Part shown: in pieces, positions 1-64,000 of the stretch | How positions within the stretch are numbered: the stretch's first letter is position 1 | Layout: the number at the start of each line of letters is the position of its first letter | IMG/VR virus record: IMGVR_UViG_3300020188_000808 | Coordinates: 62,001-126,000 of that record | Length of the DNA stretch: 64,000 nucleotides | Reading direction: 5' to 3' (one strand) | Made by a program: the position numbers and the translations under genes | Notes under the pieces: model-generated | What the model saw: the letters and a program-made list of their open reading frames with translations, nothing else | Database searches by the model: none | Told to the model about the DNA's origin: nothing

Positions 1-1889
1 CCAACTGATGCATCTGTTACAACTGATGATACTTGTGTATCAGTACCTGGTACTTCGTAAATACTTGGATATCCTCTTTGCATAGCAATCGCTTGCCATT
101 TAGTGGGCTGTAACCCGTATTCAAAGTCAGCATCAAGCATAGATACTGAGTTACTAACACGCATACGTTCAATAGCATCTGTACCAAAGTCATGTGGTCT
201 AGTAATAACATCACCTTGATCAATAAAGATTTGAATATCATCTGTATCGTAAAATTGTTTAACTTCTTCTTTGATTGGTAATACATTTAATCCGTTTTCA
301 ATAACGTTTGTAATAACACCAAATAGTTCTGTTACTCTTTGACTAACATTTAATTCACTAATTTGTAAAATAGTATTTTGTGAAATTGCACCTGCACCAA
401 CTTGTTCTGTTGGGTATAGTGTATTTGAAAAAATGTAATTGTTAATTACATCTCTAGCAAAATGTTTTGCTAAAATTTCTGGCATTCTATCGCCGTCAAT
501 TTGTGGCGTAGTTTGTACCCAATACTTACTAGCATTGTAATGTGTTTTTGTATTTCCAGAATATTTAATATCGTGTGTAATTCCTTCAATATTAAATCCC
601 ATATCTCTTTCACACTTAGCAGTATTGTATGTATAGTTGTACCATACATCTGAAATTGCATTAGCTGTTGCTGATACAAATATGTGATCTGAAGTATCAG
701 ATGAAATACCAACATTAATTGTAACTGTGTCTGTAGTAGAACTTTCAATTAAAATTGGTTTATTATAAGTTGGATCTGTTCCTGTATCATTAGGCACACC
801 ACTTGCTCTTGGATATGCATGTTCAGTAGCATGATTATCTTTAGCACAAGTAAATGTTAAACCACCAGGAGCAATTCTAATATAATCTCCTCTATAAAAC
901 GTATGACTAGGAATTGTTAAAACCATTTGGCCACTTGCTGGACTAAATGTTGCCGCAGTTGGAGTAAATCTTGTACTTGCCGCAACTTTACCTGCAATCC
1001 AAGCAACAGTTTCTTTCTTTAAAAACTCTAAGTTTGCTTCTAATAGTGCTACTGCTTTTGGAGAATAAACTCTATTATCTGTATCTTTCTTTAGGTATAC
1101 TGTAGTAACTGTACCAGTTCTTTCAAGGAACTTTGGAAAGTCTTCTTCAATACCTTTAGTTAACTGTGAAGTATCATCTGTTTGGAATGCAGTTGACGCA
1201 CCTAAATCAGGGTCACTAAAGTTATATAAAATTTCGTTGTTTGTTGAATCTGTAATCAACAATAAATCGTTTGCAGGAACACGAGTTTGAATTTTAACAC
1301 TTGAAATTTGTGATCTCTGTAGTGGAGGAATAACATCTAAGCCGCCTGCAATAACAGTTGTAATGATTCCCATTAGTTCTGTTATTCTTGCATCAGTACC
1401 TGTTTCATAGTTACTGCCGTTGTCATAAACTTGCACTTGTGCTGGTGGTTCTGATTGTAAACTTGTGTAAGGAACTTGTGGTAGAATGTAGTTATTAATT
1501 AAACTAACAACAAAGTTCTTAGCCGCAATTTCAGGAGCTCTATCACCATCAATCTGCGGAGTTGAATTAATCCAATACTTACTTGCTAAGAAACGTGCTT
1601 GATAATTTCCGCCATAACGCAAATCCCAAAGTACGCCGGTTGCTCCGTCTGTACCTTCTAAATTGTATCGTGTATCTCGTCTACATAGTACATCATTGTA
1701 TGTGTAGTTGTACCATATTGATCCTGGATTACCTGTATTTGCCGCAACTTGTGCAGTAAGCCATGCTGACAGTTCTTCAACAATAAAGTTAATGTTTGAT
1801 TTTATTAGACTGTATGCATACGGAAATCTATTTTCACTAATAGGAATTCCTGGTTGAAATATATACGAGTCAATTTTTTTCTTTGCCAT
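1..1889 (-). CDS. Large virion structural/fibre protein, N-terminal part (runs off window start)
   Basis: ATG at 1889 (MAKKKIDSYIFQPG...). Read by hand as open to the window edge. Two YNYTYN..C.RD modules like those in 13609..19731. Absent from the ORF track, presumably because no stop lies in the window. Confidence 0.75.
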   Translation of the reverse strand, partial: MAKKKIDSYIFQPGIPISENRFPYAYSLIKSNINFIVEELSAWLTAQVAANTGNPGSIWYNYTYNDVLCRRDTRYNLEGTDGATGVLWDLRYGGNYQARFLASKYWINSTPQIDGDRAPEIAAKNFVVSLINNYILPQVPYTSLQSEPPAQVQVYDNGSNYETGTDARITELMGIITTVIAGGLDVIPPLQRSQISSVKIQTRVPANDLLLITDSTNNEILYNFSDPDLGASTAFQTDDTSQLTKGIEEDFPKFLERTGTVTTVYLKKDTDNRVYSPKAVALLEANLEFLKKETVAWIAGKVAASTRFTPTAATFSPASGQMVLTIPSHTFYRGDYIRIAPGGLTFTCAKDNHATEHAYPRASGVPNDTGTDPTYNKPILIESSTTDTVTINVGISSDTSDHIFVSATANAISDVWYNYTYNTAKCERDMGFNIEGITHDIKYSGNTKTHYNASKYWVQTTPQIDGDRMPEILAKHFARDVINNYIFSNTLYPTEQVGAGAISQNTILQISELNVSQRVTELFGVITNVIENGLNVLPIKEEVKQFYDTDDIQIFIDQGDVITRPHDFGTDAIERMRVSNSVSMLDADFEYGLQPTKWQAIAMQRGYPSIYEVPGTDTQVSSVVTDASV

Positions 1890-1897
1890 CTGTTTTC

Positions 1898-2926
1898 CTA
1901 CATTCCGAAAGCAACAGCCATTGCTGATGCCCTACTGTCTACATATTTTTTGTTAGTAACTGTTGTAGCTGTTGTTGGGTTTGCTTGTACTTGTGCCGAA
2001 GCAAACGTTGCATTAGCCGGAGTTACTGCTCCAATTGTAGTGTTATTTATTGTTCCTGCGGTTGCTGTTAGGTTGTTAGTGATAACTGACCCTGGCTTAG
2101 TCGAACCAATACTTACACCATCTATATTGCCGCCACCTGCTGGTGCAATAGTTAATCTACCACTACCTGTTGGGCTTACATTTACATTCGCATTTAAACC
2201 TGTAAAGTTTGCAGTATCTGTTACTGTTAATAAGTTAGCAGTAATATCCATGTTATTAAGTGTTCCACCGTTTGATGGATTTATTACTACTGTTCCTGAA
2301 CTTCCAGTTGGAGATAGTGTAATAACTGCATTCTCACCCTGGGCTGTTAAGTTACCGGTTGTTGTAATTCTACTAAAATTACCAATACCACTAACTAGTG
2401 GATCAATAACTGTAATTTCTACTAAAGGTATTTGGTCACCGTCACCATACCATAATGTTGCTGGTGCATTATCTGGAACTGCAAAGGTTATTTTACCTTC
2501 AAATTTACTTTGTGCATCATTGCCTGTAAGTGTTGTAAGACCGTCTTTAGAAGTATGTGTTAGCCCTGTATTAAAGTTAGAATATACACTACCATCAAAG
2601 CTGAATATATTCATTGTGATGTCACCAGTTATATCACCAGCTTCATTTAATTCTCTTAAAAATAAGTTAAAAACATAACTACTTCCTCGAACAAGCTCAA
2701 TTGGTGGATTTAGTAATAACTCATCTGGTTCGTCTGGATTATATACTTCGTCAATAGTAAATCCGTTACCTGCTTGTCTAAATAAGAAATCGCCAGCTGT
2801 ATCAACAACCTCGTCGACAACGGTATATGTTAATGTGCGTACACTAACATTACCAACTTCGTCAACTTCAAACCCTGGACTAGTAAATCCATACTGTGCT
2901 TGAAAGGGTGATTTAATTACTGCCAT
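1898..2926 (-). CDS. Virion structural/fibre protein with degenerate cupredoxin-like module
   Basis: 342 aa. LVRGSSYVFN...FAVPDNAPATLWY module without Cys/His ligands. Thr-rich beta repeats. C-terminal NKKYVDSRASAMAVAFG. Confidence 0.65.
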   Translation of the reverse strand: MAVIKSPFQAQYGFTSPGFEVDEVGNVSVRTLTYTVVDEVVDTAGDFLFRQAGNGFTIDEVYNPDEPDELLLNPPIELVRGSSYVFNLFLRELNEAGDITGDITMNIFSFDGSVYSNFNTGLTHTSKDGLTTLTGNDAQSKFEGKITFAVPDNAPATLWYGDGDQIPLVEITVIDPLVSGIGNFSRITTTGNLTAQGENAVITLSPTGSSGTVVINPSNGGTLNNMDITANLLTVTDTANFTGLNANVNVSPTGSGRLTIAPAGGGNIDGVSIGSTKPGSVITNNLTATAGTINNTTIGAVTPANATFASAQVQANPTTATTVTNKKYVDSRASAMAVAFGM

Positions 2927-2951
2927 TTATGTTCTCCAATAGTATTTATCA

Positions 2952-4646
2952 CTAGTTTTGTACTACTATTAATCCATGCATTGCACCATGGAATTGACAA
3001 TTATAATGATATGTTCCTGCCGCAGTAGGTTCCCAAACTACATTTCCTGATGTTGAACCTTGGCCTGTAGCCGCTGGTGAAACAACATTGCCAGTACCTG
3101 TTGAGTTTACTGTCTTAATGTAGAACGGATGTCCTGGAGCATTAACAGCAAATGTAAGTGTATCGCCAACACTAACTGTAACTGTTTGATTATTTCCGGA
3201 AACTGCTCCTAATGCGTCTGTGCCTGATAATACATATGCACCTGACCCGTCATTAGTTGTATTAATTGTATAGCTATCTCCTGGTGTTGTACTTGTGTCG
3301 ACAATAGCTAAGTTAAATGTTGATTCGCCATTATCTAATGAAATTACAAATCCTTCATCGCCTTCTGTTGTTGCATCAGCAGTTGCAGTAAATGTTAATG
3401 AGTCTGTTGTACCAACAACAAAGTTACCTGTTAAAGAAGCTCCTGCTAAATCTGCACTAGTAACACCTGTAATTGTATAAGGTAGTACTGTACCATTGTC
3501 AACATTTGAAGTGCTAAGTGTAATTGTAAATGCGTTTCCTTCGTTAACTGTTGTCTGTGTTGATCCTAAAGTATAACTTGGAATTAAAGGACTTAAACTT
3601 GTGTCGCCAAACGCAACTTCAACTGTTGTAGCAGTACCGTCAATTGACATTACAAAAGTTTCGTCGCCGTCAGTATTTAAATCTTCAGCCGCAGTAAACA
3701 CAATAGATTCTGTAGTTCCTACTTCAAAGTTTCCAGATAGATCAGCGCCGCCTATGTCTGAACTGTCAACGCCAGTAATTGTATATCCAACTAAAGTTCC
3801 TTCTTCAACATTTTCTGCTGTTAGAGTAATTGTAAATGATTCACCTTCGTTAACACTTGCCGCTGTTGATGTAAGTCCGTAACTAACAGATGGTGTTGTA
3901 CTTGTATCTTGAATAACAATACTTGTAGTAGCTTGGTTGTTGTCAAGTTTAATTTGCAGTACTTCTTGTCCTTCTGAAGTTGAATCAACAGTAATTGGAA
4001 AACTAAGAATATCAGTAGTACCAACAATAAATGATCCTGTAAGATTAAATCCGCCTATGTCTGCACTTTGTATTCCTGAAATTGTATAAGGTAATACTGT
4101 ACCTGCAAGTACATTTGATGTAACTAATGTTATTGTAACTGTTTGTCCAAGTTCGCCTGTGTTTGTAGTACTTGGGTTAAGTGTATAAACTGGTGCGTCG
4201 GCCGCTCTGCTTGATCCTAACAATGTTGCTGTAGGTTCGTTTTGTGTCGCATAATAATTTGCTGAATAAATTACTTTTGCACCTTGGATAGCTGTTGAGT
4301 CATCTTGTACTCTTGGATATGCTACTAATTTAAAGAATGAATCTGTAACTTCAACTTCTAATTGTATTAGATCGTTTCCTAAATTACTACGTCCATATAC
4401 AACAATATTTGCTTCACTAGTACTAGCAGTTGCTAAACACTTAAGAACTTCTTTGCGTTCACTGTTTACATCACACGCAACAGTATATTCAACACCGAAA
4501 TAACTTCCTACATACCAGCGATCTAATTCTGTTCCTGATTCTACTAGTGTATAACTTGGACCTGCGTAAGACAAGTTGGTTCCGTTACGAAACTCAATTG
4601 TACTGTTTTGTCCACGTCTAAAATATTTGGTGATATCGAAGCTCAT
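2952..4646 (-). CDS. Virion protein with 3 Calx-beta/Ig-like repeats and C-terminal cupredoxin (plastocyanin-like) domain
   Basis: 564 aa. Three ~100-aa repeats (VNEG.SFTITL...GT.LPYTITG). C-terminal GHPF...YNCQFHGAM copper-ligand pattern. Confidence 0.7.
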   Translation of the reverse strand: MSFDITKYFRRGQNSTIEFRNGTNLSYAGPSYTLVESGTELDRWYVGSYFGVEYTVACDVNSERKEVLKCLATASTSEANIVVYGRSNLGNDLIQLEVEVTDSFFKLVAYPRVQDDSTAIQGAKVIYSANYYATQNEPTATLLGSSRAADAPVYTLNPSTTNTGELGQTVTITLVTSNVLAGTVLPYTISGIQSADIGGFNLTGSFIVGTTDILSFPITVDSTSEGQEVLQIKLDNNQATTSIVIQDTSTTPSVSYGLTSTAASVNEGESFTITLTAENVEEGTLVGYTITGVDSSDIGGADLSGNFEVGTTESIVFTAAEDLNTDGDETFVMSIDGTATTVEVAFGDTSLSPLIPSYTLGSTQTTVNEGNAFTITLSTSNVDNGTVLPYTITGVTSADLAGASLTGNFVVGTTDSLTFTATADATTEGDEGFVISLDNGESTFNLAIVDTSTTPGDSYTINTTNDGSGAYVLSGTDALGAVSGNNQTVTVSVGDTLTFAVNAPGHPFYIKTVNSTGTGNVVSPAATGQGSTSGNVVWEPTAAGTYHYNCQFHGAMHGLIVVQN

Positions 4647-4746
4647 TTTACCTTTTACATTCCTCTTTAGTATATTTACCTAATTTGCAGACTGTTACGA
4701 GTTATGAGAAATACCTAAATATCGCAGGTCTAATGGGTGTAATTTA

Positions 4747-6558
4747 CTAATTTTTTAATGTTACTAGCTTTTGATATTCAGGTAGATAAAGATATTCGAT
4801 GTCACTATTAGCAAGTGTACGTACTGCATCATCAAGTGTTTCAACTAAAGGCTCGCCACCTAAATTAAAACTTGTATTAAAGATAATACTAATACCTGTG
4901 CGTTCTTTAAATGCTTTAATTACATCATAGTAGTGTTTATTTTGATCTCTATTAACAGTTTGAATACGACATGTTCCGTCAACATGAATAATACTTGGAA
5001 TCTTATCTGCAATGCCGTCTTGGCAGTTTACAGCATACATCATTGTTGGTGAACTTTTCATTCCACGTAGGTCAAACCATTCATGTACATCTTCTTCTAA
5101 AATAGATCCTGCAAACGGACGAAAGTATTCACGTCTTTTAACTTTGTTTACATAATCTTTACCATTAGGATCTGTTGGATCGTACATAATAGTTCTATTA
5201 CCTAATGCACGTGGTCCGTTTTCTGAACGTCCTTGGAATAATGTAACGATTTTTCTATCTACTAATAATTCTACTGCTTTTGCGTTGTCGCAATCTTCAA
5301 CAGTTGCTTCGTATTTTTCTACTACTTTGTTAATATCATCTTCAGAATAACAGTAAGCCGGTCCTTCATATAATGTTTCTTGTTGTTTTTGAACTTTGTT
5401 ACTTTTAGTTAAACGTCTGTGCATTAACATTGCACCGCCCATGGCTGTACCTGCATCGTTACTTACTGGCTCAACATAGATTTCAATTCCGTCATCTTTT
5501 AATGCTTCTAAATAATGATAGTTAGCAACACAGTTAAGTCCATATCCTCCACTAATAACTACTTTATTTTTTCCTGACATTTGAACTGCTTTACGAATTA
5601 ATTTAACAACTTCTTCTTGGCTTTCAGTTTGAATATTATATGCCATGTTGCGTCTATTTTCTAAATAGGTTACGTCTTGCGTTTCTGGATTGTCGCCGTG
5701 GTCAGTTAAGTAAGGGTGCATATTGTAATTAACATGAGCTCCATTAGGATATGTTGGAACAATAACATGTCTATCTGCTTGTGAAGTTAATGTATCATGT
5801 CTAAAGATTTTTGGTGCAGTATCAGCTTTTCCATATGGAAATAGTCCCATAGTCTTGCCTGCTTCAATAAAACTAAATCCACAGTATTCTGTTACTGCCT
5901 CATATGCTTTAACAATTCCAGCATTTTCTGAAATAACTAACTCATGTGTAGCTTCTTTATCTTCGTCATACATTTCACTTGAAAACTCAGGTATCCAAGC
6001 ACCCATTAAAGGACCGTTAGCACCAATGTGCTTGTATAATGTTTTAAAATTGTCAGGATAATTACAATCGTAAATACTTTCAGTTTCCCAAACAGTAGTA
6101 GGTTGCCCGCCAATATCTAATGTAATAAAAGTTCCTGCACCATCTACAATAAGTGCTACTGCATCTTCAAATCCTGAACGATAAAATGCACAAGCCGCAT
6201 GTAACTTGTGATGAATATTTGACATGTCAATTACTTGTGGATGAGATGTACCAGTGTAAGGTAATCTTTTAATTAATCCTAACTTACGTGCAAGACCTGT
6301 ATAAACATCGTCTCCACTAAAGTCTACTTTACCAGCAGTTTGATCTAAATTTTGTGTATGTGCAACAACTAAAAAATCTAATGTATCAGTGTATTCAAGT
6401 ATTTTAACCATACTTGCATATGGCCCGCCATCATACTTTTGTCTAGTTAATCGTTCTTCTTCAATTGAAAAAACAATTTCACCATCTTTTAATAAACATA
6501 CTCCGCCGTTGTGTCCTCTAGCGATTCCTGCAATCCATACTGGCTTTTTAGTTGGCAT
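4747..6558 (-). CDS. O-carbamoyltransferase, NodU/CmcH/TobZ family
   Basis: 603 aa. Motifs EEERLTRQK, HHKLHA, DGAG, GKTMGL, GG..LNCVAN, GPRALGNR, KRREYFRPFA, HVDGTCRIQTV, NTSFN..GEP. Confidence 0.92.
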   Translation of the reverse strand: MPTKKPVWIAGIARGHNGGVCLLKDGEIVFSIEEERLTRQKYDGGPYASMVKILEYTDTLDFLVVAHTQNLDQTAGKVDFSGDDVYTGLARKLGLIKRLPYTGTSHPQVIDMSNIHHKLHAACAFYRSGFEDAVALIVDGAGTFITLDIGGQPTTVWETESIYDCNYPDNFKTLYKHIGANGPLMGAWIPEFSSEMYDEDKEATHELVISENAGIVKAYEAVTEYCGFSFIEAGKTMGLFPYGKADTAPKIFRHDTLTSQADRHVIVPTYPNGAHVNYNMHPYLTDHGDNPETQDVTYLENRRNMAYNIQTESQEEVVKLIRKAVQMSGKNKVVISGGYGLNCVANYHYLEALKDDGIEIYVEPVSNDAGTAMGGAMLMHRRLTKSNKVQKQQETLYEGPAYCYSEDDINKVVEKYEATVEDCDNAKAVELLVDRKIVTLFQGRSENGPRALGNRTIMYDPTDPNGKDYVNKVKRREYFRPFAGSILEEDVHEWFDLRGMKSSPTMMYAVNCQDGIADKIPSIIHVDGTCRIQTVNRDQNKHYYDVIKAFKERTGISIIFNTSFNLGGEPLVETLDDAVRTLANSDIEYLYLPEYQKLVTLKN

Positions 6559-7378
6559 CTTTTATTCCTCTGTAACTTCTATCCCAATTTACTAACTTAG
6601 TAATATTTTTAATAGTTTGTTTATAGTCATTAGTTTTACACTCTATAACAGTATCTATCATTTTTTTCGTTGTATCATCTAAGTTCTGGTTTAAATATGA
6701 CTGCACAAAACTTAAATGTTGTGTTGGACTAGGGTGTAACTCTACCCATTTTTCACCGTTTTCTTCAAACCACCAACTGTGTTCTGGACTATTCCAAGCA
6801 TGTAACCCTAAAGGTTCTAACCATTCAGGTCCTTCTAACACATATCTATATTGTTCTAAATTAAATTCTTTAAATGCATCAGCAAGTTCGGGAGTATTTC
6901 TTAAATTTTCTCCATGTCCTTTTTGATGCGGTATATCAGTACCTAACGTTTCTAAGTTACTAATACTTGTAAAATAAAACTTGCAATTAGTATCTTTTAA
7001 TAATCCTTTAGTAAGTATGATGTTATTCATTGTATGTAAAAACAATGCTTTCTCATCATAAAAAGTTTCTATCCATTTATCATCAAATACTTCTTTATTC
7101 TGATAACTGAATATACTACCTTTAGTTTGCCAAGGTTCTTTGTGCTTAAAGTTAAGATAGTCGTAACGTAAATGACTTGACCATTGTACGATTACTGTAT
7201 CGTCTTTGTCAATTTCATTTGTAGCATGGCATTCTGCAACACGTTCAGCAATGGCTCTGTTACCTAAACCTGCGTGTCCCCAGTTTTGATATTCATCGAA
7301 ATCTTGTGCATATATGTCTGCATATGTAGGCCAATTCCATGATGTATAGGAACATCCAAACACAAATAAACGTTTCAT
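6548..7378 (-). CDS. SGNH/GDSL-like hydrolase-fold protein
   Basis: 276 aa. N-terminal FVFGCSYT, G.GN, IVQWS, C-terminal ELHPS. Confidence 0.6.
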   Translation of the reverse strand: MKRLFVFGCSYTSWNWPTYADIYAQDFDEYQNWGHAGLGNRAIAERVAECHATNEIDKDDTVIVQWSSHLRYDYLNFKHKEPWQTKGSIFSYQNKEVFDDKWIETFYDEKALFLHTMNNIILTKGLLKDTNCKFYFTSISNLETLGTDIPHQKGHGENLRNTPELADAFKEFNLEQYRYVLEGPEWLEPLGLHAWNSPEHSWWFEENGEKWVELHPSPTQHLSFVQSYLNQNLDDTTKKMIDTVIECKTNDYKQTIKNITKLVNWDRSYRGIKDAN

Positions 7379-7380
7379 TA

Positions 7381-8376
7381 TTAAGCAGTTACAGTTGTTT
7401 CTTCAGTAGCTTGGTACTTTTCACCAACTTTTTTCTTATTTCTAATTCCTGCTGTTACTGATTCACAAATGACACTTTCAACTTTTTCGTTCATTGCCAT
7501 AATACCGTCGTTGGTTCTGTCTGCATATTCGTCTGTTGTAACTCTAATAGGTGAATATACTCTAGCACCTTCGCCCATATCTAAAATATCAAAGTTTTTA
7601 TCTTCTGGATATGAAACATTAATTGGAAAAGTTGATCCTATTACTACTGTACACTTCTTATCTAGTGCATGAGCAATATGCTGTCCTACACTATCACACC
7701 CTAAAAAGTAATCTGCGTTTGCAATAATGCCTGCCCAATGTCTTAGGTCTGCACCCATTGGACTTGCTACAGGTTCTTTACAACCGTGTTTTGAAAAATC
7801 AATACCAAATTCTGCCATATGTACTACAGCATATTTCTTTGAAAGTGACTTAACAATGTTGACCGAGTTTTCAGCTTCAAAACTTCTGCCACTCCAGTCA
7901 GTAATAACACCGTTGTCGTGTTGAACTGCTCTTCCAAATGGTTGGAACACAACTACTTTATCTTTTTTAGTTTTTTCTCTAACTTCATCAACTAACTTTT
8001 TACCAAATAGCATTTCTTCTCTTGATAATTTTAAGATAGGTCTTTGTAGTTTACGTAATCCTTTATTATTAATTTGAATATCGTATGCTTCTGCAATACT
8101 ACATTGTTGATTATAGTACTCAAACACCCTGTATGGTTCAGGTGTTAATAAATTCATGTCTTTAAGTTTATCTTGGAAGAGATTCTTGTGCCAGTGATCA
8201 TATGCCTTTGCATGTAGTACTGGATGACCTTTATAAAAGTCAGTACCGCCTTCGCATACAATGATAAAGTTGTCTTCTGGATTTTCTTCTGCAAACTTTT
8301 CAAGTGCTGGAATACTAGCAAGAACTCTGCCAGCACCACCATTGATAAAAATAGCCGTATTTCTTTTATCTGTCAT
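7381..8376 (-). CDS. GT-B glycosyltransferase-like protein (GT9 heptosyltransferase-like)
   Basis: 331 aa. C-terminal IIANADYFLGCDSVGQHIAHALDKKCTVVIG matches the GT9 pattern. N-terminal GGAGRV lacks the usual Asp. Confidence 0.65.
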   Translation of the reverse strand: MTDKRNTAIFINGGAGRVLASIPALEKFAEENPEDNFIIVCEGGTDFYKGHPVLHAKAYDHWHKNLFQDKLKDMNLLTPEPYRVFEYYNQQCSIAEAYDIQINNKGLRKLQRPILKLSREEMLFGKKLVDEVREKTKKDKVVVFQPFGRAVQHDNGVITDWSGRSFEAENSVNIVKSLSKKYAVVHMAEFGIDFSKHGCKEPVASPMGADLRHWAGIIANADYFLGCDSVGQHIAHALDKKCTVVIGSTFPINVSYPEDKNFDILDMGEGARVYSPIRVTTDEYADRTNDGIMAMNEKVESVICESVTAGIRNKKKVGEKYQATEETTVTA

Positions 8377-8433
8377 TTTATATCCTTCTACAATTCGTGT
8401 AATTGCTTGTATAGATATTTAATGTAGATCAGT

Positions 8434-9804
8434 TTAGCTTGTTTGTTTTCTGGCTGTAATAGTTCCAGCAATACGTGTATTGCCTCTTGAATCTGTAGGA
8501 GGTGTTGGAAGCCCATCTGCAATGCCATCATCATATGGTGTACCGTCTGTGCTTAGACCTAATCTAGCCAGATCATTTGCCATATAGTTGCCGCCTGATT
8601 CAGGTGGAATAAAGTGTCCAGTTGCAGGATGATATGTATGATCCATTAACCAGCCATCTGCAGGGTTGTTACGATCTTCTTCACTTGTGTAACGTCCTAT
8701 TGCACCCGGGAATTGGTCTCTTTCACCATATACACCTGGTCTAGCCGCGTTTGGACTTTGTGGAAATCTTACCTTCCAAGGATCAATTCTAGCTACTTTA
8801 CTTAGATTAAATGTAGCACCTGAACCAGCATCTGTTGTTGGTGTAGTTGCTACTGCGTCAAGTGTTCTTGCTTCTTTAATATGTCTTGCGTTAAATGCAT
8901 TACGTGTTCTAACACCTGTAATTGCACCATCTGAATCAACTGATGTAACAATAATGTTTACATCTAATGAATCGTTTTCGTTAACAATAGCAGTATCGTC
9001 TTGACCACTAGTTGCCGCTTCAAAATCAAATCCTGGTCTTTTTCCCATTGGTTGACATAAATCGTCTAATGTACCCACGTCTGCATTTGAAAAACCAAAT
9101 ACACTTGCGTCAACATTAAAGTTATCGCCTACTGCGTATCCTGTTCCTGCTGTTGCAATAGTTACTGTCCAAGCCGCACCGTATGTAGCTGGTAAATTTC
9201 TTAAAGTTGTTCTGTAATCTTGCCAAGCAGTTAGTAATGATGCTGGCATATCTTCTGATACATGACCATCAGCCGCCGCTAATTTACCCCAACGTACTCT
9301 TTTAATTGCTTCCCAATCTGTGTGCGGTTTAATAAACGGATATGGTGTATTCCATTGTTGTGCAACCGGATCATAAGTAATTTCATCTCTATCGTATGTA
9401 TGGTCTGGTGTTGGAACTTCAGGCTCAATGTGTACAAATGGATTACCTTCCCAATCATTAATTGGAAGTGTTTCACTTACTTTTGCTCTACCTTCTAAAA
9501 ATAGTGTGTCTTGATCAGTTTCCATTAATTCACATAACAAAGGATTTTCTTCACAGTTAACTTTAACCATGTATTCACCAACGTTTGGCACATAATCATC
9601 TTCAACTTCGTAGCTAAATTTAACTTCGCCTGTACGCTTGTTGTCACGTTTACGTAGGAATACCCACATTTCTCTTGGACCTTGATACGTCCACTGCCCT
9701 ACTTTACCTAATGTTGTAGTCTGATAAAGATATGCATCTGGCATATCATAAGAGAAATCTACATCAATTTCAATAACTCTATTTTGTGCATTTGGATCTA
9801 TCAT
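8434..9804 (-). CDS. Tail-fibre assembly chaperone-like protein with inserted domain
   Basis: 456 aa. WEAIKRVR...AWQDYRTTLRNLP chaperone motif. Paralog of 11429..12121. Confidence 0.65.
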   Translation of the reverse strand: MIDPNAQNRVIEIDVDFSYDMPDAYLYQTTTLGKVGQWTYQGPREMWVFLRKRDNKRTGEVKFSYEVEDDYVPNVGEYMVKVNCEENPLLCELMETDQDTLFLEGRAKVSETLPINDWEGNPFVHIEPEVPTPDHTYDRDEITYDPVAQQWNTPYPFIKPHTDWEAIKRVRWGKLAAADGHVSEDMPASLLTAWQDYRTTLRNLPATYGAAWTVTIATAGTGYAVGDNFNVDASVFGFSNADVGTLDDLCQPMGKRPGFDFEAATSGQDDTAIVNENDSLDVNIIVTSVDSDGAITGVRTRNAFNARHIKEARTLDAVATTPTTDAGSGATFNLSKVARIDPWKVRFPQSPNAARPGVYGERDQFPGAIGRYTSEEDRNNPADGWLMDHTYHPATGHFIPPESGGNYMANDLARLGLSTDGTPYDDGIADGLPTPPTDSRGNTRIAGTITARKQTS

Positions 9805-9826
9805 ATTCTTTTCCTAATTGTTACCT

Positions 9827-10633
9827 TTAATAATATACCACATATACTGCGCCTTCAGCACCTGGTGAACCACAACAGCATCCGCCGCCCATAGTTTGAC
9901 CTGCTTCGCCTGCGCCGCCTGGCCATGCACCAAATCCTTGACACTCACCGCCTCTTGCACAACAACCATTTGGTCCAATCTTTGGTCCTGCTTGTGCCAT
10001 TGGAGCAGTAGGAACAAATTGTAGTCCTCTATCGCCACAATGCTGTGATCTTTGTGCAGATCCAGTCATACTTGCAATACCAAAGTCAACGTTATTAGGT
10101 TGAATTTGACAGTTATAACAGTTCATACAACATCCGTAACAGTTAAAAAATCCATGACAATGTGTACAGTTACTACAGTAACCGCCACAAGCTACAGCAC
10201 AAAAACATGAGCCGCCTGTTGGTGTTCCAAATACAAAACTATTATGTCCTGCGTAGTTATTACCTGCATATAAACAACAGCCCGAACGTCCTGCACAAAT
10301 TGTGAATTGATCACCACCTGCTACGTTAGCTGATTTAATTGCATATCCTCCTGAATCCGATGGATATCCCTGCATACAGCAACATCCGCCTGTTCCTGAG
10401 CCACCACCGCCCCACATTTCCCATACAGCAAATGTAGCACCTTGTGGTACTGTCCAACGACAACATTTACCACCATTGTTGTTACAATAATATCTTGATT
10501 CTGGTGGAACTCCGTAAGCTGTTGCTGGCCACGCTTCGTTGTGATCTGCGTTCCAAGCATAACTTACAGTAAACGACTTTGGAGCAATAACTCCTACATC
10601 GTAACCTGGTAAATAATCTCTTAAACTTGACAT
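9827..10633 (-). CDS. Cys/Gly-rich fibre-tip (gp38-adhesin-like) protein
   Basis: 268 aa, 27 Cys by hand count. WTVP...WGGGGSG.GGCCC and terminal G.V.V.Y glycine-rich-domain pattern. Confidence 0.65.
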   Translation of the reverse strand: MSSLRDYLPGYDVGVIAPKSFTVSYAWNADHNEAWPATAYGVPPESRYYCNNNGGKCCRWTVPQGATFAVWEMWGGGGSGTGGCCCMQGYPSDSGGYAIKSANVAGGDQFTICAGRSGCCLYAGNNYAGHNSFVFGTPTGGSCFCAVACGGYCSNCTHCHGFFNCYGCCMNCYNCQIQPNNVDFGIASMTGSAQRSQHCGDRGLQFVPTAPMAQAGPKIGPNGCCARGGECQGFGAWPGGAGEAGQTMGGGCCCGSPGAEGAVYVVYY

Positions 10634-10645
10634 ATTCTATACTCC

Positions 10646-11416
10646 CTACGCTATATCCGATTGATAATAAACTACTACTAATCCGCCAGCGCCTGGTCCA
10701 CCGCAGTAACAAGTACCATTGTGAGTATGTAGCGTACCACCGCCTCCGCCTGGGAAGTCAGCTGGTCCGTCTGCATCTCTACCGTGTGTTTTATAACAGT
10801 TATCTCTTGACATTCTAGCTTGTTGTCCACCGTATGGTGCTGACGTCATGTTTTCCCATGATGAACTAGCACACATTGCTGTACCTGCTCCACCACCGTT
10901 AAATCCGCACATACTAAAGTCTGCGCCTTTTACACAACCGCACATTCTATTTGGACATCCGCAATGTCCGCCCCATGCACTACCAAATCCGCAAGTTGCA
11001 CAGCCATATCCGCCGCCACTTGAGCATAAGCACATGTAACCGCCTGAACAACAGCCGTTGCTTGAACACGCATAACTACCACATCCTGGACAGCCCATAA
11101 CTGGTCTACAGCAACCTGCCGCTCCTGCACATAATGTAAATGATGCCGCATTATTAATTTCTACAATTTTTCTACCGTATGATCCACTTCCACCAGGAAA
11201 GCCAGCCATACAACAACAGCCACCGCCGCCGTCACCGCCTGCACCCCACGTTTCAAAAGCGGCCCATGTTACATCGTCACTTGGGTTCCAATTACAACAG
11301 CATCCTGGGTTACTATTTCTAGTATTATCAAAAGAACTATGATAAACATAAATTGTTCTTAATGCTGGAGTACCTGTTGCAGTTCCAAGTTGTAGTAATG
11401 ATCTTAATGCAGACAT
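10646..11416 (-). CDS. Cys/Gly-rich fibre-tip (gp38-adhesin-like) protein
   Basis: 256 aa, 27 Cys by hand count. WGAGGDGGGGCCC and PGGGGG...GAGGLVVVYY. Confidence 0.65.
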   Translation of the reverse strand: MSALRSLLQLGTATGTPALRTIYVYHSSFDNTRNSNPGCCCNWNPSDDVTWAAFETWGAGGDGGGGCCCMAGFPGGSGSYGRKIVEINNAASFTLCAGAAGCCRPVMGCPGCGSYACSSNGCCSGGYMCLCSSGGGYGCATCGFGSAWGGHCGCPNRMCGCVKGADFSMCGFNGGGAGTAMCASSSWENMTSAPYGGQQARMSRDNCYKTHGRDADGPADFPGGGGGTLHTHNGTCYCGGPGAGGLVVVYYQSDIA

Positions 11417-11428
11417 TTATATTTCTCC

Positions 11429-12121
11429 TTAACCTATTCCTACGCCATCAGTTGACGGTGGTTCAGCATATCCGCCTACAGTTGGTTCTTCTGGGAACTT
11501 AACCATATGTGCTGGATATTCATCACTCTCGCCACGTTTGAACGTAACCGGTAATTCTCTTAATTTTGTTCTGAAATCAATCCATGGTTGCTTAACACTA
11601 TCAGGCATATCTGCCGCAACTCTGTGATCTGTTGCATCTAATCTATCATTTCTTAGTTGAGTTAGTGTTTCCCAAGTTTGCCAAGGTTGTTTCCAAGTTA
11701 GTGTCCAATTATTACTATCTTCATCATGTACACATAAATCTCTTTCGTAAGCATGATCTGGCATTGGAGGCCATTGAGTTGAGTAATTTCCATAACCTTC
11801 TGGTAATGCTGTTACTACTTCTGATTGTGATAGTGTTACTGTATGTGGTAGGAAGATAGAACACATTAATGTGTCTTCTCCAGCACAATCTAAAGTAACT
11901 AATCTTTCACCTTCTGGTGTAGTATCAGTTGTTGGATTGTAAATAAAATCTTCATCTGGTGCGTTTTGACTCAGTGTGTTTTTTCCTGTAGTAGCATCAA
12001 CAAATACGTATAGTCTGTCTGGACCTGTATAACTTGCTGTTGCTGTGTCCCCATCCGAGTTTGATTGACTCAAATATTCATTGGGGATATCATATGTAAA
12101 GTTTTTTGTAATTTCAGCCAT
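11429..12121 (-). CDS. Tail-fibre assembly chaperone-like protein
   Basis: 230 aa. WETLTQLRNDRLDATD...PWIDFRTKLRELP motif. Confidence 0.7.
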   Translation of the reverse strand: MAEITKNFTYDIPNEYLSQSNSDGDTATASYTGPDRLYVFVDATTGKNTLSQNAPDEDFIYNPTTDTTPEGERLVTLDCAGEDTLMCSIFLPHTVTLSQSEVVTALPEGYGNYSTQWPPMPDHAYERDLCVHDEDSNNWTLTWKQPWQTWETLTQLRNDRLDATDHRVAADMPDSVKQPWIDFRTKLRELPVTFKRGESDEYPAHMVKFPEEPTVGGYAEPPSTDGVGIG

Positions 12122-12150
12122 TTTGTTTCCTTCGTTTGTATTTAGTCATA

Positions 12151-12891
12151 TTAACTGTACGATACTTTAACCATTCCGCCTGAGCCCCAATGGCCCCAAC
12201 AGCATGGTCCGCCACATGCAGTACCATTATATCCAGCGTCCCCTGGGTAAGGTTGAGCACAACCCCATCCGCAACCTGAACAAGTCATTGGATTACCGCA
12301 ATAATCTCGACCTTTTCTAGTATTTGCACCTTTTGGTGGTCCACTTACGTAGTCCCACATTTGATTGTGACAATATTGTGTAGCCATAGGATTATTTCTA
12401 CTATGACCTAATCTTAAATCGCCCTGCGTACCGCCCGAAATTTGTGAACATCCAAAGCAACAGTTATATGCATAATGTGCATGACAGTTTGTTCTACCTG
12501 TACATCCACCTCTAGCACACGTAGTTGCAATACCAGATCCTGATACAAAACTAGTTGAACCATCAATGCCTAAGCAATCTCTTTCACAACATGCTCCGTT
12601 ACCAGCCGCACAAATTGTGTATTGGCAACCAGCTATTGTGTTTACTGATCTAATTGCGTATGATCCGCCGCCTGCGTTCTGTGAACTAAACTGACAGCAA
12701 CATCCTCCTGCTCCTGCGGCTCCTGCACCCCATAGCTCAAATGTTACGTTAACAATGTCTGCTGGTACTGTCCAAAGACAACAGCAACCGCCATTATTAA
12801 TACCCCTATTATTGTTGTACACATAGAAGAACTTTGTAGGAGCCGAAGTTCCCGAAGTAGTATCTCCTAAAAGTGTTCTCAGGTCTGCCAT
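12151..12891 (-). CDS. Cys/Gly-rich fibre-tip (gp38-adhesin-like) protein
   Basis: 246 aa, 25 Cys by hand count. GGCCCLWTVP...WGAGAAGAGGCCC...GSGGMVKVSY. Confidence 0.65.
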   Translation of the reverse strand: MADLRTLLGDTTSGTSAPTKFFYVYNNNRGINNGGCCCLWTVPADIVNVTFELWGAGAAGAGGCCCQFSSQNAGGGSYAIRSVNTIAGCQYTICAAGNGACCERDCLGIDGSTSFVSGSGIATTCARGGCTGRTNCHAHYAYNCCFGCSQISGGTQGDLRLGHSRNNPMATQYCHNQMWDYVSGPPKGANTRKGRDYCGNPMTCSGCGWGCAQPYPGDAGYNGTACGGPCCWGHWGSGGMVKVSYS

Positions 12892-12909
12892 AGTTAGTAT
12901 CCTCTCTTC

Positions 12910-13242
12910 TTACGTTCCTGACATAATCCAGCCGTATGTGGACCCGGAATAAATCAATGTAATAGCTACGTTATTAATGTCTAAAGTTAAGTCTTCTGAT
13001 AAATTCTGGATTTTTGAACCGTTTCTACCAAGTGTTACATTGTTAGTATTAAAACTACCTGTAACATCAATGATTGAAATAGTATCGTTTACAATTAAAC
13101 TAGCGTTAGCTGGTAAAGTAATTGTGAATCCACCACCATTTGAATTAGCTAAAATACGATCGTTAACTACAGCTTGATACGTGCTACTAACTTCACGAAT
13201 GACGCTACTTGCAGTTCCTGTTGTTGATATATATCTTCCCAT
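12910..13242 (-). CDS. Small fibre-associated beta protein
   Basis: 110 aa. GGFTITLPA...IIDVTGSFNTNNVTLGRNGSKI...LIYSGSTYGW, a pattern typical of phage fibre domains. Confidence 0.6.
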   Translation of the reverse strand: MGRYISTTGTASSVIREVSSTYQAVVNDRILANSNGGGFTITLPANASLIVNDTISIIDVTGSFNTNNVTLGRNGSKIQNLSEDLTLDINNVAITLIYSGSTYGWIMSGT

Positions 13243-13275
13243 TTTAGTGTTTCCTTTTTATTACTATATTTATCA

Positions 13276-13596
13276 TTATGCTGTAGATGTCTCAATACCC
13301 ATTGCTACTGCACTGACATTTGCGGCACTACTATAAACTACCAGAATTTGCCCTGCCGCCATTGCAATACCTGATCTTTCTAACACACCTTTAGCTAAAA
13401 TTTCAACATCATATTCAATGTATTCACTTGCTAGTGGTGTACCAGCTGATGCGACAGCAACTCTTACCGAAATTGCACTATTTCCTCTATTACAAATCGA
13501 TAGCGTTACAATCCCGAAGGTGTTTGCAGGTACCGTGTAAAGAGAAGTGTTAGTGCCAGCGGCTAAGTCTGCGTGTCCTAATCTTCCTGTGGCCAT
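13276..13596 (-). CDS. Small beta-sandwich virion protein (paralog of 25495..25824 and 29440..29772)
   Basis: 106 aa. LYTVPA...LSICN motif. Confidence 0.6.
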   Translation of the reverse strand: MATGRLGHADLAAGTNTSLYTVPANTFGIVTLSICNRGNSAISVRVAVASAGTPLASEYIEYDVEILAKGVLERSGIAMAAGQILVVYSSAANVSAVAMGIETSTA

Positions 13597-13608
13597 ATTG
13601 TTTCTCCT

Positions 13609-16600
13609 TTAACTCAATATAAATTGTTGCATTGCAACTGGTGATCCGCTTACGCCACCTGTGAAATGCATCTGTGCTGTTGTATTTATTAATACTCCGG
13701 TAGTTGTTGTAATTGTATTACCTTGAATATTAATTACTCCAGCTGTTACACTATTTACGTTCAATTCTGACGCTCCTCCACCAATTTGGCTAGTAATATA
13801 TGTCTTAATAGCTTTTTGTGTAGGAACAATACTGTCACTATTTGCTGTAAATGTTCCGTCTGTACTAAACTCATTAACTGTTGCACCAGCACCGCCAAGT
13901 GCTACTGCTCCAAGTTGTAGTTCTTGTAGTCCTGATATACTAAATGCATCAGCATTTAGGGTTGCAATACCAGTTGCTTGTTCAACACTAAACAAGTCGC
14001 CAACTCTAAAGTTACCGTCTTGGTCTGTACTTGTGAAGAACACTCTTCCTCCACCGCCTTCAACAGCTTCATCATTTGGATCAGCTGGTGTAGTTGGTGT
14101 GCCTGGATAGTTAGTAGTAGTAAATCCACCAGTACCAATATCCAAATAATCGTGACCTGTAAGTCTACATTGTGAGTATCTAATTCTCATCTCTATGTTA
14201 TCACCATGTATTGGAGCATCATCTAATGCCATATTTGGTGATATTTGTAACAATGCTGAGTAAGGTGAACTACCTGTTAACTGTGTAACACTAACTAGTT
14301 TAAAGAATGTTCCTGGTAAACTAGCAAACTCAACGTTTGCGCCAGCTTGTGGAATACTTTCCATTCCTTCGACTTGGATATACTTGCCATCTTGTTTAGC
14401 ATCTCTATATCCTGCTCCGTAAGCAATAGTACCGTTAACAATGTATGGACTACCAAGTGTAAGTACTGCTGGAAATAGTCTATAAACATCTAAGTAAAGT
14501 TGTAATGTGTCGCCATCAATAACTTTTACATAATAACTATTACCATTAAGTTGAGTAGTACCACCTACACCATTAATTAATACTTTATCTCCGTCTACTA
14601 ATCCGTGTGTAGCAACAGTAATATTTAAAATACCTGTTCCGCCATCTTTTGGTAAACTGTCAAGACCGTTAATTAATCCTTCGTTGATAATGTCAATTAA
14701 CTCGCCAGCTAATGTAATAGCACCTGCTTCTGCATTATTAGCATTTGTAGTTTGTGTAGTTACTACTGGACTTTGTAGAGTTGTATATGTTGTATTAATT
14801 AAAATATAACTGTTTAATAACGTTCTCATAAACTCATAAGCCGCAAGTTTTTGACTTTGTCTTCCTGGTAGTGTAGTGTTAACACCAATCCAATAACTTC
14901 TTGCCGCTTTAATTGATTCTTTAGTTCCACCAAACTTAATGTCATGTGCTAATGCGTCAACATATTCGCCAACATTTGATTCCCATGATGATTTGTCATA
15001 TGTAAATGCATTCCATAATGTAGAACTACCTGCGTTTGCAATTTGGTTATCAATCCAAGCAATAACTTCGTCTTTAATAAATTCTTTGTTGTCAGTAAGC
15101 AATGTATAAGCAAACGGATTAGCAGTAAATGTTACTCCTGTAATATCTTTACTAAACCCTGCATCTGAAACTGTTGCTGTTGCCGCTGTCCAACCTGTTC
15201 CTCTTGAAGCAAATGTTGGTTGTGCAAGTACACCATCAGCAACAAATACTTCTAATGGAGCATCTAATGTATTGTTTGGATCTGTAAATGTTACAGTTGG
15301 AGGTGTTGTATAAGAAGCACCTGGATGGATAATTCTTACTTCACTAATTTTACCATCTGCAACTTTTGCTCTTGCAACTGCTTGAGCCGTTGCTGTTGAT
15401 CCATCATTGCCAGGAGCACTAATGTTAACTCTTGGTTCAATGCTATATTGTGTTGTATTATCTAATTCAGCTTCAACGGCTTGTCCTGGCACAGTAACGT
15501 CCCAACCAGCTGTGTCATCTGAATACTTTTTAATATTAGCAATCTTTGTACCTGCATTATAAGTGTCAATATACCCATACTGTCCAGCACCTGTTCCGCC
15601 TACAAGGAATACTGCCATACCTGTGTATGCCGCACTCAACGAAGCGTCAGTGTTTGAAATTGTAATACTTGTAGTATCACCTGTCTGTGGAGTATTTGTT
15701 GCAGTTTTATAATCTGCACCACCAAATGTATCATCGTCACCTGTTAAACGAATTTGCATAACACCACCAGTTACAACTGTTGGAGTTAATCCTGTAATAC
15801 CAAATCCATCTCCAGAATAACTAAGTGTTGTGTTTGCCGGTACATAATCTCTACCTGCATGAATGTATTCATGGTGTATAATTCCTGCGTTGTCTGTTAC
15901 AACTGCACCAATTACAGCATCAAAACTTCTATTATCTACTGTTGCTTTAATAGCTGTTTCAGTTAAGTCAACACCTTCTGCTACAGTACCAAAGTCACCG
16001 TATGAACTGTTACCGTTAGTAGCACGTATTTTACCACCTGCTTCTGCAAGATAACCAATGTGTCCATAATATGAGAACACGGAAACAAGTTCTGCTCTTC
16101 CTAAGTTAGTTACCCATGCACCAATACCTTCATCAAGTACTTGTGTAAAGTCGTTAGCAACAATTGAATCGTTACCACCGTTGTGAATATCTCCGTCAAC
16201 TTTCATACCAACACATCTTGTACCAAATGTTGTTACGTTTTGTACATATGGTGAACGTGTGTTAATCCACGCATCTTCATCATCTGGTCCCCAACTTGGG
16301 TTAAGTGAACAAAATGCTCCTGCTGTTGGACGTTTAGTTCCGTATGCGTTTGGTGCACTTAATGTACCTGTTAGTCCTTTAACAGTACAGTTTCTTAATC
16401 CTGTGCCGTTTTCTAAATAGAACATGTCTTCTAGTAAACTTCCGTTAACTGCATTACTAAACCATCTAGCTACTAGGGTTGAATAATAATTGCCAAAGTT
16501 TTCTAAATCCCAAAGGACTGCTTTCATGTATTCTTTTAAATCTCTTTTACATTTTGATTGCATACTTGCACTAGCCATTGCTTCTTGGAAGTCTTTTGTG

Positions 16601-19600
16601 TTGTTTGCTTGAATATATTCAAATCCTTCATCAACTAAGAAATCTAAGTTAGCATAAATTTTGCCTCTAGTATCTGTGTATGCCGCATCAACTCTTCTAC
16701 CAACTTGTCCTACAACTGTTGGCTTAGTTCCTGCGCCGTTAACTTCATAATCAATCCAATCATGGATGTCTTGTACTAATAATTCTGCTGTTTCTACAGC
16801 CGCCGCAGTACCTGCTGGAACATTTGTATCTTGTGTACGTGTGTTTCCTGTAGCGATTGTTGCAACATCCATTGTAAATGCCGCTCCGCCGCCGCTACCT
16901 AATGCACTATCTGCAATAGTAATTGTGTCATTAACTGCATGTCCAGAACCTGCTGTAACTACTAGTACGCTTGTTACTGCTCCTGTTCCGTCAACTGCAA
17001 TATCAAAAGTTCCTACTACTCCTGTGCCACTAGATGATCCAGTTACACCTGTGTAGGTTCCTGTTGCTCTACTTGCGTCTGCGGCTCCAAATGTATCCAT
17101 TGTTAAGTGGCCACCTGCTGGTGTTTTAGTAACAGAATTATTTAAAATTGTATCACTAAGTATTGCCTTCATTCTTAAAATAGCAATTTTACTTAAATTT
17201 GCATCGTTAGTATCAGTTGGTCCAGCTGTTGCCGCACTAATTTCAGTACTACGTAATTCATCGCCAACAACTGCTGTATCTGCTGGAACAATAATCGGAA
17301 GTACTTCGTTGTATTGTCCTGTTTTAACAAAAATTGACACGTTTGGTTTAATCTTTTTAGCTAAACTATTTGTATTACCTGCTGTAATTGTATCTGTAAT
17401 TAATATTGTTAGTGCGTTAGCTGTTGTTTCAATGTTTGGTTCAGCAGTTTTAGTAGAATCAGTAATTTGTAAAACTGGTGTTGCTACGCTGTTTAATGTT
17501 GCGTAGTTTACTGCTGGCGCTAAGTTAGTAATAATGCTTGGTATTAAACTCATTGCATAATTAATTGCCGCATTGGTTTCGTCTTCTTGTCCTGATACAT
17601 AGTTTGCACCTGCAGGTGAAATATAAGATAACGCCGCTTCACGCATTCTTACGTTTCCGCCGTGTCTTAAATCCCATAGTAATGCATCTAAAATAATTCC
17701 AATGTCTCTACGACACTTAACTGCATCGTATGTAAATCCACTTGTAAACGGAGCAGTATTATTTGCAATACTGTGTGTAATAAACTCCATTGTTTGTTCT
17801 TGAATAAACTGTTTATTTCTTTCAATTAGATATGTTGCTTCAGGATTACGCGGACCTCTACGTACTTGTTCAGCCGCCCATCTTGTTGAAAAGAAAGGCT
17901 TATCAATTGTTACACCGTATGCTGGTGCAAATCCGTCTGTTCCGTTTGTACCAACATAATAAACTTGATCTAGTTGTCCAAAGTATGCCCATTCTGGAGC
18001 ATTTTCAGCTTCATTAACTTTTAATACTTGTCCTGCTTTACCAATTGGTAATCTAGTTGGACCTGCTCCACCATAGTAAACCAAATCACCAAGTGTTGTT
18101 AAGTTTCCTGATTCAACTCCACCGGATAATAAGTTCCAATATGCTCCAGCTACATCTTGATCTGGTCTGTTTTGTACTGATACTTCATCTGATGTGTGTG
18201 CTTGTACACAAATATAAGAGTTAACATTATTAATACCTCTAACAGTATCACCTAAATCATAGTATGTTGCGTCAGCCCATGCATCTTTCCAAGACATACC
18301 TTCATTAAGTCTATCCCAGTAAGTTACATTTGGTGGTCTATTTCCTGTTGTATCTTGAATACTAATATATGTGTAGCCACCTACACGTACAACATCACCT
18401 ACTTTATAAGCAGTTGCGTTGTTATAGTCGCCTTTTAAACTAAATCCTGTTGTAAATAAATCCCACGTTGCCGCATTGCCAAATGGAACAACGTTAGTGT
18501 TATTTGCTGTTGCAATATATGAGTAACCACCATAAGTTACAAAGTCACCAATTTGGTATGCAGTTGCATTTGACCAACTGTCTTCAAATTCTAATCCTGG
18601 TACAAATGTTTGCCACTGTGTTACTGTTTCAATAGTAGCAACATTAAATGTAAATCCTGTTCCTGCGCCGCCAATTGATCCTGGACCAACTGTGATTGTA
18701 TCGCCTGGAGCATGTCCTGCGCCACCTTTAACTACTACAAGTGTTACTGCACCTGTTCCGTCAACTGTTGCGTTAACTCTGTGTCCAGTACCAGTACCAC
18801 TAGTGGTACCTGTAATGTCATTGTATGTTCCTGCTATTCTGTCTGGATCAGCGGCACTAATTGTATCAACTGTTACAATATGTCCTGCGGCTGATACGTC
18901 ATCAGTTAAACTTGTTGCACTTGATGTATGTTCGTGTGTGTTAATCCAAAGACCGCCACCATACTTAACAACATCATTAAGTTTATATCTTGTATTAATT
19001 GCGTGTACTGATTTATATTCAATACCATTGTGTACAATATCCCATTTAGTTTGGTCTGACTCTAAACCATTAGAGGCTGTTGCCGCACTTTGGTGTCCTT
19101 CGTTACAAATATATAATTTGCCGCCATACTTAACAGTATCAGAAACTTTATACCTAGTTGCTACAGACCAATCTGTTTTCCAGTCCATACCTTTTGAGAA
19201 AATATCCCATTTCTCTATATCGGCTTCTAATCCGTCAGTGTCTGAATTTTGTGAGCTTGCCCCTGTATGTGCAGTATTACAAAGATATAAGTTGCCACCG
19301 TACTTAACAATATCGTTAACTTTATAAACTGTAGAAATAGTCCATACATTTTTCCAATTAAATCCTTCTGCGAATAAATCCCATTTAGCTTGATCAGTTT
19401 CTAAAATTCCAGCTAGACCAATTTCTATAGACCCGTCTGCAGATGAAGTATGTGCTGTATTACAAATATAGATATAACCGCCGTACTTGACAATATCATT
19501 CTGTTTATAATTATATCCAGAATTCCAATCACCTTGCCATTGAACGCCGTCAGTAAATAAGTTCCACTTTGTTGATTCGTCAGTAGTAAAATCAGCTGAG

Positions 19601-19731
19601 GCAGTATGCCCAACATTACAGAAGTAAGTTCTTCCGCCTTGTCTTACAATATCGTCTTTATAGTATAAAGCACCAGTTGTCCAAGTGCCTTTCCATACAA
19701 ATCTAATTCTACCTAGTTTAAATTCAGCCAT
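13609..19731 (-). CDS. Giant tail-fibre/virion structural protein
   Basis: 2040 aa. Many W....Y..GD.V.YGG..Y.C...H.S repeats, a predicted beta-helix region and C-terminal GGRVFFTSTDQDGNFRVG. Confidence 0.8.
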   Translation of the reverse strand: MAEFKLGRIRFVWKGTWTTGALYYKDDIVRQGGRTYFCNVGHTASADFTTDESTKWNLFTDGVQWQGDWNSGYNYKQNDIVKYGGYIYICNTAHTSSADGSIEIGLAGILETDQAKWDLFAEGFNWKNVWTISTVYKVNDIVKYGGNLYLCNTAHTGASSQNSDTDGLEADIEKWDIFSKGMDWKTDWSVATRYKVSDTVKYGGKLYICNEGHQSAATASNGLESDQTKWDIVHNGIEYKSVHAINTRYKLNDVVKYGGGLWINTHEHTSSATSLTDDVSAAGHIVTVDTISAADPDRIAGTYNDITGTTSGTGTGHRVNATVDGTGAVTLVVVKGGAGHAPGDTITVGPGSIGGAGTGFTFNVATIETVTQWQTFVPGLEFEDSWSNATAYQIGDFVTYGGYSYIATANNTNVVPFGNAATWDLFTTGFSLKGDYNNATAYKVGDVVRVGGYTYISIQDTTGNRPPNVTYWDRLNEGMSWKDAWADATYYDLGDTVRGINNVNSYICVQAHTSDEVSVQNRPDQDVAGAYWNLLSGGVESGNLTTLGDLVYYGGAGPTRLPIGKAGQVLKVNEAENAPEWAYFGQLDQVYYVGTNGTDGFAPAYGVTIDKPFFSTRWAAEQVRRGPRNPEATYLIERNKQFIQEQTMEFITHSIANNTAPFTSGFTYDAVKCRRDIGIILDALLWDLRHGGNVRMREAALSYISPAGANYVSGQEDETNAAINYAMSLIPSIITNLAPAVNYATLNSVATPVLQITDSTKTAEPNIETTANALTILITDTITAGNTNSLAKKIKPNVSIFVKTGQYNEVLPIIVPADTAVVGDELRSTEISAATAGPTDTNDANLSKIAILRMKAILSDTILNNSVTKTPAGGHLTMDTFGAADASRATGTYTGVTGSSSGTGVVGTFDIAVDGTGAVTSVLVVTAGSGHAVNDTITIADSALGSGGGAAFTMDVATIATGNTRTQDTNVPAGTAAAVETAELLVQDIHDWIDYEVNGAGTKPTVVGQVGRRVDAAYTDTRGKIYANLDFLVDEGFEYIQANNTKDFQEAMASASMQSKCKRDLKEYMKAVLWDLENFGNYYSTLVARWFSNAVNGSLLEDMFYLENGTGLRNCTVKGLTGTLSAPNAYGTKRPTAGAFCSLNPSWGPDDEDAWINTRSPYVQNVTTFGTRCVGMKVDGDIHNGGNDSIVANDFTQVLDEGIGAWVTNLGRAELVSVFSYYGHIGYLAEAGGKIRATNGNSSYGDFGTVAEGVDLTETAIKATVDNRSFDAVIGAVVTDNAGIIHHEYIHAGRDYVPANTTLSYSGDGFGITGLTPTVVTGGVMQIRLTGDDDTFGGADYKTATNTPQTGDTTSITISNTDASLSAAYTGMAVFLVGGTGAGQYGYIDTYNAGTKIANIKKYSDDTAGWDVTVPGQAVEAELDNTTQYSIEPRVNISAPGNDGSTATAQAVARAKVADGKISEVRIIHPGASYTTPPTVTFTDPNNTLDAPLEVFVADGVLAQPTFASRGTGWTAATATVSDAGFSKDITGVTFTANPFAYTLLTDNKEFIKDEVIAWIDNQIANAGSSTLWNAFTYDKSSWESNVGEYVDALAHDIKFGGTKESIKAARSYWIGVNTTLPGRQSQKLAAYEFMRTLLNSYILINTTYTTLQSPVVTTQTTNANNAEAGAITLAGELIDIINEGLINGLDSLPKDGGTGILNITVATHGLVDGDKVLINGVGGTTQLNGNSYYVKVIDGDTLQLYLDVYRLFPAVLTLGSPYIVNGTIAYGAGYRDAKQDGKYIQVEGMESIPQAGANVEFASLPGTFFKLVSVTQLTGSSPYSALLQISPNMALDDAPIHGDNIEMRIRYSQCRLTGHDYLDIGTGGFTTTNYPGTPTTPADPNDEAVEGGGGRVFFTSTDQDGNFRVGDLFSVEQATGIATLNADAFSISGLQELQLGAVALGGAGATVNEFSTDGTFTANSDSIVPTQKAIKTYITSQIGGGASELNVNSVTAGVINIQGNTITTTTGVLINTTAQMHFTGGVSGSPVAMQQFILS

Positions 19732-19772
19732 TTTTTCTTCCTACATGCATGTTATATGTATTTATCATTTGT

Positions 19773-22700
19773 TTATATTCCCCCCGGACCGTAGCCATTT
19801 TCGCCACCATCATAGAAGCCATCACTTCCTTCAAAGTCGTCTTGACTTTCAGTTAGCATCATTGTATCCATATTGCCGTTAAAGTATGCTTGTGCCATCA
19901 TCATACCACTTGGTATCTTAGTAAAGTGCATAGGTACCGGAATATTAATAGCTAATCCACCTGTATTTGATATGTGATTTAAATCACTAAATTTACAAGT
20001 ACCTGCTGTAACTGCGTTTGCCGCTACGTTTGAACCACCACCACTAATTCTACTCTGTAAATAAGCCGCAATAGCCTTCTGTGTTGGTACAATGTTATTA
20101 CTATTAGCAACAAATGTTTGTTCTTTTGAGAATTCTCTAATTACAGCATTTGTTCCACCTAATATAAACGCACCAAGTCTAAGTTCGTCTAGTCCTTCTA
20201 GGTTAAACTGTGAAGCATTAATAGTAACAATACCTGTACTTTGCTCAACTTTAAATAATTCGCCAACTCTAAAGTTACCATCTTGGTCTGTAGAAGCGTA
20301 GAATACTCTACCACCGTTGTACTCTTGAGCTTCATATGATTGCTCTGGTGGATTAATATTACCATACCCGTCTGTATATAACAATGGATATGCAGTATCT
20401 GCAAAGTTACCTGTACCAATGTCTAAGAAATCATGGAATGTTAATCGTACCTGACTATAGTTCTGTCTAATATTTGCCGGAGTAGCATGTTCTGGTGATT
20501 CTTGCACTCCCATATTAGGACTAATTGTAAGTTTTGCAACTGCATTAGGAGCCGCACCTGACAATATTGTAGCAGTACCAACTTTATAAATTACATCATT
20601 AATACCATCAACTCTAAAGTTATCACCCGGACTTGGAATTAGTGTTAAATCACTAACAATAATTTCTCCGCCAATTTGGAATAAATCTGCATAGCCGTCA
20701 CCGGTAATTGTTACTTGGTTAAATTTAGTATACAATGCACCTCTGTTTGTAAAGTTAGGTTGTCCTAACACTCTATTTTTAATTCTAACTTGATACGTTA
20801 CTTCTGTAGTTTTTTGTGTATCATGAATATGCAATGAGGGTGGTACCCCTACATTATAACCACTACCTGGATCAGTCATTGTAAATGATTCAATGCGTCC
20901 TGTTGTTACAGGGAACGCTCTCATTTTTGCTTTAGCACCATATTTAATTGCCGCTAAGTTTGCTGTTGCCGTTGCAGGACTAATCATAAATCTTGGTCCA
21001 CTTGTTAGTGTCATTGGACTAATCTTTGGTCTATAGTTTTGTGCATTTAATAAAGGTATAGCAGGTTTACTATTCCAAACATGACCACCATCACCGTATA
21101 AAATATCTCCTTGCACACTGATTGCCATAAACAATCCATCACTATATGCAAGACCAAATACTCGTGTTCCAATAAAGTTTGGATCTGAAACAATTAACCA
21201 TTCTGAGTTTAATGCTCCAGTGTCTTTGGCTGTAAAGCTAATGTAGAATGTACTGTTTAATCCAAACGAAGCACTAGTAGTACCTGCTACGGAATTAATC
21301 ATTGTAGTTGAAGGATCAAATACAAATGTAGCAGTTCCGTTTGGTTGACATGCCGCTACAAATCTTCCATTACCAAATGCAAACCCTGTTACGTTATATG
21401 TTGTTGGACAAACTCTAGTTGCAGTAGTCCAACTTTGGCCATCGTTAATACTTTCAATAGCGGTTCCGTCTTCTTTGACAATCATCCATTTACCATTTCC
21501 GTAAGCTAAGAATTTTTGTCCTGTTCCAAATCCTGTATTAGTATAAGTCCAAGCAGTTCCGTCTGTTGTAGTAATTGCAATTTCATCACTATCGTCTGCT
21601 ATTGCTATAACTGTGTGCGAAGTTGTTGAATATGATCCTTCAACTATACTTACATAGTTGTGTGCATTAATAGAGTATGCTGTTGAACCCCATGCTGTAC
21701 CAGCAGTTGACAAGTTAGCTTTGCTACCATTGCCTAGTGCAATAAAGTATTTTAATTTACCTTTACATTTGACAATACAATTTGGTCTTACAAAGTCAGC
21801 ATCAATGATCGCCGCTGTCCATTGATCGCCTGCTTCGTTACTGTAAATAGCTTTGTCATCTCCTGTTGAAGGAAATGCAACCATTGTTGTTCCTGTTGCT
21901 GAGAAACAATCCTGCCAAGCAGTTGCTCCGTATCCTGTAGCAAAACCTTCTTCTGCATATGGAGGAGCTTCAACTTCCATTCTTGATTCAATTCTATAAG
22001 TTGTTGATCCGTCTAGTGTTGTTGTAATTGGCCAACCTGGAACTAAATGGTCCCAACCACGTTTGCCATCTGACTCGCGTAGTACATTAATCTTTTTAGT
22101 TGTAGTAAAGTATTCGTCAATTATTCCAAACTGTCCAACGCCTTCACCTTCTTCAATGATAATCTTCATTGATTCGCTAATTGCGTTTACTTGAAAAGTT
22201 AAGTTTCCGCCGCCAAAATTACCAATGTCACTATCAAGTATAGTAATAGTGTCGCCAACTCTATGACTGTGGCCACCGTTTGTAATTGTAACAGTTGGAG
22301 TTCCTGTACCGTCAATAGTAATTGTAAACGTACCTACAGTATCTTTTGCAAACGGGTTATCTGATGTTGCAGTAACTCCTGTATATGTGTACGGAGCATC
22401 AAGAACGTTACCAACCCAACCTGGATTTGCACCCGGTAATCCTGTAATCGCTGTTATTGCTCTACCAACATAATATTCTGGTCCGTTGTTATCTGACTGT
22501 GCAATAGTAATTGAAATACTATCACCGCCTTGTGCAGAGTTTCTTATACCTGTAATATGTCCTCTACCACCTGGTGTACTTGAATCACCTGGATCAAGTA
22601 ATCTAACTTCACTAATTGCACCGTTTCTTACATCTGTTGATGTATTATCAACTCCAACACCACTACCTGAACCTGTAATTGCAAAGTTTGCATTAGTATA

Positions 22701-25097
22701 TTCTTCACCTGCGTGTGTAAATCCTAGTGCAAAAATTTGGTTAGCGTTACTGTAAACTGTTGGTGCTTTTGCATTATAATATCTGTTGTTAATAGTTGCT
22801 GTAATTGGAGTTTCACTTACTAATTCTCCTTCAGCAAACGATCCATATTTTCCGTATGAGTTGTTACCATTAGTAGCACGTAGCTTTCCACCTGCTGTAC
22901 AATAATAACCAATATGACAATAATATGTAAACACAGATACAAGCTCTGCTCTACCGTCTTTGTTAGCCCATACACCAATACCATCACTAATAACTTGTGT
23001 AAAGTCGTTAGCAACAATTGATTTGTTTCCGCTGTTGTGCAAAGCACCGTCAATTTTTAATCCAACACAAGCAGTACCAATAGTTGTTACGTTTTGTACA
23101 TATGTTGATTTAGATGTAATCCACACACTTGAGTCGCCTGGTCCTGAACCTGGATCAAGTGCAACAAATGCTCCACTTGCTGGAACTTGTGCTCCATAAG
23201 TATCTGGAGTTCCTAGTGTACCTGTTAGTCCTTCAAGAGTCATATTTCTAATTCCACAACCATTTCTAACTTGGAACATATCTTGACTTTCAGAACCTTC
23301 TTTTGGTCTAACTGTAGTACTTCTTAATTCGTCGCCAACAACAGCAACGCCTGCTGGAACTTTAATAGGAAGAACTTCTTCGTAAATCCCTGTGCTAACA
23401 AAAATTGTTGCTGGTGCTCTATTAGCTTGATCTGCTAAAATATATTGTGTGGCATATTTAATTGTTCTAAACGGACTTGTTGGTGCTAATCCAGCACCAG
23501 ACACATCATGGCCCGAAGTTGCAACATAGAATACTTTAGCTACTTGTCCTAATGCTTCCCATTGTGCGGAATCGTCAATAACTTTTATTGCATCTCCACT
23601 ATTACCAATAGCAAGTCTTTCGTGAGTAGTTCCGTTGTGTGTTCTAAGATCACCTCTGTATTCCATTACGTTGCCAGGAGCACCTTGAATATGTTTAACC
23701 CAGTAACTATTTGTAGAATCTAGTGCTGGTTCAACCAATGATGAATCGTCAGCTTCGTGTGCTTGAATACATTTCCAAGTAGTACCTGCTTGAACTACAA
23801 TATCACCTAATACATAATCAGCTGTTTCAATCCATTCACCTCTGTATGCTACTCCAGTTATTACTAACTGCCAATACATTGAAACACTACCGTTTAAACT
23901 TCTAGTCTCACCTGGATCGTAGTATCCTTCGCTTTCAGGATCTAATGCATCTGGTTTTTGGTTAAGACTGTCTTGTACAGCAATATAAACAAAGCCACCG
24001 TTTCTAACTACTTCACCTGTTTTGTATGCTGTTGAAGCTGACCATTCGCCCTTCATTGCATAACCGGTAATTACTAATTCCCAATCATATAATCCTTGTA
24101 AACTTTCACCTTCGTAGAAAACACCAGTTACACTTGGAGGACTACCTAAGTTGTTTGTCATTGATGTATAGGTATATCCACCATAACGTACAATGTCACC
24201 TGGTTGGTAACTTGTAGAATTACTCCACTCTGCTTCAAATCCTAATCCTGGTAACCAAAGATCAAATTTACTTTCGTCAAATGTTGCTAATGATGCATGA
24301 AATTCTTTACATCTCCACATTGATGGTCCGTATCTAACTAAATCACCAACTTTATATCTTGTTCCTGAAGAGTCGCCGTTGTCTTGCCAAAACCCTGTGT
24401 ACTCAATTCCGTGTAGTACAACGTCCCATTTAGTAAGATCGTCTTCTAATCCTAAAAGTGCAGTTTCTGCAGAGGTATGTCCTTCATTACATCTATAAAC
24501 AATAGCACCATATTTTACAACATCGTCATCTTTGTATCTTGTATTAGGAGCCCAGTCAATTCTATAATTATTACCTTGAAATACAGTTTCCCATTTGTCT
24601 TGGTCTTGTTCAAGTCCAGCAATAGTAGAACTAGAAGTATGTTCTTGAATAGCTTTGTAAACAATTCCACCGTAACGTACAACGTCACCAATTCTATATC
24701 TTGTTAATGCTGACCATTGTGCGGACCAATTAGGCGTTGATGCATATGCTAAAAGTTTATCAACATCATCTGTAATACCATCTGTAGCACTACTTCCTGA
24801 AACGTGTTCGTCAGTTACACGATAAATTACACCATTATATTTGACTAAATCGTTAATTCTATATCTAGTTTCAATTTGCCAATTGCCTCTCCATTGGCGA
24901 CCGTCTGCCATCAGCAACCATTTAGGTGTTGCCGCAGTTAAATCTGTTTCAAAACTAGTTTGATCTGATAAGTGACCAACCATACAAACATAAACGTTAC
25001 CGCCATGTCTAATAATATCATCTTTGATATATGTTGCGCCTGCAAGCCAAACGTTTTTCCAAGTATATCTTATTCGTGCTAGATTAAATTCAGCCAT
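19773..25097 (-). CDS. Giant tail-fibre/virion structural protein, paralog of 13609..19731
   Basis: 1774 aa. Collinear N-terminus (MAEFNLARIRYTWK), repeats and C-terminal GGRVFYASTDQDGNFRVG. Confidence 0.8.
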   Translation of the reverse strand: MAEFNLARIRYTWKNVWLAGATYIKDDIIRHGGNVYVCMVGHLSDQTSFETDLTAATPKWLLMADGRQWRGNWQIETRYRINDLVKYNGVIYRVTDEHVSGSSATDGITDDVDKLLAYASTPNWSAQWSALTRYRIGDVVRYGGIVYKAIQEHTSSSTIAGLEQDQDKWETVFQGNNYRIDWAPNTRYKDDDVVKYGAIVYRCNEGHTSAETALLGLEDDLTKWDVVLHGIEYTGFWQDNGDSSGTRYKVGDLVRYGPSMWRCKEFHASLATFDESKFDLWLPGLGFEAEWSNSTSYQPGDIVRYGGYTYTSMTNNLGSPPSVTGVFYEGESLQGLYDWELVITGYAMKGEWSASTAYKTGEVVRNGGFVYIAVQDSLNQKPDALDPESEGYYDPGETRSLNGSVSMYWQLVITGVAYRGEWIETADYVLGDIVVQAGTTWKCIQAHEADDSSLVEPALDSTNSYWVKHIQGAPGNVMEYRGDLRTHNGTTHERLAIGNSGDAIKVIDDSAQWEALGQVAKVFYVATSGHDVSGAGLAPTSPFRTIKYATQYILADQANRAPATIFVSTGIYEEVLPIKVPAGVAVVGDELRSTTVRPKEGSESQDMFQVRNGCGIRNMTLEGLTGTLGTPDTYGAQVPASGAFVALDPGSGPGDSSVWITSKSTYVQNVTTIGTACVGLKIDGALHNSGNKSIVANDFTQVISDGIGVWANKDGRAELVSVFTYYCHIGYYCTAGGKLRATNGNNSYGKYGSFAEGELVSETPITATINNRYYNAKAPTVYSNANQIFALGFTHAGEEYTNANFAITGSGSGVGVDNTSTDVRNGAISEVRLLDPGDSSTPGGRGHITGIRNSAQGGDSISITIAQSDNNGPEYYVGRAITAITGLPGANPGWVGNVLDAPYTYTGVTATSDNPFAKDTVGTFTITIDGTGTPTVTITNGGHSHRVGDTITILDSDIGNFGGGNLTFQVNAISESMKIIIEEGEGVGQFGIIDEYFTTTKKINVLRESDGKRGWDHLVPGWPITTTLDGSTTYRIESRMEVEAPPYAEEGFATGYGATAWQDCFSATGTTMVAFPSTGDDKAIYSNEAGDQWTAAIIDADFVRPNCIVKCKGKLKYFIALGNGSKANLSTAGTAWGSTAYSINAHNYVSIVEGSYSTTSHTVIAIADDSDEIAITTTDGTAWTYTNTGFGTGQKFLAYGNGKWMIVKEDGTAIESINDGQSWTTATRVCPTTYNVTGFAFGNGRFVAACQPNGTATFVFDPSTTMINSVAGTTSASFGLNSTFYISFTAKDTGALNSEWLIVSDPNFIGTRVFGLAYSDGLFMAISVQGDILYGDGGHVWNSKPAIPLLNAQNYRPKISPMTLTSGPRFMISPATATANLAAIKYGAKAKMRAFPVTTGRIESFTMTDPGSGYNVGVPPSLHIHDTQKTTEVTYQVRIKNRVLGQPNFTNRGALYTKFNQVTITGDGYADLFQIGGEIIVSDLTLIPSPGDNFRVDGINDVIYKVGTATILSGAAPNAVAKLTISPNMGVQESPEHATPANIRQNYSQVRLTFHDFLDIGTGNFADTAYPLLYTDGYGNINPPEQSYEAQEYNGGRVFYASTDQDGNFRVGELFKVEQSTGIVTINASQFNLEGLDELRLGAFILGGTNAVIREFSKEQTFVANSNNIVPTQKAIAAYLQSRISGGGSNVAANAVTAGTCKFSDLNHISNTGGLAINIPVPMHFTKIPSGMMMAQAYFNGNMDTMMLTESQDDFEGSDGFYDGGENGYGPGGI

Positions 25098-25495
25098 TAT
25101 CCTGAGTATCCTGTCGGGTTAGTTCCAAACGGTAAATGATCAGCTGATGCATTTTCATCGTATGTATATTTTGTATTAATTCTTAGGACTAATTCACCTT
25201 CTTCATTAACATAATAATAAATGTTTTTTTCGTCCCATCTCATTTGCTCATATACTAAGTTATCAAAAACTAGTACATGATTAGGATTTCTTCCTTCAAA
25301 GAAATCTTCGCCAGTTTGGAAGTCAGCAAAGTTACCGTCTGGTCCACCTGGTCTGTTCATTTGGATTGAATCTGATGGACTAGCAACGTCAACCTTAGCA
25401 ACAAACAATGCACCATCGTCATCTCTACGAAGTGCGTAAAAATATCTATCTCCTGTTTGTCCTTCTAAAGGTGCTTGACCTACATACTGTACCAT
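25097..25495 (-). CDS. Hypothetical virion-associated protein
   Basis: 132 aa. Overlapping stop/start coupling within the fibre operon. Confidence 0.6.
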   Translation of the reverse strand: MVQYVGQAPLEGQTGDRYFYALRRDDDGALFVAKVDVASPSDSIQMNRPGGPDGNFADFQTGEDFFEGRNPNHVLVFDNLVYEQMRWDEKNIYYYVNEEGELVLRINTKYTYDENASADHLPFGTNPTGYSG

Positions 25496-25824
25496 TATAC
25501 AATCTCCACGTAACTTAAAATTACATCAACAGCATCATCTTGATCTGCTGTTATTACAACTTCGTTATTTCCTGGCAGTACTAATTTTTCACCGCCGTTA
25601 ATTGCACGTAATGATGCGTTTGGTGCAATCATTACATCTTTAATATAATATCCTAATACACTAGTATCATCTTTTACTTGAATACTAATTCTAGTGTTAC
25701 CGTCTAGCAAGTTTGCAATACTCAGTCCAATAGCAGTAACTTTACTTGCCGGTGGAACTGTTAGTATTGTGATAGGTTGTGTTCCTACACTTTTTTCTAC
25801 TTTATTTTTAAAAAACGTTGCCAT
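25495..25824 (-). CDS. Small beta-sandwich virion protein
   Basis: 109 aa. ILTVPP...LSIAN motif. Confidence 0.6.
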   Translation of the reverse strand: MATFFKNKVEKSVGTQPITILTVPPASKVTAIGLSIANLLDGNTRISIQVKDDTSVLGYYIKDVMIAPNASLRAINGGEKLVLPGNNEVVITADQDDAVDVILSYVEIV

Positions 25825-25835
25825 AACTTATATCT

Positions 25836-27311
25836 TTATCCCATACTCAAAACTAATTCTAATGCAATATTTTGTGCGTCTGTTTGCGAAACTGATCCTG
25901 AACTACCTGCTACTGAATCCCACTGAGTGCCATCGTATATTTCTAAACGTCCATCAGTTGTATTCCATCTCATCATACCAATTACTGGACTAGGGTGTCT
26001 TTGTGATCCTGTTCCAACTGGTACAACAAATCCGTCTGTGCCTGCAATTTCAAAGTAGCCAGTTCCTGTGCTACTAAACGTTGTTACTGCATCTGTACTA
26101 GTGTTATTTATTGTACTTCCACTGATATTAATATTGTCTATTTGTACACCACCAGTGCCGTTTGGTGCTAAAATAAGGTCAGTATCAGGTGTTGTTGTAC
26201 TAATTGTTTGTCCGTCAATGCTAATACTATCAATTTGTAGTTTAGCAACATTAAATTCTGTTTGTGTAATACTAGCAATTTCTGTTCCACCAGCATAAAA
26301 ACGTATAGTATCGTCATTTGCTCCTGGAGTTAATTCAGCTGTAATATATGTATCTGCGTCTAAGTCATATACACCAGTTAACACTACCCAGTTACCATCG
26401 TAACCTTCAAACTTTGAAGTAGTTGTATTATAGCGTATCATACCTACAGCCGGTACGCTTGGTCTTTGTGCAGTTGTACCTGCTGGTATTCTAATAGATC
26501 CTGTGCCGTCAATGTCAACAACACCTGTTGATGGTGCAAGTGTGATATCATTTATTGAACTAATTCTGCTACCTTTAAGTACAAAATCGTCAATAATAAC
26601 ACTACCGTTACCAGCATATCTTAATTCTAAATCAGCATTTGAAACTGTGTTTTGAATAACACCAGTATCAATTTGTATATCATCTATGTATGCACTTGTA
26701 GCGTGTATACTGTTCCATGTTTCAGCTGTGGTTCCTAAATTGTATGTTGCTGTCTGTGATGGTAATAAATCACTTGTAATACCTGCAACAATATTAATAG
26801 TATCATTTTCGTCATCACCAATAGTAACATTACCGCCAATGGTAATATCACCTGTTGCTGAAACATTGCCTGTAACATCTAAATTACCTGTAACTAATGC
26901 ATCGCCTGTAACGTTTACTTTACCAGTTCCGTCTGGAATGATATCTATATCTGCGTTTGAAACTGTTGTGCTGATTACATTGGTGTCAAAGCGTAAATCA
27001 TCAACATCAAATGTTTTTAATGCTGTTACCTTGTCAGATCCAACTGTAGTAAGATTAAGTGTATTTGCAATAGTACTGATTGTATTGCCATTAATTCTAA
27101 CATCACCTACATATGCTGTACCTGATGAAATTAAATCTATTGATCTTGCTGTTCCGTTAATATCTAAATCGTATTGAGGAGATGCAGTCTTAATGCCGAC
27201 TCGACTGTTGTTAACATCCAAATAAAGTAAATCCGTTTCAAAAGCTAAGTCTACTCCATTACGAAGAAGATTTGACTTCAAAAGCGGACCAGTAATACGA
27301 CCTACAGCCAC
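25836..27311 (-). CDS. Tail-fibre-like protein (GTG start)
   Basis: 491 aa. IP.GTT.QRP....GMIRYNT modules. RBS AGGAG upstream. N-terminus paralogous to 27454..28905. Confidence 0.75.
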   Translation of the reverse strand: MAVGRITGPLLKSNLLRNGVDLAFETDLLYLDVNNSRVGIKTASPQYDLDINGTARSIDLISSGTAYVGDVRINGNTISTIANTLNLTTVGSDKVTALKTFDVDDLRFDTNVISTTVSNADIDIIPDGTGKVNVTGDALVTGNLDVTGNVSATGDITIGGNVTIGDDENDTINIVAGITSDLLPSQTATYNLGTTAETWNSIHATSAYIDDIQIDTGVIQNTVSNADLELRYAGNGSVIIDDFVLKGSRISSINDITLAPSTGVVDIDGTGSIRIPAGTTAQRPSVPAVGMIRYNTTTSKFEGYDGNWVVLTGVYDLDADTYITAELTPGANDDTIRFYAGGTEIASITQTEFNVAKLQIDSISIDGQTISTTTPDTDLILAPNGTGGVQIDNINISGSTINNTSTDAVTTFSSTGTGYFEIAGTDGFVVPVGTGSQRHPSPVIGMMRWNTTDGRLEIYDGTQWDSVAGSSGSVSQTDAQNIALELVLSMG

Positions 27312-27453
27312 CTTTTTCTCCTAATACGGGGATCCTGTCCCTCCAACCACCTTACTTTGCGGGTTGACCACAGTAATGTCCCACAGCACGGTGATCGGTA
27401 TCTCTCCTCTCACTGGTCTTGTACTATGTTATATGTATTTATCGATTTTGGAA

Positions 27454-28905
27454 TTAACCGAGTGCTAACGTATAGATAAACCCTAATTCTTCCATAAAGT
27501 CTGTAGTAATTGCATCACCTGCTCCTGACACGTTAGCCCATTGTGTTCCGTCCCAAGTTTCTAAATATGACAGTCCAGTATTGAATCGTGTGGTACCTAA
27601 TGCTTGTCCAGCAGGTCTAGCGGCTGTTGATCCATATGGTATTCTTAGTCCATATGTGTCATCAAACTCAATATATCCGTATATTCCTGTCTTACTAAGT
27701 ATTAAGTTGTTAGTTGGGTGTGTATTAGTAATAGTATTACCGGTTAGTTTAAAGTTTCCTGCAATAACACTACCTGTACCATTTGCTGTTAAGTTGATTG
27801 CATCATTAGTTCCTGCTGAACTAATTGTTCCATTGTCAATTGTAATGCTGTCTTGTGATACAAGTTTATGTGCAGTTAATCCATCAACGCCCATGTTAAC
27901 ATTTGTTACACCATTAGTATAAAAATCAAATCTATTACTGCTGTCTGCTAATACATAAGTTTGTCTATCTTCACTCCATATACCTTTTAGTGGAGTATAT
28001 GCATTTGAAAATAACTCAAAGAAATTAGTTGTTGTATTATATCTAACATCTCTATAAGTGTTTGGGCGTTCTGCCTCTGTACCATGAGGAACATTTAACG
28101 CTCCAGCGGCACTAATTCCAATACTTGTATCTGGATCAATTACTAAATCGCCCGATGTTGTTGAAAGAACGCCACCGGAAACTCTTATATTATCAATAAC
28201 AACTGCGCCTGTACCACTAGCACGAATAATCAAATTGTTACCTGAGCTTCTAGTTGTAATTACGCCTGTATCAATTTCAATATCGCCAAATACTGCTTTA
28301 CCAGCAGTAACATTGTTCCACATTTTAGTAGGACTACCTAAGTTTAATAAGTCCTCAGTTCTTCTAGGATTTATATCTTGACTAAAGTCTACACTACCAA
28401 AATTAAGGGTATCACTTGCTTCATCACCAAAGTTAAAAGTTCCACCTGTGCTAACATTGCCACTAATAGTAATATTGCCATTGGCATGCATATTACCTAG
28501 TTGTACAACACTTTTTAAAAAATGTGTGCGGCCTGAACCATTAGGGTCAAACGTAATATCGCTGTTTGACAAACTAGTAATTAGATTGTCGTTGAATCTT
28601 AAATTTTCAGTTCTAAGTTCTTCAGCACGAATGTTTGCTTGTGAGTCTAAATTAATATCACCTACAACTGCTCTAGCACCTAATGTATTAATTTCAATAT
28701 TGCCGCCAGTTATGCGTGTTGCATATGGATCAATAATTTTTATTTGTCCGTTAATTTGTAATAAATCTGTAGGGGAATCTGTTCTAACACCAATACGATT
28801 GTTACTAGAACCAATAGATAATAGGTCAGTTTCAAATTTAAGATCGGATTGTGTACGTACTAAGTTTGATGCTAGTAACGGACCGGATATTCTCGCAATG
28901 GCCAT
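27454..28905 (-). CDS. Tail-fibre-like protein
   Basis: 483 aa. VPHGTEAERP...RYNTT and IPYGSTAARP...RFNT modules. Confidence 0.75.
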   Translation of the reverse strand: MAIARISGPLLASNLVRTQSDLKFETDLLSIGSSNNRIGVRTDSPTDLLQINGQIKIIDPYATRITGGNIEINTLGARAVVGDINLDSQANIRAEELRTENLRFNDNLITSLSNSDITFDPNGSGRTHFLKSVVQLGNMHANGNITISGNVSTGGTFNFGDEASDTLNFGSVDFSQDINPRRTEDLLNLGSPTKMWNNVTAGKAVFGDIEIDTGVITTRSSGNNLIIRASGTGAVVIDNIRVSGGVLSTTSGDLVIDPDTSIGISAAGALNVPHGTEAERPNTYRDVRYNTTTNFFELFSNAYTPLKGIWSEDRQTYVLADSSNRFDFYTNGVTNVNMGVDGLTAHKLVSQDSITIDNGTISSAGTNDAINLTANGTGSVIAGNFKLTGNTITNTHPTNNLILSKTGIYGYIEFDDTYGLRIPYGSTAARPAGQALGTTRFNTGLSYLETWDGTQWANVSGAGDAITTDFMEELGFIYTLALG

Positions 28906-28934
28906 TATGCCCTCCTATACTATATTTATAGGAT

Positions 28935-29438
28935 TTACTTGTCGAAGTTGTGGAAGATTGTTACTGGTTTTCCTGTTGGTACTGGTGTGCCAAATACTAC
29001 ATACCATCCTGCGGCATAACCACTTGGATTTTGTTCTAATGTATAGTTAGTTGTAGGTATTTGTAAAACGTTTTCTACCATTACAAGAATGTTTTGTGCG
29101 GCCGCTGGCGCTGGATTATAACTGTCGCCGTTGTTTAGTGGACCAAATTTTGTTTCTACATCGTTGCCATTACCTGCGGATTGTACGACAATATTAGCTG
29201 GAGCAAATCTTCTTACAGGTGCCCAAGACCCTGCTTCATAATTTTCAAACACATTAGTTGTAGTGTTGTAACGCATCATTCCATTAGTTGGATTTAAAGG
29301 TTGTTGAGCTGTAGTACCAACTGGTATCATTACAGCATTGTTACTATCTAAAGTAACTAATCCGTTGATGTCTCTACGAATATCTTTATTACCGTAGATT
29401 CCTCTAGCATTTGTACTTTGTGCTTTTAAAAAACGCAT
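28935..29438 (-). CDS. Fibre-associated structural protein
   Basis: 167 aa. IPVGTTAQQP...GMMRYNTT module. Confidence 0.65.
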   Translation of the reverse strand: MRFLKAQSTNARGIYGNKDIRRDINGLVTLDSNNAVMIPVGTTAQQPLNPTNGMMRYNTTTNVFENYEAGSWAPVRRFAPANIVVQSAGNGNDVETKFGPLNNGDSYNPAPAAAQNILVMVENVLQIPTTNYTLEQNPSGYAAGWYVVFGTPVPTGKPVTIFHNFDK

Positions 29439-29439
29439 A

Positions 29440-29772
29440 TTAAACTTCCAAATAACTAACTGTTACACTTAAATTTAAAGGTGCTTGACTTAGTACAGTT
29501 ACTGAATCTCCTGCTGATAAAATAACTTTTTCACTATCAAATGTAAAAGTTTCTCCACCTGGTACAGGCATCTCTTTAACAACCATATTAGTATTACTCT
29601 TAGGTTGTGATTGCTGTACAAAATGTAAATCAAAAGAAGTATCATTAGTGCCTGCCGCATCATATGCCGCTGTATTACACACCATAATAGTTGTAATAGC
29701 ATATGATTTATTCGCTGGTACTGTTAGTACTACTGTGTCTGTTGCGCCTATTGTTGTTTGTGCTATTGCCAT
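29440..29772 (-). CDS. Small beta-sandwich virion protein
   Basis: 110 aa. VLTVPA...IMVCN motif. Confidence 0.6.
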   Translation of the reverse strand: MAIAQTTIGATDTVVLTVPANKSYAITTIMVCNTAAYDAAGTNDTSFDLHFVQQSQPKSNTNMVVKEMPVPGGETFTFDSEKVILSAGDSVTVLSQAPLNLSVTVSYLEV

Positions 29773-29784
29773 ATTGTTGCTTCC

Positions 29785-30753
29785 TTAAAAAATCATACTT
29801 AAAAGTAATGATCTATTTTTACTTACTAATTCGTCGTTTACATTACTACTATTTACATAATATATTCCTGTTTTTCCCACTCCTGGTGCTTTAACATAAA
29901 TCTTTGCTCCATCTGTTGGTGCTGTAGGATCAACATTTGCATCGTCTGGACTAGGTGTTGCTAGTATATGTAATTGATCATCAACTACTACTGAACCTGC
30001 TCCTGGCGCTGATAAAACAAGATCTGCTCCACTTACTGTAGTACTAATTGTTGACTCTTGTATTCTTAAATCGTGTAACTCTGATCTATTTTTAAAAAAT
30101 GTATTATTAGTTGTACCATCAACCGTAATTATAAACTTACTAGTTGTTCCAGTTTCTTCAAAATCTTCAACTATAATTTCTGTAGGACTAGAAGTTCCAG
30201 ATTTTAGTTTTTTAAAGTTTGCCGCGGCAACCTGTGTTGCAACTGCACCGTCAACGTATGCTTTGTTTGGAATATGATCATCATCTGTAATTTGATCTTC
30301 ATAATTGTTAGTACCACTAACACTAATGACGCCTGTGCCTGCATTGATTAAGTATAAATCGCCGCCGCCTGTTGAAATACTTCTAACATTTAAGCCAATG
30401 TTGCCACCACTTTCATCAATTAGTGTAAATGCACCTGTCTTAATTGTTTGCGTAACTGGATCATTCCAAGTAATAGTTTCGTCGAATAAAATTTGTGTAT
30501 CAGGTAAACTACCTCTTTCAATTCTAACACCAGATTGATTAAGAGTTACTCCTGCACCTTGCTCGCCTGCATTGAGTACAATAATGTTATCATTAATGTT
30601 TAAATCTGTACTTGTGACATTAGTTTGTTGGCCATTAACAACTAAATCTCCTGTGAGATATAATTGACCAATTTGATTACCGGTATCAATAGTAACGGTT
30701 CCGCCACTTTGTACCTTTACTGTATAATCACCATCTGTTACTAATTGTCTCAT
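29785..30753 (-). CDS. Short tail-fibre-like protein
   Basis: 322 aa. DNIIVLNAGE...IERG, NKAYVD, C-terminal SKNRSLLLSMIF. Confidence 0.65.
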   Translation of the reverse strand: MRQLVTDGDYTVKVQSGGTVTIDTGNQIGQLYLTGDLVVNGQQTNVTSTDLNINDNIIVLNAGEQGAGVTLNQSGVRIERGSLPDTQILFDETITWNDPVTQTIKTGAFTLIDESGGNIGLNVRSISTGGGDLYLINAGTGVISVSGTNNYEDQITDDDHIPNKAYVDGAVATQVAAANFKKLKSGTSSPTEIIVEDFEETGTTSKFIITVDGTTNNTFFKNRSELHDLRIQESTISTTVSGADLVLSAPGAGSVVVDDQLHILATPSPDDANVDPTAPTDGAKIYVKAPGVGKTGIYYVNSSNVNDELVSKNRSLLLSMIF

Positions 30754-30804
30754 TTATTGTTCCTTAATAAAGTGGGGGATTGCTCCCCCACATAATTACC
30801 TACT

Positions 30805-31230
30805 TTAGTCTGCTGGATCGTCTGACTCAAAGTCATCAGCATCTGGTGCGCCATCAACGTTGTCGATAACAGCATCATCACCTGCTTCTTCCATTTCAAC
30901 AGTAGCACCTGTACCAGTGAAGTCCCATTTGATCTTATCGCCTGCTCCTTCAAGTTGTACCAAGTGTGCAGTAATCTTAGTTACTTGCTTTGGAGTTGCT
31001 CCGTCTAAGACTGTAATAGTCATTTCGCCTGCCGCAACTGCCGCACTTGCTTTATTAACTAAGAAACAATCTTTTGTAGCTGTACCGTCTGTGCAACGGA
31101 ATTTTTTACTTCCAAGTTGCTTAACAATCCAGCCGTTTACTGATCCAGTTCCATTGTGAAACTGTACTTTAATTTCGTCACCGCCTGCTGTAGGTGGGCC
31201 AAAATATCTTTTGTTTAGTGGTCTTCCCAT
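30805..31230 (-). CDS. Hypothetical late protein (MGRPLNKRYFG...)
   Basis: 141 aa. Strong RBS, late promoter at 31318-31324, acidic tail. Confidence 0.7.
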   Translation of the reverse strand: MGRPLNKRYFGPPTAGGDEIKVQFHNGTGSVNGWIVKQLGSKKFRCTDGTATKDCFLVNKASAAVAAGEMTITVLDGATPKQVTKITAHLVQLEGAGDKIKWDFTGTGATVEMEEAGDDAVIDNVDGAPDADDFESDDPAD

Positions 31231-31328
31231 TTGTTTTCTCCTTTAAAACGTTCTAGGTTTACGCAGTGGGTCAGTTCTGCATAAGTCCGCAACATGCGGC
31301 ACGATTATTGACACAAGTATTTATCTGA

Positions 31329-31736
31329 TTAATCAATTCGTACGGTTAATGAAATAAAATCCCTTACAAAATCAAATTGTGTTTCTAATACTTCAAACAG
31401 ATGGCCGTTTAAACTTGTTTTAACTAGGCTGTAGCTGTTCTTTCCTATGTTGCTATAGTAATGCTTGTCTAAGCCGTATCGACGTCCGTAAGACGGAAAT
31501 ACGCTTGTTACAAATAGGCATGTGTCACCTAATTCTTTAGCTGTTAATCTATAAGGTTGTTTTAGTGCAAGGTAAGATTGTGCAAAACTTTCAACGGGAA
31601 GGAAATTTGGTTTATCTATTTTAGATGCAAGAAGCATTACTACATATGCTTCAACTTCTACCGGAAGTTCGTATCCTGTAGTCGACTGTGTCTCTTGGAC
31701 AAGGTCGTAAAAGACTGTGGTGTACTCGTCCTTCAT
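31329..31736 (-). CDS. Hypothetical protein resembling a bacterial conserved family (LGDTCLF...YY..IG..SY)
   Basis: 135 aa, with its own CTAAATA promoter motif at 31742-31748. Confidence 0.6.
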   Translation of the reverse strand: MKDEYTTVFYDLVQETQSTTGYELPVEVEAYVVMLLASKIDKPNFLPVESFAQSYLALKQPYRLTAKELGDTCLFVTSVFPSYGRRYGLDKHYYSNIGKNSYSLVKTSLNGHLFEVLETQFDFVRDFISLTVRID

Positions 31737-31752
31737 ACAAGTATTTAGTCAT

Positions 31753-31780
31753 AAAAATAGGCCCAATTATTGGGCCTATT
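31753..31780 (-). terminator. Intrinsic terminator after the transporter gene
   Basis: ATAGGCCCAA/TTGGGCCTAT stem followed by a T-tract on the minus strand. Confidence 0.8.
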
Positions 31781-31786
31781 CTGGTT

Positions 31787-32752
31787 TTACATTCCTATTT
31801 GATTAGGAACAATGATGTAGTGAATAGCAAGTACCACTCCAACTGATGCGCCTAAGCCAATCATCATCTTAAAGAAGTCTTTGGTCACCAACGGAAATAC
31901 TGTCTTAAACTTTTCCTTGCCTGTCATAGTTGCCATAGCAAGTTCACGTCCACATAGTAGTCCTACAAACACCCACGTTGTTGACATAGGTATATCGTTT
32001 AGTTCTTTAAAGAAGAATAAGATCAACCAGTACACACCATCAATGATAGTTGCTGAACGCACATATCTTGTGTTGTGTTTTTCTAGTACAATCTTTTGGA
32101 TCTTACCACCACCCTCTCTAAACATAAATGCTAGTCCTACAACAAACACAACGCTCACTAGGATCATTAGGTCCCATGGAACTTGTCTGGGAAGGAACAC
32201 AGCAATATTTGCCATGTCATGACTTAGCCAAGTAAACCACAGGAAGCCTGTTGTTACCCATTGTGCTATTCGCCACGCTTTCTTATGTTGTTCTTTGACA
32301 GGCTTTGCTTCGTCTAGTAGTTTAGTAACTCCTATCCAAATAATGTATGCCGCGACTGCCGCGACAGCATAGCCCATCATGCTTTTCATAAGCATCTTCT
32401 CTAGTACAAAGGTACTTGCGAAGGCACTTAATACTAAAAAAGAAGTACTAACTGGTACTCCTATTCGTGTAAGTATTAATAATAGTCCTGGTGCCATTGC
32501 GTGATACCATTGTATCTCTTGGAACGGTATTTTGTTTAGTCGTCCATAACTAATATCTCCACCGTTGGTATACCAACCATACCAAAGTGTATACAGTAGA
32601 ACAGCCGAAGCCGCTCCCCACATCGCTTTCCAATTAAATTTTTCGTTATTACTTGCGATCCATGTACCGAGAGTCTGTACACTATCATTTGCGATAACTG
32701 CGTAACCTGCGAACAGGAAACCTACAGCCATCCATAGGGTGAGTGCGTCCAT
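31787..32752 (-). CDS. PiT-like (phosphate transporter-related) membrane protein
   Basis: Start moved to ATG 32752 (RBS GGAG at 32761-32764), 321 aa. Multiple TM segments. IANDSVQTLGT and LSHDMANIAV resemble the two PiT signature repeats. Confidence 0.65.
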   Translation of the reverse strand: MDALTLWMAVGFLFAGYAVIANDSVQTLGTWIASNNEKFNWKAMWGAASAVLLYTLWYGWYTNGGDISYGRLNKIPFQEIQWYHAMAPGLLLILTRIGVPVSTSFLVLSAFASTFVLEKMLMKSMMGYAVAAVAAYIIWIGVTKLLDEAKPVKEQHKKAWRIAQWVTTGFLWFTWLSHDMANIAVFLPRQVPWDLMILVSVVFVVGLAFMFREGGGKIQKIVLEKHNTRYVRSATIIDGVYWLILFFFKELNDIPMSTTWVFVGLLCGRELAMATMTGKEKFKTVFPLVTKDFFKMMIGLGASVGVVLAIHYIIVPNQIGM

Positions 32753-32862
32753 TATTATTTCTCCTCTGCTTGCCGCTTTTACCACGGCGCTCACATACTA
32801 AGACAAGGCTCAACGTTGCCCTGCTGGAACATTATTGTTCGCAATTATTTAGTGAATAGAAG

Positions 32863-32880
32863 ATTACAGTTTTGTTACAG
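32863..32880 (-). promoter_or_regulatory. Pho-box-like direct repeat
   Basis: Minus strand CTGTAAC-AAAA-CTGTAAT, 11-bp period, upstream of the PiT-like gene. Resembles the PhoB consensus CTGTCAT-A(A/T)A(T/A)-CTGT(C/A)A(C/T). Confidence 0.55.
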
Positions 32881-32884
32881 TGAC

Positions 32885-32912
32885 AAAAAAAGCACCCGAA
32901 GGTGCTTTTTTT
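32885..32912. terminator. Bidirectional intrinsic terminator
   Basis: AAAAAAAGCACC-TTCG-GGTGCTTTTTTT on the minus strand (UUCG loop). Confidence 0.85.
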
Positions 32913-32914
32913 GG

Positions 32915-33226
32915 TTACTTCTCTTGTGCTGGGAAGTCTAATGGATTCCTTGGTTTAAACTGAATGTTCATATCGGTTAGATATGGATCGCAACCTTTGT
33001 CTTCTAAACGCATTGCGAGCCACATCTCAAATGACTCCTTGTCTTCAAACGTACGAGTAAACTCGTAACTCTTGAACGGTAATTCCCTATTGAACGTTAC
33101 TACTACTTCGTTCGCGTTTGCGTCTGTAACAAATCCAAACATCACTGTTACAAACATTACAAGTCCTATAAGCATTACACTCAATGCTCCGGGACAATTC
33201 TTTTCATTACAACTTGTACCTATCAT
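32915..33226 (-). CDS. Hypothetical protein with N-terminal membrane anchor
   Basis: Best RBS spacing gives ATG 33226 (track start 33238). Hydrophobic segment LSVMLIGLVMFVTVMFGFV. Confidence 0.55.
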   Translation of the reverse strand: MIGTSCNEKNCPGALSVMLIGLVMFVTVMFGFVTDANANEVVVTFNRELPFKSYEFTRTFEDKESFEMWLAMRLEDKGCDPYLTDMNIQFKPRNPLDFPAQEK

Positions 33227-33249
33227 CATAGTCTCCAAATTTTAGTCAT

Positions 33250-33332
33250 AAAAAAAGGCGACTTGCTGTAGCCTTTAAGCATCGCTACTTGGGTCGCCTT
33301 CCGATTGTGTGTTTACTCTATTAGTAAACAAT
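33250..33332 (-). ncRNA. Candidate ~83-nt small RNA or attenuator leader
   Basis: Follows TTGACA-N16-TATAAT. 8-bp 5' hairpin (33310-33330) and a long terminator hairpin (33255-33300) plus U-tract. No evident ORF. Confidence 0.5.
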
Positions 33333-33338
33333 AATATT

Positions 33339-33366
33339 ATTATACAAGTATTTAGTAATTTGTCAA
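33339..33366 (-). promoter_or_regulatory. Sigma70-type promoter with nested late motif
   Basis: TTGACA (33366-33361), 16-nt spacer containing CTAAATA, TATAAT (33344-33339). Confidence 0.75.
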
Positions 33367-33479
33367 CCTAGTTTCGCACTTTTTGACAGAATCTAGCACT
33401 GAATATTTTTATGGGTATATAAAAATAACTAATGACACTATTACTAAAGTAATAAGCCATTTGTGTCCATCGTGGAGTT

Positions 33480-33776
33480 TCACACGCAACCAGTCGGCTT
33501 GGGGAGCCCACCATACTTGGCAATCTGTTTCATTGGACCGGTCTTCCAAGCATCATACAGGCCTTTTGCTTTGCGATCCATGCCCAATGCTTTACCAAAG
33601 TCCTTTACTCGTGGCACCATTGATGTTTCTTCATACATAGAACGTGCTAACATAATGTGGCTTACCTGTTCTTCGGTAAGCGTCTTGTCATCTTCACGAG
33701 CCATAGAGTGCATTACTTCCTCACTCCAATCACTCATTGACACGAGGAATCCGTCACCGTCTCTTTCAATACTCAT
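33480..33776 (-). CDS. tusE: TusE/DsrC-family sulfur relay protein
   Basis: 98 aa. N-terminal DGDGFL...DWSEE and C-terminal GLPKPTGCV with penultimate Cys. Confidence 0.9.
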   Translation of the reverse strand: MSIERDGDGFLVSMSDWSEEVMHSMAREDDKTLTEEQVSHIMLARSMYEETSMVPRVKDFGKALGMDRKAKGLYDAWKTGPMKQIAKYGGLPKPTGCV

Positions 33777-33955
33777 ACTTCATTTCTCCATAAGTTGTTT
33801 TTTGCAATGTAATCAAAGTTCCAACGCCCTGCGTCAGGTCTCTTGATTATGTCCTCTTTCTTAAACGTGTTGCGAGGGTTAACAACATTATCCTTGTTAC
33901 CGCCAATGGTGTGGTCTAACATCATCTGCTTTCCATACTTGATCCTCTTGATCAT
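33773..33955 (-). CDS. Small hypothetical protein (60 aa)
   Basis: ATG 33955 preceded by a doubled RBS (AAGGAG-AAAGGAG). Stop overlaps the tusE start. Confidence 0.55.
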   Translation of the reverse strand: MIKRIKYGKQMMLDHTIGGNKDNVVNPRNTFKKEDIIKRPDAGRWNFDYIAKNNLWRNEV

Positions 33956-34097
33956 CTCCTTTCTCCTTGTTATTTGCAGGGTCACCTGCTTCCAAATTAT
34001 CCAAGTCAGGATTCTTTTTTCCGTGTGGATAACGCTTGCCATCCTTATGGTTACCTGACTCGGTTCCTACTCCACTTATTCTTATCTTTTTCTTCAT
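33897..34097 (-). CDS. Possible leaderless small protein (66 aa)
   Basis: ATG 9 nt after TATAAT (34112-34107). Overlaps the next ORF by 59 nt, so may be non-coding. Confidence 0.35.
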   Translation of the reverse strand: MKKKIRISGVGTESGNHKDGKRYPHGKKNPDLDNLEAGDPANNKEKGDDQEDQVWKADDVRPHHWR

Positions 34098-34106
34098 AGT
34101 AATACT

Positions 34107-34134
34107 ATTATACTATCGTAGCAGATAATAACAA
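34107..34134 (-). promoter_or_regulatory. Sigma70-type promoter of the tusE unit
   Basis: TTGTTA (34134-34129), N16, TATAAT (34112-34107). Confidence 0.6.
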
Positions 34135-34172
34135 CCAGGTAATTTTTATGGGTATATAAGAAAAATTTAGTC

Positions 34173-34206
34173 AAAAAAATAGGCCCAATGCGAACAGAGG
34201 GCCTAT
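34173..34206 (-). terminator. Intrinsic terminator after csp
   Basis: ATAGGCCC/GGGCCTAT stem plus T7. Confidence 0.8.
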
Positions 34207-34219
34207 AGTTGTAGTTCTA

Positions 34220-34420
34220 CTACTTGACTGATAAGTTTATAGCAGAAGGGCCTTTTGGACCATCCTGTGTTTCAAACTCTACAGTATCGCCTTCATTCAA
34301 CGAGTGTAAGCCTGCGGCTTCTACTGCTGAAATGTGTACGAAGATATCTTTGTCTTCGGTAGCGATAAATCCAAAACCTTTAGTGGCATTGAACCATTTT
34401 ACTTTTCCTTGATTACTCAT
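34220..34420 (-). CDS. cspA: Cold-shock domain protein
   Basis: 66 aa. [15 protein letters not shown] (RNP1) and DIFVHISA (RNP2). Confidence 0.95.
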
Positions 34421-34538
34421 GTTTTTCCTTGTTAGTGTTTATTTTGAGGAAGTTTGTATCTAATATTAGGGCGGGAGGGTTGTTATTTCTACTGCGTCTT
34501 GTTCTTATTACTGTCTTGTCTCAATTGTATTTAGTCAC

Positions 34539-34563
34539 AAAAAAAACTGCATAAAGCAGTTTG
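34539..34563 (-). terminator. Intrinsic terminator
   Basis: AAACTGC-TTTAT-GCAGTTT followed by a T-tract. Confidence 0.75.
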
Positions 34564-34646
34564 GTTTTGTTTAGTTGTTATATGTATTTAGCTGGTCGAC
34601 AAAAAAGGTGCTTATAATAGGTCTTTTTGCGAGTCTAAATTTAAGT

Positions 34647-34861
34647 ATAGCAAAATAGGGAGGACTTGGGTACACCTCCAAGTACGGACCGGAATACCAT
34701 TCCTAAACCGTACAACCTATCCCCGCGGGTTAGTGCGATGTGACTCAGCGTATTTCTACTACCAAGCCTGGGTACCACCCCTGGACAGTCAAGTTCGACC
34801 CTTCTGGTAAAGGCCTCTTCCTTGCACTACAAACAAAAGCTAATTACTCTTTTGTTGCTAT
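34647..34861 (-). ncRNA. Candidate ~215-nt structured non-coding RNA
   Basis: Own sigma70-type promoter. 7-bp 5'/3' closing stem, nested stems with G-U pairs and a GAAA loop. GC-rich, no ORF. Confidence 0.6.
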
Positions 34862-34867
34862 GTAATT

Positions 34868-34896
34868 AATATAACATTGTTATTAACAAAGAGCAA
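34868..34896 (-). promoter_or_regulatory. Sigma70-type promoter for the candidate ncRNA
   Basis: TTGCTC (34896-34891), N17, TATATT (34873-34868). Confidence 0.55.
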
Positions 34897-34936
34897 TCAC
34901 TTTGTTTACCAAAATATATAAAATGGAATTTTAGTC

Positions 34937-34967
34937 ATAAAAAAGCACTCCGGAGAATGCTTTTTAT
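34937..34967. terminator. Intrinsic terminator after pqqA
   Basis: Minus strand AAAAAGCATTC-TCCG-GAGTGCTTTTTT (UNCG loop). Confidence 0.85.
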
Positions 34968-34988
34968 GTTTCAATGTATAAACAAGTA

Positions 34989-35063
34989 TTACTTGTTCAT
35001 TACATACATCGTCACTTCAAATCCAAAACGCATTTCTGTTGCTTGAGGTTTAGTCCATTTCAT
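34989..35063 (-). CDS. pqqA: PQQ precursor peptide PqqA (24 aa)
   Basis: Hand translation MKWTKPQATEMRFGFEVTMYVMNK*. W.KP...R.GFEVTMY with the E-x3-Y motif. RBS AGGAG 6 nt upstream. Confidence 0.9.
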   Translation of the reverse strand: MKWTKPQATEMRFGFEVTMYVMNK

Positions 35064-35153
35064 AATAATCTCCTAATAATATGTGCAACTTGCACACTAT
35101 TATTTAAACATATTACAAAGTAAAAGTCATGCAGATAATCATTAAAAGGTCAT

Positions 35154-35185
35154 AAAAAAAGGGCGACAAATAAATGCCGCCCTTT
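35154..35185 (-). terminator. Major capsid gene terminator
   Basis: AAAGGGCGGC-ATTTATTT-GTCGCCCTTTTTTT. Confidence 0.85.
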
Positions 35186-35210
35186 AATCTTATTCCGTTA
35201 AGACTATGTC

Positions 35211-36380
35211 TTAAGAGAAAGTAGGTGTAGATGTAAAGCTAACTGTACCTAAGTAGTCTGCCGCATTACCTAGAGACGATGCTGTGTTTGACAACTCAAC
35301 ATATCCGTATCTAGTCATAAAGCTAACTACTGGCTCAAAGCTATCTGGATCTAACACTACGCCACTGCTCATTAATGGAATGTATGGGCAGTAGAACGCT
35401 GGTGCGTCTGATTCAGAAGAACCTTTGTAACCAACTAGTACCGCTGTGTCATCTGCCGCGTAACTATCAACATAAACTTTCATAGCTGAATTTAATGTTC
35501 CAACCATTTTAGTGTTTGTTGGTGCTTCGAATGAACCTTCAGTTGTTCTTGCGAACGCTGAAGTAGTTGCACTCTGAAGTACAGTTAACGCTTGTGGAGA
35601 TACCACTGCGTAGTTACCAGCACCACGACGTGTACGCTGAGCAATAACGTTAGCAACACGGTTGATCATTACAGCTAAAGCCGCATGTTCGTCACCAACG
35701 AATGTTGCAGTACCGCTAACAGCAGTCTGATCGTAGTTTTGGTTGTTAGTTGATCCAGCTAATGCACGTAAAGAAGCTAATACTTCTTGGTCGATCTCAG
35801 CAGTAATCTCTTGGGCTAGTGCCGCCATGATTTCTGCTTCGATGTCAATGCCTTGCTGTGCTTGAGCATCTTGAGCCGCTTCAAAAGTCCATCTAGCTGA
35901 TAGCTTTCTGGTTTTTGCTTCGACTGTTTGCTTTAAGATCTGAATTGACAATCTCTTGCCTGCCGCACCTTCAAGAGCCGCTGTTGCAGATCCTTTTGGT
36001 GATGCATCAGTAGCGTTACCTGAGTAAGCCGCCGCGATCTTAAATGGTGATAGTGCTTCTTCACCAACTTCGTTACCATCAGATGTATCTGAGTAACGTA
36101 CTCTTAATGTGTGGATTTGACCCACTGGACCTGTCATAGGCTGTACACCGACCAATTCGTTGGCGATAACAGTTGGCATGACACGTCTGATTACTGGTAG
36201 GATAACTCTATTTAGAGTTGCAACATTACCGGCGCTTGTGCTTCCGGCTGTAGCAGTCTCATTCAACCACTTGCGTGTGTTTTCAAGAGTGCTTGCCATG
36301 ATTGCTTTCTTATTGCCTTGAAGGCCTTCTAAAAGTGCAACCTTGGTATCCTGCCAGCGACTTTCTAGTAGTTCTGACAT
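35211..36380 (-). CDS. gp23: Major capsid protein, T4 gp23-like
   Basis: 389 aa. VIRRVMPTVIANELVGVQPMTGPVGQIHTLR, KTRKLSARWTFEAAQD, FYCPYIPL, FMTRYG. Confidence 0.95.
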   Translation of the reverse strand: MSELLESRWQDTKVALLEGLQGNKKAIMASTLENTRKWLNETATAGSTSAGNVATLNRVILPVIRRVMPTVIANELVGVQPMTGPVGQIHTLRVRYSDTSDGNEVGEEALSPFKIAAAYSGNATDASPKGSATAALEGAAGKRLSIQILKQTVEAKTRKLSARWTFEAAQDAQAQQGIDIEAEIMAALAQEITAEIDQEVLASLRALAGSTNNQNYDQTAVSGTATFVGDEHAALAVMINRVANVIAQRTRRGAGNYAVVSPQALTVLQSATTSAFARTTEGSFEAPTNTKMVGTLNSAMKVYVDSYAADDTAVLVGYKGSSESDAPAFYCPYIPLMSSGVVLDPDSFEPVVSFMTRYGYVELSNTASSLGNAADYLGTVSFTSTPTFS

Positions 36381-36390
36381 TATTTTCTCC

Positions 36391-37494
36391 TTATTTCAAT
36401 CCTGCAAGTCGTCTAATGTCAACAATATTATTTGTTGATTCGACGCTTACACTACTAACGTTAGTTTCTTTGTTGCCTGTGATTTCTTTTGCCTCTGACT
36501 CAGTCAATTTAGCCTTTTTCTTTTCCGGAGTCTTCCCGTCAATAACGGCAGTAATATACTTGTCAAACGAACTTTTCAATTTGTCTGTCTGTACACTTTC
36601 CAGTAAGTCATTCATAATCTCACGTTGATCCTTGCTCAAAGGACCAGTTAATTCGTGCATTACTTCTTTTCTCTTAGTCGCTTCTACAAGTTTTGCAATC
36701 TCTGCATCTCTTGTAGCAATGACTTTCTTCGCTTGTTCAGCTACACTTTTTGCTTCTTCAACTGTTTTGTCTTTCAACGCAACAACTTTCATTAGCTTAG
36801 ATGTTTCTGATTTTTCATTTAAGTAACTATTAGTATACTCATTTGCAAACGTTTCGAAAATCTTACGACCAAAATCGTTTTTACGTGCTGAATCAATATC
36901 TTCTTTCAGTGCTGTAATTTCCTTTTTAAGGCCTTTACTTACTGTTTCAGTTACTAACTCTGCACTTCTTTTAACAAAAGTAGTTTTAACTTTTGCTAAG
37001 TGTTCTTTAGCTTCACGTACTAAACGTACTTTCGTTTCAGCTAAATCACGTTTATCTTGATGGAACTCTGCAATTTCTTTTGCTAAAGCTTCTACTACAA
37101 ATTCTTCAAGTTTTCCAAATTTCTCTGATACAACTTTTTGATCTTCATGTAGTTCTCCAACTTCCTTCTTTAGCTGATCAAATACAAAACCTTTTAGCAT
37201 ACCTGCGTTTTCACGCATCGCAACAGCGTATTTTGCTCTTGCTTCTGCTAATGCTTTTCTATCTTCAGCAAATTCAGAAATTTCTTCGCTTAGTTTGTCG
37301 TTAACTAGTGAGTCAACAGCTTCAATCATCTGAGCCTTATCATGCTCATACTTTGAAGCAAACTCTTCGCGAAGTTCAGCGGTTACAGCAAGTTTATTTT
37401 CGTTAACTTGCTTGTCCCATGCCTCTTGGATGTCAGCTTTAATCTCTTCAGAAAGTACATTGTTTTCAAAAAGTGATTTCAGTGCTTCCAACAT
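36391..37494 (-). CDS. gp22: Prohead core scaffold protein, gp22-like
   Basis: 367 aa coiled coil between protease and MCP. C-terminal RRLAGLK. Confidence 0.85.
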   Translation of the reverse strand: MLEALKSLFENNVLSEEIKADIQEAWDKQVNENKLAVTAELREEFASKYEHDKAQMIEAVDSLVNDKLSEEISEFAEDRKALAEARAKYAVAMRENAGMLKGFVFDQLKKEVGELHEDQKVVSEKFGKLEEFVVEALAKEIAEFHQDKRDLAETKVRLVREAKEHLAKVKTTFVKRSAELVTETVSKGLKKEITALKEDIDSARKNDFGRKIFETFANEYTNSYLNEKSETSKLMKVVALKDKTVEEAKSVAEQAKKVIATRDAEIAKLVEATKRKEVMHELTGPLSKDQREIMNDLLESVQTDKLKSSFDKYITAVIDGKTPEKKKAKLTESEAKEITGNKETNVSSVSVESTNNIVDIRRLAGLK

Positions 37495-37507
37495 TATGGT
37501 CTCCTTA

Positions 37508-38140
37508 TTACCTTAGACCCTTGATGATATTCACCAAAGATTCTTTTAAATATTTTTGTGCCTTCGCGTCGCCTTGGACTTCTCGTGCTACATTAAGTGC
37601 CTGATACCCCCCACGGGCGTTTAGTAAATGCTCATATATTGGGGTTGGGTATGCACCCGGAGCACTTGGTTGTGCTACAACATCAACTGTGATGATTTCG
37701 TAGTCACTTACTTCACCGGAACCGTCTTCACTTACGTTTCCGCTACCTCTTGATGAAACACCTAGTTTAACTCCGCTTTCCAGCATTGTTTTAACTAAGG
37801 TGCCCATCGGTGTTGGTAAAACTTTCATTTTGCCATAACCGTTTGGTCCATCCATCCACATATCTGTGATCATATGGCTTACACGGTCTAAGTTTATGTT
37901 AAGTCCTTCTGGGTGATCAACTTCTCCAAGAACACTATATCCTCCTGTGATTTGATCGTTGAGAGTTTTGACAGCTCTACCTATCTCAGTAACAGGGTAA
38001 ACTCGCTGGTTAGCATTTTTTACACCGCCCTGGATACAAATACCTTTAAGATAAAGATCTTTGCCTCCATTCTTGTTTTCAGTAGTCTCGACGACCATAC
38101 CTGCTTGGTCGAATGTCAATGTCTCAGTTAAATTAAACAC
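37508..38140 (-). CDS. gp21: Prohead protease, gp21-like
   Basis: 210 aa. GICIQGGVKNANQRVYP, GEVDHP, LGVSSRGSG, DVVAQPSAPGAY. Confidence 0.95.
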   Translation of the reverse strand: MFNLTETLTFDQAGMVVETTENKNGGKDLYLKGICIQGGVKNANQRVYPVTEIGRAVKTLNDQITGGYSVLGEVDHPEGLNINLDRVSHMITDMWMDGPNGYGKMKVLPTPMGTLVKTMLESGVKLGVSSRGSGNVSEDGSGEVSDYEIITVDVVAQPSAPGAYPTPIYEHLLNARGGYQALNVAREVQGDAKAQKYLKESLVNIIKGLR

Positions 38141-38158
38141 CTATAAGTTCCTTAACTA

Positions 38159-39118
38159 TTAAGATCCAATAGTACTTTTACTATCAGTTCCTGTTTCGCC
38201 TGCGCCTTTTTTCTCAGCGCCGTGGCCTTTTGAGTTAGCACTCATTGACTTTGAAGCTTTTCCGCCTGGTACGTTAACGTTCCCTGCGTTATCTTCTTTA
38301 GCCGAGTCAGCTTTCCCGCCTTTTTCATCACCACCTTGTGCAATGTTACTAGCAGTTCCACCCATGTCGTTAGCGCCAGCTACTGGAGATTTGGTGTTTG
38401 CACCATTGTCGCCCATATTAGCTGTTACTTTTTCAACATACTCACGCATTTCAGTGTTGGCATCTTTTTTGCCTTCAAATGCTGGTGCTACTTCAAGATC
38501 GGCTTCAGGAGCAAATGCTTCTTCTGCCTCTTCGTCATCACCTTCGTCGTCTCCAGCGTCCATATCCATTTCTGGTTCTGCATCGCCTTCATCTTCGTCA
38601 CCGTCTTTATCAGCCATCATAGCATCAAATTCAGCTTTTAGGTCATCGAATGTGTCTTCTAAATCAGTAACTCTGTCTTCAATTTCTTCTTCGTCGCTAT
38701 CTGATTCATCACCTTCTTCGCTGTCTGCGGCAATATCTGCCATCATGTCATCAGCGGCATCGCCACCCATGTCATCTTCTGCTTCTGGTGTAATTTCGTC
38801 TACAAAGTTTTCGTCAACTTCTTCATCTGAAGATTCATCAACTTCTTCGTCAGTTGCTTCGTTAGTTTCTTCGTCGTCTGAAGATTCATCAACTTCTTCG
38901 TCAGTTGCTTCATTAGTCTCTTCATCATCTGAAGATTCATCAACTTCTTCGTCAGTTGCTTCTTCTACTTCAACTTCTTCTACATCATCTTTTAAAAGAT
39001 TTTCGTAAATATCACGTGATTTTTCAACCACAATTTCGTGAAACAGTTCTTCTGCTCCCGCTTTGTCTTCAGCAATTAGCTTTTCAAGCATTGCTTCAAA
39101 TTTGTTTTGATTAGCCAT
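38159..39118 (-). CDS. Very acidic prohead core/internal protein
   Basis: 319 aa, E/D-rich, upstream of the protease, with late promoter. Confidence 0.75.
   Translation of the reverse strand: MANQNKFEAMLEKLIAEDKAGAEELFHEIVVEKSRDIYENLLKDDVEEVEVEEATDEEVDESSDDEETNEATDEEVDESSDDEETNEATDEEVDESSDEEVDENFVDEITPEAEDDMGGDAADDMMADIAADSEEGDESDSDEEEIEDRVTDLEDTFDDLKAEFDAMMADKDGDEDEGDAEPEMDMDAGDDEGDDEEAEEAFAPEADLEVAPAFEGKKDANTEMREYVEKVTANMGDNGANTKSPVAGANDMGGTASNIAQGGDEKGGKADSAKEDNAGNVNVPGGKASKSMSANSKGHGAEKKGAGETGTDSKSTIGS
38826..38962. repeat. 51-bp tandem repeat (~2.7 copies) encoding EATDEEVDESSDDEETN
   Basis: TCTGAAGATTCATCAACTTCTTCGTCAGTTGCTTC starts at 38826, 38877 and 38928. Confidence 0.9.
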
Positions 39119-39219
39119 TTTTCTCTCCTCCTGTTGTTTAGATACGATAAGCTGTCAATTGTATTTATGGTTTTTCATTAAAAGGGTGGTTAAACCGGGC
39201 AAAACGAGCCGATTTTACA

Positions 39220-39822
39220 TTAAGATTGTAAATTCACGAATTTTTCAATGAATTCACTTACTGTGATGTGTGATAAGTTGCCCAATGGTCTTAAATTATC
39301 AGGGCAATAATCATCTTTGTTCTCTACTACTCTTATATATCTTTTTTGTATATTTTTTTGAATTATGATACCAGTCTGTCGACTCCAATTTCCGTGGTAT
39401 GTAGCACTATCTGTACTTCTTTTATAATTTTGTGTATCTGCAAACAAATTATTAATTTTGCCTTCTAGTCCTTCATAGTCAAAGCCTAGTATGTATATTT
39501 CGTTGTGATCGTGTGCTTTACCATAAGTTGCTAACCATAATGCTGTAGGCCCACTTGACCACCCTTTAGGATCGTCAAAGTAATTAAACTTATGAAATTT
39601 TTCAAATAATTTGTTTGGGTTAGTCCACACTTCGTGTTCTAATTGATATTTTGAATTGTTAATTTCTGTAACCATCTTAGTATCTACAGCAACAAGATAA
39701 TCAGGATTTAATCCTGTTCTATAAACTGCATTACATGCATATAGAGTTCCGTGTGCTTTAAGTGGTTCTAGTTGTATAGGTTTTCTTGAGGTACCATTTC
39801 CAATAACAAATGCTATTGACAT
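39220..39822 (-). CDS. DUF115/MptE-like (Maf-type) fold protein
   Basis: 200 aa. AFVIGNGTSR, YACNAVYR...PDYLVAVD, SSG...IYILGFD. Confidence 0.65.
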   Translation of the reverse strand: MSIAFVIGNGTSRKPIQLEPLKAHGTLYACNAVYRTGLNPDYLVAVDTKMVTEINNSKYQLEHEVWTNPNKLFEKFHKFNYFDDPKGWSSGPTALWLATYGKAHDHNEIYILGFDYEGLEGKINNLFADTQNYKRSTDSATYHGNWSRQTGIIIQKNIQKRYIRVVENKDDYCPDNLRPLGNLSHITVSEFIEKFVNLQS

Positions 39823-39824
39823 GA

Positions 39825-40070
39825 CTAAACAGCCTGTTCTGCGTTAGCGGCAAGTCCGTACATTTGTCTTACGAAATGTAATTCCTTGTCCTGCTCCTCT
39901 TTGTGTAAATCAGATGCTAATCTCATTTTGTTTATCTGACGTAGGGTTAAACGTGTTTTACGTGTATCGTCTTTTTTCATAATTGAATCGTCTGATTTGG
40001 GATCATAAGAGTTATTCTCAACTGGCTCTAATGTTTCTTTGTCAAAATAAAATAATTCACGTAGTATCAT
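39825..40070 (-). CDS. Small head-module protein
   Basis: 81 aa directly after portal. TRKTRLTLRQINKMR...VRQMYG. Confidence 0.7.
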   Translation of the reverse strand: MILRELFYFDKETLEPVENNSYDPKSDDSIMKKDDTRKTRLTLRQINKMRLASDLHKEEQDKELHFVRQMYGLAANAEQAV

Positions 40071-40078
40071 GCTAGTAT

Positions 40079-41815
40079 TTATACCTCTCCGCCTGGAACA
40101 GGAGCTTCTCCGCCTGTTACGGTTTCTGGTGGTGTTCCATCGCCGCCATCTTCTGGTGCCGGTGCATCTGGATCAACCGTTTCATCTTCCATTCCGCCTA
40201 GGTCTGCTTCCATACCTGCGGCACTAACTCCAGCGCCACGCATTTCGCCTGCGGCGTCTGTTGGTACTGGTGTAATATTTTCATCATTTTCTTGACGCCA
40301 TAACTTTTCGTTATCTGCAACTTCTTCTGCACTTAGTCCTAAGAAACGTTTAAGTGCAAATCTATTTGAAACATAAGGTATAGCCGCCATCTGTGTAAAC
40401 GTTCCAACTCTTGCATTGTCAAGTTCTGACTGTCTGTAACTTGCAAAGTTTTGTGGTGGTTGCATTCTTAGATCAAACATTGCTGTGTCAATGTTAATAC
40501 CTTTTTCTAATAGGTAGCGTTTAAAGTCTTGGTTAAATTGTTCTGTTAAAAGTCCTTGTAGTCTTTCGCAATAGGTGTTGAAGCGTAACTCTTGAATGTA
40601 TGCAGTACCCACTCGCCCATCTTGGAATGCACTAGAGCCATCGTCAGGCCCTGTAGGAAGATAAGAACTAGGAATACGCAAACCGCGTACCAACTTATTA
40701 GTAAAATATCTAAGATCATCAATCTCTCCTAGGTTAGTTCCACCTGGTAATGTTTCAACTTTAGATCCACGTCCTTCTGCTGTTTGCGGAAAGAAGTAAT
40801 CTTCGTTGATACTTAATGGGTTATAGCTAGAGTCAATAACATTATTTCCTCCACCTGTGCTACTTGGAATACGTCTTTGGTGTATGTCTGTTTTTACACG
40901 TTCAACAAATTGCATTGCCAAGTGTGATGGCATATTACCTACGTCAACGTAGAATACTCTACGTTCTGGTGCTCTTTGCACTCTGTAAATAATAATAGCA
41001 TCTTCTAATAATTCTTTTTGTTTGTATACTTTAAATATACTTTCTAATAAACTGTTACCAAATGGAAAGTTGTTATCTAATCCTTCTGATAAACTTAGGT
41101 GTACAATATGTTCTGCATCAACTGCAAACTCTGATTCGCCTTTTGCAAAACGCCCACCTTGTAATGCTTGGTTAGGTGCACCTGTCATTCCACGTGAACC
41201 GCCAGTCATATAACCGTCACCACCACCTGTAACATTACCATTTGTTTGTAATGGTGTAGTTGCTACATTGGAAACAAAGTTTAAGTTTACATTTTTAATA
41301 ACATACTGCTCAGGTTTTTTACCTTCTGATTCGTTAACAATAATCTTTGTAACGTTTGCAGGATCAATGTAGTGCCATTTTTTAGTTTCTGGATCTCTAA
41401 TAAAAAATGCATCGCCATACTTAAAAGTATTACGCAAAATACGGAACATTTTTGTTTCAAAGTTTTGTACTTTACACCACTGTTGTAAGTATAGTTTAAG
41501 TGTTTGTACTTCTGTGTTAGTTGCGTCTGATTTGAAATCCATAATAAATGGACTTCTATTTGAAGTATTTTTTTGTGTTGTAAATTCTGCTAAGATATCT
41601 AATGCGGCATTTACTTCACTATCGTTGTCCATAGTGTTATATTGCCCGTATCTTTCAACACGATTTGGAGAACCTACATATACATCTGGCAAGTAACTTG
41701 AATAATTTGCTTGAGCAGGACCCATACCTTGATTAGAACTTCCGCCTAATGGACTATAACTGCCGTCTCGATTAGACCCCGTTGGTACTGGTGTGAAATA
41801 GCGTTTCCAGCTCAT
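40079..41815 (-). CDS. gp20: Portal protein, gp20-like
   Basis: 578 aa. LLEDAIIIYRVQRAPERRVFYVDVGNMP, EDYFFP...GRGSKVETLPGG. Confidence 0.96.
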   Translation of the reverse strand: MSWKRYFTPVPTGSNRDGSYSPLGGSSNQGMGPAQANYSSYLPDVYVGSPNRVERYGQYNTMDNDSEVNAALDILAEFTTQKNTSNRSPFIMDFKSDATNTEVQTLKLYLQQWCKVQNFETKMFRILRNTFKYGDAFFIRDPETKKWHYIDPANVTKIIVNESEGKKPEQYVIKNVNLNFVSNVATTPLQTNGNVTGGGDGYMTGGSRGMTGAPNQALQGGRFAKGESEFAVDAEHIVHLSLSEGLDNNFPFGNSLLESIFKVYKQKELLEDAIIIYRVQRAPERRVFYVDVGNMPSHLAMQFVERVKTDIHQRRIPSSTGGGNNVIDSSYNPLSINEDYFFPQTAEGRGSKVETLPGGTNLGEIDDLRYFTNKLVRGLRIPSSYLPTGPDDGSSAFQDGRVGTAYIQELRFNTYCERLQGLLTEQFNQDFKRYLLEKGINIDTAMFDLRMQPPQNFASYRQSELDNARVGTFTQMAAIPYVSNRFALKRFLGLSAEEVADNEKLWRQENDENITPVPTDAAGEMRGAGVSAAGMEADLGGMEDETVDPDAPAPEDGGDGTPPETVTGGEAPVPGGEV

Positions 41816-41816
41816 A

Positions 41817-44462
41817 TTATGCCGCTCCTCCTAATGCATCATTCATCTGTTTTCCACCTCTAGTTTGTTTTTTAAGTTCTTCTAACATAAGTGCGTTAGT
41901 ACTATTTAACGAAACTAGCATAGAAGCACTTTTATCTTGGCTTTCATTTGATACATTTAATACTTTGGTAAATGATGCTTTGGTTTCTGCGTCCATGTTT
42001 TTGTATTCTTCGTTATATTCGGCTATTTGTTTAATTAATTCTTTAATATTTTTGGTAACTTGTTTTAAATTGGCATCGTCCATAGCTTCAACATATGCCG
42101 CAATACCTTGTAATCCATCTCCAATATTTTTAAGTCCAGCGGCATCAACATCAGCAAAAGCCTCAAGTTTTTTAGCCATAACATCTAAATTGCCATCATT
42201 ACCAAAAAAGCTACTAAAGAATTTACCGGCGCTGTCTAAAAATCCGTTACCTGTAAATGCACTAACACCTTTTTGTAAAGATTGTAATGCTGGGCCTAGG
42301 TCGCTCATAGTTTTTGGATTAATTCCTTCAAACGATTTAACACCATCTGATAATCCTTCTAATGCTCCGTCACTAATAAACGATGCAACAAGTCCGCCTT
42401 TGGCAAGTCCCATCATATTATCAGTTAATGGCCCTAATGATTTACCAACATCAAGTAATTTCTTAGCATCCATGCCTTCAAACTTTTTAACGCCGTCTGC
42501 AAGTGTGCCTACTCCGCTAGTAATCGAATCTATCAATGCGGCAATTCCGTATCCAGCTACTCCAATTCCAGCAAACGCTAGACCAATTGCAAGTACACCT
42601 GGTACTGCTAGGTTAATTGGACCTGCTAGTGCGCCAATAGCCGCCGCAACGCCAAGTAATACAGCCGCGGCACCAATGCCGCCCCACATTAATGCTTTGC
42701 CCCACTCTTCAAATTTTGTAATTATTGGGCCTAATGATTCAAACATTGATCCCATAAGTGTTCCACCTGAGCCACCTGCATCGTCGCCTGCTTCGGCGCC
42801 TGGTGAGCCTGGTGATGCTTTAGTCTTAGGCTTACCTCCAAACAAAAATCTAATTGGATCAATTAAGTATTTTGTTACTAGTTCTCCAATACTAAGTTTG
42901 CCCCAATCATCTTTGAAATTTTGAAACATATTTCCAAGGTTGTCAATTAGTATTCCTAATCGATCTGTAAATCCTTGAATTGATGTTTGTACCTTGTCAC
43001 TCTCAAACCACGTTGTTAGTTTTGACATTGCTGATTGTACTTTAGTAAATACTCCAGAATCAAGTAACGCAACCATAATTTTACTACGTACTTTCTCTAT
43101 TGCACTATCAAAGTTTGTTAGTGTTTTATTTTTAGCTGTGGTTGCATCTAGTTGTTTCTGCTGTGCATCGCTTAGTTTACCACCTACTGTACCAGCTTTT
43201 GCTAAACTAAGTGCGGCGTCATATGCAGTTACACCCATTGCGGCATATGTACCTATATTTTCTTTTTCTTGTTTAACTAACGCCTGTGCTTGAGCTATTT
43301 GCTCGTTTGTTTGTGCGGCAAACTCATCGGCTGTTATTGATCCAGATCGTAATCCTCTAGCCATTTCAGCAAACTGTGGATTTGTACGCAACAAACCTTC
43401 TGTAAATGGAGTAAGAGCTACACCGTTAGTTGCAACTAATTCAGTCATTGCATCTTTCATTTCTGGACTCATATTTTTCATCATTGCCAAAGAATTTTGT
43501 AAATTCGTTTTGACTCCTTCATCCATATTTGAAATTAATGCCTGTAATCTTTTATCAGTTGCTTGTGATTGTAATTCTTCTGCGGCTTGCTTTCTTGTCA
43601 TACCTGTAACTTTAGCAAGTTGATCAAGTTGCATAATATAATTCTGTGTGCCTTTAGCTAACTGTCTGTCAGTCATTGTGCCTAAACGGCCTTGAACTTT
43701 TTGTAATTCAATATAGTCAGCTGTAAATTCAGTTACATCTTCCATTGTCATACCCAATGCTGAAAACTGTGCTTGTGATTGCTGTACATATTTTGAAATT
43801 TTAGAAAATCTATCAGCACCTGTAGTTGCACCGCCAAACGCTAGTGCTAACATTGATGAATTTTCTTGGATTGATCCAGCTAGTGTAGCCATACTTAATC
43901 CTGCTTCAGCGGCACGTCTTTGCATAGAGAATAAATCGTCTCCAAAATCAATACCACCATTTGACAGTGATCTGTACATGTCAATTTGATTGTCAAGGAC
44001 ATTTAACATAGTTTGTCCAAATTGTCCTAAAACACCACCAACTATTGGAAACTGACTTACTAGTCCTGTAACATGCTGTCCAAAATCACTAATTCTGTTG
44101 CCACCGGCTACTAATTCTTTTCCTAGCCCGCCTACCGCTGATATAGTGTTTCCAACACCACTTAATAATCCACCACTATACCTATCTAATGTTTTAGCAA
44201 AGTTTTTAGTTTTTTGGGTAAGACTAGTAGTAGCTTTGGTTTGTTTTTGGGTAGCTTCGGTACCTTCTTGTGTGGCTTTGTTGTCTTTTTGTGCTATTCC
44301 AATACCTTTGGTCTTAACAGCATTGGCCATTTTTTCAGTAGCTGACCCACCGCCAGTACTGCCTTTTTCCATTAGTTGGACTAGTCGTTGGAGAGTAGCT
44401 TCACTAGCCGCATTGCTAGTAACTCCGTCCATTTGACCGCCTCTGTATGTGATTTCTGCCAT
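41817..44462 (-). CDS. Tape measure protein
   Basis: 881 aa, Ala/Gly/Leu-rich helical with hydrophobic stretches. Adjacent to the gp26-like gene. Confidence 0.8.
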   Translation of the reverse strand: MAEITYRGGQMDGVTSNAASEATLQRLVQLMEKGSTGGGSATEKMANAVKTKGIGIAQKDNKATQEGTEATQKQTKATTSLTQKTKNFAKTLDRYSGGLLSGVGNTISAVGGLGKELVAGGNRISDFGQHVTGLVSQFPIVGGVLGQFGQTMLNVLDNQIDMYRSLSNGGIDFGDDLFSMQRRAAEAGLSMATLAGSIQENSSMLALAFGGATTGADRFSKISKYVQQSQAQFSALGMTMEDVTEFTADYIELQKVQGRLGTMTDRQLAKGTQNYIMQLDQLAKVTGMTRKQAAEELQSQATDKRLQALISNMDEGVKTNLQNSLAMMKNMSPEMKDAMTELVATNGVALTPFTEGLLRTNPQFAEMARGLRSGSITADEFAAQTNEQIAQAQALVKQEKENIGTYAAMGVTAYDAALSLAKAGTVGGKLSDAQQKQLDATTAKNKTLTNFDSAIEKVRSKIMVALLDSGVFTKVQSAMSKLTTWFESDKVQTSIQGFTDRLGILIDNLGNMFQNFKDDWGKLSIGELVTKYLIDPIRFLFGGKPKTKASPGSPGAEAGDDAGGSGGTLMGSMFESLGPIITKFEEWGKALMWGGIGAAAVLLGVAAAIGALAGPINLAVPGVLAIGLAFAGIGVAGYGIAALIDSITSGVGTLADGVKKFEGMDAKKLLDVGKSLGPLTDNMMGLAKGGLVASFISDGALEGLSDGVKSFEGINPKTMSDLGPALQSLQKGVSAFTGNGFLDSAGKFFSSFFGNDGNLDVMAKKLEAFADVDAAGLKNIGDGLQGIAAYVEAMDDANLKQVTKNIKELIKQIAEYNEEYKNMDAETKASFTKVLNVSNESQDKSASMLVSLNSTNALMLEELKKQTRGGKQMNDALGGAA

Positions 44463-44538
44463 TTATTAAGTACCTATATAATGGAAGTTCATAAATATAC
44501 TATATGAACAACACTTATTATTTATCCGGAGAAAAACC

Positions 44539-45405
44539 ATGCCAGAAATAGAAAGAAGTGGAGCGAATCCACTACAAAAATATTTTAGGCAACCTAAAAT
44601 ATATATCAAATTACCCAGTGGTGGACAATTTTACCCTGAGGGAGCATTAGAACTAACAGAAAACGGTGAGTTGCCTGTTTATGCAATGACAGCAAGAGAT
44701 GAATTATCATTCAAAACTCCTGATGCATTACTTAACGGACAATCAACTGTTGATGTAATTCAAAGTTGCATTCCTAACATTAAGAATGCCTGGGCAATGC
44801 CTACTGTTGATATTGATACAGTACTGGTTGCTATTAGAATTGCTACCTACGGTGAAAAATTAGACCTAACAACTAGAGTTCCAAACACACAAGGGTTAGA
44901 AAGATCATTTGGTCTTGACCTAAGAATGGTGTTAGACAAATTTGCGGCTGTAGAGTTTAATGACACTATCACTATTGACGAGTTTACAATTAAATTGCGT
45001 CCTCAAACTTATAAAGAGTTTACTAGAGTTGCAACAAAAACATTTGAAGAACAACGTATTGCACAAGTAATCCAAGAAGACGATATGGATGAACAAAAGA
45101 AACTAGAAATCTTTAATACTGCATTTGAACGTTTAACTGCTATTACTATTGATATGGTTATTGATGGAGTAGTGTCTGTTCAAGTTGGTGACGATGTAGT
45201 AACTGATAGAAATCATATTGTTCAGTTTATTCAAAACGCAGATAAAAAGTTTTATGCTGGCGTTGTTGAAAATATGGAAACACAAAAAAATAAGTTTAGT
45301 TTAAAACCTATTGAAATTGAATCCACTGAAGAAGAAATTGCGGCAGGTGCTCCTAAAAAATGGGACATGCCTGTAACATTTGATCAATCAAATTTTTTCG
45401 CATAA
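44539..45405 (+). CDS. gp26: Baseplate hub assembly protein / tail chaperone, gp26-like
   Basis: 288 aa. MTARDELSFKTPDALLNG...DIDTVLVAIRIATYGE. Ends NFFA. Confidence 0.8.
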   Translation: MPEIERSGANPLQKYFRQPKIYIKLPSGGQFYPEGALELTENGELPVYAMTARDELSFKTPDALLNGQSTVDVIQSCIPNIKNAWAMPTVDIDTVLVAIRIATYGEKLDLTTRVPNTQGLERSFGLDLRMVLDKFAAVEFNDTITIDEFTIKLRPQTYKEFTRVATKTFEEQRIAQVIQEDDMDEQKKLEIFNTAFERLTAITIDMVIDGVVSVQVGDDVVTDRNHIVQFIQNADKKFYAGVVENMETQKNKFSLKPIEIESTEEEIAAGAPKKWDMPVTFDQSNFFA

Positions 45406-45435
45406 GGATAGCTTCTCAGTCTCTGGAGGATATCC
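45393..45435 (+). other. Predicted -1 ribosomal frameshift signal
   Basis: In-frame T TTT TTC heptamer (45393-45399), 6-nt spacer, ~12-bp hairpin GGATA...TATCC (45406-45435). Confidence 0.65.
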
Positions 45436-45629
45436 TAAAAGAAGTTGACAACTTAGAAAACGAGACCAAAAATTTCAAGATGGAACTATCTCGTATAGTT
45501 TGGTATATGAGAGGTAGCGTTAGTCTTGAGGAGATCTATCAGGTTGGTCCCGAAGATAGAGAAATATTTTCTAAACTTATTAAAGAGAATCTTGAAACTG
45601 CTAAGAAAACTGGTCAACCTTTTTGGTAG
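45399..45629 (+). CDS. gp51-like ORF in the -1 frame (frameshift extension of gp26-like gene)
   Basis: Open 45384-45629 with no ATG until 45480. RIRIASQSLEDILKEVD...WYMRGSVSLEEIY...PFW*. Confidence 0.6.
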   Translation, partial: RIRIASQSLEDILKEVDNLENETKNFKMELSRIVWYMRGSVSLEEIYQVGPEDREIFSKLIKENLETAKKTGQPFW

Positions 45630-45635
45630 GATCTA

Positions 45636-47792
45636 TTACTTTGCTATTAACATTTGACGTACTTGTTTTTGTACGCCTGCTTTACTAATTCTATCTACTA
45701 GATCTGGTAAGTTAACTCCGCTACTCTGTTGTGCAGTTCCTCCACCTAAACTTTGTTTAACACTATCAACATTTACACCAGACTTTTTAATTTTTTGTGC
45801 TAGTGTTGCAACATTGCTTTGTGTTGGTGTAGCTTGTGCTGATCCTTGTTTAGCTTGTGCTTTAGCTTGTGCTGAAGCTGGAACTTTTGGTTTCTTTGCA
45901 TAATCTCCGCCTGTTGCTTTTGCTGGTTTATCTGGAGTACCTGTAGGATAACTTAGGGGAGTTTTGCCCGGAGTAGGTGAGCTAGATGGCTCTTGTTTGT
46001 CATTTTTAGTTGATGCTTGTGCTTGTGTAGCTGTAGCTTTATCACCGCTTGTTGACGCTGTATCTGCGTCTGTGGCACCATCTGTAGGTGCTTTAGTTAC
46101 TTCATCTGGACTAATTGGTGCTTGTGTTGATCCTGCAATACTGCTTATCTGATCATTAGTTAACCCTGCACCTGATAATATATTTACAATGCTACCAGAA
46201 TCAGTTGGTTCGCCCATCTTCTTCCAATCTTTATTAAGTTTGTTAGCAGTAACTTTATTACCTACATCTTTGGCACCTTGCTTAACTGCACCAACTGCAC
46301 TTTTAGCACCTTGAGCAACTGCACCTGCGGCTCTACTTGCAACTTTGCCTACACCACGTTTTAGTTTAGCACCAAGTGTGTTAGGATTGTTTAATGGTAG
46401 TTCACCTTGTGCAGGTTCTGCTTCTTGTAAGTATTCGTTAAATGCAGTTTCATAATCAATTGATTCTGCTTTGTCGCCTACTGCTCCAAAGTCTGAAAGT
46501 TTTTGACTCTTGTCAAAGTTTTTATCTACAGGTGTTGCATCACTTCCGCCTTTAAGATCTAATTCAAGTTGTTTCTTTTCTTCTGGATCAATTGGTTTGA
46601 CTTTGTGCATTTCTTTGTTGTTGTCGTCAACAGTTTGTAGAGCACCTTGTGCCGCCGCACCAATTGCGCCACCGGCGCCACTTAATGTTTCAATTGCTTT
46701 GTCAGCATTGTCAAGCACAGCAATAGCCGCATCCAGTTGATCACCTGTTAGTGCATCTTTAGGAATGTCTGCTATAGTTTTTGCAAGTGCAGTTAGGTCT
46801 GCGTTTGCTTGTTGTGTTGTTGACATAAATCCGTGCAACTTACCTGCCGCTTCGTAATATTCAGGACTAAAAACTTTTGCATTTGATGCCGCATCTGATA
46901 GTGCTTTATATTGTGCAACTTGATCAGCAGTCATAGTTAAATCATAATTGTAAAAGAAGCCGTTGATGTTACCAGACATTTTTAAATTACGTGCACCGTC
47001 AAGTACACCTGCATCAAAACCTGCATCTGCTACTGCACCATCTACTGCCGCAGTAAAGTTGGCTTTTTCAAAAGCATCCATCATAGCGTCTGCTTCTGCT
47101 TCACTGCCCGTTGCAATGTTATCGACCATATTATCAGTTAGCCCTTGAATTGCCAAACCAGCAAGAGCACCATATGCCGCTGTTTTAACTGACTTACCAA
47201 CTGCTGTTGAAAGTTTTTCACCTTGTAATAGATCTTTTGTTGAACGCAGTACTAAACCTGCGGCCGCACCACCTAATGGTCCGCCTGCAAAGGCCGCAAC
47301 AGTTGTTAAAATACCAACTGCTAATGAAGCCTTACCTGGATTTGCTTTTGCCCAATCACTGACAGCTTTTACACCTGCAACAATTTTACCGTCACTTGAT
47401 CCAATTTTCTTTTTAAGTTCTTCAAACTTTGCATCAGCATTTTTAATTGGGCCTGCGTTTTGTGCTAGTTTGCCCAGCTCATTAATCTTTGCATCAACTT
47501 TTTTAGCTAGGTCAACGGGTAATTTAGCCGCCGCTCCAACTGCTGAACCTGCTTTACCAAGTGCAGTTTTGTTATCTCCACTGGCCATTGCTGTTTCTTC
47601 AGCGCCTTTGAAGATTGCTTGTATTTGATCTGATGTTAATTCTGCTTCTGCTAGTTTTGCATAAGACTCAACTAGTGGCCAAAGCTCTAATTCAAAGCGT
47701 GTTAGATAATTTTGTTGTGCTTCGTTTAGATCTTGCCAACCCTCGTTTAAAATTGTTTGGGTTTTGCTTGTAATTACTTCGTTGAGTTTCAT
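45636..47792 (-). CDS. Putative internal head/ejection protein
   Basis: 718 aa. N-terminal MKLNEVIT...LNE, Ala/Gly-rich, one hydrophobic hairpin. Confidence 0.55.
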   Translation of the reverse strand: MKLNEVITSKTQTILNEGWQDLNEAQQNYLTRFELELWPLVESYAKLAEAELTSDQIQAIFKGAEETAMASGDNKTALGKAGSAVGAAAKLPVDLAKKVDAKINELGKLAQNAGPIKNADAKFEELKKKIGSSDGKIVAGVKAVSDWAKANPGKASLAVGILTTVAAFAGGPLGGAAAGLVLRSTKDLLQGEKLSTAVGKSVKTAAYGALAGLAIQGLTDNMVDNIATGSEAEADAMMDAFEKANFTAAVDGAVADAGFDAGVLDGARNLKMSGNINGFFYNYDLTMTADQVAQYKALSDAASNAKVFSPEYYEAAGKLHGFMSTTQQANADLTALAKTIADIPKDALTGDQLDAAIAVLDNADKAIETLSGAGGAIGAAAQGALQTVDDNNKEMHKVKPIDPEEKKQLELDLKGGSDATPVDKNFDKSQKLSDFGAVGDKAESIDYETAFNEYLQEAEPAQGELPLNNPNTLGAKLKRGVGKVASRAAGAVAQGAKSAVGAVKQGAKDVGNKVTANKLNKDWKKMGEPTDSGSIVNILSGAGLTNDQISSIAGSTQAPISPDEVTKAPTDGATDADTASTSGDKATATQAQASTKNDKQEPSSSPTPGKTPLSYPTGTPDKPAKATGGDYAKKPKVPASAQAKAQAKQGSAQATPTQSNVATLAQKIKKSGVNVDSVKQSLGGGTAQQSSGVNLPDLVDRISKAGVQKQVRQMLIAK

Positions 47793-47802
47793 CAGTCAGT
47801 CC

Positions 47803-48318
47803 TTAGAGTAGTTTTGCTAATTCTGCTTTGTCCTGAGGACTAAGTGCATCAATTTCTTTTTGTAAATCTGCAGGAATTCCTCCTTGGGCACTTGCTGATC
47901 CAAATTTATCACCTAAACTAGCTGGACTACTTGCAGTTGCCGCTTGTCCTGCCGCACCTTTGAAAGAATCTTGTGCAATTCCTTGTAACAAATCGTCTAC
48001 TTGTTTAGGAGTCATTTGTCCTTGTACACCTTGCATACGCTTTGTTGGAAGTTTTTGTTTTTGTAAAAAGTCCATAACTTGATCTGCTGTTGGTTGTTTA
48101 GCATTACCACCAGTTTGACCCATATAGCCTCTATATTGTGTGAATATCTCTTTTGCTCTGGCGTTTTGATCTACTTTACCTGACATGCCAGCCGCTGTGC
48201 CTTTAGCGCCAACGGCGCCCGCTACTTTTGCGCCAGCTTTTCTTGCTAGGTTACCTAGGGCACTTCCGCCAGGAGCCTCAGAGACTGTTGTTTCTGTAAC
48301 TATTTGATTGATTTTCAT
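47803..48318 (-). CDS. Putative internal head protein
   Basis: 171 aa. N-terminal MKINQIVTE. Shares modules with 45636..47792. Late promoter at 48340-48346. Confidence 0.55.
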   Translation of the reverse strand: MKINQIVTETTVSEAPGGSALGNLARKAGAKVAGAVGAKGTAAGMSGKVDQNARAKEIFTQYRGYMGQTGGNAKQPTADQVMDFLQKQKLPTKRMQGVQGQMTPKQVDDLLQGIAQDSFKGAAGQAATASSPASLGDKFGSASAQGGIPADLQKEIDALSPQDKAELAKLL

Positions 48319-48382
48319 AGCAAACTCCTTTGTATAATATATTTATACTTAATTAGTTCTAAATCCTCATTAAATAAACAAT

Positions 48383-48565
48383 ATGGTTATACGTTATGTT
48401 ATATCGTCTAACGGCGAAGTAGTTGCAACACTTAATAGTATGGATGAAGCAACACAAGCCGTTGAGATGTTTAAACTTCAATCTCCTCATAATACATTCG
48501 AAATCGATACTATCAATGTTAGTCTTGTAAAGTCTGGTTTTGGAAGAGATCCTGATCTACACTAA
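48383..48565 (+). CDS. Small hypothetical protein
   Basis: 60 aa, with TTAAATA at 48370-48376 upstream. Confidence 0.5.
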   Translation: MVIRYVISSNGEVVATLNSMDEATQAVEMFKLQSPHNTFEIDTINVSLVKSGFGRDPDLH

Positions 48566-48574
48566 ATAATCCAC

Positions 48575-48646
48575 ATGTGTTCGCCTATATTTTACTTTGT
48601 GATTTTGACTATTGTGTTATTATGGATACTCTATAAACATAATTAG
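48575..48646 (+). CDS. Possible 23-aa membrane peptide
   Basis: MCSPIFYFVILTIVLLWILYKHN*. CTAAATA at 48562-48568, hairpin plus T-tract at 48648-48675. Confidence 0.3.
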   Translation: MCSPIFYFVILTIVLLWILYKHN

Positions 48647-48734
48647 GAACAAGTACTGCGTACTTGTTGTTTTTCGCTATCGCTCAAACACTTATATCTT
48701 TTAATCTTAATAAGGAATAATTATACTTAATAAT

Positions 48735-49100
48735 AAGTGCGAAGCACTTTAGCATTATCTAGATAGTTGAGCCACAATTCGCCCGTTGCCGGACGAATTA
48801 AAAAAAATGACTACTCCTACATTATCTGAGTGAGCATCGCCACAATCTATTAAAGAAGATTGTAATATAATTACACGGAGGCGGCGTACCGCATACCCCC
48901 TACTTCAGCATTCGCATAATACGCGGAAAGCAGTTAATCCCTAATAGTCGAAATTACTTACTTTGTGGTTGTATCTTTTTCACAGAGCCACGATCTTTTA
49001 TACCTAAGTTAGTATTGTCCTTGCAACGCACTAGTCCACCGGTGTATTTCTCACAAGTTCAAAGTGAGTCGAGCTACCTCGACCAAACAATGTTGCTATG
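48735..49100 (-). ncRNA. Candidate ~370-nt multi-hairpin structured RNA downstream of GIY-YIG gene
   Basis: At least 7 stems, including a 10-bp stem with GCAA loop and a G-U pair (48776-48799) and GCGG-UACG-CCGC (48881-48892). No ORF of 60 aa or more. Confidence 0.6.
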
Positions 49101-49105
49101 TTTGC

Positions 49106-49528
49106 CTATAATTTGCGTAATTCTTCTTTAAGAATCTTTGATCCGCCAACTCTAACATTAATGATTCCGTTGTAGTAATCATCTGTTTCAAGTACTCTGC
49201 GTTCAAACTGCTCTCGTGCCTCTAAGTAACTTGCTAAGCCTCTGCTTTTACAATAATATAATATTTCTCTGGTGAAATTTTTCTGGCCTAATTCTTCAAC
49301 GTCTCTTAATAAGTTATCACTGGAGCCCCAATAGTCTCTCCAATCTGATTCTTTAGTTCCACGTCTTTTGTTTTTTCTGCCTTTGAGCGGTGGCTTAGTT
49401 GTCTTAAACTTAGCTAATTTTTTGCCTATGTACTTACGATTGTTAGTTTTATTAGTGATTAAGTAAACAAATGCTTCGCAATCTGTTGGAAGTTCGTCTA
49501 TTTTTTTACTTTTGTAAGTCCACTGCAT
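49106..49528 (-). CDS. GIY-YIG family nuclease (stand-alone catalytic domain)
   Basis: 140 aa. AFVYLITNKTNNRKYIG, YWGSS, LEAREQ, YYNG. Confidence 0.85.
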   Translation of the reverse strand: MQWTYKSKKIDELPTDCEAFVYLITNKTNNRKYIGKKLAKFKTTKPPLKGRKNKRRGTKESDWRDYWGSSDNLLRDVEELGQKNFTREILYYCKSRGLASYLEAREQFERRVLETDDYYNGIINVRVGGSKILKEELRKL

Positions 49529-49556
49529 GAACTTACTTACATTGTGTCTAGGGGTA

Positions 49557-49760
49557 TTACTCTTGATTGTGGTTCTTCTTGTTAGATGTAAAGTCGTCCA
49601 TGATTTCTACTCTGCGTGTAGAGCACAAACGACGAATTTCGCTTAACCACCTACGTGCTTCACGTTTAGTACGTTCGCTTTTGCGAATTTCAAACGCTTC
49701 ATTGGCTTTATAGTATTGCATATAAGCCTTAGTAAGTAAATCATGCGTATCGTCAGTCAT
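49557..49760 (-). CDS. Small hypothetical helical protein
   Basis: 67 aa, translationally coupled to gp46. Confidence 0.65.
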   Translation of the reverse strand: MTDDTHDLLTKAYMQYYKANEAFEIRKSERTKREARRWLSEIRRLCSTRRVEIMDDFTSNKKNHNQE

Positions 49761-51529
49761 TATCGTATTTCTATATCGTTATCATAACTAGTAAAGCCAT
49801 TTTCCTTAACAACTCTAAGTACATTTGTAACTCTACCAATTAGTTCATCTTTGTGTGAGATTAGATAAACGTTTTTACTACGCTCTCTAGCCATTTTCTT
49901 AAGAATACTAATAGAGCTTTCAACACCTGCGGTATCCATACCACTATCAATAAGCTCATCAATGAATAGTAAGTTAATGTTTTGATATAAACTTTCCCAC
50001 ACATCACGGAATGACCAACTCATACCAAGTATAAGTCTGTTACGTTCACCTCTACTCAAGTTATCAAAGTCTAAGTCCTGTCCTAGTTGTTGTATTTCAA
50101 CTGTTAGGTCATTTTTAAACACTACAGTATGTGGTAACCCTATTTTGTCTAAGTAATATGTAAGTCTGTTGTTTAAGTATGCTAAGTTTTGTTCAATAAT
50201 CTTCTTACGAATAAAACTATCTTTGTTTGTTAGTAACTTATATAAAAAGTCTTGATGTTCTTTAGTACTAGTCAATTCATTTACTGTTTCCCAGTTAAGT
50301 TCTTGAATAGCAGTTTCTTTTAAATCATCAATTTGTTCTTGGTAAGGGTCAACTTCATCTTGTTTTGCCTGCAACGTAAGTTTCAAATTTTCAACATTAT
50401 GTTGATGCTCATATGCTTCTTTGGCATTTTCGTAAAATGTGTTAGGCTTACTTTCAACGTCACCAAGGTCTTCAATCTTTTTAACTACCTTTTCAAACTT
50501 TTCAGCAATCTCAATTAGGTATGTGTGTGCATCGCCATAATCGGTTTGCAGTTTATCTTTAAGTTCTTCTAATTTTTCATCATGTAAGTCTTGTCCACAA
50601 GCATAACACTTTGCATGTTCTAAGTCATCTAGTTCTTTACCAGACTTTTTCATGTTCTTGTCAGCTTGTTCTAAAGCACGTTCAATAGTAGCTCGTTCTT
50701 TGATCAAGTTATTGTGTTTAGTTGTTTTCTCTGACCAAGAACTTAACAAGTCATGTGCTTCTAGTTCAGCATCAATATCTAACTTTTCTAATTCTTTAAT
50801 TGCTTTGGCAAGTTTATCACAGTCTTGTTTGTTTTGAGAGATCCATGCTTTACGTCTAGTGTGCAATCTATCAATATTTTCTGTAATTTTTTCGTTACTT
50901 GCTGTTACTGCCGTGAGTCTAGCAGTTTCTTCTGTGAGTTGGTCCTTAACAATCTTAGATTGCTCTCTAAGTTTATCAGCCTTCTCACTTAATATAGTAA
51001 TACCTAATAGTTGTTCAATGATTGCACGTTGATCGTTGCTTTTTAAAGATAAAAACGGTTCAGTATATGTGTTAAGTGCAAGAATATGTTTGAACATCTC
51101 ATGACTCATACCAAGTAGTGTGTTAATATCTTCTTGTGTCTTGCGACTATCACCTTGACTTTCGTCTGTAATCTCTTGATCAGTACCATCAATGCTAAAT
51201 TTTAACAAATTAGGCTTACGTCCACGTTCAATATGATAATTTCTACCATCTTTTTCAAACGTGAGTGTTACTAACATCGCTTTGTTATTAGTTTTGTTAA
51301 CTAAATTATCTTTGCGTATGTTAGTTAGTGCTTGGCCGTACAGGGCGTAGGATAATGCGTTGATTATCGTAGTTTTACCTGTACCGTTACGGGAACCAGA
51401 ATCGTCACCTCCTTGATCTAAGTTTTCACCAAGCACTAACGTTAGTTGTTCTCTATCAAAGTCAACTCCTTGTGTAGAATTACCTACACTCATGAAATTT
51501 TTGACTGTTAATTCTTTAATTTTAATCAT
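49760..51529 (-). CDS. gp46: Recombination endonuclease ATPase subunit, gp46/SbcC/Rad50-like
   Basis: 589 aa. Walker A NGTGKTT, zinc hook CYAC, signature LSRGE, Walker B LFIDE. Confidence 0.95.
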   Translation of the reverse strand: MIKIKELTVKNFMSVGNSTQGVDFDREQLTLVLGENLDQGGDDSGSRNGTGKTTIINALSYALYGQALTNIRKDNLVNKTNNKAMLVTLTFEKDGRNYHIERGRKPNLLKFSIDGTDQEITDESQGDSRKTQEDINTLLGMSHEMFKHILALNTYTEPFLSLKSNDQRAIIEQLLGITILSEKADKLREQSKIVKDQLTEETARLTAVTASNEKITENIDRLHTRRKAWISQNKQDCDKLAKAIKELEKLDIDAELEAHDLLSSWSEKTTKHNNLIKERATIERALEQADKNMKKSGKELDDLEHAKCYACGQDLHDEKLEELKDKLQTDYGDAHTYLIEIAEKFEKVVKKIEDLGDVESKPNTFYENAKEAYEHQHNVENLKLTLQAKQDEVDPYQEQIDDLKETAIQELNWETVNELTSTKEHQDFLYKLLTNKDSFIRKKIIEQNLAYLNNRLTYYLDKIGLPHTVVFKNDLTVEIQQLGQDLDFDNLSRGERNRLILGMSWSFRDVWESLYQNINLLFIDELIDSGMDTAGVESSISILKKMARERSKNVYLISHKDELIGRVTNVLRVVKENGFTSYDNDIEIR

Positions 51530-52538
51530 CTCTACCTAGATCCCTGTATATGTCTAACAGTTTTTTCCTATCAAAATTGTCTGAGTCAATTGCTTCAATC
51601 TCTTTAGCTACAATTTCATCAACACTTTCAAACTGTGCGATGTCAATTTCACTATTCATCTCGTCATCTTTGGTACTAGGAATTAATGTAATTTCTCTAC
51701 ATTCGTATTCTTTAATAAATGTTTCTTTAATAAAACTTGCTTCTTCGTAACTAATAGGTAAGTCTAGTGTAACTCTCAAATACATCTTGGGTTTAATAAG
51801 TGTATCTTTCTCATCTAGTAGTTGGCTAAGTTTAACTGTGCGATACTTAGGACAGTTCCACCAGTTAATATACTGTGGTTCACCGCCATGTTCTAAAATC
51901 ATCATACCACGCTCGTCATCCCATGCATCTGCATAGTTGTGTGGTAAAGCATTTCCAATATAGTGTACAGGCCCTTTTACTTGTCGCTTGTGAAAGTGTC
52001 CACTAAACACATATTCTTGGTGTTGGAAATGTTCTGCTCTAAGTTCTCCGTGGTCTGGCATCTGTACCATAGCATTCATATAGAAACTAGGCAGTTCAAA
52101 GTGTCCAAATATATACTTGCTTTTAATTTTACTAATCTTTTTCCATTCGTCGCCTACTAACCAAGGAACAAGTGTACTATCACCAATGGTCATTATTTCA
52201 TTAACCATTGTAATGCCTTCAATATGCTTACCAAAAGCAACTGAATTTAAATCTCTTTTATCTTTATAATATAAATCGTGGTTACCAGGAAAGAAATAAA
52301 ACTTTTCAAATGCCTTACCAAGTTTTTCCAATGCTCGAAGCGTAGCATCAAGGGTGGTAATATTCAAACTGTTTCTATTATGATGCCAGTCACCCATAAA
52401 GATGCCAGTCTCACAGCCGTTAGCCTGAGCCTGTTCAATGTACCAATCTACAAATTCTTCGCAGTCGTCATTGTGTGTTTTAGAATTGGACTTGAGTCCA
52501 AAGTGTATGTCTGTAAAGACAGCCGCTTTTTTAAACAA
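51522..52538 (-). CDS. gp47: Recombination endonuclease nuclease subunit, gp47/SbcD/Mre11-like
   Basis: 338 aa. DIHFG, GDWHH, GNHD, GHFE, SGHFH metallophosphoesterase motifs. Confidence 0.95.
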   Translation of the reverse strand: MFKKAAVFTDIHFGLKSNSKTHNDDCEEFVDWYIEQAQANGCETGIFMGDWHHNRNSLNITTLDATLRALEKLGKAFEKFYFFPGNHDLYYKDKRDLNSVAFGKHIEGITMVNEIMTIGDSTLVPWLVGDEWKKISKIKSKYIFGHFELPSFYMNAMVQMPDHGELRAEHFQHQEYVFSGHFHKRQVKGPVHYIGNALPHNYADAWDDERGMMILEHGGEPQYINWWNCPKYRTVKLSQLLDEKDTLIKPKMYLRVTLDLPISYEEASFIKETFIKEYECREITLIPSTKDDEMNSEIDIAQFESVDEIVAKEIEAIDSDNFDRKKLLDIYRDLGRDD

Positions 52539-52563
52539 AATTATACCTCACGATTCATACTTT

Positions 52564-52592
52564 ATTGTACAACATATAGTTTTTACTGTCAA
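52564..52592 (-). promoter_or_regulatory. Sigma70-type promoter for gp47-46
   Basis: TTGACA (52592-52587), N17, TACAAT (52569-52564). Confidence 0.8.
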
Positions 52593-52593
52593 C

Positions 52594-53454
52594 CTATTTT
52601 TTAACGGGTATAGTAGTAACTGTCGAAGACGATGCATACTTTTTATTATGTGCGTCTAATTCGGCTTCCCATTGTCCTTGATTCTGTCTTGTAAAAGATG
52701 GCGTCATGTCGTTCATCTCAAGGATGTCATCTCTTATATTTTGATTACGTTTTTCAATATTAATAATTCTAACAAATGAGTTTGTAACCGCCGCAGTATA
52801 ATAAGCAAATGGATTATTTGATTTTGACTCGTCAAACTGTAAACCAATCTGTGTTAATTGTAGGATTGCCTGTCCTCGCATTTCGTCATTATATGTATAA
52901 CCTCTTACATTACCACGTGTAGCATAACGCTCACATAGCTTCATCCACATCATAGCAAGTTTTCTAGTTGCTTGTCCGCCAGATAAACTAAAATGTCCAT
53001 TCTCCATTCCACCTTCCCAATGACTTTTACCTACAAGCTCTAATTCGTCGTTGTCGTTAAACTTGTAGTGTACAAATGGGGGAAAGTTTAATTTTACCTT
53101 AGTATCTGCTACTGTTTTAGGATTTTTCTTCCTACCTTTTTCTTCTGGAATGTGATCATATGTCATAACACGGAAAATTAGGTCTGTTTTAGCTATTTTT
53201 CGGTAGTCTATTTCAGTATCAGCTTGTTTGACCTTTTCACCAGCCAGCTTTCTTCGAGTATATTCGTCATAACTGATTCGTTTTGCTTGGTTTCTTTTAG
53301 CTTCTGCTATAGTTCTAATATTAATTTTTGCAACATCAGGTAAAATGATGTCAAATTGTGCATAAGCGTCATCTGTAAAACTGCTAAATGTACTTTTAGA
53401 TTTGTGTATTTCTAATAACAAATCTCTGTTGTTTAAATAATTTACTTTTCTCAT
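52594..53454 (-). CDS. gp55: Late-transcription sigma factor, gp55-like
   Basis: 286 aa. YLNNRDLL, NVRGYTYNDEMRGQAIL, FDESKSNNPFAYYT...NSFVRIINIEKRNQ. Confidence 0.88.
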   Translation of the reverse strand: MRKVNYLNNRDLLLEIHKSKSTFSSFTDDAYAQFDIILPDVAKINIRTIAEAKRNQAKRISYDEYTRRKLAGEKVKQADTEIDYRKIAKTDLIFRVMTYDHIPEEKGRKKNPKTVADTKVKLNFPPFVHYKFNDNDELELVGKSHWEGGMENGHFSLSGGQATRKLAMMWMKLCERYATRGNVRGYTYNDEMRGQAILQLTQIGLQFDESKSNNPFAYYTAAVTNSFVRIINIEKRNQNIRDDILEMNDMTPSFTRQNQGQWEAELDAHNKKYASSSTVTTIPVKK

Positions 53455-53480
53455 GTATGAATTCTCCAGGTTATAGTTCT

Positions 53481-53516
53481 ATTATAAACTACTAACTTAA
53501 TAAAGTCAACTAAATA
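53481..53516. promoter_or_regulatory. Abutting divergent promoters: sigma70-type for gp55 (minus) and late motif for baseplate operon (plus)
   Basis: Minus TTGACT (53509-53504)-N17-TATAAT (53486-53481). Plus CTAAATA 53510-53516. Confidence 0.7.
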
Positions 53517-53535
53517 CTTGTAGGAGATTGCCAAT

Positions 53536-54408
53536 ATGTCAATAGATTTTGCGAAAATAGGAAACAACATCAAAAGTGGTGTCCAAGATGCTACCGCTGA
53601 TTTCACTAAGGGAGTAGCCGACGCGGCAAATGCTATTTCAGAATTTGTCAACGTTGACGGCTTTGCAAAAGCTCTTCGTGGTAAAAATTTACCAGGAAAA
53701 GACAAAGGCCCATTAGGAAATATGGACGGCAACGTTTCGTTTGCCAAACCAACCAACCGTGATTGGCGTGTTAAATTAAGTATGCCTAATCTTGAGTCTT
53801 TCAATAAATCTCCGTTATTGCAACCACTTGCTAAAACAAATGGTTTAGTTTTTCCGTATACGCCTACAATTATTGTAGCACACTCGGCAAACTATAGTGC
53901 AATTACTCCTACACATACTAATTATCCGTATTATGCGTATCAAAACTCACAAGTGGATCAGTTGGTTATCACAGGTGACTTTTTTGTACAAAACGGAATT
54001 GAAGCAAAATATTGGGTTGCGGCATTACACTATCTACGTTCAGTGACTAAAATGTTTTATGGCGGCGAAGGAGATACACTAGGTGCTCCACCTCCAGTTA
54101 TTAAATTAAACGGATACGGAGATTTTATTTTTAACAATGTCCCTTGTGTTGTTACTAACTTCACAGTTGATTTACCACAAGACGTTGATTATATTGCAAC
54201 AGGATTGAATACACCAATTACAACAAAGTCAGATCAAGAAACTGATAAAACTCCAGAGAGTACTAGAGACGGAGTAAGTTGGGCACCAACACAAAGTTTA
54301 ATAACAGTTACAGTACAACCAATTTACAGTAGGCGCGAGATTGAACAGTTTAGTTTACAAAAATATGTCAATGGCGACTATGTTAAAAGTGGTGGAGGAT
54401 TTATTTAA
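53536..54408 (+). CDS. Tail tube initiator/cap-like protein (gp48/gp54 class)
   Basis: 290 aa. FPYTPTI...GAPPPVIKLNGYG...NVPCVVTNFTVDLP. Confidence 0.65.
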   Translation: MSIDFAKIGNNIKSGVQDATADFTKGVADAANAISEFVNVDGFAKALRGKNLPGKDKGPLGNMDGNVSFAKPTNRDWRVKLSMPNLESFNKSPLLQPLAKTNGLVFPYTPTIIVAHSANYSAITPTHTNYPYYAYQNSQVDQLVITGDFFVQNGIEAKYWVAALHYLRSVTKMFYGGEGDTLGAPPPVIKLNGYGDFIFNNVPCVVTNFTVDLPQDVDYIATGLNTPITTKSDQETDKTPESTRDGVSWAPTQSLITVTVQPIYSRREIEQFSLQKYVNGDYVKSGGGFI

Positions 54409-54713
54409 TGGCAGACTATTCCCAATCTAGTCCATGGTTTGCTACTCCGGAAAACGAAAGCGGTGAGTATATGGACTTACTTAGAGTTCGTACTGTACCG
54501 GCATCATCAGATGACGCCTTATACGAAATTGAACCTCAGTATAATTATAGACCAGATCTACTAGCATATGACTTATATGGAAGTCCAAAGTTATGGTGGG
54601 TGTTTGCCCAACGTAATATGGATACTATTAAAGATCCTGTCTATGACATAAAAGTTGGAACTAAAATTTATCTACCTAACGCTTCTGCACTTTCTGATAG
54701 ACTAGGAGTTTAA
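54408..54713 (+). CDS. gp53: Baseplate wedge protein, gp53-like (LysM-like)
   Basis: 101 aa. RPDLLAYDLYGSPKLWWVFAQRN. Confidence 0.85.
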   Translation: MADYSQSSPWFATPENESGEYMDLLRVRTVPASSDDALYEIEPQYNYRPDLLAYDLYGSPKLWWVFAQRNMDTIKDPVYDIKVGTKIYLPNASALSDRLGV

Positions 54714-54714
54714 T

Positions 54715-57045
54715 ATGGCGGACTATCGTGACAAGATATTTAAAGACGCAGAAGCCTTGGAAAAGAAACGAGTTTCCGAAAAAGAAGTTCTTGGCGGCAA
54801 AGTAAGTTCAACAGATAATAAAAAAGAAAAAGAAAAAGAAGAAACCAAAGCACAAAACAATAGTAAAAAACCAAAAAAAGTCCTTACACAAAAAGATCTA
54901 GTACCAAACGAACTTCATGAGTTTAACTCAATGAATTATATGTTTGGACTATATTGTTTAACCACAGATGAAATATTAGATCCAGATAACACATATATGA
55001 AAACTGGCAAAGAGCCTGAAGTTGTTGTTATTAAAAGTGGCGGTGGAACACGAAACGTTGGCAATCGAAAAGCAATGACGTCTTTAGAAAAAGCTGGAGG
55101 TAGAGTTGAATACTTTATTGACAACTTTACTATGAAATCTCTAATAGGATTTAATGCTCAGACTCGTGCAACACAAATGCACAAAGGACAATTTGAAGTT
55201 ACTGAACCTTATAGCATGGGACAATTCTTTGAAACACTTCAAGTTGCGGCACAAATGGCCGGACATATGTCTTATACCTTTGCAACATTTTTAATGACAA
55301 TTGATTTTGTAGGATATACTGCTGACAATCAAATGAAGCGTGTTGCAAAACGTCAAATACCAATAAAGATAACACAATCTACTATGAACGTTACAGCGTC
55401 TGGTACAGTATACGAAGTTACTTGGCTTTCTTCTAATGGAAGTGCTAACACTGATTCAGTACAAAAAATTCCAACAGACATGCAACTTATTGGCGGCAAT
55501 GTACAAGAAATGTTACAAAGCGGCGCACAAAGTTTAACATCGATTATGAATGGTCATTTGCTAAAACGAGAAGAAGGCAATGAAAGCACTTTTGCTGATC
55601 AGTATATTATATTATTTCCACCAGCTAATGCATTAGAAAGTGCAAAGTTAGCAAGATCTAAAGAAACAAATTCAGCAACAGACGATATGACAGCTCAACA
55701 AAAAGTTGAATCTGCAACAGGAAAAAGTCAAAGTTCACAACAAATTGATTATGATGACTTCCTAAAAAGAATTACAGGTGTAACAGTAAAAAGATCTGAT
55801 CTTGGAGAAGCTATCGTATCTCAAAGTTTAGCAGAAGGAAATATTAACCCTATTGGTAAATCAATACTAGTTAAAGATAAATTACAATCCGGATCAACAG
55901 CAAGTGCCGGATTAAATCAAGTTTATTTTCCAGAAAAAAAGGTATGGGAGCAGAGTGCAAACTTTATACCCGAAGACAAACGTGCTTTTAAATTTGAAAA
56001 AGGTACTAAAATTAATAATATTATTGAAGAAGTAGTATTATCAAGTGAGTACGGCAAAGGGTTATTAGATACAAAATTAAAAGACGGATATCGTCCTTGG
56101 TTCAGTATACTACCAATGGTATTTCAAGTTCCTATAAAAGATATAGAACAAAAGAAAGGCCGCCCGCCATTTATATACGTTTTTAAAGTAATACCGTATG
56201 AGGTACATGCTAGTACTTGGATGTCTCCAGGAGACATTGCACCTGAGGTTGCCATAAATGATATTCGAAAAGAATACCATTATTTGTATACAGGTAAAAA
56301 CAAAGATGTATTAGAGTTTGATCTTACATTCAATACACGTTTCTTAACACCTATTCCACGAGATGGCGGAGCAGATACTAGCACCGCACAAAACGATGGA
56401 GACGCGGCAACAGCTAATCAAAAAGATAACACTAAGCCTATAACAGAAGGAGAAGGTAAAAAAGAAAAACCACTTGTTCCTTTAAAGTCAATTGTTGATT
56501 CTGATATTGAAATTATTACTTCAGGAATGAGAGCAGTTCCTACAGACACTAAAGAAGTAATTGCACGAACATTCCATAAAGCACTAGTTTACAGTTCGGT
56601 AGATTTAGCTAAAGTAGAATTAACTATTATGGGAGACCCATATTTTTTAAGTGATAGTGGAACAGGTAATTATATGTCGGCGGCAGGGTCAACTTGGTAT
56701 GCAGACGAAAACGGTCATATTGACCATGTACGATCTCAACAGTTTATACAACTATTTTTTAAAACTCCATATGATTATTCTGCTAACAGCTCAACTATTG
56801 AATTTCCAACAGTTTCAAATGAAAAAAATGGAATTGTAATTAGACAGTTTAGTGGGGTGTATAAAGTTACTCAATGCGACCACAGTTTTCAAAGTGGACA
56901 GTTTAAACAAACACTGACATTGTTAAGATTAAATGCTCAAGCTGAATTAGATTTTAAAAACAAAGACGCAGAAAACAAACCTCCGGTAGAAGCCAGCGAA
57001 ACCAATTCAAAGAATGATCAACCTGGAAATAGTAGGACAGCATGA
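54715..57045 (+). CDS. Large baseplate hub protein (gp27-like position)
   Basis: 776 aa between gp53 and gp5. C-terminal LTIMGDPYF...SGVYKVTQCDHSFQSGQFKQTLTL. Confidence 0.65.
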   Translation: MADYRDKIFKDAEALEKKRVSEKEVLGGKVSSTDNKKEKEKEETKAQNNSKKPKKVLTQKDLVPNELHEFNSMNYMFGLYCLTTDEILDPDNTYMKTGKEPEVVVIKSGGGTRNVGNRKAMTSLEKAGGRVEYFIDNFTMKSLIGFNAQTRATQMHKGQFEVTEPYSMGQFFETLQVAAQMAGHMSYTFATFLMTIDFVGYTADNQMKRVAKRQIPIKITQSTMNVTASGTVYEVTWLSSNGSANTDSVQKIPTDMQLIGGNVQEMLQSGAQSLTSIMNGHLLKREEGNESTFADQYIILFPPANALESAKLARSKETNSATDDMTAQQKVESATGKSQSSQQIDYDDFLKRITGVTVKRSDLGEAIVSQSLAEGNINPIGKSILVKDKLQSGSTASAGLNQVYFPEKKVWEQSANFIPEDKRAFKFEKGTKINNIIEEVVLSSEYGKGLLDTKLKDGYRPWFSILPMVFQVPIKDIEQKKGRPPFIYVFKVIPYEVHASTWMSPGDIAPEVAINDIRKEYHYLYTGKNKDVLEFDLTFNTRFLTPIPRDGGADTSTAQNDGDAATANQKDNTKPITEGEGKKEKPLVPLKSIVDSDIEIITSGMRAVPTDTKEVIARTFHKALVYSSVDLAKVELTIMGDPYFLSDSGTGNYMSAAGSTWYADENGHIDHVRSQQFIQLFFKTPYDYSANSSTIEFPTVSNEKNGIVIRQFSGVYKVTQCDHSFQSGQFKQTLTLLRLNAQAELDFKNKDAENKPPVEASETNSKNDQPGNSRTA

Positions 57046-58604
57046 TAAACAAAAATCCAAATTTAGATCAAGTTTCAAAAGACAACGCTCCGGTAATGTT
57101 TCCAGGGCCTTATCTAGCTAAGGTTGTTAGCTTTGTTGATGCTCACTATATGGGCGGGTTGCAAGTACAATTACTTAAAACAACTACAACAGGTAACCCT
57201 AACTTTTCAGAAGGATCAATGTACCAAGCAAGATACTTGTCACCCTTTTCAGGACAAACTCCAAGAAACGGAGTAACCAAAAATGACAGTTATAAAGATA
57301 CACAACAGTCATATGGTTTTTGGATGATTCCGCCTGATATTGGAACACAAGTTCTTGTAATATTTGCAGAAGGAAATCCTAACCAATGCTTTTGGCTAGG
57401 GTGTGTGCATGACAGCTATATGAACTTTGCTGTTCCAGGAAATGCCGCAACATCATTTACTACTAAAACTGAACCTGAAAAAATGCAGGGAGCAAAGTTA
57501 CCTGTATCTGAATATAACAAAGAAAATGAACCAGGAGTAGGCCAAGACCCAACTAGATTTTTAAAACCGTTCCAAGAAGAAATGACCAACGGGTTAATTA
57601 ACCAAGGATTAATCTTTGACGAATTCCGCGGGATCACATCTTCAAGTGCAAGGAGAGAAATACCAAGTGCAGTATTTGGATTTAACACACCCGGACCAAT
57701 AGATAAAAGACCAGGTGCACCAAAATCAAGAGTTGGCACAAACGAATCGTTTGTTGAAGTTCATAAATCACGACTAGGCGGAACGTCATTAGTAGCAGAC
57801 GACGGTGACGATAAATTTTTAAGAAGAACAGAAGCAAAAGATGGTCCACCAGATTATGCAGACGTAATGCAACACGAGTTAGATGGCAAACCAACAATTC
57901 CACATAACGAATTATTTCGTGTGCGTACAAGAACAGGACATCAAATACTTTTACATAATTCAGAAGATTTAATTTACATAGCTAATGCTAGAGGAACTGC
58001 TTGGGTAGAATTAACTAGTGATGGCAAAATTGACATTTATGCTGAAGATAGTATTAGTATGCATAGTAAAAATGATTTCAACTTTACAGCAAATCGTAAC
58101 ATTACTATTGAAGCAGGTGCAAATCTATACTTAAAAGCAAGTGGCGATCATGATCAAACTTCTAAATCAGCAGTTGGCAAAATACAAATAGAATCTTCTG
58201 CAGATACTAATATTTTAATCGGAGCCAATGGTAAAATTACAACATCAACTAACTTTGATCTAAACACAGGTAGTGCAAACAAATTTACAGCAGGTACAAC
58301 TACTGATATACTCAGTGGAGGAAATCATACAGAAACAGCGGCAATAATCCATATGAATGGTCCAGCCGCCGGAGAAGCCGCTAAAGTTAGTGCGTTGAAT
58401 ACCCACATAGTTCCGGGCGAAACGTTTGGAGTATTAACTCAAAGAGTTCCGCAACACGAACCATGGCCGTGGCACGAAAACTTAAATCCGGTAGCACACC
58501 GACCGTTTGCTACAGATAGAGACAATAATTTTACAACTAAAAATGATGAACCAACCCCAAGATTACCAGATGCCTTTACAAAAGCAAGTAAAGCTGGCGA
58601 TTAA
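57042..58604 (+). CDS. gp5: Baseplate central spike, gp5-like (OB fold plus beta-helix)
   Basis: 520 aa. YGFWMIPPDIGTQVLVIFAEGN, RTRTGHQILLH, beta-helix repeats. No lysozyme domain recognised. Confidence 0.85.
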   Translation: MINKNPNLDQVSKDNAPVMFPGPYLAKVVSFVDAHYMGGLQVQLLKTTTTGNPNFSEGSMYQARYLSPFSGQTPRNGVTKNDSYKDTQQSYGFWMIPPDIGTQVLVIFAEGNPNQCFWLGCVHDSYMNFAVPGNAATSFTTKTEPEKMQGAKLPVSEYNKENEPGVGQDPTRFLKPFQEEMTNGLINQGLIFDEFRGITSSSARREIPSAVFGFNTPGPIDKRPGAPKSRVGTNESFVEVHKSRLGGTSLVADDGDDKFLRRTEAKDGPPDYADVMQHELDGKPTIPHNELFRVRTRTGHQILLHNSEDLIYIANARGTAWVELTSDGKIDIYAEDSISMHSKNDFNFTANRNITIEAGANLYLKASGDHDQTSKSAVGKIQIESSADTNILIGANGKITTSTNFDLNTGSANKFTAGTTTDILSGGNHTETAAIIHMNGPAAGEAAKVSALNTHIVPGETFGVLTQRVPQHEPWPWHENLNPVAHRPFATDRDNNFTTKNDEPTPRLPDAFTKASKAGD

Positions 58605-58624
58605 AACTTAAGGTAAATAGTGTT

Positions 58625-59062
58625 ATGGCAAGTGAATTATATAAAAATGTAACAGTTAATACAGTAAAAAGTCCTGCAAATCCTACAACCACTAATCGTG
58701 CTTATAGAGGCCTTAGTACTGTTAATCCAGAGAACAACAGTAAAACGTTGTATGACATTGGACTGATTAAACAAGATTTACTTAATCACTTCCATATACG
58801 CCAAGGCGAAAAATTAGAAAATCCCGAGTTTGGAACAATCATTTGGGACGCATTGTTTGAACCGCTAACACCATCAATGGAAGAAGCAATAGCTGAAAAC
58901 GTTAAAAGGATAGTAAATTCGGACCCAAGAGTCATTGTAAATCAAATTGTCATTGACACATACGAAAGTGGTATTATTATAGACTGCGAATTGACATATT
59001 TGCCTTATAATATCAGTGAAAAAATGCGTTTGACATTTGACGAAAACGCGGGAGTGAATTAA
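58625..59062 (+). CDS. gp25: Baseplate wedge protein, gp25-like
   Basis: 145 aa. DLLNHFHIRQGEKLENPEFGTIIWDALFEPL. Confidence 0.9.
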   Translation: MASELYKNVTVNTVKSPANPTTTNRAYRGLSTVNPENNSKTLYDIGLIKQDLLNHFHIRQGEKLENPEFGTIIWDALFEPLTPSMEEAIAENVKRIVNSDPRVIVNQIVIDTYESGIIIDCELTYLPYNISEKMRLTFDENAGVN

Positions 59063-59115
59063 GTACATACTTAACACAATACAATAAATACTACTATACT
59101 AAGGAAAGCAAATAA

Positions 59116-62100
59116 ATGGCGGCAACAGATAGACAAAATAGGTTATTAATAGCAGAAGATTGGGCCAAGGTGTATCAGTCTTTCCGTAATGCTGAGTTCA
59201 AATCATATGATTTTGACAACTTACGCAGAACAATGATTAACTACCTTAGAGAAAATTATCCTGAGGACTTTAATGATTACATTGAATCAAGCGAATACCT
59301 AGCACTAATTGACCTAATTGCTTTCTTAGGACAAAACCTTGCTTTTAGAGTAGACTTAAATTCAAGAGAAAACTTTTTAGAACTTGCATCACGTAGAGAA
59401 AGTATTCTACGTTTAGCACGTTTACTTTCTTACAATCCTAAACGTAACAAAGCGGCCAACGGATTGCTTAAATTAGAAACTGTATCAACATCAGAAGACA
59501 TTGTTGATAGTAACGGATCAAATTTAGCTAACCAATCAATTATTTGGAACGACCCTAGTAACTCTAATTGGAGAGAACAGTTTGAAAGAGTGTTAAACGC
59601 CGCTCTACCAATAAATTCGCAGATTGGCAAACCAATTAAAAAAGATAGTGTTGAAGGCGTTCCAACAGATCAATACAGATTTAATGCATCAAACACTGAT
59701 GTACCGGTTTATACTTTTAGTAAAAATGTTGATGGTAGAAGTCTACAGTTTCAACTTGTTAGTACAGATGTTAATAACGGAGTTATTTCTGAAGAAGCAC
59801 CGTTTCCAGGAAACAGTTTAGGATTTCTTTATAGAGATGACGGCAGAGGTCCAGGATCAACTAACTCAGGATTTTTTGCACACTTCCGTCAAGGTACACT
59901 TGATAGCGGAACGTTTAATATTGATACTCCAAGTACTAACCAAACAGTAAGTATTGAAGCAACAAATGTTAACAATGACGATGTTTGGTTGTACAAGTTA
60001 AACTCAATTGGAGCAGAGGACGTATTGTGGACAAAAGTTGATGCTGTTGAAGGTAACAATATTGTTTATAATAGTACAAGAAAAGATCAAAGAAACATTT
60101 ATGCTGTGTTAACAAAAACACAAGACTCAATTGACATGATCTTTAGTGACGGAACATTTGGTAACCTTCCTAAAGGCTCGTTTAAAGCCTTTTACAGAAC
60201 TAGTGCAAATGACAGTTTTAATATTGTTCCAAAAGACTTAACAAATATTTCTGTAACAGTTCCTTATATTGCAAAATCAGGAAATGATGCAACATTGAAT
60301 TTAGTATTTTCTTTAAAATACACAGTTGACAACTCAAGCATAAGTGAGTCAAATGCAAGTATTAGAGCAAATGCTCCTTCTACATATTATACACAGAATC
60401 GTATGGTAACAGGAGAAGACTATCAAGTAGCACCATTAGGAATTAGCCAAGAAATTATTAAAGTGAAAACTGTTAATAGATCTGCAAGTGGTATTAGTAG
60501 ATATTACGATCTTTTAGATTCTACAGGAAAATATTCAAATACTAGTTTGTTTGGAACAGATGGATTATTATATAAAGAATTAATTAACAGTAAAGAAGTG
60601 TTTACGTTTAGTACTAGAACTGACGTTGAAGGAACTATTGAAAATGTAGTTACTCCAATACTATCAAAAAATTCAGTTATTAATTATTATCTAGATAATT
60701 TTCCAAAGGTTTTAGTTGCTGATTTACAAGCAAGTTGGTCGCAAGTTTCAAATGCAACAAATTACAGTACAGGCCAGTTTTTAGATTCAGTTGGCTCTAC
60801 ATATCAAGTTGGATCATTTACAGGTAGTGGATTACGTTTTATTGAATCAGGAAGTTTAGTTAAATTTGTTGCACCAACAGGACAGTATTTTGCTAAAGAT
60901 GGAACATTAGGAACCGGCAATGTTTTACCGGCAGGGACAAAGCGTTACATATGGACTAAGGTAGTGAGTGTGTTTGGTGATGGAAGATCTAATCAAACTG
61001 ACGGTAGCGGCCCTATTGTGTTTAATGATGTTATTCCAACAGGAGCAATACTTAACGAAATTAGACCAAAGTTTAGTAAAGCACTTGTTGCTGATGTAAA
61101 AACTCAATTAATTGACCAAGTATTTGCATACAAAACATTTGGTTTAAGATACGATACTAATCTAAGACAATGGCGTTTAATTACAGAAAATAACTTAGAC
61201 ATTACAAGTAACTTTAGTACAGGTAAAACTGGTGATATTACTAACCAACAGTTAGATGCAAGTTGGTTACTATTATTTGAAACAGACGGATCGCAGTATA
61301 CTATTAGTTATAGAGGGCTAAGATATATTTTTGAAAGCAACGAAGAAATTAAATTCTTCTATGACAGCGAACAAAAAATTTACGATAACAAGACAGGACA
61401 AATTGTTAAAGATAAAATTTCAGTGTTATCAATTAATACCACACCAGATGGCGTAACACCATTTACTATTGATTATCCTTGGCAAATTACAAAAGAATAC
61501 AGAGACCCTGAAGGATATATTGACAGTAAAAAAGTTGAAGTAGGATTTTACGACACAGATGATGATTCAGTAGTTGATGATCCTGATACATTTAATGAAT
61601 TAATTGCACCAACTGTTAATGTTAATTCAAAGTTTGTTTTCTTAAAGAAATACGTTACATCAGACAACATTGAAGATTTTAAATATGTTGACAATGACAT
61701 TGAAAATATTAGCGTAGTAACTAATGATAGTTTTATTCAAACTTCAGGAATGCCAAACGGTAAAGTATTTTATGTTGCAAACACAGACGTATTTAAAGTG
61801 TACAACAATGTTACAGGACTATTAACACAAACTACTGATTATAAAGCATTTACAGGTCGTGATAAATTAAAATTCCATTACGTTCATACAGCAGATGATG
61901 ACGCTCGTATTGATCCAAGTAGTACTAATATCAACGATTGCTATTTGTTAACAAAAACATATGACACAGCATTTAGGCAGTATTTAAATGGCGTAACAGC
62001 AACTTTACCACTGCCTCCAAGTAGTGATAACTTGTTTAACAGCTATGGTGGAGAAATTAATAAAATCAAGTCAATTAGTGACGAAGTGATTTATCATCCG

Positions 62101-62556
62101 GTTAAGTACAAAGTACTGTTTGGAACAAAAGCAGAATCAAATATGCAGGCTACATTTAAGATTGTAAAAAACCCAGAACAAGTTGTTAATGACAACGATA
62201 TTAAATCAAAAGTTATTACTGCAATCAATCAATTTTTTGCATTAGAAAATTGGGACTTTGGTGATACATTTTACTTTACAGAATTAAGCACATACGTGAT
62301 GAATCAAGTGTCTCCAGACTTAGTAAGTTTAATTATTGTTCCTAAACAATCGTCACAGACATTTGGTAGTTTGTTTGAAATACGCGGTGAAGCAAATGAA
62401 ATTTTTATTAGTGGAGCAACAGTTGACGATGTACAAGTTATTGACGCAATCACTGCCAGTAGAATACAAGCGACAGGAAATGTTGTAACAGCAACAAATT
62501 CTAACACTACTAACGGAATTACAAGTGGCACTACGTATAGTAGTACATCTTATTAA
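59116..62556 (+). CDS. gp6: Baseplate wedge protein, gp6-like (extended)
   Basis: 1146 aa. SYDFDNLR, FNDYIESSE, ENFLELASRRESILRLARLLSYNPKR, TQNRMVTGEDY. Confidence 0.9.
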   Translation: MAATDRQNRLLIAEDWAKVYQSFRNAEFKSYDFDNLRRTMINYLRENYPEDFNDYIESSEYLALIDLIAFLGQNLAFRVDLNSRENFLELASRRESILRLARLLSYNPKRNKAANGLLKLETVSTSEDIVDSNGSNLANQSIIWNDPSNSNWREQFERVLNAALPINSQIGKPIKKDSVEGVPTDQYRFNASNTDVPVYTFSKNVDGRSLQFQLVSTDVNNGVISEEAPFPGNSLGFLYRDDGRGPGSTNSGFFAHFRQGTLDSGTFNIDTPSTNQTVSIEATNVNNDDVWLYKLNSIGAEDVLWTKVDAVEGNNIVYNSTRKDQRNIYAVLTKTQDSIDMIFSDGTFGNLPKGSFKAFYRTSANDSFNIVPKDLTNISVTVPYIAKSGNDATLNLVFSLKYTVDNSSISESNASIRANAPSTYYTQNRMVTGEDYQVAPLGISQEIIKVKTVNRSASGISRYYDLLDSTGKYSNTSLFGTDGLLYKELINSKEVFTFSTRTDVEGTIENVVTPILSKNSVINYYLDNFPKVLVADLQASWSQVSNATNYSTGQFLDSVGSTYQVGSFTGSGLRFIESGSLVKFVAPTGQYFAKDGTLGTGNVLPAGTKRYIWTKVVSVFGDGRSNQTDGSGPIVFNDVIPTGAILNEIRPKFSKALVADVKTQLIDQVFAYKTFGLRYDTNLRQWRLITENNLDITSNFSTGKTGDITNQQLDASWLLLFETDGSQYTISYRGLRYIFESNEEIKFFYDSEQKIYDNKTGQIVKDKISVLSINTTPDGVTPFTIDYPWQITKEYRDPEGYIDSKKVEVGFYDTDDDSVVDDPDTFNELIAPTVNVNSKFVFLKKYVTSDNIEDFKYVDNDIENISVVTNDSFIQTSGMPNGKVFYVANTDVFKVYNNVTGLLTQTTDYKAFTGRDKLKFHYVHTADDDARIDPSSTNINDCYLLTKTYDTAFRQYLNGVTATLPLPPSSDNLFNSYGGEINKIKSISDEVIYHPVKYKVLFGTKAESNMQATFKIVKNPEQVVNDNDIKSKVITAINQFFALENWDFGDTFYFTELSTYVMNQVSPDLVSLIIVPKQSSQTFGSLFEIRGEANEIFISGATVDDVQVIDAITASRIQATGNVVTATNSNTTNGITSGTTYSSTSY

Positions 62557-62569
62557 GGGGATAAGCTAA

Positions 62570-64000
62570 ATGGCTTTTAACGACAATCAATCTGATAATG
62601 CTCTTCCAGTAGGAGCCAATCAGAATAAGAGAGCTAGTGTTGACCACTTACCTAAGTATTTTAGAACCGAATCAAATAAAAAGTTTCTTAGTGCTACACT
62701 TGATCAACTTTTAAATCCAGGAGTTGCTGAAAAGATTTCAGCATACTATGGAAGACGTATTGCAAAAGCTAGAATTGCTTCTGATAATTATGTATCAGAT
62801 ACATCAACTGATAGAGAAAATTATCAATTTGAACCTGCAACACTTATTCAAGACGAATTAGGTAATGTTAATTTTTACAAAGATTATAACGATTTTAAAA
62901 ATCAAATTAAAGCATTTAACGGCACAGTTGATAATGATAGTGTTTTAAATAAACAAGAATATTATGCTTGGAACCCACACATTAATTGGGACAAGTTTAC
63001 TAACTACAGAGAATACTATTGGTTACCAAACGGACCAATCGGCATTGGCATCGTTGGCCAAGTTAAAGATATTACTAGTACGTTTACTGTTACTAGCCAA
63101 GATAATATTGATAACACAGCATATGTATTTTCGCCAGACGGTAAGACACAAAATCCTTCATTAAAATTATATAGAGGACAAACTTACACGTTCGAAATTA
63201 ATACTCCTGGAATGCCTTTAACATTTAGAACTGCAAGAAGTTTAGATGCTGAAGTATTGTATACTACAGGTATTGATGATAGTACACAAACAACTGACGT
63301 TGGTACTGTTACTTTTGAAGTAGACATAAATGCTCCAGACACGCTGTATTATATTAATGGTAACGATATTAATACTAGTGGATTAATTAAGATTTATGAT
63401 ATTGAAGATAACAGTTCAATAGACGTTGAATCCGAAATACTTGGTAAAAAAGAATATGTAATGTCTAATGGGTATTCGTTATCCAATGGAATGAAAGTAT
63501 ACTTCCAAGGCGAAGTAACACCTGCAAAATATGCACAAGGCGAGTGGTATGTTGAAGGTGTTGGAGACAAAATTAAATTAGTTTCAGAAGCGAATGTACA
63601 AATTCCTGGAACATATGCTACAGATAAACCAGTACCATTTGATTCAGAAAATTTTGATAGAGTTCCTTTTAGTAATGCAAACAGTTATGCAGGAACAAAA
63701 GATTACGTTTGTATGAATAGATCAAGTCGTGATTTAAATCCGTGGGCAAGATACAATAGATGGACACATAAAACTGTAATAGAAACTACAGCAACTATCA
63801 ATGGCATTGTTCCAGAAATTGATCAAACAAATAGAGCCAAACGTCCTATTATTGAATTTAATGAAAATATTAAATTACATGAATTTGGTACAGAAGCAAA
63901 AGAAAATGTAGATTTAATTGATACATTTACAACTGACGTCTTTAGTACTATTGAAGGTTCGTTAGGTTATAACATTGACGGTGTTGAAATTGCAGACGGA
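62570..64000 (+). CDS. Large baseplate wedge-associated protein (gp7-like position), runs off window end
   Basis: ATG 62570 (MAFNDNQSDNALPVG...WDKFTNYREYYWLPNGP). Appears open to the edge. Not in the ORF track. Confidence 0.75.
   Translation, partial: MAFNDNQSDNALPVGANQNKRASVDHLPKYFRTESNKKFLSATLDQLLNPGVAEKISAYYGRRIAKARIASDNYVSDTSTDRENYQFEPATLIQDELGNVNFYKDYNDFKNQIKAFNGTVDNDSVLNKQEYYAWNPHINWDKFTNYREYYWLPNGPIGIGIVGQVKDITSTFTVTSQDNIDNTAYVFSPDGKTQNPSLKLYRGQTYTFEINTPGMPLTFRTARSLDAEVLYTTGIDDSTQTTDVGTVTFEVDINAPDTLYYINGNDINTSGLIKIYDIEDNSSIDVESEILGKKEYVMSNGYSLSNGMKVYFQGEVTPAKYAQGEWYVEGVGDKIKLVSEANVQIPGTYATDKPVPFDSENFDRVPFSNANSYAGTKDYVCMNRSSRDLNPWARYNRWTHKTVIETTATINGIVPEIDQTNRAKRPIIEFNENIKLHEFGTEAKENVDLIDTFTTDVFSTIEGSLGYNIDGVEIADG

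What the first reader, a model, noticed from the sequence alone, without database searches (positions are those of the whole stretch)
34647..34896. Unrecognised ~215-nt structured RNA with its own host-type promoter
Seen (minus strand): TTGCTC-N17-TATATT. The predicted start ~34861 AUAGCAA pairs with UUGCUAU at 34653-34647. Inner helices UAGUGC/GCACUA (34829-34824/34736-34731), GGCCUUU/AAGGGUC with two G-U pairs, UGACU/AGUCA, GGG/CCC, GUA-GAAA-UAC, GUACGG/CCGUAC enclosing GGAAU/AUUCC, and mutually exclusive ACUUGG/CCAAGU versus GGAGG/CCUCC at the 3' end. No ORF. It does not show the hallmarks of tRNA, tmRNA, RNase P or SRP that I know. Inference: a novel phage ncRNA, possibly an RNAP or protein decoy.
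Basis: partly seen in the sequence, partly recalled or inferred. Interest (0 to 1): 0.75.

Follow-up and report, generated by a model that had tools for sequence, protein, structure and literature searches.

The report
Divergent manA-family phage RNA gene
The structured RNA is real and has its own host-type promoter, but it is not a new kind: it is a divergent copy of the manA RNA motif (Rfam RF01745), a phage RNA known since 2010 whose function is still unknown.

Summary
On the minus strand, TTGCTC-N17-(TG)TTATATT (34896-34868) precedes a ~215-nt, GC-enriched, ORF-free RNA (34861-34647). The interpretation "unrecognised/novel" does not hold. Rfam's manA model (RF01745) matches 34854-34649 end to end (50.3 bits, E 9e-12), just under the 55.2-bit cut-off, which is why the default scan missed it.

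- **Family link:** Syntenic copies after gp23 in related viral contigs score 55.5-79.9 bits, and the copy in pelagiphage Mosig scores 64.0. A model built only from the window's relatives finds the canonical P-SSM2 manA, which Rfam scores at 181.6 bits.
- **Structure:** Covariation over 70 distinct relatives is strong (80% of cells paired; 52 of 61 pairs show double changes). His outer 5'/3' helix is partly supported. Three others are not supported.
- **New here:** A sigma-70 promoter sits directly at the 5' end in 58 of 61 relatives and in P-SSM2. About 40% of copies are followed within 2-14 nt by a terminator with no detectable antiterminator. Four cyanophage-type copies run straight into a tRNA gene.

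I therefore read it as an insulated early small-RNA gene rather than a dedicated leader of the cold-shock gene downstream. Its ligand or partner is unknown. It is a new member of a known kind, of modest interest.

The parts
34936..34968 (-). Intrinsic-terminator-like hairpin with a U-run. It ends the upstream gp23/pqqA unit and, together with the promoter, forms a PeSL-like composite terminator/promoter.
   Evidence: dG -14.7 kcal/mol, z = -5.7 against shuffles. The PeSL concept comes from PMC4122927.
34891..34896 (-). -35 hexamer TTGCTC. It is weaker than the TTGACA/TTGACT found in most relatives.
34868..34876 (-). Extended -10 element, TGT + TATATT, 17 nt after the -35 hexamer.
   Evidence: The TGnTATAnT box is conserved at the same distance from the RNA in relatives and in P-SSM2.
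34647..34861 (-). manA-class structured RNA. The predicted 5' end is about 34861 (inferred from promoter spacing). The Rfam manA match is 34854-34649. The clade-specific outer helix pairs 34859-34855 with 34653-34649.
   Evidence: RF01745: 50.3 bits, E 9.2e-12, model positions 1-192. (model R1: 197.9 bits, the only hit in the window). (the only hit in the 267.8-kb record). Covariation.
34596..34632 (-). Weak AU-rich hairpin followed by U6. It is probably not an efficient terminator.
   Evidence: dG -4.4 kcal/mol, z = -0.1.
34536..34562 (-). First convincing intrinsic terminator downstream of the RNA (hairpin plus U8). It is the likely 3' end of the transcript, giving an RNA of about 300-325 nt.
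   Evidence: pattern scan; dG -11.9 kcal/mol, z = -2.7.
34528..34536 (-). GACTAAATA box, resembling a T4-type late promoter, between the terminator and csp. This reading is inferred and not statistically supported.
   Evidence: 3 matches in the window against 2.4 expected. GATAAATAC or GACTAAATA stands in the same place in relatives.
34220..34420 (-). Next gene downstream: a 66-aa cold-shock-domain protein (CspE/CspC-like).
   Evidence: PF00313, 86.4 bits. (NCBIfam CspE/CspC-like matches, below the equivalog cut-offs).

Best explanation
**Identity (about 0.9 sure).** The feature is a divergent member of the manA RNA family (Rfam RF01745). This is an 11-helix, multi-branched RNA of marine T4-like phages, first described as an orphan riboswitch candidate.

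**Arrangement (shown by sequence and conservation).**
- A terminator closes the gp23/pqqA unit.
- A sigma-70 promoter with an extended -10 starts transcription right at the base of the fold.
- The first good terminator lies 85 nt after the fold.
- A late-promoter-like box and then the csp gene follow that terminator.

**Mechanism (inferred, about 0.5 sure).** Unmodified host RNA polymerase makes the RNA early in infection as a discrete small RNA. Its compact fold is itself the functional product. I propose that it binds an unknown small molecule or factor. On this reading it is not a dedicated cis-regulator of csp. Where the same module sits 3-100 nt before a gene with no terminator (gp32, rubrerythrin, peroxiredoxin, PurS and others), the gene simply shares its early promoter and may also be modulated by it.

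**Still open.** Neither the ligand or partner nor the transcript ends have been measured.
For: **Identity.**
- The Rfam match covers the full model at E 9.2e-12.
- Syntenic copies after gp23 score 55.5-79.9 bits, and Mosig scores 64.0.
- Model R1, built only from relatives of the window, finds P-SSM2's copy at 60.4 bits. Rfam scores that copy at 181.6 bits.
- The same helices fit both clades. In the window's clade 80.3% of cells pair and 52 of 61 pairs show double changes, with a covariation score of 0.447 against at most 0.128 when partners are slid. In 60 cyanophage-type copies 91.8% of cells pair.
- RNAalifold independently recovers the core helices.
- Sister copies precede mannose-6-phosphate isomerase, Hsp20, transaldolase, phosphomannomutase and PurS genes, the family's published contexts (PMC2864571).

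**Own promoter.**
- 58 of 61 distinct relatives have TTGxxx-N16-18-TAxxxT at a fixed distance from the RNA.
- P-SSM2 has TTGACA-N17-TATAAT in the same place.

**Autonomy.**
- 25 distinct relatives have a canonical terminator at a median of 6 nt after the RNA.
- The terminator's 5' arm is no more complementary to the RNA than shuffled arms are (mean z = -0.13).
- The hairpin forms with probability 0.96 in the full-length context.
- Many of these terminators are followed by a late-promoter-like box, the freshwater-2 RNA and then the next gene.
- In four cyanophage-type copies a tRNA gene starts between -5 and +10 nt from the end of the RNA match on the same strand. RNase P would therefore release manA as a separate molecule.
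- In the window, terminators flank the unit on both sides.
Against: - The window's own score (50.3 bits) is under Rfam's gathering cut-off (55.2).
- The conserved CUGAAUAAACUU internal loop of the consensus is largely replaced in the window's copy.
- Many family members sit 3-40 nt before a start codon with no terminator. That is the classic riboswitch-leader layout.
- GNRA tetraloops and invariant junction bases suggest an aptamer-like tertiary fold. That fits a cis-acting sensor as well as a free RNA.
- The terminators' 3' arms show slight excess complementarity to the RNA (mean z = -0.64, with four to six loci near or below -2).
- In the window itself the terminator is 85 nt away, not adjacent, so read-through into csp is possible.
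- Metatranscriptome contigs cover the locus but give neither strand nor transcript ends.
- No transcript, ligand or partner has been measured.
Confidence: 0.6

Rival explanations
1. It is a classical cis-acting riboswitch or leader. The manA fold binds a metabolite and sets how much transcription or translation reaches the downstream genes (here csp, an 89-aa ORF and a DsrC-like gene). The terminators are its expression platform.
For: - Weinberg et al. 2010 classed manA as cis-regulatory and probably a switch.
- Many copies end 3-40 nt before a start codon with no terminator: gp32 in 25 of about 117 copies, plus rubrerythrin, peroxiredoxin, PurS and Man-6-P isomerase.
- The fold is complex, with a GNRA tetraloop and invariant junction bases.
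- The downstream gene examined in every locus lies on the RNA's strand, though the scripts searched that strand only.
Against: - No antiterminator pairing is detectable at 25 adjacent terminators, which are strong, self-contained and variable in sequence.
- Those terminators are followed by separate late-promoter-like boxes and by late-looking genes.
- tRNA genes directly follow four copies.
- The downstream genes are functionally very heterogeneous.
- No ligand turned up in the papers searched, 16 years after the motif was described.
- In the window, 85 nt and a weak hairpin lie between the fold and the terminator.
Confidence: 0.3
2. It is a passive 5' module of a mobile early-promoter cassette. 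The fold only protects or processes the 5' end of early transcripts (base-paired 5' end, defence against RNases). It travels with PeSL-like terminator/promoter elements and senses nothing.
For: - The RNA always starts at a strong sigma-70 promoter, which is often embedded in or preceded by a stem-loop, as in PeSLs (PMC4122927).
- The 5' end is paired to the 3' tail in two clades.
- The module occurs at many unrelated genomic sites.
Against: - Eleven helices and many invariant unpaired bases, conserved across distant clades, are far more than 5' end protection needs.
- The copies that end in a terminator protect no downstream message.
Confidence: 0.08
3. It is a new, undescribed phage ncRNA family acting as an RNA polymerase decoy like 6S RNA.
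For: - It has its own promoter, no ORF and strong structure.
- Rfam's default thresholds report nothing at this locus.
Against: - It gives a full-length manA match at E 9e-12, and its orthologs score above the cut-off.
- The link to the canonical P-SSM2 copy holds in both directions: model R1 finds it and Rfam scores it as manA.
- The branched fold has no long duplex with a central bubble, and there is no 6S match.
Confidence: 0.02

Closest known systems
manA RNA motif (Rfam RF01745; Weinberg et al. 2010, PMC2864571)
   Same: - It has the same 11-helix architecture, aligned to model positions 1-192.
- It keeps the conserved GUG junction, the GGUGGU-type hairpin loop, and the 3' hairpin plus closing helix.
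- It occurs in marine T4-like phages.
- Sister copies precede mannose-6-phosphate isomerase, Hsp20, transaldolase and purine genes.
- It has the same sigma-70 promoter at the 5' end as the P-SSM2 copy.
   Different: - Its score is 5 bits under the gathering cut-off.
- The CUGAAUAAACUU internal loop is replaced.
- It has an extra 5'/3' outer helix.
- The host phage is a gp23-type virus record of 267.8 kb from a salt marsh that carries PqqA, not a cyanophage.
- It lies after the major capsid gene.
- It is separated from the next gene (csp) by a terminator.
Small stable RNAs C and D of the phage T4 tRNA cluster (from memory, not checked here)
   Same: Both are phage-encoded stable RNAs of unknown function. 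Like some manA copies, they are co-transcribed with tRNA genes and released by tRNA processing.
   Different: No sequence or structure relation was tested. The T4 RNAs are shorter. The window's copy is not next to a tRNA.
PeSL composite terminator/promoter cassettes of T4-like phages (PMC2839356, PMC4122927)
   Same: A stem-loop terminator joined to an early sigma-70 promoter stands immediately upstream. Both are associated with variable, shuffled genome segments.
   Different: PeSLs are short regulatory cassettes. Here the cassette drives a 200-nt conserved RNA. No PeSL membership test (recombination junctions) was done.
Glutamine riboswitch (RF01739) and freshwater-2 RNA (RF02980)
   Same: These are neighbours in the same RNA island after gp23 in related contigs. 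freshwater-2 is also present in the window at 31228-31301.
   Different: Their folds are unrelated. The glutamine riboswitch has a known ligand. No glutamine riboswitch is detected in the window.
6S RNA (RNA polymerase decoy)
   Same: Both are small non-coding RNAs with their own promoter.
   Different: The window's RNA has no rod-with-bubble fold and gives no Rfam match. It is a resemblance in idea only.

Membership tests
manA RNA (RF01745) | Statistically significant, end-to-end match to the family covariance model | tested here: met
   model positions 1-192 of 192, 50.3 bits, E 9.2e-12 for the 901-nt search. Scaled by eye to the whole window, the E-value is still about 1e-9.
manA RNA (RF01745) | Score at or above Rfam's curated gathering cut-off (55.2 bits) | tested here: inconclusive
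   The window's copy scores 50.3 bits, so it is absent from the default scan. Syntenic orthologs score 79.9, 79.3, 78.6, 64.0, 56.4, 55.7 and 55.5 bits, and others 69.2, 67.5 and 55.9. The cut-off is an operational threshold, not a biological feature.
manA RNA (RF01745) | All consensus helices present: 5' hairpin, long-range closing helix, and the nested three-hairpin domain | tested here: met
   every helix can be written on the window sequence. One or two mismatched terminal pairs occur in four helices.
manA RNA (RF01745) | Helices supported by compensatory changes among homologs | tested here: met
   80.3% of cells pair against 60.3% in shuffles. 52 of 61 pairs show double changes. The covariation score is 0.447 against at most 0.128 when partners are slid. 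One search shows the same structure on 60 cyanophage-type copies, with 91.8% of cells paired.
manA RNA (RF01745) | Homology to a canonical member, shown in both directions | tested here: met
   Model R1, built from the window's relatives only, hits P-SSM2 at 142828-143038 with 60.4 bits. Rfam scores that site at 181.6 bits.
manA RNA (RF01745) | Conserved unpaired nucleotides of the consensus | tested here: inconclusive
   the GUG junction, the GGUGGU loop, the ACC loop and the GGU...AGUCC hairpin are kept. The CUGAAUAAACUU internal loop is mostly replaced by AAGGAAGAG.
manA RNA (RF01745) | Taxonomic and gene context: marine T4-like phages, upstream of mannose/fructose, nucleotide, ibpA-type or photosynthesis genes | tested here: met
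   The RNA lies after a gp23-type capsid gene. Sister copies precede Man-6-P isomerase, Hsp20, transaldolase, phosphomannomutase and PurS genes. The window's own downstream gene is csp, a context not listed in the original description.
Riboswitch (generic) | Expression platform whose pairing competes with the aptamer | tested here: not met
   at 25 adjacent terminators the 5' arm is no more complementary to the RNA than shuffled arms (mean z = -0.13), and the terminator forms with probability 0.96. This was tested for terminator-type copies only. Translational platforms were inspected only by eye.
Riboswitch (generic) | Specific ligand binding | not testable with these tools
   This needs in-line probing or ITC. 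No ligand turned up in the papers searched.
6S RNA / RNAP decoy | Long imperfect duplex with a central open-promoter-like bubble, and a match to the 6S models | tested here: not met
   The fold is branched, with six branch points. No 6S match appears even at E up to 10.
tRNA, tmRNA, RNase P RNA, SRP RNA | Detection by ARAGORN or by Rfam models | tested here: not met
   no tRNA or tmRNA in the window; no such Rfam match.

The most novel reading that the evidence does not exclude
manA RNAs as a family may not be cis-regulatory riboswitches. They may be autonomous early small-RNA genes of marine T4-like phages. On this reading, each is a promoter-RNA-terminator (or RNA-tRNA) cassette, its fold binds a host or phage factor or metabolite in trans, and downstream genes merely borrow its promoter in many genomes. 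That would change Rfam's 'Cis-reg' label for the family. It would also give these phages a conserved trans-acting RNA of unknown target.
Probability: 0.4. Interest if true: 0.55.

Novelty: new member of a known kind. Interest (0 to 1): 0.33.

Why it matters
On its own the locus is ordinary. It is one more, slightly sub-threshold copy of a motif catalogued in 2010.

Three things make it useful.
- **Wider range of the family.** The family extends beyond cyanophages. It occurs in a pelagiphage (Mosig), in many gp23-type viral contigs, and in a 267.8-kb salt-marsh virus record that also carries PqqA, a cold-shock protein and a DsrC-like gene. Published pelagimyophage surveys that used Riboswitch Scanner reported no such RNAs (PMC7029224).
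- **A handle on function.** The conserved promoter, the adjacent constitutive-looking terminators and the tRNA fusions offer a concrete way to ask whether this long-standing orphan acts in cis or in trans.
- **An RNA island.** The site after the major capsid gene repeatedly carries several RNAs (glutamine riboswitch, manA, freshwater-2, sometimes tmRNA). Annotation pipelines and ARAGORN can mis-merge them.

Tried and rejected
- **Default Rfam scan of the whole window.** It found only freshwater-2. The manA match appeared only in E-value mode.
- **The genome search with RF01745 on the window's own record.** It found nothing, and its controls were silent too, so the result is uninformative. My own model R1 worked.
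- **Single-sequence MFE.** z = -1.0, not informative.
- **blastn of the RNA against phage records.** It found only Mosig. Sequence search alone cannot reach the cyanophage copies.
- **Metatranscriptome runs.** Six salt-marsh RNA runs hold the locus. Of the four runs laid, only assembled contigs are kept, with no strand and a flat depth per contig. Summed depth is 115-224 over most of the RNA (59-224 across all the bins that touch it) against 430-900 over gp23. Contig breaks at 34649 in two runs may reflect strain variation. I draw no conclusion on transcript ends.
UAGUGC/GCACUA and UGACU/AGUCA are rejected, and ACUUGG/CCAAGU is unsupported.
- **Scan for an extra covarying pseudoknot.** Nothing appeared beyond the model helices. 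Invariant bases cannot reveal one.
- **Enrichment of the late-promoter-like box and of sigma-70 patterns in the window.** Neither is significant.
- **An SD-sequestering platform in leader-type copies.** I inspected the sequences printed by eye. One suggestive pairing exists in Mosig, but nothing is general.
- **Literature search for a manA ligand or function.** Nothing beyond the 2010 description and genome-annotation mentions. One search was swamped by unrelated hits.

Full report
**What is at the locus.**
- Read on the minus strand, the region holds TTGCTC (34896-34891), a 17-nt spacer and TATATT (34873-34868). The -10 box is preceded by TG, so it is an extended -10.
- About 7 nt further on, at 34861, a stretch of roughly 215 nt begins. 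Its GC content is 0.43-0.47, against 0.29-0.35 in the flanking intergenic DNA.
- The ORFs listed here are short. The longest on the RNA strand, a 45-codon GTG frame at 34641-34778, is not conserved. In relatives its start is lost or stops fall at varying positions.
- ARAGORN finds no tRNA or tmRNA anywhere in the window.

**What it is.**
- Rfam's default thresholds report only a freshwater-2 RNA at 31228-31301.
- In E-value mode on 34300-35200, the manA model RF01745 matches 34854-34649 over all 192 model positions. The score is 50.3 bits and the E-value 9.2e-12, against a gathering cut-off of 55.2 bits. All other matches there are noise (E 0.16 or worse).
- manA was described by Weinberg et al. 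(2010, PMC2864571). It occurs in marine metagenomes, T4-like cyanophages and two gamma-proteobacteria. It was rated certainly an RNA, cis-regulatory and probably a riboswitch.
- I found no ligand or experimental work in the paper library. The later mentions read there are genome annotation, for example S-CREM1 (PMC9964418).

**Genomic setting.**
- The window lies in a 267.8-kb linear IMG/VR virus record.
- The RNA follows the gp23-type major capsid gene at 35211-36380 (PF07068).
- A 24-codon PqqA gene sits at 34989-35063.
- A strong terminator hairpin at 34968-34936 closes that unit.
- Downstream of the RNA come, in order:
  - a weak AU hairpin with U6 (34632-34596, not significant);
  - a good terminator at 34562-34536 (dG -11.9, z = -2.7);
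  - a GACTAAATA box;
  - a CspE-like cold-shock gene at 34420-34220;
  - an 89-aa ORF;
  - a DsrC/TusE-like gene.

**Homologs and the family link.**
- blastn of the RNA against phage records finds only Pelagibacter phage Mosig (75% identity). The site is unannotated there and lies just before a rubrerythrin gene.
- A search with the capsid protein fetched 80 viral contigs. Iterated nhmmer found the RNA at the same place after gp23 in 28 of them.
- Rfam at its own cut-off calls manA in seven of the 20 loci tested: 79.9, 79.3, 78.6, 64.0 (Mosig), 56.4, 55.7 and 55.5 bits.
- I aligned 24 copies, wrote the manA structure on the alignment and built model R1.
- R1 finds exactly one copy in the window (197.9 bits) and one in the whole record.
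- After a pattern scan of viral contigs, R1 found 76 more matches.
- R1 contains no cyanophage sequence, yet it finds P-SSM2's copy at 60.4 bits. Rfam scores that copy at 181.6 bits.
- R1 also finds 60 further cyanophage-type copies fetched with a consensus pattern.
- Homology to manA is thus shown in both directions.

**Structure.**
- On 70 distinct relatives, 80.3% of cells form standard pairs, against 60.3% in shuffles.
- 52 of 61 pairs show changes on both sides. The covariation score is 0.447, against at most 0.128 when partners are slid by 1-3 columns.
- Helix P3 pairs in 99.5% of cells and P5 in 100%.
- The same structure fits the cyanophage clade, with 91.8% of cells paired and 40 of 60 pairs showing double changes.
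- RNAalifold independently recovers P2a, P3, P3a, the tip of P3b, P4 and P5.
- His outer helix (AGCAA/UUGCU) lies outside the Rfam model. It is kept with compensatory changes in two clades and absent in a third.
- His UAGUGC/GCACUA, UGACU/AGUCA and ACUUGG/CCAAGU pairings are not supported.
- A scan for further covarying stacks found no pseudoknot.

**Promoter.**
- 58 of 61 distinct relatives carry TTGxxx-N16-18-TAxxxT at a fixed distance from the 5' hairpin. It is mostly TTGACA or TTGACT, usually with a TG extension and an A-rich upstream tract.
- P-SSM2 has TTGACA-N17-TATAAT ending 6 nt before its 5' hairpin.
- Most cyanophage-type copies have the same box. It often sits in a stem-loop whose loop holds the -35 hexamer.
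- That is the composite terminator/promoter layout described as PeSL in T4-like phages (PMC4122927).
- The window's -35 (TTGCTC) is weak, but its extended -10 is intact.

**What follows the RNA elsewhere.** Three layouts recur.

1. *A canonical GC-rich terminator follows.*
   - It lies 2-14 nt after the RNA (25 distinct loci, median gap 6 nt).
   - In many loci it is followed by a GATAAATAC box, the freshwater-2 RNA and a conserved gene of unknown function. In others the next gene is a fibre-like protein or a Man-6-P-isomerase/cytidylyltransferase gene.
   - Terminator sequences vary freely. Their 5' arms are no more complementary to the RNA than shuffled arms (mean z = -0.13; 3' arms -0.64).
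   - The terminators form with probability 0.96 in the full-length context. I see no antiterminator.
2. *No terminator, and a start codon 3-100 nt downstream.*
   - gp32 is the most frequent partner: 10 of 61 copies in the window's clade and 15 of 56 in the cyanophage clade.
   - Other partners are rubrerythrin, peroxiredoxin, Hsp20, transaldolase, phosphomannomutase, PurS, Man-6-P isomerase and a radical-SAM/SPASM protein.
3. *A tRNA gene follows directly.* In four cyanophage-type copies it starts between -5 and +10 nt from the end of the RNA match on the same strand. In one contig a permuted tmRNA stands directly upstream.

**How it most likely works.**
- *Shown.* The fold is conserved, the promoter is conserved, and in the window the unit is insulated by terminators on both sides.
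- *Inferred.* Selection maintains the fold in many lineages where a constitutive-looking terminator or a tRNA follows it. The RNA must therefore have a function that does not depend on a downstream cistron. I read it as an early small-RNA gene whose compact fold binds something still unknown. The fold carries a GNRA tetraloop and invariant junction bases.
- In leader-type contexts the downstream early genes share its promoter and may be modulated by it.
- I put about 0.5 on this reading, about 0.3 on a classical cis-acting riboswitch, and little on a passive 5' protective module.
- For the window itself, read-through into csp cannot be excluded. The first good terminator is 85 nt past the fold.

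**Transcription data.**
- Six salt-marsh metatranscriptome runs hold the locus.
- Only assembled contigs are kept for the four runs laid, without strand.
- Depth is continuous across genes and spacers. It is 115-224 over most of the RNA (59-224 across all the bins that touch it) and 430-900 over gp23.
- This fits with the locus being present in RNA libraries. It settles neither the transcript ends nor even that the signal is RNA.

**Verdict.**
- The feature is real and is a structured RNA with its own promoter.
- It is a divergent manA-family member, so it is not novel as a kind.
- The added value lies in three points: the family reaches beyond cyanophages, the promoter is conserved, and there is comparative evidence that many copies are stand-alone transcription units.

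Noticed in passing
window 34989-35063 (-): A 24-codon ORF with an AGGAG ribosome-binding site encodes a PqqA precursor peptide (PF08042, 43.8 bits against a cut-off of 21.1; TIGR02107, 39.1 bits against 20). It lies right after the major capsid gene. A phage-borne PQQ precursor hints at a PQQ-dependent host, for example a methylotroph. I did not look for other pqq genes in the record.
   Followed up: partly
window 31228-31301 (-): A freshwater-2 RNA (RF02980, 51.5 bits) lies just upstream of the 141-aa ORF at 30805-31230. In related contigs the same motif sits about 70 nt after manA, behind a terminator and a GATAAATAC box. In the window about 3.3 kb of genes (csp, DsrC-like and others) lie between the two RNAs.
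   Followed up: partly
window 33480-33776 (-) and 34220-34420 (-): These are a DsrC/TusE-family sulfur-relay protein (PF04358; TIGR03342, 68.8 bits) and a CspE/CspC-like cold-shock protein. They look like auxiliary genes sitting inside the late structural region.
   Followed up: partly
L003, L020, L025, L032, L036, L043, L052 (between gp23 and manA): Glutamine riboswitches (RF01739, 43-60 bits) are followed by small ORFs at the spot where the window has PqqA. The site after the capsid gene is a hot spot for small genes and RNAs. The order is glutamine riboswitch, manA, freshwater-2.
   Followed up: partly
L146:5282-5854: ARAGORN calls a permuted tmRNA that swallows the adjacent manA RNA (5624-5830). 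It places an atypical tag peptide inside manA. Rfam puts the complete permuted tmRNA at 5322-5569. This may be an over-extension. It may bear on the published claim that Melnitz carries a tmRNA with a glutamine riboswitch in its 3' domain (PMC9004378).
   Followed up: no
L262:3000-3072, L242:2877-2951, L214:344-417, L230:2344-2414: tRNA-Asn or tRNA-Gly genes start within -5 to +10 nt of the end of the cyanophage-type manA match, on the same strand. This implies co-transcription and release of manA by tRNA processing.
   Followed up: partly
for example L257, L273, L222, L265 (first 45 nt after manA): A conserved long hairpin, AGACCUAAGAUGCAACU...GGGGCAGAKGGUCU plus a U-run, follows many cyanophage-type manA copies. 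I did not run these loci against Rfam. It may be a conserved terminator or a separate motif.
   Followed up: no
L122, L135, L094, L145 (100-230 nt after manA), L120 (upstream): A conserved structured stretch lies before Hsp20 or a 65-aa ORF. It has two hairpins and then CUUGCUU...AAGGAG, which recalls ROSE-type heat-shock thermometers. L122 and L120 gave no Rfam match there at E up to 0.001. The other loci were not scanned.
   Followed up: no
25 of about 117 manA copies (for example L107:1264-2175, L231:1606-2523): The single-strand DNA-binding protein gene gp32 (PF08804) is the most frequent gene directly downstream of manA in both clades. It is reached through a 20-100-nt A/C-rich, apparently unstructured leader. 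The passage of the original description that I read does not list this context.
   Followed up: partly

What the first reader, a model, noticed from the sequence alone, without database searches (positions are those of the whole stretch)
34937..35107. Phage-encoded PqqA: a RiPP cofactor precursor as an autonomous late transcription unit
Seen: 24-aa ORF MKWTKPQATEMRFGFEVTMYVMNK (35063-34989), below the ORF-track cutoff, with RBS AGGAG, late motif TTAAATA (35107-35101), a 5' hairpin (35082-35096) and its own terminator, directly after the capsid gene. No pqqB-E in this window. Known: PQQ is made from the Glu and Tyr of the PqqA E-x3-Y motif by PqqD/E/B/C, and PqqA is consumed stoichiometrically. 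From memory, the EMRFGFEVTMYVMN variant most resembles Methylophilaceae PqqA. Inference: the phage supplies the substrate peptide to host PQQ enzymes to sustain PQQ-dependent dehydrogenases (e.g. methanol oxidation) during late infection, or decoys PqqD. It also hints at the host. I know of no description of phage pqqA but cannot check the literature.
Basis: partly seen in the sequence, partly recalled or inferred. Interest (0 to 1): 0.92.

Follow-up and report, generated by a model that had tools for sequence, protein, structure and literature searches.

The report
Phage-carried PQQ precursor gene (pqqA)
A jumbo T4-like phage of methanol-eating bacteria (Methylophilaceae) carries its own copy of pqqA, the 24-residue peptide from which the cofactor PQQ is made. 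Viral pqqA has been reported before, but here it turns out to be common, and mostly unannotated, across phages of this host family.

Summary
A 24-aa ORF (35063..34989, minus strand) scores well above the curated cut-offs of both PqqA profiles and has the Glu16/Tyr20 pair. It sits between the terminator of a gp23-type capsid gene and its own terminator, behind an AGGAG ribosome-binding site and a T4-type TAAATA motif.

The phage is a jumbo T4-like phage: sequence-identical IMG/VR contigs reach 268 kb. No pqqB-E and no PQQ-dehydrogenase gene is in the window.

The same orphan gene occurs in cultured Methylophilales phages (Venkman, MEP301, P19250A, MEP401/402, Melnitz), where the ORF itself is not annotated. 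It also occurs in at least 240 IMG/VR contigs, always complete and without pqqB-E in the DNA held for them; the 127 viral loci that were clustered fall into at least 16 gene contexts. It is under purifying selection (dN/dS about 0.18).

Coutinho et al. 2020 reported it in a Lake Baikal T4-like virus, and a 2026 paper lists it.

The most likely role is to supply substrate to the host PQQ enzymes during infection. That role is inferred, not shown.

The parts
35211..36380 (-). Major capsid protein gene (T4 gp23 type), immediately upstream of the pqqA unit
   Evidence: PF07068 Gp23 at 329 bits and phrog_138 at 341 bits. The closest phage capsids are from jumbo phages (Phosso, Vibrio 2.275.O, PA5oct, GAP32) at 66-71% identity.
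35158..35185 (-). Intrinsic terminator of the capsid gene, which isolates pqqA from capsid read-through
   Evidence: 11-bp stem with 6 G-C pairs, followed by a T-run.
35135..35145 (-). Conserved upstream box TTAATGATTAT, 26 nt before the GTTTAAATAATA motif
   Evidence: Invariant, with identical spacing, in the window, L093, L113 and L121, including the two relatives where the cassette is inverted. No function was tested.
35098..35109 (-). Promoter-like motif GTTTAAATAATA containing the T4-type late core TAAATA (35106-35101)
   Evidence: Invariant in four relatives. TAAATA is about 15-fold enriched in intergenic DNA on the coding strand, and the enrichment is strand-specific. It is absent from nearly all host pqqA upstream regions: TAAATA in 9 of 113, TTTAAATA in none.
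35082..35096 (-). 5'-proximal hairpin TGTGCAAGTTGCACA in the predicted leader
   Evidence: It is part of a 17-nt insertion absent from L093, L113 and L121. Eight IMG/VR contigs share the exact 43-mer that includes it.
35070..35074 (-). Ribosome-binding site AGGAG, 6 nt before the ATG
   Evidence: It is unpaired in the centroid fold. The same AGGAGATTATT-ATG junction is seen in several host copies. 215 of 216 viral copies have an RBS-like motif.
34989..35063 (-). pqqA coding sequence, 24 aa, with Glu16 and Tyr20
   Evidence: TIGR02107 39.1 bits (cut-off 20) and PF08042 43.8 bits (cut-off 21.1). dN/dS is 0.18 across 115 distinct viral sequences.
34937..34967 (-). Intrinsic terminator of pqqA (hairpin plus T-run)
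   Evidence: Predicted in both the MFE and centroid folds. Each relative has a hairpin plus T-run at this position. In L113 and L121 it is one hairpin lying between the convergent pqqA and capsid genes.

Best explanation
This is an orphan auxiliary metabolic gene. It is a host-derived pqqA that a jumbo T4-like phage of Methylophilaceae has placed under a phage TAAATA-type (presumably late) promoter, as a self-contained unit just after the capsid gene.

Proposed mechanism:
- The 24-residue product is the substrate of the host's PqqD/PqqE, which cross-link Glu16 to Tyr20. PqqB, PqqC and peptidases then complete PQQ.
- Each PQQ molecule consumes one PqqA, whereas the enzymes are catalytic.
- PqqA is therefore the one pathway component that must be made continuously. 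Once host transcription fails, a phage copy would keep PQQ available for the periplasmic methanol dehydrogenases (XoxF/MxaF) that power the cell.
- This is the same logic as cyanophage psbA.

Shown here: family membership, an intact gene and signals, phage context, host family, selection on the peptide, and recurrence across many phage lineages.

Inferred: translation, processing by host enzymes, expression timing and any fitness benefit.
For: 1. PqqA profiles are matched at about twice the curated cut-offs, over the full model length, with E16/Y20 present.
2. The gene is flanked on both sides by phage genes: gp23, protease, portal and baseplate. It sits next to the capsid gene in the relatives L093, L113 and L121 (capsid about 82% identical), and in further capsid-bearing relatives L286, L302 and L335.
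3. In L113 and L121 the cassette is inverted yet keeps the same promoter box, motif and RBS, so it is autonomous.
4. The promoter region is phage-type and unlike host pqqA upstream regions, whereas the RBS plus ORF resemble host copies.
5. Selection acts on the peptide. There are 115 distinct nucleotide versions. W, P and R outside the search pattern are invariant, with P using 4 codons and R 5. dS is about 0.9 and dN/dS 0.18 on codons not constrained by the search.
6. The gene recurs widely. tblastn finds complete pqqA ORFs in Venkman, MEP301, P19250A, MEP401/402, four Melnitz isolates and a Manatee Spring podovirus. All 242 inspected ORFs are complete and 23-25 aa long. The 127 viral loci that were clustered (120 IMG/VR, six phage records and the window) fall into at least 16 gene-context clusters.
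7. None of these viral loci has pqqB-E, whereas the same queries find pqqB-E in 15 of 120 host loci, which serves as a positive control.
8. The host family uses dosage of this gene: 3-12 pqqA copies against one pqqBCDE (PMC4109929), and most host copies are orphans too.
9. The phenomenon is host-specific. The IGFEVTMY pattern, the core seen in the Acinetobacter pqqA of L007, finds only 2 viral contigs, and their peptides are otherwise of the Methylophilaceae type. tblastn of 50,697 phage records finds no other true phage hit.
10. The same AMG role was proposed independently for a Lake Baikal virus (PMC7678222).
Against: - There is no expression, peptide or PQQ measurement for any phage copy.
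- Hosts already have several pqqA copies, so an extra one helps only if host supply collapses during infection. That is assumed, not shown.
- If expression is truly late, there may be little time for a multi-step, slow pathway to yield useful PQQ.
- In small siphoviruses the gene sits in the recombination/early region and is often antisense to its neighbours, so timing is not uniform across lineages.
- The pqqA promoter variant (TTAAATA) is a minority form of the motif.
- The rest of this roughly 268-kb genome could not be inspected for xoxF or pqqB-E.
Confidence: 0.65

Rival explanations
1. Decoy or inhibitor. The phage peptide occupies host PqqD/PqqE without productive turnover. That would shut down PQQ synthesis, or spare SAM and reductant for the phage.
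For: The leader positions that should contact PqqD (residues 4 and 6-8 of the 23-aa form) are more variable in phage copies than in host copies.
Against: - Every substrate-defining feature is retained across 115 distinct viral sequences: W, P and R are invariant, the residue before R is Glu or Asp in all, and the C-terminal tail is close to the host form. The E-x3-Y core is intact in the phage copies found by tblastn without any pattern. A peptide that looks exactly like the substrate should be processed as one.
- Cutting the cell's main energy-yielding dehydrogenase would hurt phage production.
- A Lake Baikal virus population carries methanol dehydrogenase together with pqqA, which argues for boosting rather than blocking.
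Confidence: 0.07
2. Functionless passenger or recombination homology. The sequence would be a recently captured scrap of host DNA, or an attP-like target copy used by temperate phages to integrate at one of the host's many pqqA loci.
For: Hosts have many dispersed pqqA copies that could serve as capture or integration sites. In the Venkman, MEP301 and P19250A-type phages the ORF lies in an intergenic gap, antisense to or converging with neighbouring genes, near recombinase genes. Similarity to host DNA barely extends beyond the ORF.
Against: - dN/dS is 0.18 with saturated synonymous change, so the copies are old and the peptide is under selection.
- All 242 inspected copies are full-length with a start and a stop, and 215 of 216 have an RBS.
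- The promoter has been replaced by a phage-type one.
- The window phage and Melnitz are T4-like. T4-like phages are lytic and have no attP (established knowledge of the group).
- The best host match is only 91% identical, with at most 21 identical bases in a row.
Confidence: 0.08
3. A different role for the peptide or transcript. Examples are a regulatory or signalling peptide, or an mRNA that titrates a host regulator of pqqA expression, rather than a PQQ precursor.
For: Nothing direct. Function is untested, and the leader has lineage-specific structure (the 5' hairpin insertion).
Against: High synonymous divergence with conserved amino acids points to selection on the peptide, not on the RNA. 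The conserved residues are those of the PqqA profile. The restriction to phages of PQQ-dependent methylotrophs fits the cofactor role.
Confidence: 0.08

Closest known systems
Bacterial PqqA (TIGR02107 / PF08042), especially the multiple orphan pqqA copies of Methylophilaceae
   Same: Length is comparable (24 aa against 23-25), and the core EMRFGFEVTMYVMNK with the Glu/Tyr pair is identical. The RBS junction matches several host copies. Like most host copies, it is not next to pqqBCDE.
   Different: It is encoded in a phage structural module behind a phage-type TAAATA motif instead of the host's sigma-70-like pqqA promoter and long leader. It has an extra Lys at position 2 and Gln in place of the first Ala of the host's Ala-Ala leader pair.
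Viral PqqA of Lake Baikal population VP_266 (Coutinho et al. 2020, PMC7678222)
   Same: A T4-like virus of about 35% GC with a predicted Methylophilaceae host. It carries PqqA without the rest of the pathway and was proposed as an AMG for methanol oxidation.
   Different: The Baikal contigs also carry methanol dehydrogenase; none is in this 64-kb window. Sequence relatedness to the window could not be tested, because those contigs are not in the searchable collections. That paper stated that phage P19250A lacks these AMGs, but an unannotated pqqA is present there.
Cyanophage psbA (D1) and similar AMGs that replace the fastest-turnover component of a host pathway
   Same: A single host-derived gene for the consumable part of an energy-yielding system, widespread across unrelated phages of one host group, and relying on host partners for function. 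This is a comparison from general knowledge.
   Different: The product is a 24-aa RiPP precursor destroyed in making a cofactor, not a structural subunit. There is no experimental evidence of expression or benefit yet.
T4 late promoter (TATAAATA)
   Same: An A/T-rich octamer-like core, TAAATA, strongly enriched upstream of structural genes on the coding strand.
   Different: Here the consensus is (A/C)TAAATA(C). The pqqA copy reads TTTAAATA and has an extra conserved box 26 nt upstream. No gp55/gp33 homologues were looked for or seen in the window.

Membership tests
PqqA (TIGR02107 / PF08042) | Profile-HMM score above the curated cut-off over the full model | tested here: met
   TIGR02107 gives 39.1 bits against 20, matching model positions 1-21 of 21. 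PF08042 gives 43.8 bits against 21.1, matching 1-19 of 19.
PqqA (TIGR02107 / PF08042) | Short peptide (about 20-40 aa) with the conserved Glu-x3-Tyr pair that becomes PQQ | tested here: met
   24 aa, with Glu16-Val-Thr-Met-Tyr20. The numbering matches the Glu16/Tyr20 of the M. extorquens peptide described in PMC10906245.
PqqA (TIGR02107 / PF08042) | Encoded with pqqBCDE in the same operon | tested here: not met
   No pqqB-E in the window. This is typical rather than defining in the host family: 105 of 120 Methylophilaceae pqqA loci are also orphans, and those genomes have 3-12 copies per pqqBCDE set.
PqqA (TIGR02107 / PF08042) | Bound by PqqD, cross-linked by PqqE and converted to PQQ | not testable with these tools
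   Needs biochemistry or complementation.
Phage auxiliary metabolic gene | Lies inside a genuine phage genome with phage genes on both sides, not at a contig edge or in a host fragment | tested here: met
   The gp23 capsid, protease and portal lie upstream; tail and baseplate genes lie further along. Synteny is conserved in IMG/VR relatives, and sequence-identical contigs reach 267,783 bp.
Phage auxiliary metabolic gene | Host homologue in the predicted host, with purifying selection on the phage copy | tested here: met
   Genome hits for this type are nearly all Methylophilaceae. dN/dS is 0.18.
Phage auxiliary metabolic gene | Expressed during infection and alters host metabolism | not testable with these tools
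   No transcriptome or culture data were available.
T4-type late transcription unit | Late promoter consensus TATAAATA a short distance upstream of the transcript start | tested here: inconclusive
   The TAAATA core is present and is enriched and strand-specific in intergenic DNA. However, the pqqA copy is TTTAAATA, a minority variant, and timing is not measured.

The most novel reading that the evidence does not exclude
pqqA may be the signature auxiliary gene of phages infecting Methylophilaceae, as psbA is for cyanophages. It would have been acquired or retained independently by sipho-, podo-, myo- and jumbo-phage lineages, because PqqA is the only stoichiometrically consumed part of PQQ synthesis and becomes limiting once host transcription stops. 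If so, the 23-25-aa ORF is also a simple host-prediction marker that standard gene callers and phage protein-family databases currently miss.
Probability: 0.45. Interest if true: 0.7.

Novelty: new member of a known kind. Interest (0 to 1): 0.55.

Why it matters
Methylophilaceae (OM43 in the sea, LD28/Methylopumilus in lakes) are major consumers of methanol, and their energy metabolism depends on PQQ-dependent dehydrogenases.

A cofactor-precursor gene carried by many of their phage lineages would mean that infection actively maintains methanol oxidation. That matters for carbon-flux estimates.

It would also be a rare case of a virus encoding a RiPP precursor that relies wholly on host tailoring enzymes.

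Practically, the gene is missed by annotation pipelines:
- It has no PHROG family.
- It is unannotated in GenBank methylophage records, or overlapped by a spurious antisense ORF.

Cultured systems exist in which the hypothesis can be tested directly: Venkman or Melnitz on OM43 strain H5P1, and P19250A on IMCC19250.

Tried and rejected
- A megablast of 33000-37500 against 50,697 phage records found no match, so relatives had to be found by protein and pattern searches.
It was replaced by degenerate DNA patterns.
- These patterns force the FGFEVTMY residues, so selection was measured on the unconstrained codons only.
- The exact 11-mer promoter motif is not repeated in the window, and the sigma-70 scan gave no convincing promoter for pqqA. 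The TAAATA core analysis replaced both.
- The two 'Acinetobacter phage MD-2021a' hits are bacterial chromosome contigs with a full pqqABCDE operon, mislabelled as phage. They were discarded.
- A homologue search with the neighbouring TusE/DsrC-like protein returned 395 metagenomic relatives but no organism names, so it gave no independent host signal.
- A PqqC search of IMG/VR gave one hit, on a giant-virus MAG contig. It is uninformative and has limited sensitivity.
- PHROGs has no family matching PqqA.
- The attP and decoy readings were considered and ranked low, as set out under the rival explanations.
- Structure prediction was not attempted, because a 24-aa peptide alone would be uninformative.

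Full report
**What is there.**
- The capsid gene (35211-36380) ends in a strong intrinsic terminator at 35185-35158.
- Next come a small hairpin (35096-35082), AGGAG (35074-35070), and a 24-codon ORF (35063-34989) encoding MKWTKPQATEMRFGFEVTMYVMNK.
- A hairpin plus T-run terminator closes the unit at about 34967-34937.
- The 171-nt unit folds with both hairpins, an unpaired ribosome-binding site and a z-score of -3.3.

**Is it PqqA?** Yes, by sequence.
- NCBIfam TIGR02107 scores 39.1 bits against a curated cut-off of 20, and Pfam PF08042 scores 43.8 bits against 21.1. Both cover the whole model.
- Glu16 and Tyr20 are in place. These are the residues that PqqE cross-links in the Methylorubrum peptide (PMC10906245).

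**Is it in a phage?** Yes.
- The upstream genes are a gp23-type capsid, a scaffold-like protein, a gp21-type prohead protease and a gp20-type portal.
- Elsewhere in the window are baseplate proteins (gp25, gp53 and hub types), gp46/47-like nuclease subunits and a SegE-type homing endonuclease.
- The capsid is 66-71% identical to those of jumbo phages: Phosso, Vibrio 2.275.O, PA5oct and GAP32.
- The exact 43-mer spanning the hairpin and the start codon occurs in eight IMG/VR contigs, the largest 267,783, 186,342 and 116,647 bp. One 9-kb contig (L348) is 100% identical in capsid, portal and Csp. The window therefore comes from a jumbo T4-like phage that is already present, unannotated, in IMG/VR.
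- No close DNA match exists among 50,697 deposited phage genomes.

**Is the rest of the pathway present?** No.
- Pfam scans of the long ORFs on the coding strands (nearly all of those of 90 aa or more) found no PqqB, C, D or E and no PQQ-dependent dehydrogenase.
- A tblastn with Acinetobacter and Methylophilaceae PqqB-E found nothing significant in the window.
- The same queries recover pqqB-E in 15 of 120 Methylophilaceae loci, so they work.

**Host.**
It returned almost only Methylophilaceae: Methylotenera, Methylophilus, Methylopumilus, OM43 and Methylobacillus. Several loci often came from one genome.
- Most host copies are orphans. This matches the published 3-12 pqqA copies per single pqqBCDE set in this family (PMC4109929).
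- The window's 37% GC and a freshwater-2 RNA motif are compatible with a streamlined freshwater member. That is only a hint.

**Transcription unit.**
- The exact 11-mer is unique in the window, but its core behaves like a promoter element. On the coding strand there are 19 TAAATA in 4.7 kb of intergenic DNA against 13 in 47 kb of coding DNA, and only 4 on the other strand in intergenic DNA.
- These copies sit in front of structural genes, as T4 late promoters do.
- In three relatives at about 82% capsid identity (L093, L113, L121), pqqA is again next to the capsid gene. They share the same GTTTAAATAATA, the same upstream box at the same 26-nt distance, an RBS and a terminator.
- In L113 and L121 the whole cassette is inverted, so that pqqA converges on the capsid gene. 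That is good evidence that the unit carries its own promoter.
- Host pqqA upstream regions look different: sigma-70-like -10 elements and long leaders, TAAATA in only 9 of 113, and no TTTAAATA. The AGGAGATTATT-ATG junction, however, is shared with several host copies.
- So the RBS and ORF are host-derived and the promoter is the phage's.
- The 5' hairpin is a 17-nt insertion specific to this sub-lineage.
- 'Late' remains an inference from the motif and the neighbourhood.

- A tblastn of the peptide against deposited phages found complete ORFs in Venkman, MEP301, P19250A, MEP401, MEP402, four Melnitz isolates and a Manatee Spring podovirus.
- In six of these ten records nothing is annotated at the site. 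In the Melnitz records and the Manatee Spring record the annotated 'hypothetical protein' there is an ORF on the opposite strand where the region was inspected (Melnitz-1 and Manatee Spring).
- The only other hits are bacterial contigs mislabelled as Acinetobacter phage.
- All 242 inspected copies are complete 23-25-aa ORFs, and none of the loci has pqqB-E in the DNA held.
- The 127 viral loci that were clustered (the first 120 IMG/VR loci, six phage records and the window) fall into at least 16 gene-context clusters.
- Of 216 copies with enough flank, 215 have an RBS-like motif and 80 lie antisense to both neighbours.
- The IGFEVTMY pattern, the core seen in the Acinetobacter pqqA of L007, finds only two viral contigs, and their peptides are otherwise of the Methylophilaceae type. 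PHROGs has no PqqA family.

**Selection.**
- Among 115 distinct viral nucleotide sequences, Trp, Pro and Arg outside the search pattern are invariant, with Pro using four codons and Arg five. Variation concentrates in leader positions 4 and 6-8.
- On codons not constrained by the pattern, dS is about 0.89, dN 0.16 and dN/dS 0.18.
- The peptide, not the RNA, is what is conserved.

**Literature.**
- Viral PqqA is not new. Coutinho et al. 2020 described it, together with methanol dehydrogenase, in a T4-like, 35% GC, predicted Methylophilaceae virus from Lake Baikal, and proposed the AMG role (PMC7678222).
- A 2026 study lists viral pqqA, pqqD and pqqE among phosphorus-cycling AMGs (PMC13188868).
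- The Baikal paper states that P19250A lacks these AMGs, and the Melnitz paper mentions PQQ only as a medium supplement.
- No paper in the searchable library notes the gene's presence in the cultured methylophages.

**Mechanism.**
- The most economical reading is substrate supply. One PqqA is destroyed per PQQ made, the enzymes are reusable, and the host family itself multiplies pqqA rather than pqqB-E. A phage copy would therefore keep the cofactor supply going when host transcription declines.
- A decoy would not need to keep every substrate residue.
- A passenger or attP copy would not show this selection, nor a replaced promoter in a T4-like phage, a group that is lytic.
- None of these readings has been tested at the bench.

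**Verdict.**
- The gene's identity and the host hint are supported. The function is plausible but inferred. The claim of novelty is not upheld.
- The gene is a new member of a known kind.
- The breadth of the phenomenon, and its invisibility to annotation, give it moderate interest.

Noticed in passing
window 34649-34854 (-): A structured, relatively G+C-rich non-coding stretch just downstream of pqqA matches the Rfam manA RNA motif over the full model. It scores 50.3 bits, below the gathering score of 55.2, with E 8.7e-12 for the 851-nt search. Part of it is conserved in relative L113.
   Followed up: partly
window 31228-31301 (-): Rfam freshwater-2 RNA motif above the gathering score (51.5 against 49.9 bits), in the gap between two small genes. 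It hints at a freshwater origin.
   Followed up: no
window 33480-33776 (-): A 98-aa TusE/DsrC-family sulfur-relay protein (PF04358, 79.5 bits; phrog_17249) ending in PKPTGCV. It has 395 metagenomic relatives, mostly also about 98 aa. It is probably another auxiliary gene.
   Followed up: partly
window 34220-34420 (-): A 66-aa cold-shock protein (CSD, 86 bits; phrog_729) as a separate small cassette with a 568-nt upstream gap.
   Followed up: no
window 31744-34942 (-): 31744, 33241, 34166, 34530, 34930: The element TTTT(A)TGACTAAA occurs five times, against 0.5 expected by chance. At least four copies abut a terminator T-run, and three of the five continue as CTAAATA. The 31.3-35.2 kb region therefore looks like a string of terminator-promoter-delimited mini-cassettes: pqqA, the manA-like RNA, csp, tusE and small ORFs.
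   Followed up: partly
window 13609-19731 and 19773-25097 (-): Two giant proteins (2,040 and 1,774 aa) carry 4 and 6 CBM5/12 carbohydrate-binding repeats. They are probably fibre or host-recognition proteins.
   Followed up: no
window 4747-6558 (-): A 603-aa carbamoyltransferase (NodU/CmcH type; Carbam_trans_C 195 bits, Carbam_trans_N 88 bits) lies among tail-region genes.
   Followed up: no
window 49106-49528 (-): A SegE-type GIY-YIG homing endonuclease (117 bits) lies next to the gp46/gp47-like nuclease genes (49760-52538).
   Followed up: no
L002 2967-3062 (Melnitz-1) and L005 2067-2195 (MW202481): In these GenBank records the annotated 'hypothetical protein' at the site is on the strand opposite the pqqA ORF, so the real gene is unannotated. 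In Venkman, MEP301, P19250A and MEP401/402 nothing is annotated there. In Melnitz, pqqA sits just before a tRNA-Leu.
   Followed up: partly
L007 (CAKLQF020000010.1) and CAKLQH020000055.1: Records named 'Acinetobacter phage MD-2021a' in the phage collection look like bacterial chromosome. In L007 the flanking genes include ppk, fur and a full pqqABCDE operon; the second record was not inspected.
   Followed up: partly
L113 1474-1545 (+) and L121 (same arrangement): In two relatives the whole pqqA cassette is inverted relative to the capsid gene, with a single hairpin lying between the two convergent genes. L093 has an extra 28-aa ORF between the capsid gene and pqqA.
   Followed up: yes
L248, L249 and several loci: A minority of viral PqqA peptides have other cores, for example EHRIGFEVTMYVMNK, or tails such as ...YINASN...YIANR and ...YIHNR. 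These may belong to phages of other methylotrophs.
   Followed up: no

What the first reader, a model, noticed from the sequence alone, without database searches (positions are those of the whole stretch)
45384..45629. Programmed -1 frameshift joining gp26-like and gp51-like ORFs
Seen: three codons before the stop, the in-frame heptamer T TTT TTC (overlapping A AAT TTT), a 6-nt spacer and a ~12-bp hairpin (GGAUA-G-CUUC-U-CAG-UCU-CUG-GAGG-A-UAUCC). The -1 frame is closed by TGA at 45381-45383, open to 45629, and has no ATG for 32 codons. Slippage gives ~363 aa (287+76). Known: lambda G/GT-type tail chaperones next to the tape measure gene use -1 frameshifts. T4 26 and 51 are normally annotated as separate genes. 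Inference: the T4-like gp26/gp51 pair here is a G/GT-equivalent chaperone system.
Basis: partly seen in the sequence, partly recalled or inferred. Interest (0 to 1): 0.7.

Follow-up and report, generated by a model that had tools for sequence, protein, structure and literature searches.

The report
Conserved frameshift in phage hub-chaperone gene
An uncultured salt-marsh jumbo phage very probably makes a short and a long form of its T4 gp26/gp51-type tail-hub assembly chaperone from one gene by a programmed -1 ribosomal slip; the signal is real and deeply conserved, but citing papers indicate this kind of recoding is already described for T4-like phages.

Summary
ORF 44539-45405 (288 aa, Pfam T4_baseplate, the gp26/gp51 family) ends AAT TTT TTC GCA TAA. 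The in-frame heptamer T_TTT_TTC (45393-45399) is followed by a 5-6 nt spacer and a 13-bp hairpin (45405-45436). The -1 frame stays open to 45629 and has no ATG, GTG or TTG before 45480.

Comparative evidence for -1 programmed frameshifting is strong:
- All 80 related IMG/VR loci keep the heptamer, with its codon choice frozen.
- The -1 frame evolves as coding sequence from the slip site onward.
- No start codon is conserved.
- Homologues exist in which body and extension form one in-frame ORF, colinear with the predicted junction.
- Genomes that carry such a long gene also carry a separate short paralogue, and its heptamer is lost or vestigial.

The same site occurs in 121Q, PA5oct, Atu_ph07, Phosso, Serratia phage BF, cyanophage Syn9 and pelagiphage HTVC008M. 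T4 instead has two paralogous genes, 26 (short) and 51 (long).

The tape-measure identity of the neighbouring gene and any binding remain unproven. Vladimirov, Gautam and Davidson (2022), as summarised by two citing papers, already describe these genes as the tail assembly chaperones of T4-like phages. This is therefore a new, unannotated member of a known kind.

The parts
44539..45405 (+). 0-frame ORF giving the short product (288 aa), a gp26/gp51-family (T4_baseplate) hub assembly protein. It ends ..FDQSNFFA then TAA.
   Evidence: More than 7,400 homologues (E <= 0.001); all seven whose sequences were read end ..[QH][SA]NFF[AGV].
45393..45399 (+). Slippery heptamer T_TTT_TTC in X_XXY_YYZ register.
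   Evidence: Present in all 80 related loci. Codons are fixed at AAT 40/40, TTT 41/41 and TTC 41/41, while other conserved Phe columns use TTT:TTC at about 3:1.
45376..45407 (+). 32-nt island of near-identity around the slip site.
   Evidence: In four RNA-library runs, short contigs that differ from the window elsewhere (presumably co-occurring relatives) match it at >=95% only across 45376-45407/9.
45405..45436 (+). 13-bp stem-loop 5-6 nt after the heptamer, the likely frameshift stimulator.
   Evidence: The outer stem is 92.5% paired across 38 distinct relatives, with compensatory changes in 3 of 6 pairs; 0 of 500 shuffles reach the observed covariation score. It is weak or absent in about 12 of 44 lineages.
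45399..45629 (+). -1 frame extension of 76 codons plus TAG. It encodes a conserved helical C-terminal domain (R-x-[RK]-I-L..EIL..WYMRG..EDRE..N.E..KK...PF[FW]).
   Evidence: Codon-position diversity is 0.37/0.20/0.55 for codons 1-27 and 0.34/0.19/0.54 for codons 28-76.
44539..45629 (+). Whole recoded gene. The predicted long product is 363 aa (residues 1-287 in frame 0, then 76 in frame -1).
   Evidence: In-frame homologues of 319-351 aa are colinear across the junction.
41817..44462 (-). Divergent neighbour, an 881-aa virion structural protein lying between the portal gene and this gene. It is a putative tape measure protein by inference only.
   Evidence: phrog_14121 'virion structural protein'. 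The same synteny holds in PA5oct, Phosso, 121Q, BF and L087/L092. No significant similarity to T4 gp29.

Best explanation
Gene 44539-45629 encodes two proteins with a common N-terminus.

Most ribosomes terminate at TAA 45403 and make the 288-aa short form. A fraction slip back one base on U_UUU_UUC (two tRNA-Phe re-pair from UUU-UUC to UUU-UUU), probably while held by the hairpin that starts 5-6 nt downstream. They then read CGC at 45399 and add a 76-aa helical domain, giving a 363-aa long form with the junction ..SNFF-RIRIAS...

The protein belongs to the T4 gp26/gp51 family of baseplate-hub assembly chaperones. The short form corresponds to gp26 (domain only). The long form corresponds to gp51 (domain plus C-terminal tail).

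By analogy with lambda G/GT, the shared body would act on the tape measure and hub, and the rarer long form would add a second contact through its tail at a ratio fixed by the slip frequency.

Shown: the signals, their conservation, coding constraint in the -1 frame from the slip site, and the existence of in-frame long homologues. Inferred: the ribosomal mechanism, the efficiency, and the chaperone role with its partners.
For: 1. All 80 IMG/VR relatives (52-100% aa identity) have A[AG]T TTT TTC one codon before the stop. All 76 loci that reach far enough have the -1 frame open to exactly +224 nt.
2. Heptamer codons are invariant while synonymous choice varies at other conserved Phe and Asn columns.
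3. The -1 frame shows the coding pattern pos3 > pos1 > pos2 from the first codon after the slip. Five lineages have no ATG, GTG or TTG before codon 37, which lies inside the conserved WYMRG motif. The window's ATG (codon 28) is Leu, Tyr, His or Ser in relatives.
4. 16 proteins of 319-351 aa carry the extension in frame after a PF12322 body. Their junctions read ..S-x-x-F-R-x-[KR]-[IL]-[IL], colinear with SNFF|RIRIA. BLASTP of the window ORF against one of them ends exactly at the junction.
5. In the three contexts examined, the long gene is the second of a tandem pair. Its short partner has a lost or vestigial heptamer (TTT ATG; TTC TTT; or TTT TTC with a -1 stop one codon later).
6. The window's genome and those of Syn9, HTVC008M, PA5oct, 121Q and Atu_ph07 each have a single PF12322 gene. 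Those six, plus Phosso and Serratia phage BF (whose whole genomes were not searched), all have the in-frame U_UUU_UUY and a -1 extension. T4 has two genes and no heptamer (TTC TTT).
7. The hairpin shows compensatory changes. Independent strong hairpins follow the site in PA5oct (z = -3.25) and Atu_ph07 (z = -3.06).
8. T4 gp26 and gp51 are listed as hub assembly chaperones (PMC3004832). The TAC interpretation of T4-like phages comes from citing papers.
Against: - There is no protein-level evidence.
- The window's hairpin is only modestly better than shuffles (z about -1.7). A hairpin is absent in about a quarter of the marine lineages and in Syn9, HTVC008M and BF.
- Lineages with a TGA stop, including Atu_ph07 and Phosso, have an ATG overlapping the stop (ATGA) at -1 codon 2. 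Coupled re-initiation could contribute there.
- Homology of the extension to the gp51 tail is weak (P = 5e-4, probability 31-40%). A search of the T4 genome with the extension profile found nothing.
- The chaperone role and the tape-measure identity of the neighbour are untested. No fold similarity to solved chaperones was found.
Confidence: 0.88

Rival explanations
1. Transcriptional slippage. RNA polymerase adds one U in the T6 run (45393-45398), so a subset of mRNAs carries body and extension in one frame. The ribosome does not slip.
For: The site is a homopolymer run. The title of Vladimirov et al. [quoted passage not shown] HTVC008M has seven T.
Against: Productive slippage in bacteria usually needs runs of about 8-9 or more (own knowledge). 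Here the run is fixed at exactly six T followed by an invariant C, in the X_XXY_YYZ register of the 0 frame. A downstream hairpin at 5-6 nt with covariation fits ribosomal pausing. RNA-library contigs show no indel at the run, but contigs cannot reveal a minority species. PMC10885494 explains the 'other mechanism' as two separate genes.
Confidence: 0.06
2. The downstream ORF is an independent small gene ('gp51-like'). It would be translated by its own initiation or by termination-reinitiation at the stop of the upstream gene, as current GenBank annotations imply.
For: Public records annotate it as a separate CDS (Syn9, 121Q, BF, Phosso, Atu_ph07). Lineages with a TGA stop have an ATGA overlap. 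AAGGA lies at 45404-45408.
Against: In the window there is no ATG, GTG or TTG between 45384 and 45480, and codon 2 is ATA. The 27 codons before the ATG are under coding constraint and are conserved. Several lineages have no start before the middle of the domain. In BF the conserved -1 peptide RSRLLISEPEEV lies upstream of the annotated ATG and overlaps the last 12 codons of the upstream gene. Separate genes would not explain the frozen heptamer. In-frame fusions exist.
Confidence: 0.04
3. Artefact or decay: an assembly indel in a T run, or a gene split by a recent frameshift mutation.
For: Homopolymer runs are error-prone. The window is a metagenomic assembly.
Against: The same frame arrangement occurs in 80 independent contigs, in isolate genomes from eight phage groups and in four RNA-library assemblies. 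A stop codon sits at a conserved position and both frames are under selection.
Confidence: 0.01

Closest known systems
Bacteriophage T4 gp26 and gp51 (baseplate hub assembly chaperones; Pfam PF12322 T4_baseplate)
   Same: Same protein family. gp26 ends ..KEFFELL at the position where the window's short form ends ..SNFFA. gp51 continues with a tail (F-K-L-L..P-D-E-I..P-x-E-R..L-I-E-K) that aligns to the -1 extension. Short and long forms therefore both exist.
   Different: T4 makes them from two full-length paralogous genes on opposite strands, with no slippery site (TTC TTT). The window's protein lacks the CxxC pairs of gp26/gp51. Its extension is about 25 residues longer than the gp51 tail. 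Tail homology is only weakly supported.
'T4 gp26-like' plus 'T4 gp51-like' gene pair of T4-like cyanophages (e.g. Syn9 BSV9_gp12/gp13) and of pelagiphage HTVC008M
   Same: Same architecture: a single PF12322 gene ending ..SFF[G], U_UUU_UUC or U_UUU_UUU at the stop, and a 63-65-aa -1 extension. In Syn9 a large gene follows on the same strand.
   Different: About 240-aa bodies. No detectable downstream hairpin. Too distant for tblastn to connect with the window. Annotated as two separate genes.
Lambda G/GT and other tail assembly chaperones made by -1 frameshifting (Xu, Hendrix and Duda 2004; applied to T4-like phages by Vladimirov, Gautam and Davidson 2022)
   Same: Two products share an N-terminus. 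The slip lies a few codons before the stop, the C-terminal extension is small, and the gene sits in the tail module beside a long structural protein. Two separate genes can replace the frameshift.
   Different: No sequence or fold similarity was detected. The gene diverges from the putative tape measure gene instead of preceding it. The partners are unknown.
Tandem short plus long PF12322 paralogues in uncultured marine phages (L087, L091, L092)
   Same: Same synteny (portal, ~800-aa protein, then hub genes). The short paralogue is the closest to the window's ORF (29% identity, E = 1e-48). The long paralogue carries the same extension domain.
   Different: The extension is in frame on a second, CxxC-bearing paralogue. 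There is no functional slip site.

Membership tests
Pfam PF12322 T4_baseplate (T4 gp26/gp51 family) | Match to the family HMM above the gathering score | tested here: met
   40.8 bits against a cut-off of 24.5, E = 2.5e-10, residues 48-257. phrog_150 baseplate hub E = 5.7e-14. The only such gene in the 268-kb genome record.
Pfam PF12322 T4_baseplate (T4 gp26/gp51 family) | C-terminal tail of the gp51 type (the newer Pfam PF28602 on gp51 homologues) | tested here: inconclusive
   hhalign of the extension against the gp51 family places it at the C-terminal end, P = 5.3e-4, probability 31%. Full-length long forms against gp51 are colinear, E = 2.9e-4, probability 40%. PF28602 is not in the local library. 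The T4 genome search with the extension profile was empty.
Canonical -1 programmed ribosomal frameshift site | X_XXY_YYZ heptamer in the 0 frame | tested here: met
   U_UUU_UUC at 45393-45399. Invariant in relatives, with frozen synonymous positions.
Canonical -1 programmed ribosomal frameshift site | Stimulatory RNA structure 5-9 nt downstream | tested here: met
   13-bp hairpin at 45405-45436. Covariation in the clade. Not universal across lineages.
Canonical -1 programmed ribosomal frameshift site | -1 ORF that overlaps the 0-frame end, lacks its own start and is under coding selection from the slip site | tested here: met
Canonical -1 programmed ribosomal frameshift site | Trans-frame protein observed | not testable with these tools
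   Only in-frame natural homologues support it.
Lambda G/GT-type tail assembly chaperones | Two products with a common N-terminus, made by a slip near the 3' end | tested here: met
   Predicted products of 288 and 363 aa. Two-gene equivalents exist in T4 and in L087/L091/L092.
Lambda G/GT-type tail assembly chaperones | Gene immediately upstream of, and co-oriented with, the tape measure gene | tested here: not met
   The adjacent 881-aa gene is on the opposite strand (divergent). It has no Pfam family and no significant similarity to T4 gp29. The co-oriented order is seen in Syn9 only.
Lambda G/GT-type tail assembly chaperones | Sequence or fold similarity to known chaperones | tested here: not met
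   A profile of the long forms found nothing in PDB sequences. The AF2 model (pLDDT 90) found no match by Foldseek and only generic helical hairpins by VIA-align.
Lambda G/GT-type tail assembly chaperones | Binds the tape measure (body) and the tail tube (extension); absent from virions | not testable with these tools
   Literature on T4 only: gp51 is required but absent from the particle, and gp26 and gp51 are listed as hub assembly chaperones (PMC3004832).

The most novel reading that the evidence does not exclude
One recoded gene may be the ancestral and prevailing way of making the gp26 (short) and gp51 (long) pair across the whole T4 supergroup, from cyanophages and pelagiphages to 270-490-kb jumbo phages. 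T4's divergent genes 26 and 51 and the tandem pairs of some marine phages would then be independent duplications that replaced the frameshift, with the slip site decaying afterwards. That would be a natural three-way experiment on swapping recoding for gene duplication. It would also mean that the 'gp51-like' mini-genes and unannotated gaps in many phage records are mis-annotated. How much of this is already in Vladimirov et al. 2022 could not be checked.
Probability: 0.5. Interest if true: 0.5.

Novelty: new member of a known kind. Interest (0 to 1): 0.35.

Why it matters
- **Annotation.** It corrects records. In the window and in 121Q, PA5oct, Atu_ph07, Phosso, BF and Syn9, the long product is missing or is split into a 'hypothetical' or 'gp51-like' mini-gene.
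- **Tractable test.** It offers a clean comparative case in which the need for a short and a long chaperone form is met by frameshifting, by tandem paralogues, or by divergent paralogues. The long-unexplained 'catalytic' role of T4 gp51 can then be tested as the minor long isoform of a tail assembly chaperone.
- **Benchmark.** The invariant U_UUU_UUC with a variable stimulator is a useful test set for frameshift predictors.

Tried and rejected
- hhalign of the long-form or extension alignments against single T4 gp51 or gp26 sequences gave no significant or meaningful alignment.
- A search of the whole T4 genome with the extension profile found nothing.
- Pfam and PHROGs gave no family for the 76-aa extension. 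tblastn of the extension against phage records found only Atu_ph07 and Phosso.
- PF28602 is not available locally.
- PDB searches by sequence and by fold gave nothing specific.
- The 881-aa neighbour against T4 gp29 gave no significant similarity. Its homologues in PA5oct, Phosso and L087 have no PHROG.
- The tail tube gene was not securely found in the genome record. PF06841 gave a sub-threshold hit in a 459-aa ORF outside the window, so an extension-tube test was not set up.
- Complex prediction of the N-terminal 450 aa of the 881-aa protein with the short form gave no answer (score 0.00). It is evidence neither for nor against binding.
- Metatranscriptome runs are held only as contigs. They cannot show a minority of slipped transcripts or prove transcription.
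- Vladimirov et al. 2022 is not held in the library. Its content is known only through two citing papers.
- P0027 (383 aa) looked like a fusion, but it is an assembly duplication of the C-terminal third.

Full report
**Context**

The window is bases 62001-126000 of a 267,783-bp IMG/VR virus record with an estimated completeness of 75%. Salt-marsh metagenomes and metatranscriptomes hold it. It is a distant member of the T4 supergroup:
- a T4-type portal (phrog_213);
- a gp23-like major head protein (phrog_138);
- gp46/47-like nuclease subunits;
- a gp5-like hub/lysozyme protein.

By tblastn of the gene in question, the nearest cultured relatives are jumbo phages. They are Sinorhizobium phage Phosso (36% identity), Agrobacterium phage Atu_ph07, Pseudomonas phage PA5oct, and the Serratia BF and E. 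coli 121Q groups.

ORF 44539-45405 (288 aa) is a member of Pfam T4_baseplate, the T4 gp26/gp51 family (E = 2.5e-10), and of phrog_150 'baseplate hub'.

- Its 0 frame ends GAT CAA TCA AAT TTT TTC GCA TAA, so T_TTT_TTC at 45393-45399 is in the X_XXY_YYZ register.
- The -1 frame is closed at 45381-45383 and then open to TAG at 45627-45629.
- The -1 frame contains no ATG, GTG or TTG before 45480.
- A 13-bp hairpin occupies 45405-45436, 5-6 nt after the heptamer.
- Against dinucleotide shuffles the hairpin is only modest (z about -1.7). It is nevertheless the most stable 40-nt window in the gene.

**The slip site is conserved as nucleotides**

- All 80 related IMG/VR loci (52-100% protein identity) end A[AG]T TTT TTC Nnn STOP.
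- In all 76 loci that extend far enough, the -1 frame runs to exactly +224 nt past the stop.
- Among 41 distinct sequences, other conserved Phe columns use TTT and TTC at about 3:1, and Asn columns use AAT and AAC at 1-2:1.
- The slip-site codons, by contrast, are AAT 40/40, TTT 41/41 and TTC 41/41.
- In the RNA-library assemblies, short contigs that differ from the window elsewhere (presumably co-occurring relatives) match it only across 45376-45407.

**The -1 frame is coding from the slip site, and no start is conserved**

- Codon-position diversity over the 27 codons between the slip and the window's ATG is 0.37/0.20/0.55.
- That is the same pattern as in the rest of the extension, 0.34/0.19/0.54.
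- The window's Met is Leu, Tyr, His or Ser in relatives.
- Five lineages have no ATG, GTG or TTG before the Met of the conserved WYMRG motif.
- In Serratia phage BF the 0-frame stop lies 12 codons after the heptamer. The conserved -1 peptide RSRLLISEPEEV overlaps those codons, upstream of the annotated start of the 'downstream gene'.

There is one caveat. Where the 0-frame stop is TGA, as in some marine lineages, Atu_ph07 and Phosso, the -1 frame has an ATG overlapping it. Coupled re-initiation cannot be excluded there. The window has ATA at that position.

**Natural in-frame fusions exist**

An exhaustive phmmer search with the 76-aa extension found 134 representatives. Most are 40-100-aa stand-alone gene calls. 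Sixteen are proteins of 319-351 aa with the domain at the C-terminus.

- These carry PF12322 in the body.
- They read ..LD-x-S-x-x-F-R-x-[KR]-[IL]-[IL].. across the junction, colinear with the predicted FDQSNFF|RIRIA.
- BLASTP of the window ORF against one of them stops exactly at ..SNFF / ..SELF.

**Frameshift and gene duplication are alternatives**

The three genomic contexts examined for these long proteins all show the same arrangement. Portal and an ~800-aa protein lie on one strand. On the other strand lie a short PF12322 gene (287-296 aa) followed by the long one.

- The short paralogue is the closer relative of the window's ORF (E = 1e-48 against 6e-24).
- The short paralogues end SNFMS, SNFFTR or TSFFND.
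- Their heptamer is lost (TTT ATG; TTC TTT) or leads to a stop after one codon.

Conversely, the window's genome, Syn9, HTVC008M, PA5oct, 121Q and Atu_ph07 each have a single PF12322 gene. Those six, plus Phosso and BF (whose whole genomes were not searched), all have an in-frame U_UUU_UUY with a -1 extension.

T4 has two genes. Gene 26 gives a 208-aa protein ending ..KEFFELL, with the FF coded TTC TTT. Gene 51 gives a 249-aa protein. Both match the whole PF12322 profile, and they lie on opposite strands.

**Relation to gp51**

- The gp51 tail (..[35 protein letters not shown]) resembles the extension by eye.
- Profile-profile comparison aligns the long forms to the gp51 family colinearly over the full length (E = 2.9e-4, probability 40%).
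- It aligns the extension alone to the C-terminal end of gp51 (P = 5.3e-4).
- The Syn9 extension (..LETYY..NLMPWEKEIY..) looks intermediate, and RefSeq calls that ORF 'T4 gp51-like'.

I regard homology of the extension to the gp51 tail as probable, not proven.

**The stimulator**

- In the marine clade the outer stem (AGGAUN/NAUCCU) is 92.5% paired, with compensatory changes in 3 of 6 pairs.
- It exceeds all 500 shuffles and all slid controls.
- 19 of 44 distinct sequences have their post-slip window in the lowest 5% of their own gene. About 12 have no hairpin.
- PA5oct and Atu_ph07 have strong, unrelated hairpins (z about -3). Syn9, HTVC008M and BF have none.

The heptamer is therefore the constant element and the stimulator is variable.

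**Function**

T4 gp26 and gp51 are listed as hub assembly chaperones. gp51 is required for baseplate assembly but is absent from the final particle (PMC3004832).

Two papers summarise Vladimirov, Gautam and Davidson (Virology 2022), which I could not read:
- some T4-like phages carry a short and a long fused TAC gene instead of frameshifting (PMC10885494);
- poly-T slippery sequences occur in TAC-N genes of T4-like phages (PMC12846349).

An AF2 model of a long form is confident (pLDDT 90). It matches only phage 'baseplate hub / hub assembly' proteins in BFVD. Nothing specific turns up in the PDB, so there is no structural link to lambda-type chaperones.

The 881-aa divergent neighbour has tape-measure-like position, size and composition. 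It has no demonstrated homology to T4 gp29.

**Verdict**

This is a real, deeply conserved -1 programmed frameshift that produces the long (gp51-like) isoform of a gp26/gp51-family hub assembly chaperone. Confidence is about 0.88 for the recoding and about 0.6 for the G/GT-like division of labour.

It is a new and unannotated member of a known kind. The modest added value is its extension to jumbo phages, and the three-state pattern of frameshift, tandem paralogues and divergent paralogues.

Noticed in passing
window 45611: All four RNA-library assemblies read A instead of T here. The change is synonymous in the -1 frame (GGT to GGA, Gly), consistent with that frame being coding.
   Followed up: partly
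window 44463-44538: The 76-nt divergent intergenic region between the 881-aa gene and the hub-chaperone gene contains CATAAATA, one mismatch from the T4 late-promoter motif TATAAATA. In run X3 the contigs break at 44492 and 44532, as expected for two divergent transcripts. Sigma-70-type scans found nothing above chance.
   Followed up: partly
window 4747-6558 (-): A 603-aa Nol-like carbamoyltransferase (phrog_1601, E = 2.6e-161) sits among tail-fibre-like genes. It may be an auxiliary or glycan-modifying gene.
   Followed up: no
window 8434-12891 (-): An array of alternating paralogues: three phrog_4205 proteins (246-268 aa) interleaved with two phrog_9740 proteins that have weak 'tail fiber assembly' matches. 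It looks like a duplicated fibre/chaperone cassette.
   Followed up: no
window 13609-25097 (-): Two giant ORFs of 2040 and 1774 aa lie back to back. They were not characterised.
   Followed up: no
window 45636-48318 (-): Convergent 718-aa and 171-aa Ala/Gly/Lys/Gln-rich low-complexity proteins have no Pfam or PHROG family. The 718-aa gene ends 7 nt after the stop of the -1 extension.
   Followed up: no
L087 and L092 (and NCBI GCA_015689235.1 contig): In the relatives with tandem short and long hub genes, the T4-type portal gene carries an intein (Portal_T4 - Intein_splicing - Portal_T4), and SegE-like GIY-YIG homing endonuclease genes lie nearby.
   Followed up: no
P0027 (ENA metagenome protein, 383 aa): An apparent long homologue is an assembly artefact. 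The last ~95 residues of the protein are repeated in tandem.
   Followed up: yes
L003 3852-4076 (PA5oct), L001 3828-3930 (Atu_ph07): In the RefSeq records the -1 extension is wholly unannotated in PA5oct. In Atu_ph07 it is truncated to a 40-aa 'hypothetical protein'.
   Followed up: yes
window 44539-45402 versus Atu_ph07, PA5oct, 121Q, T4: The window's clade has lost both CxxC pairs (putative zinc ribbons) that gp26, gp51, the jumbo-phage homologues and the in-frame long paralogues retain.
   Followed up: partly
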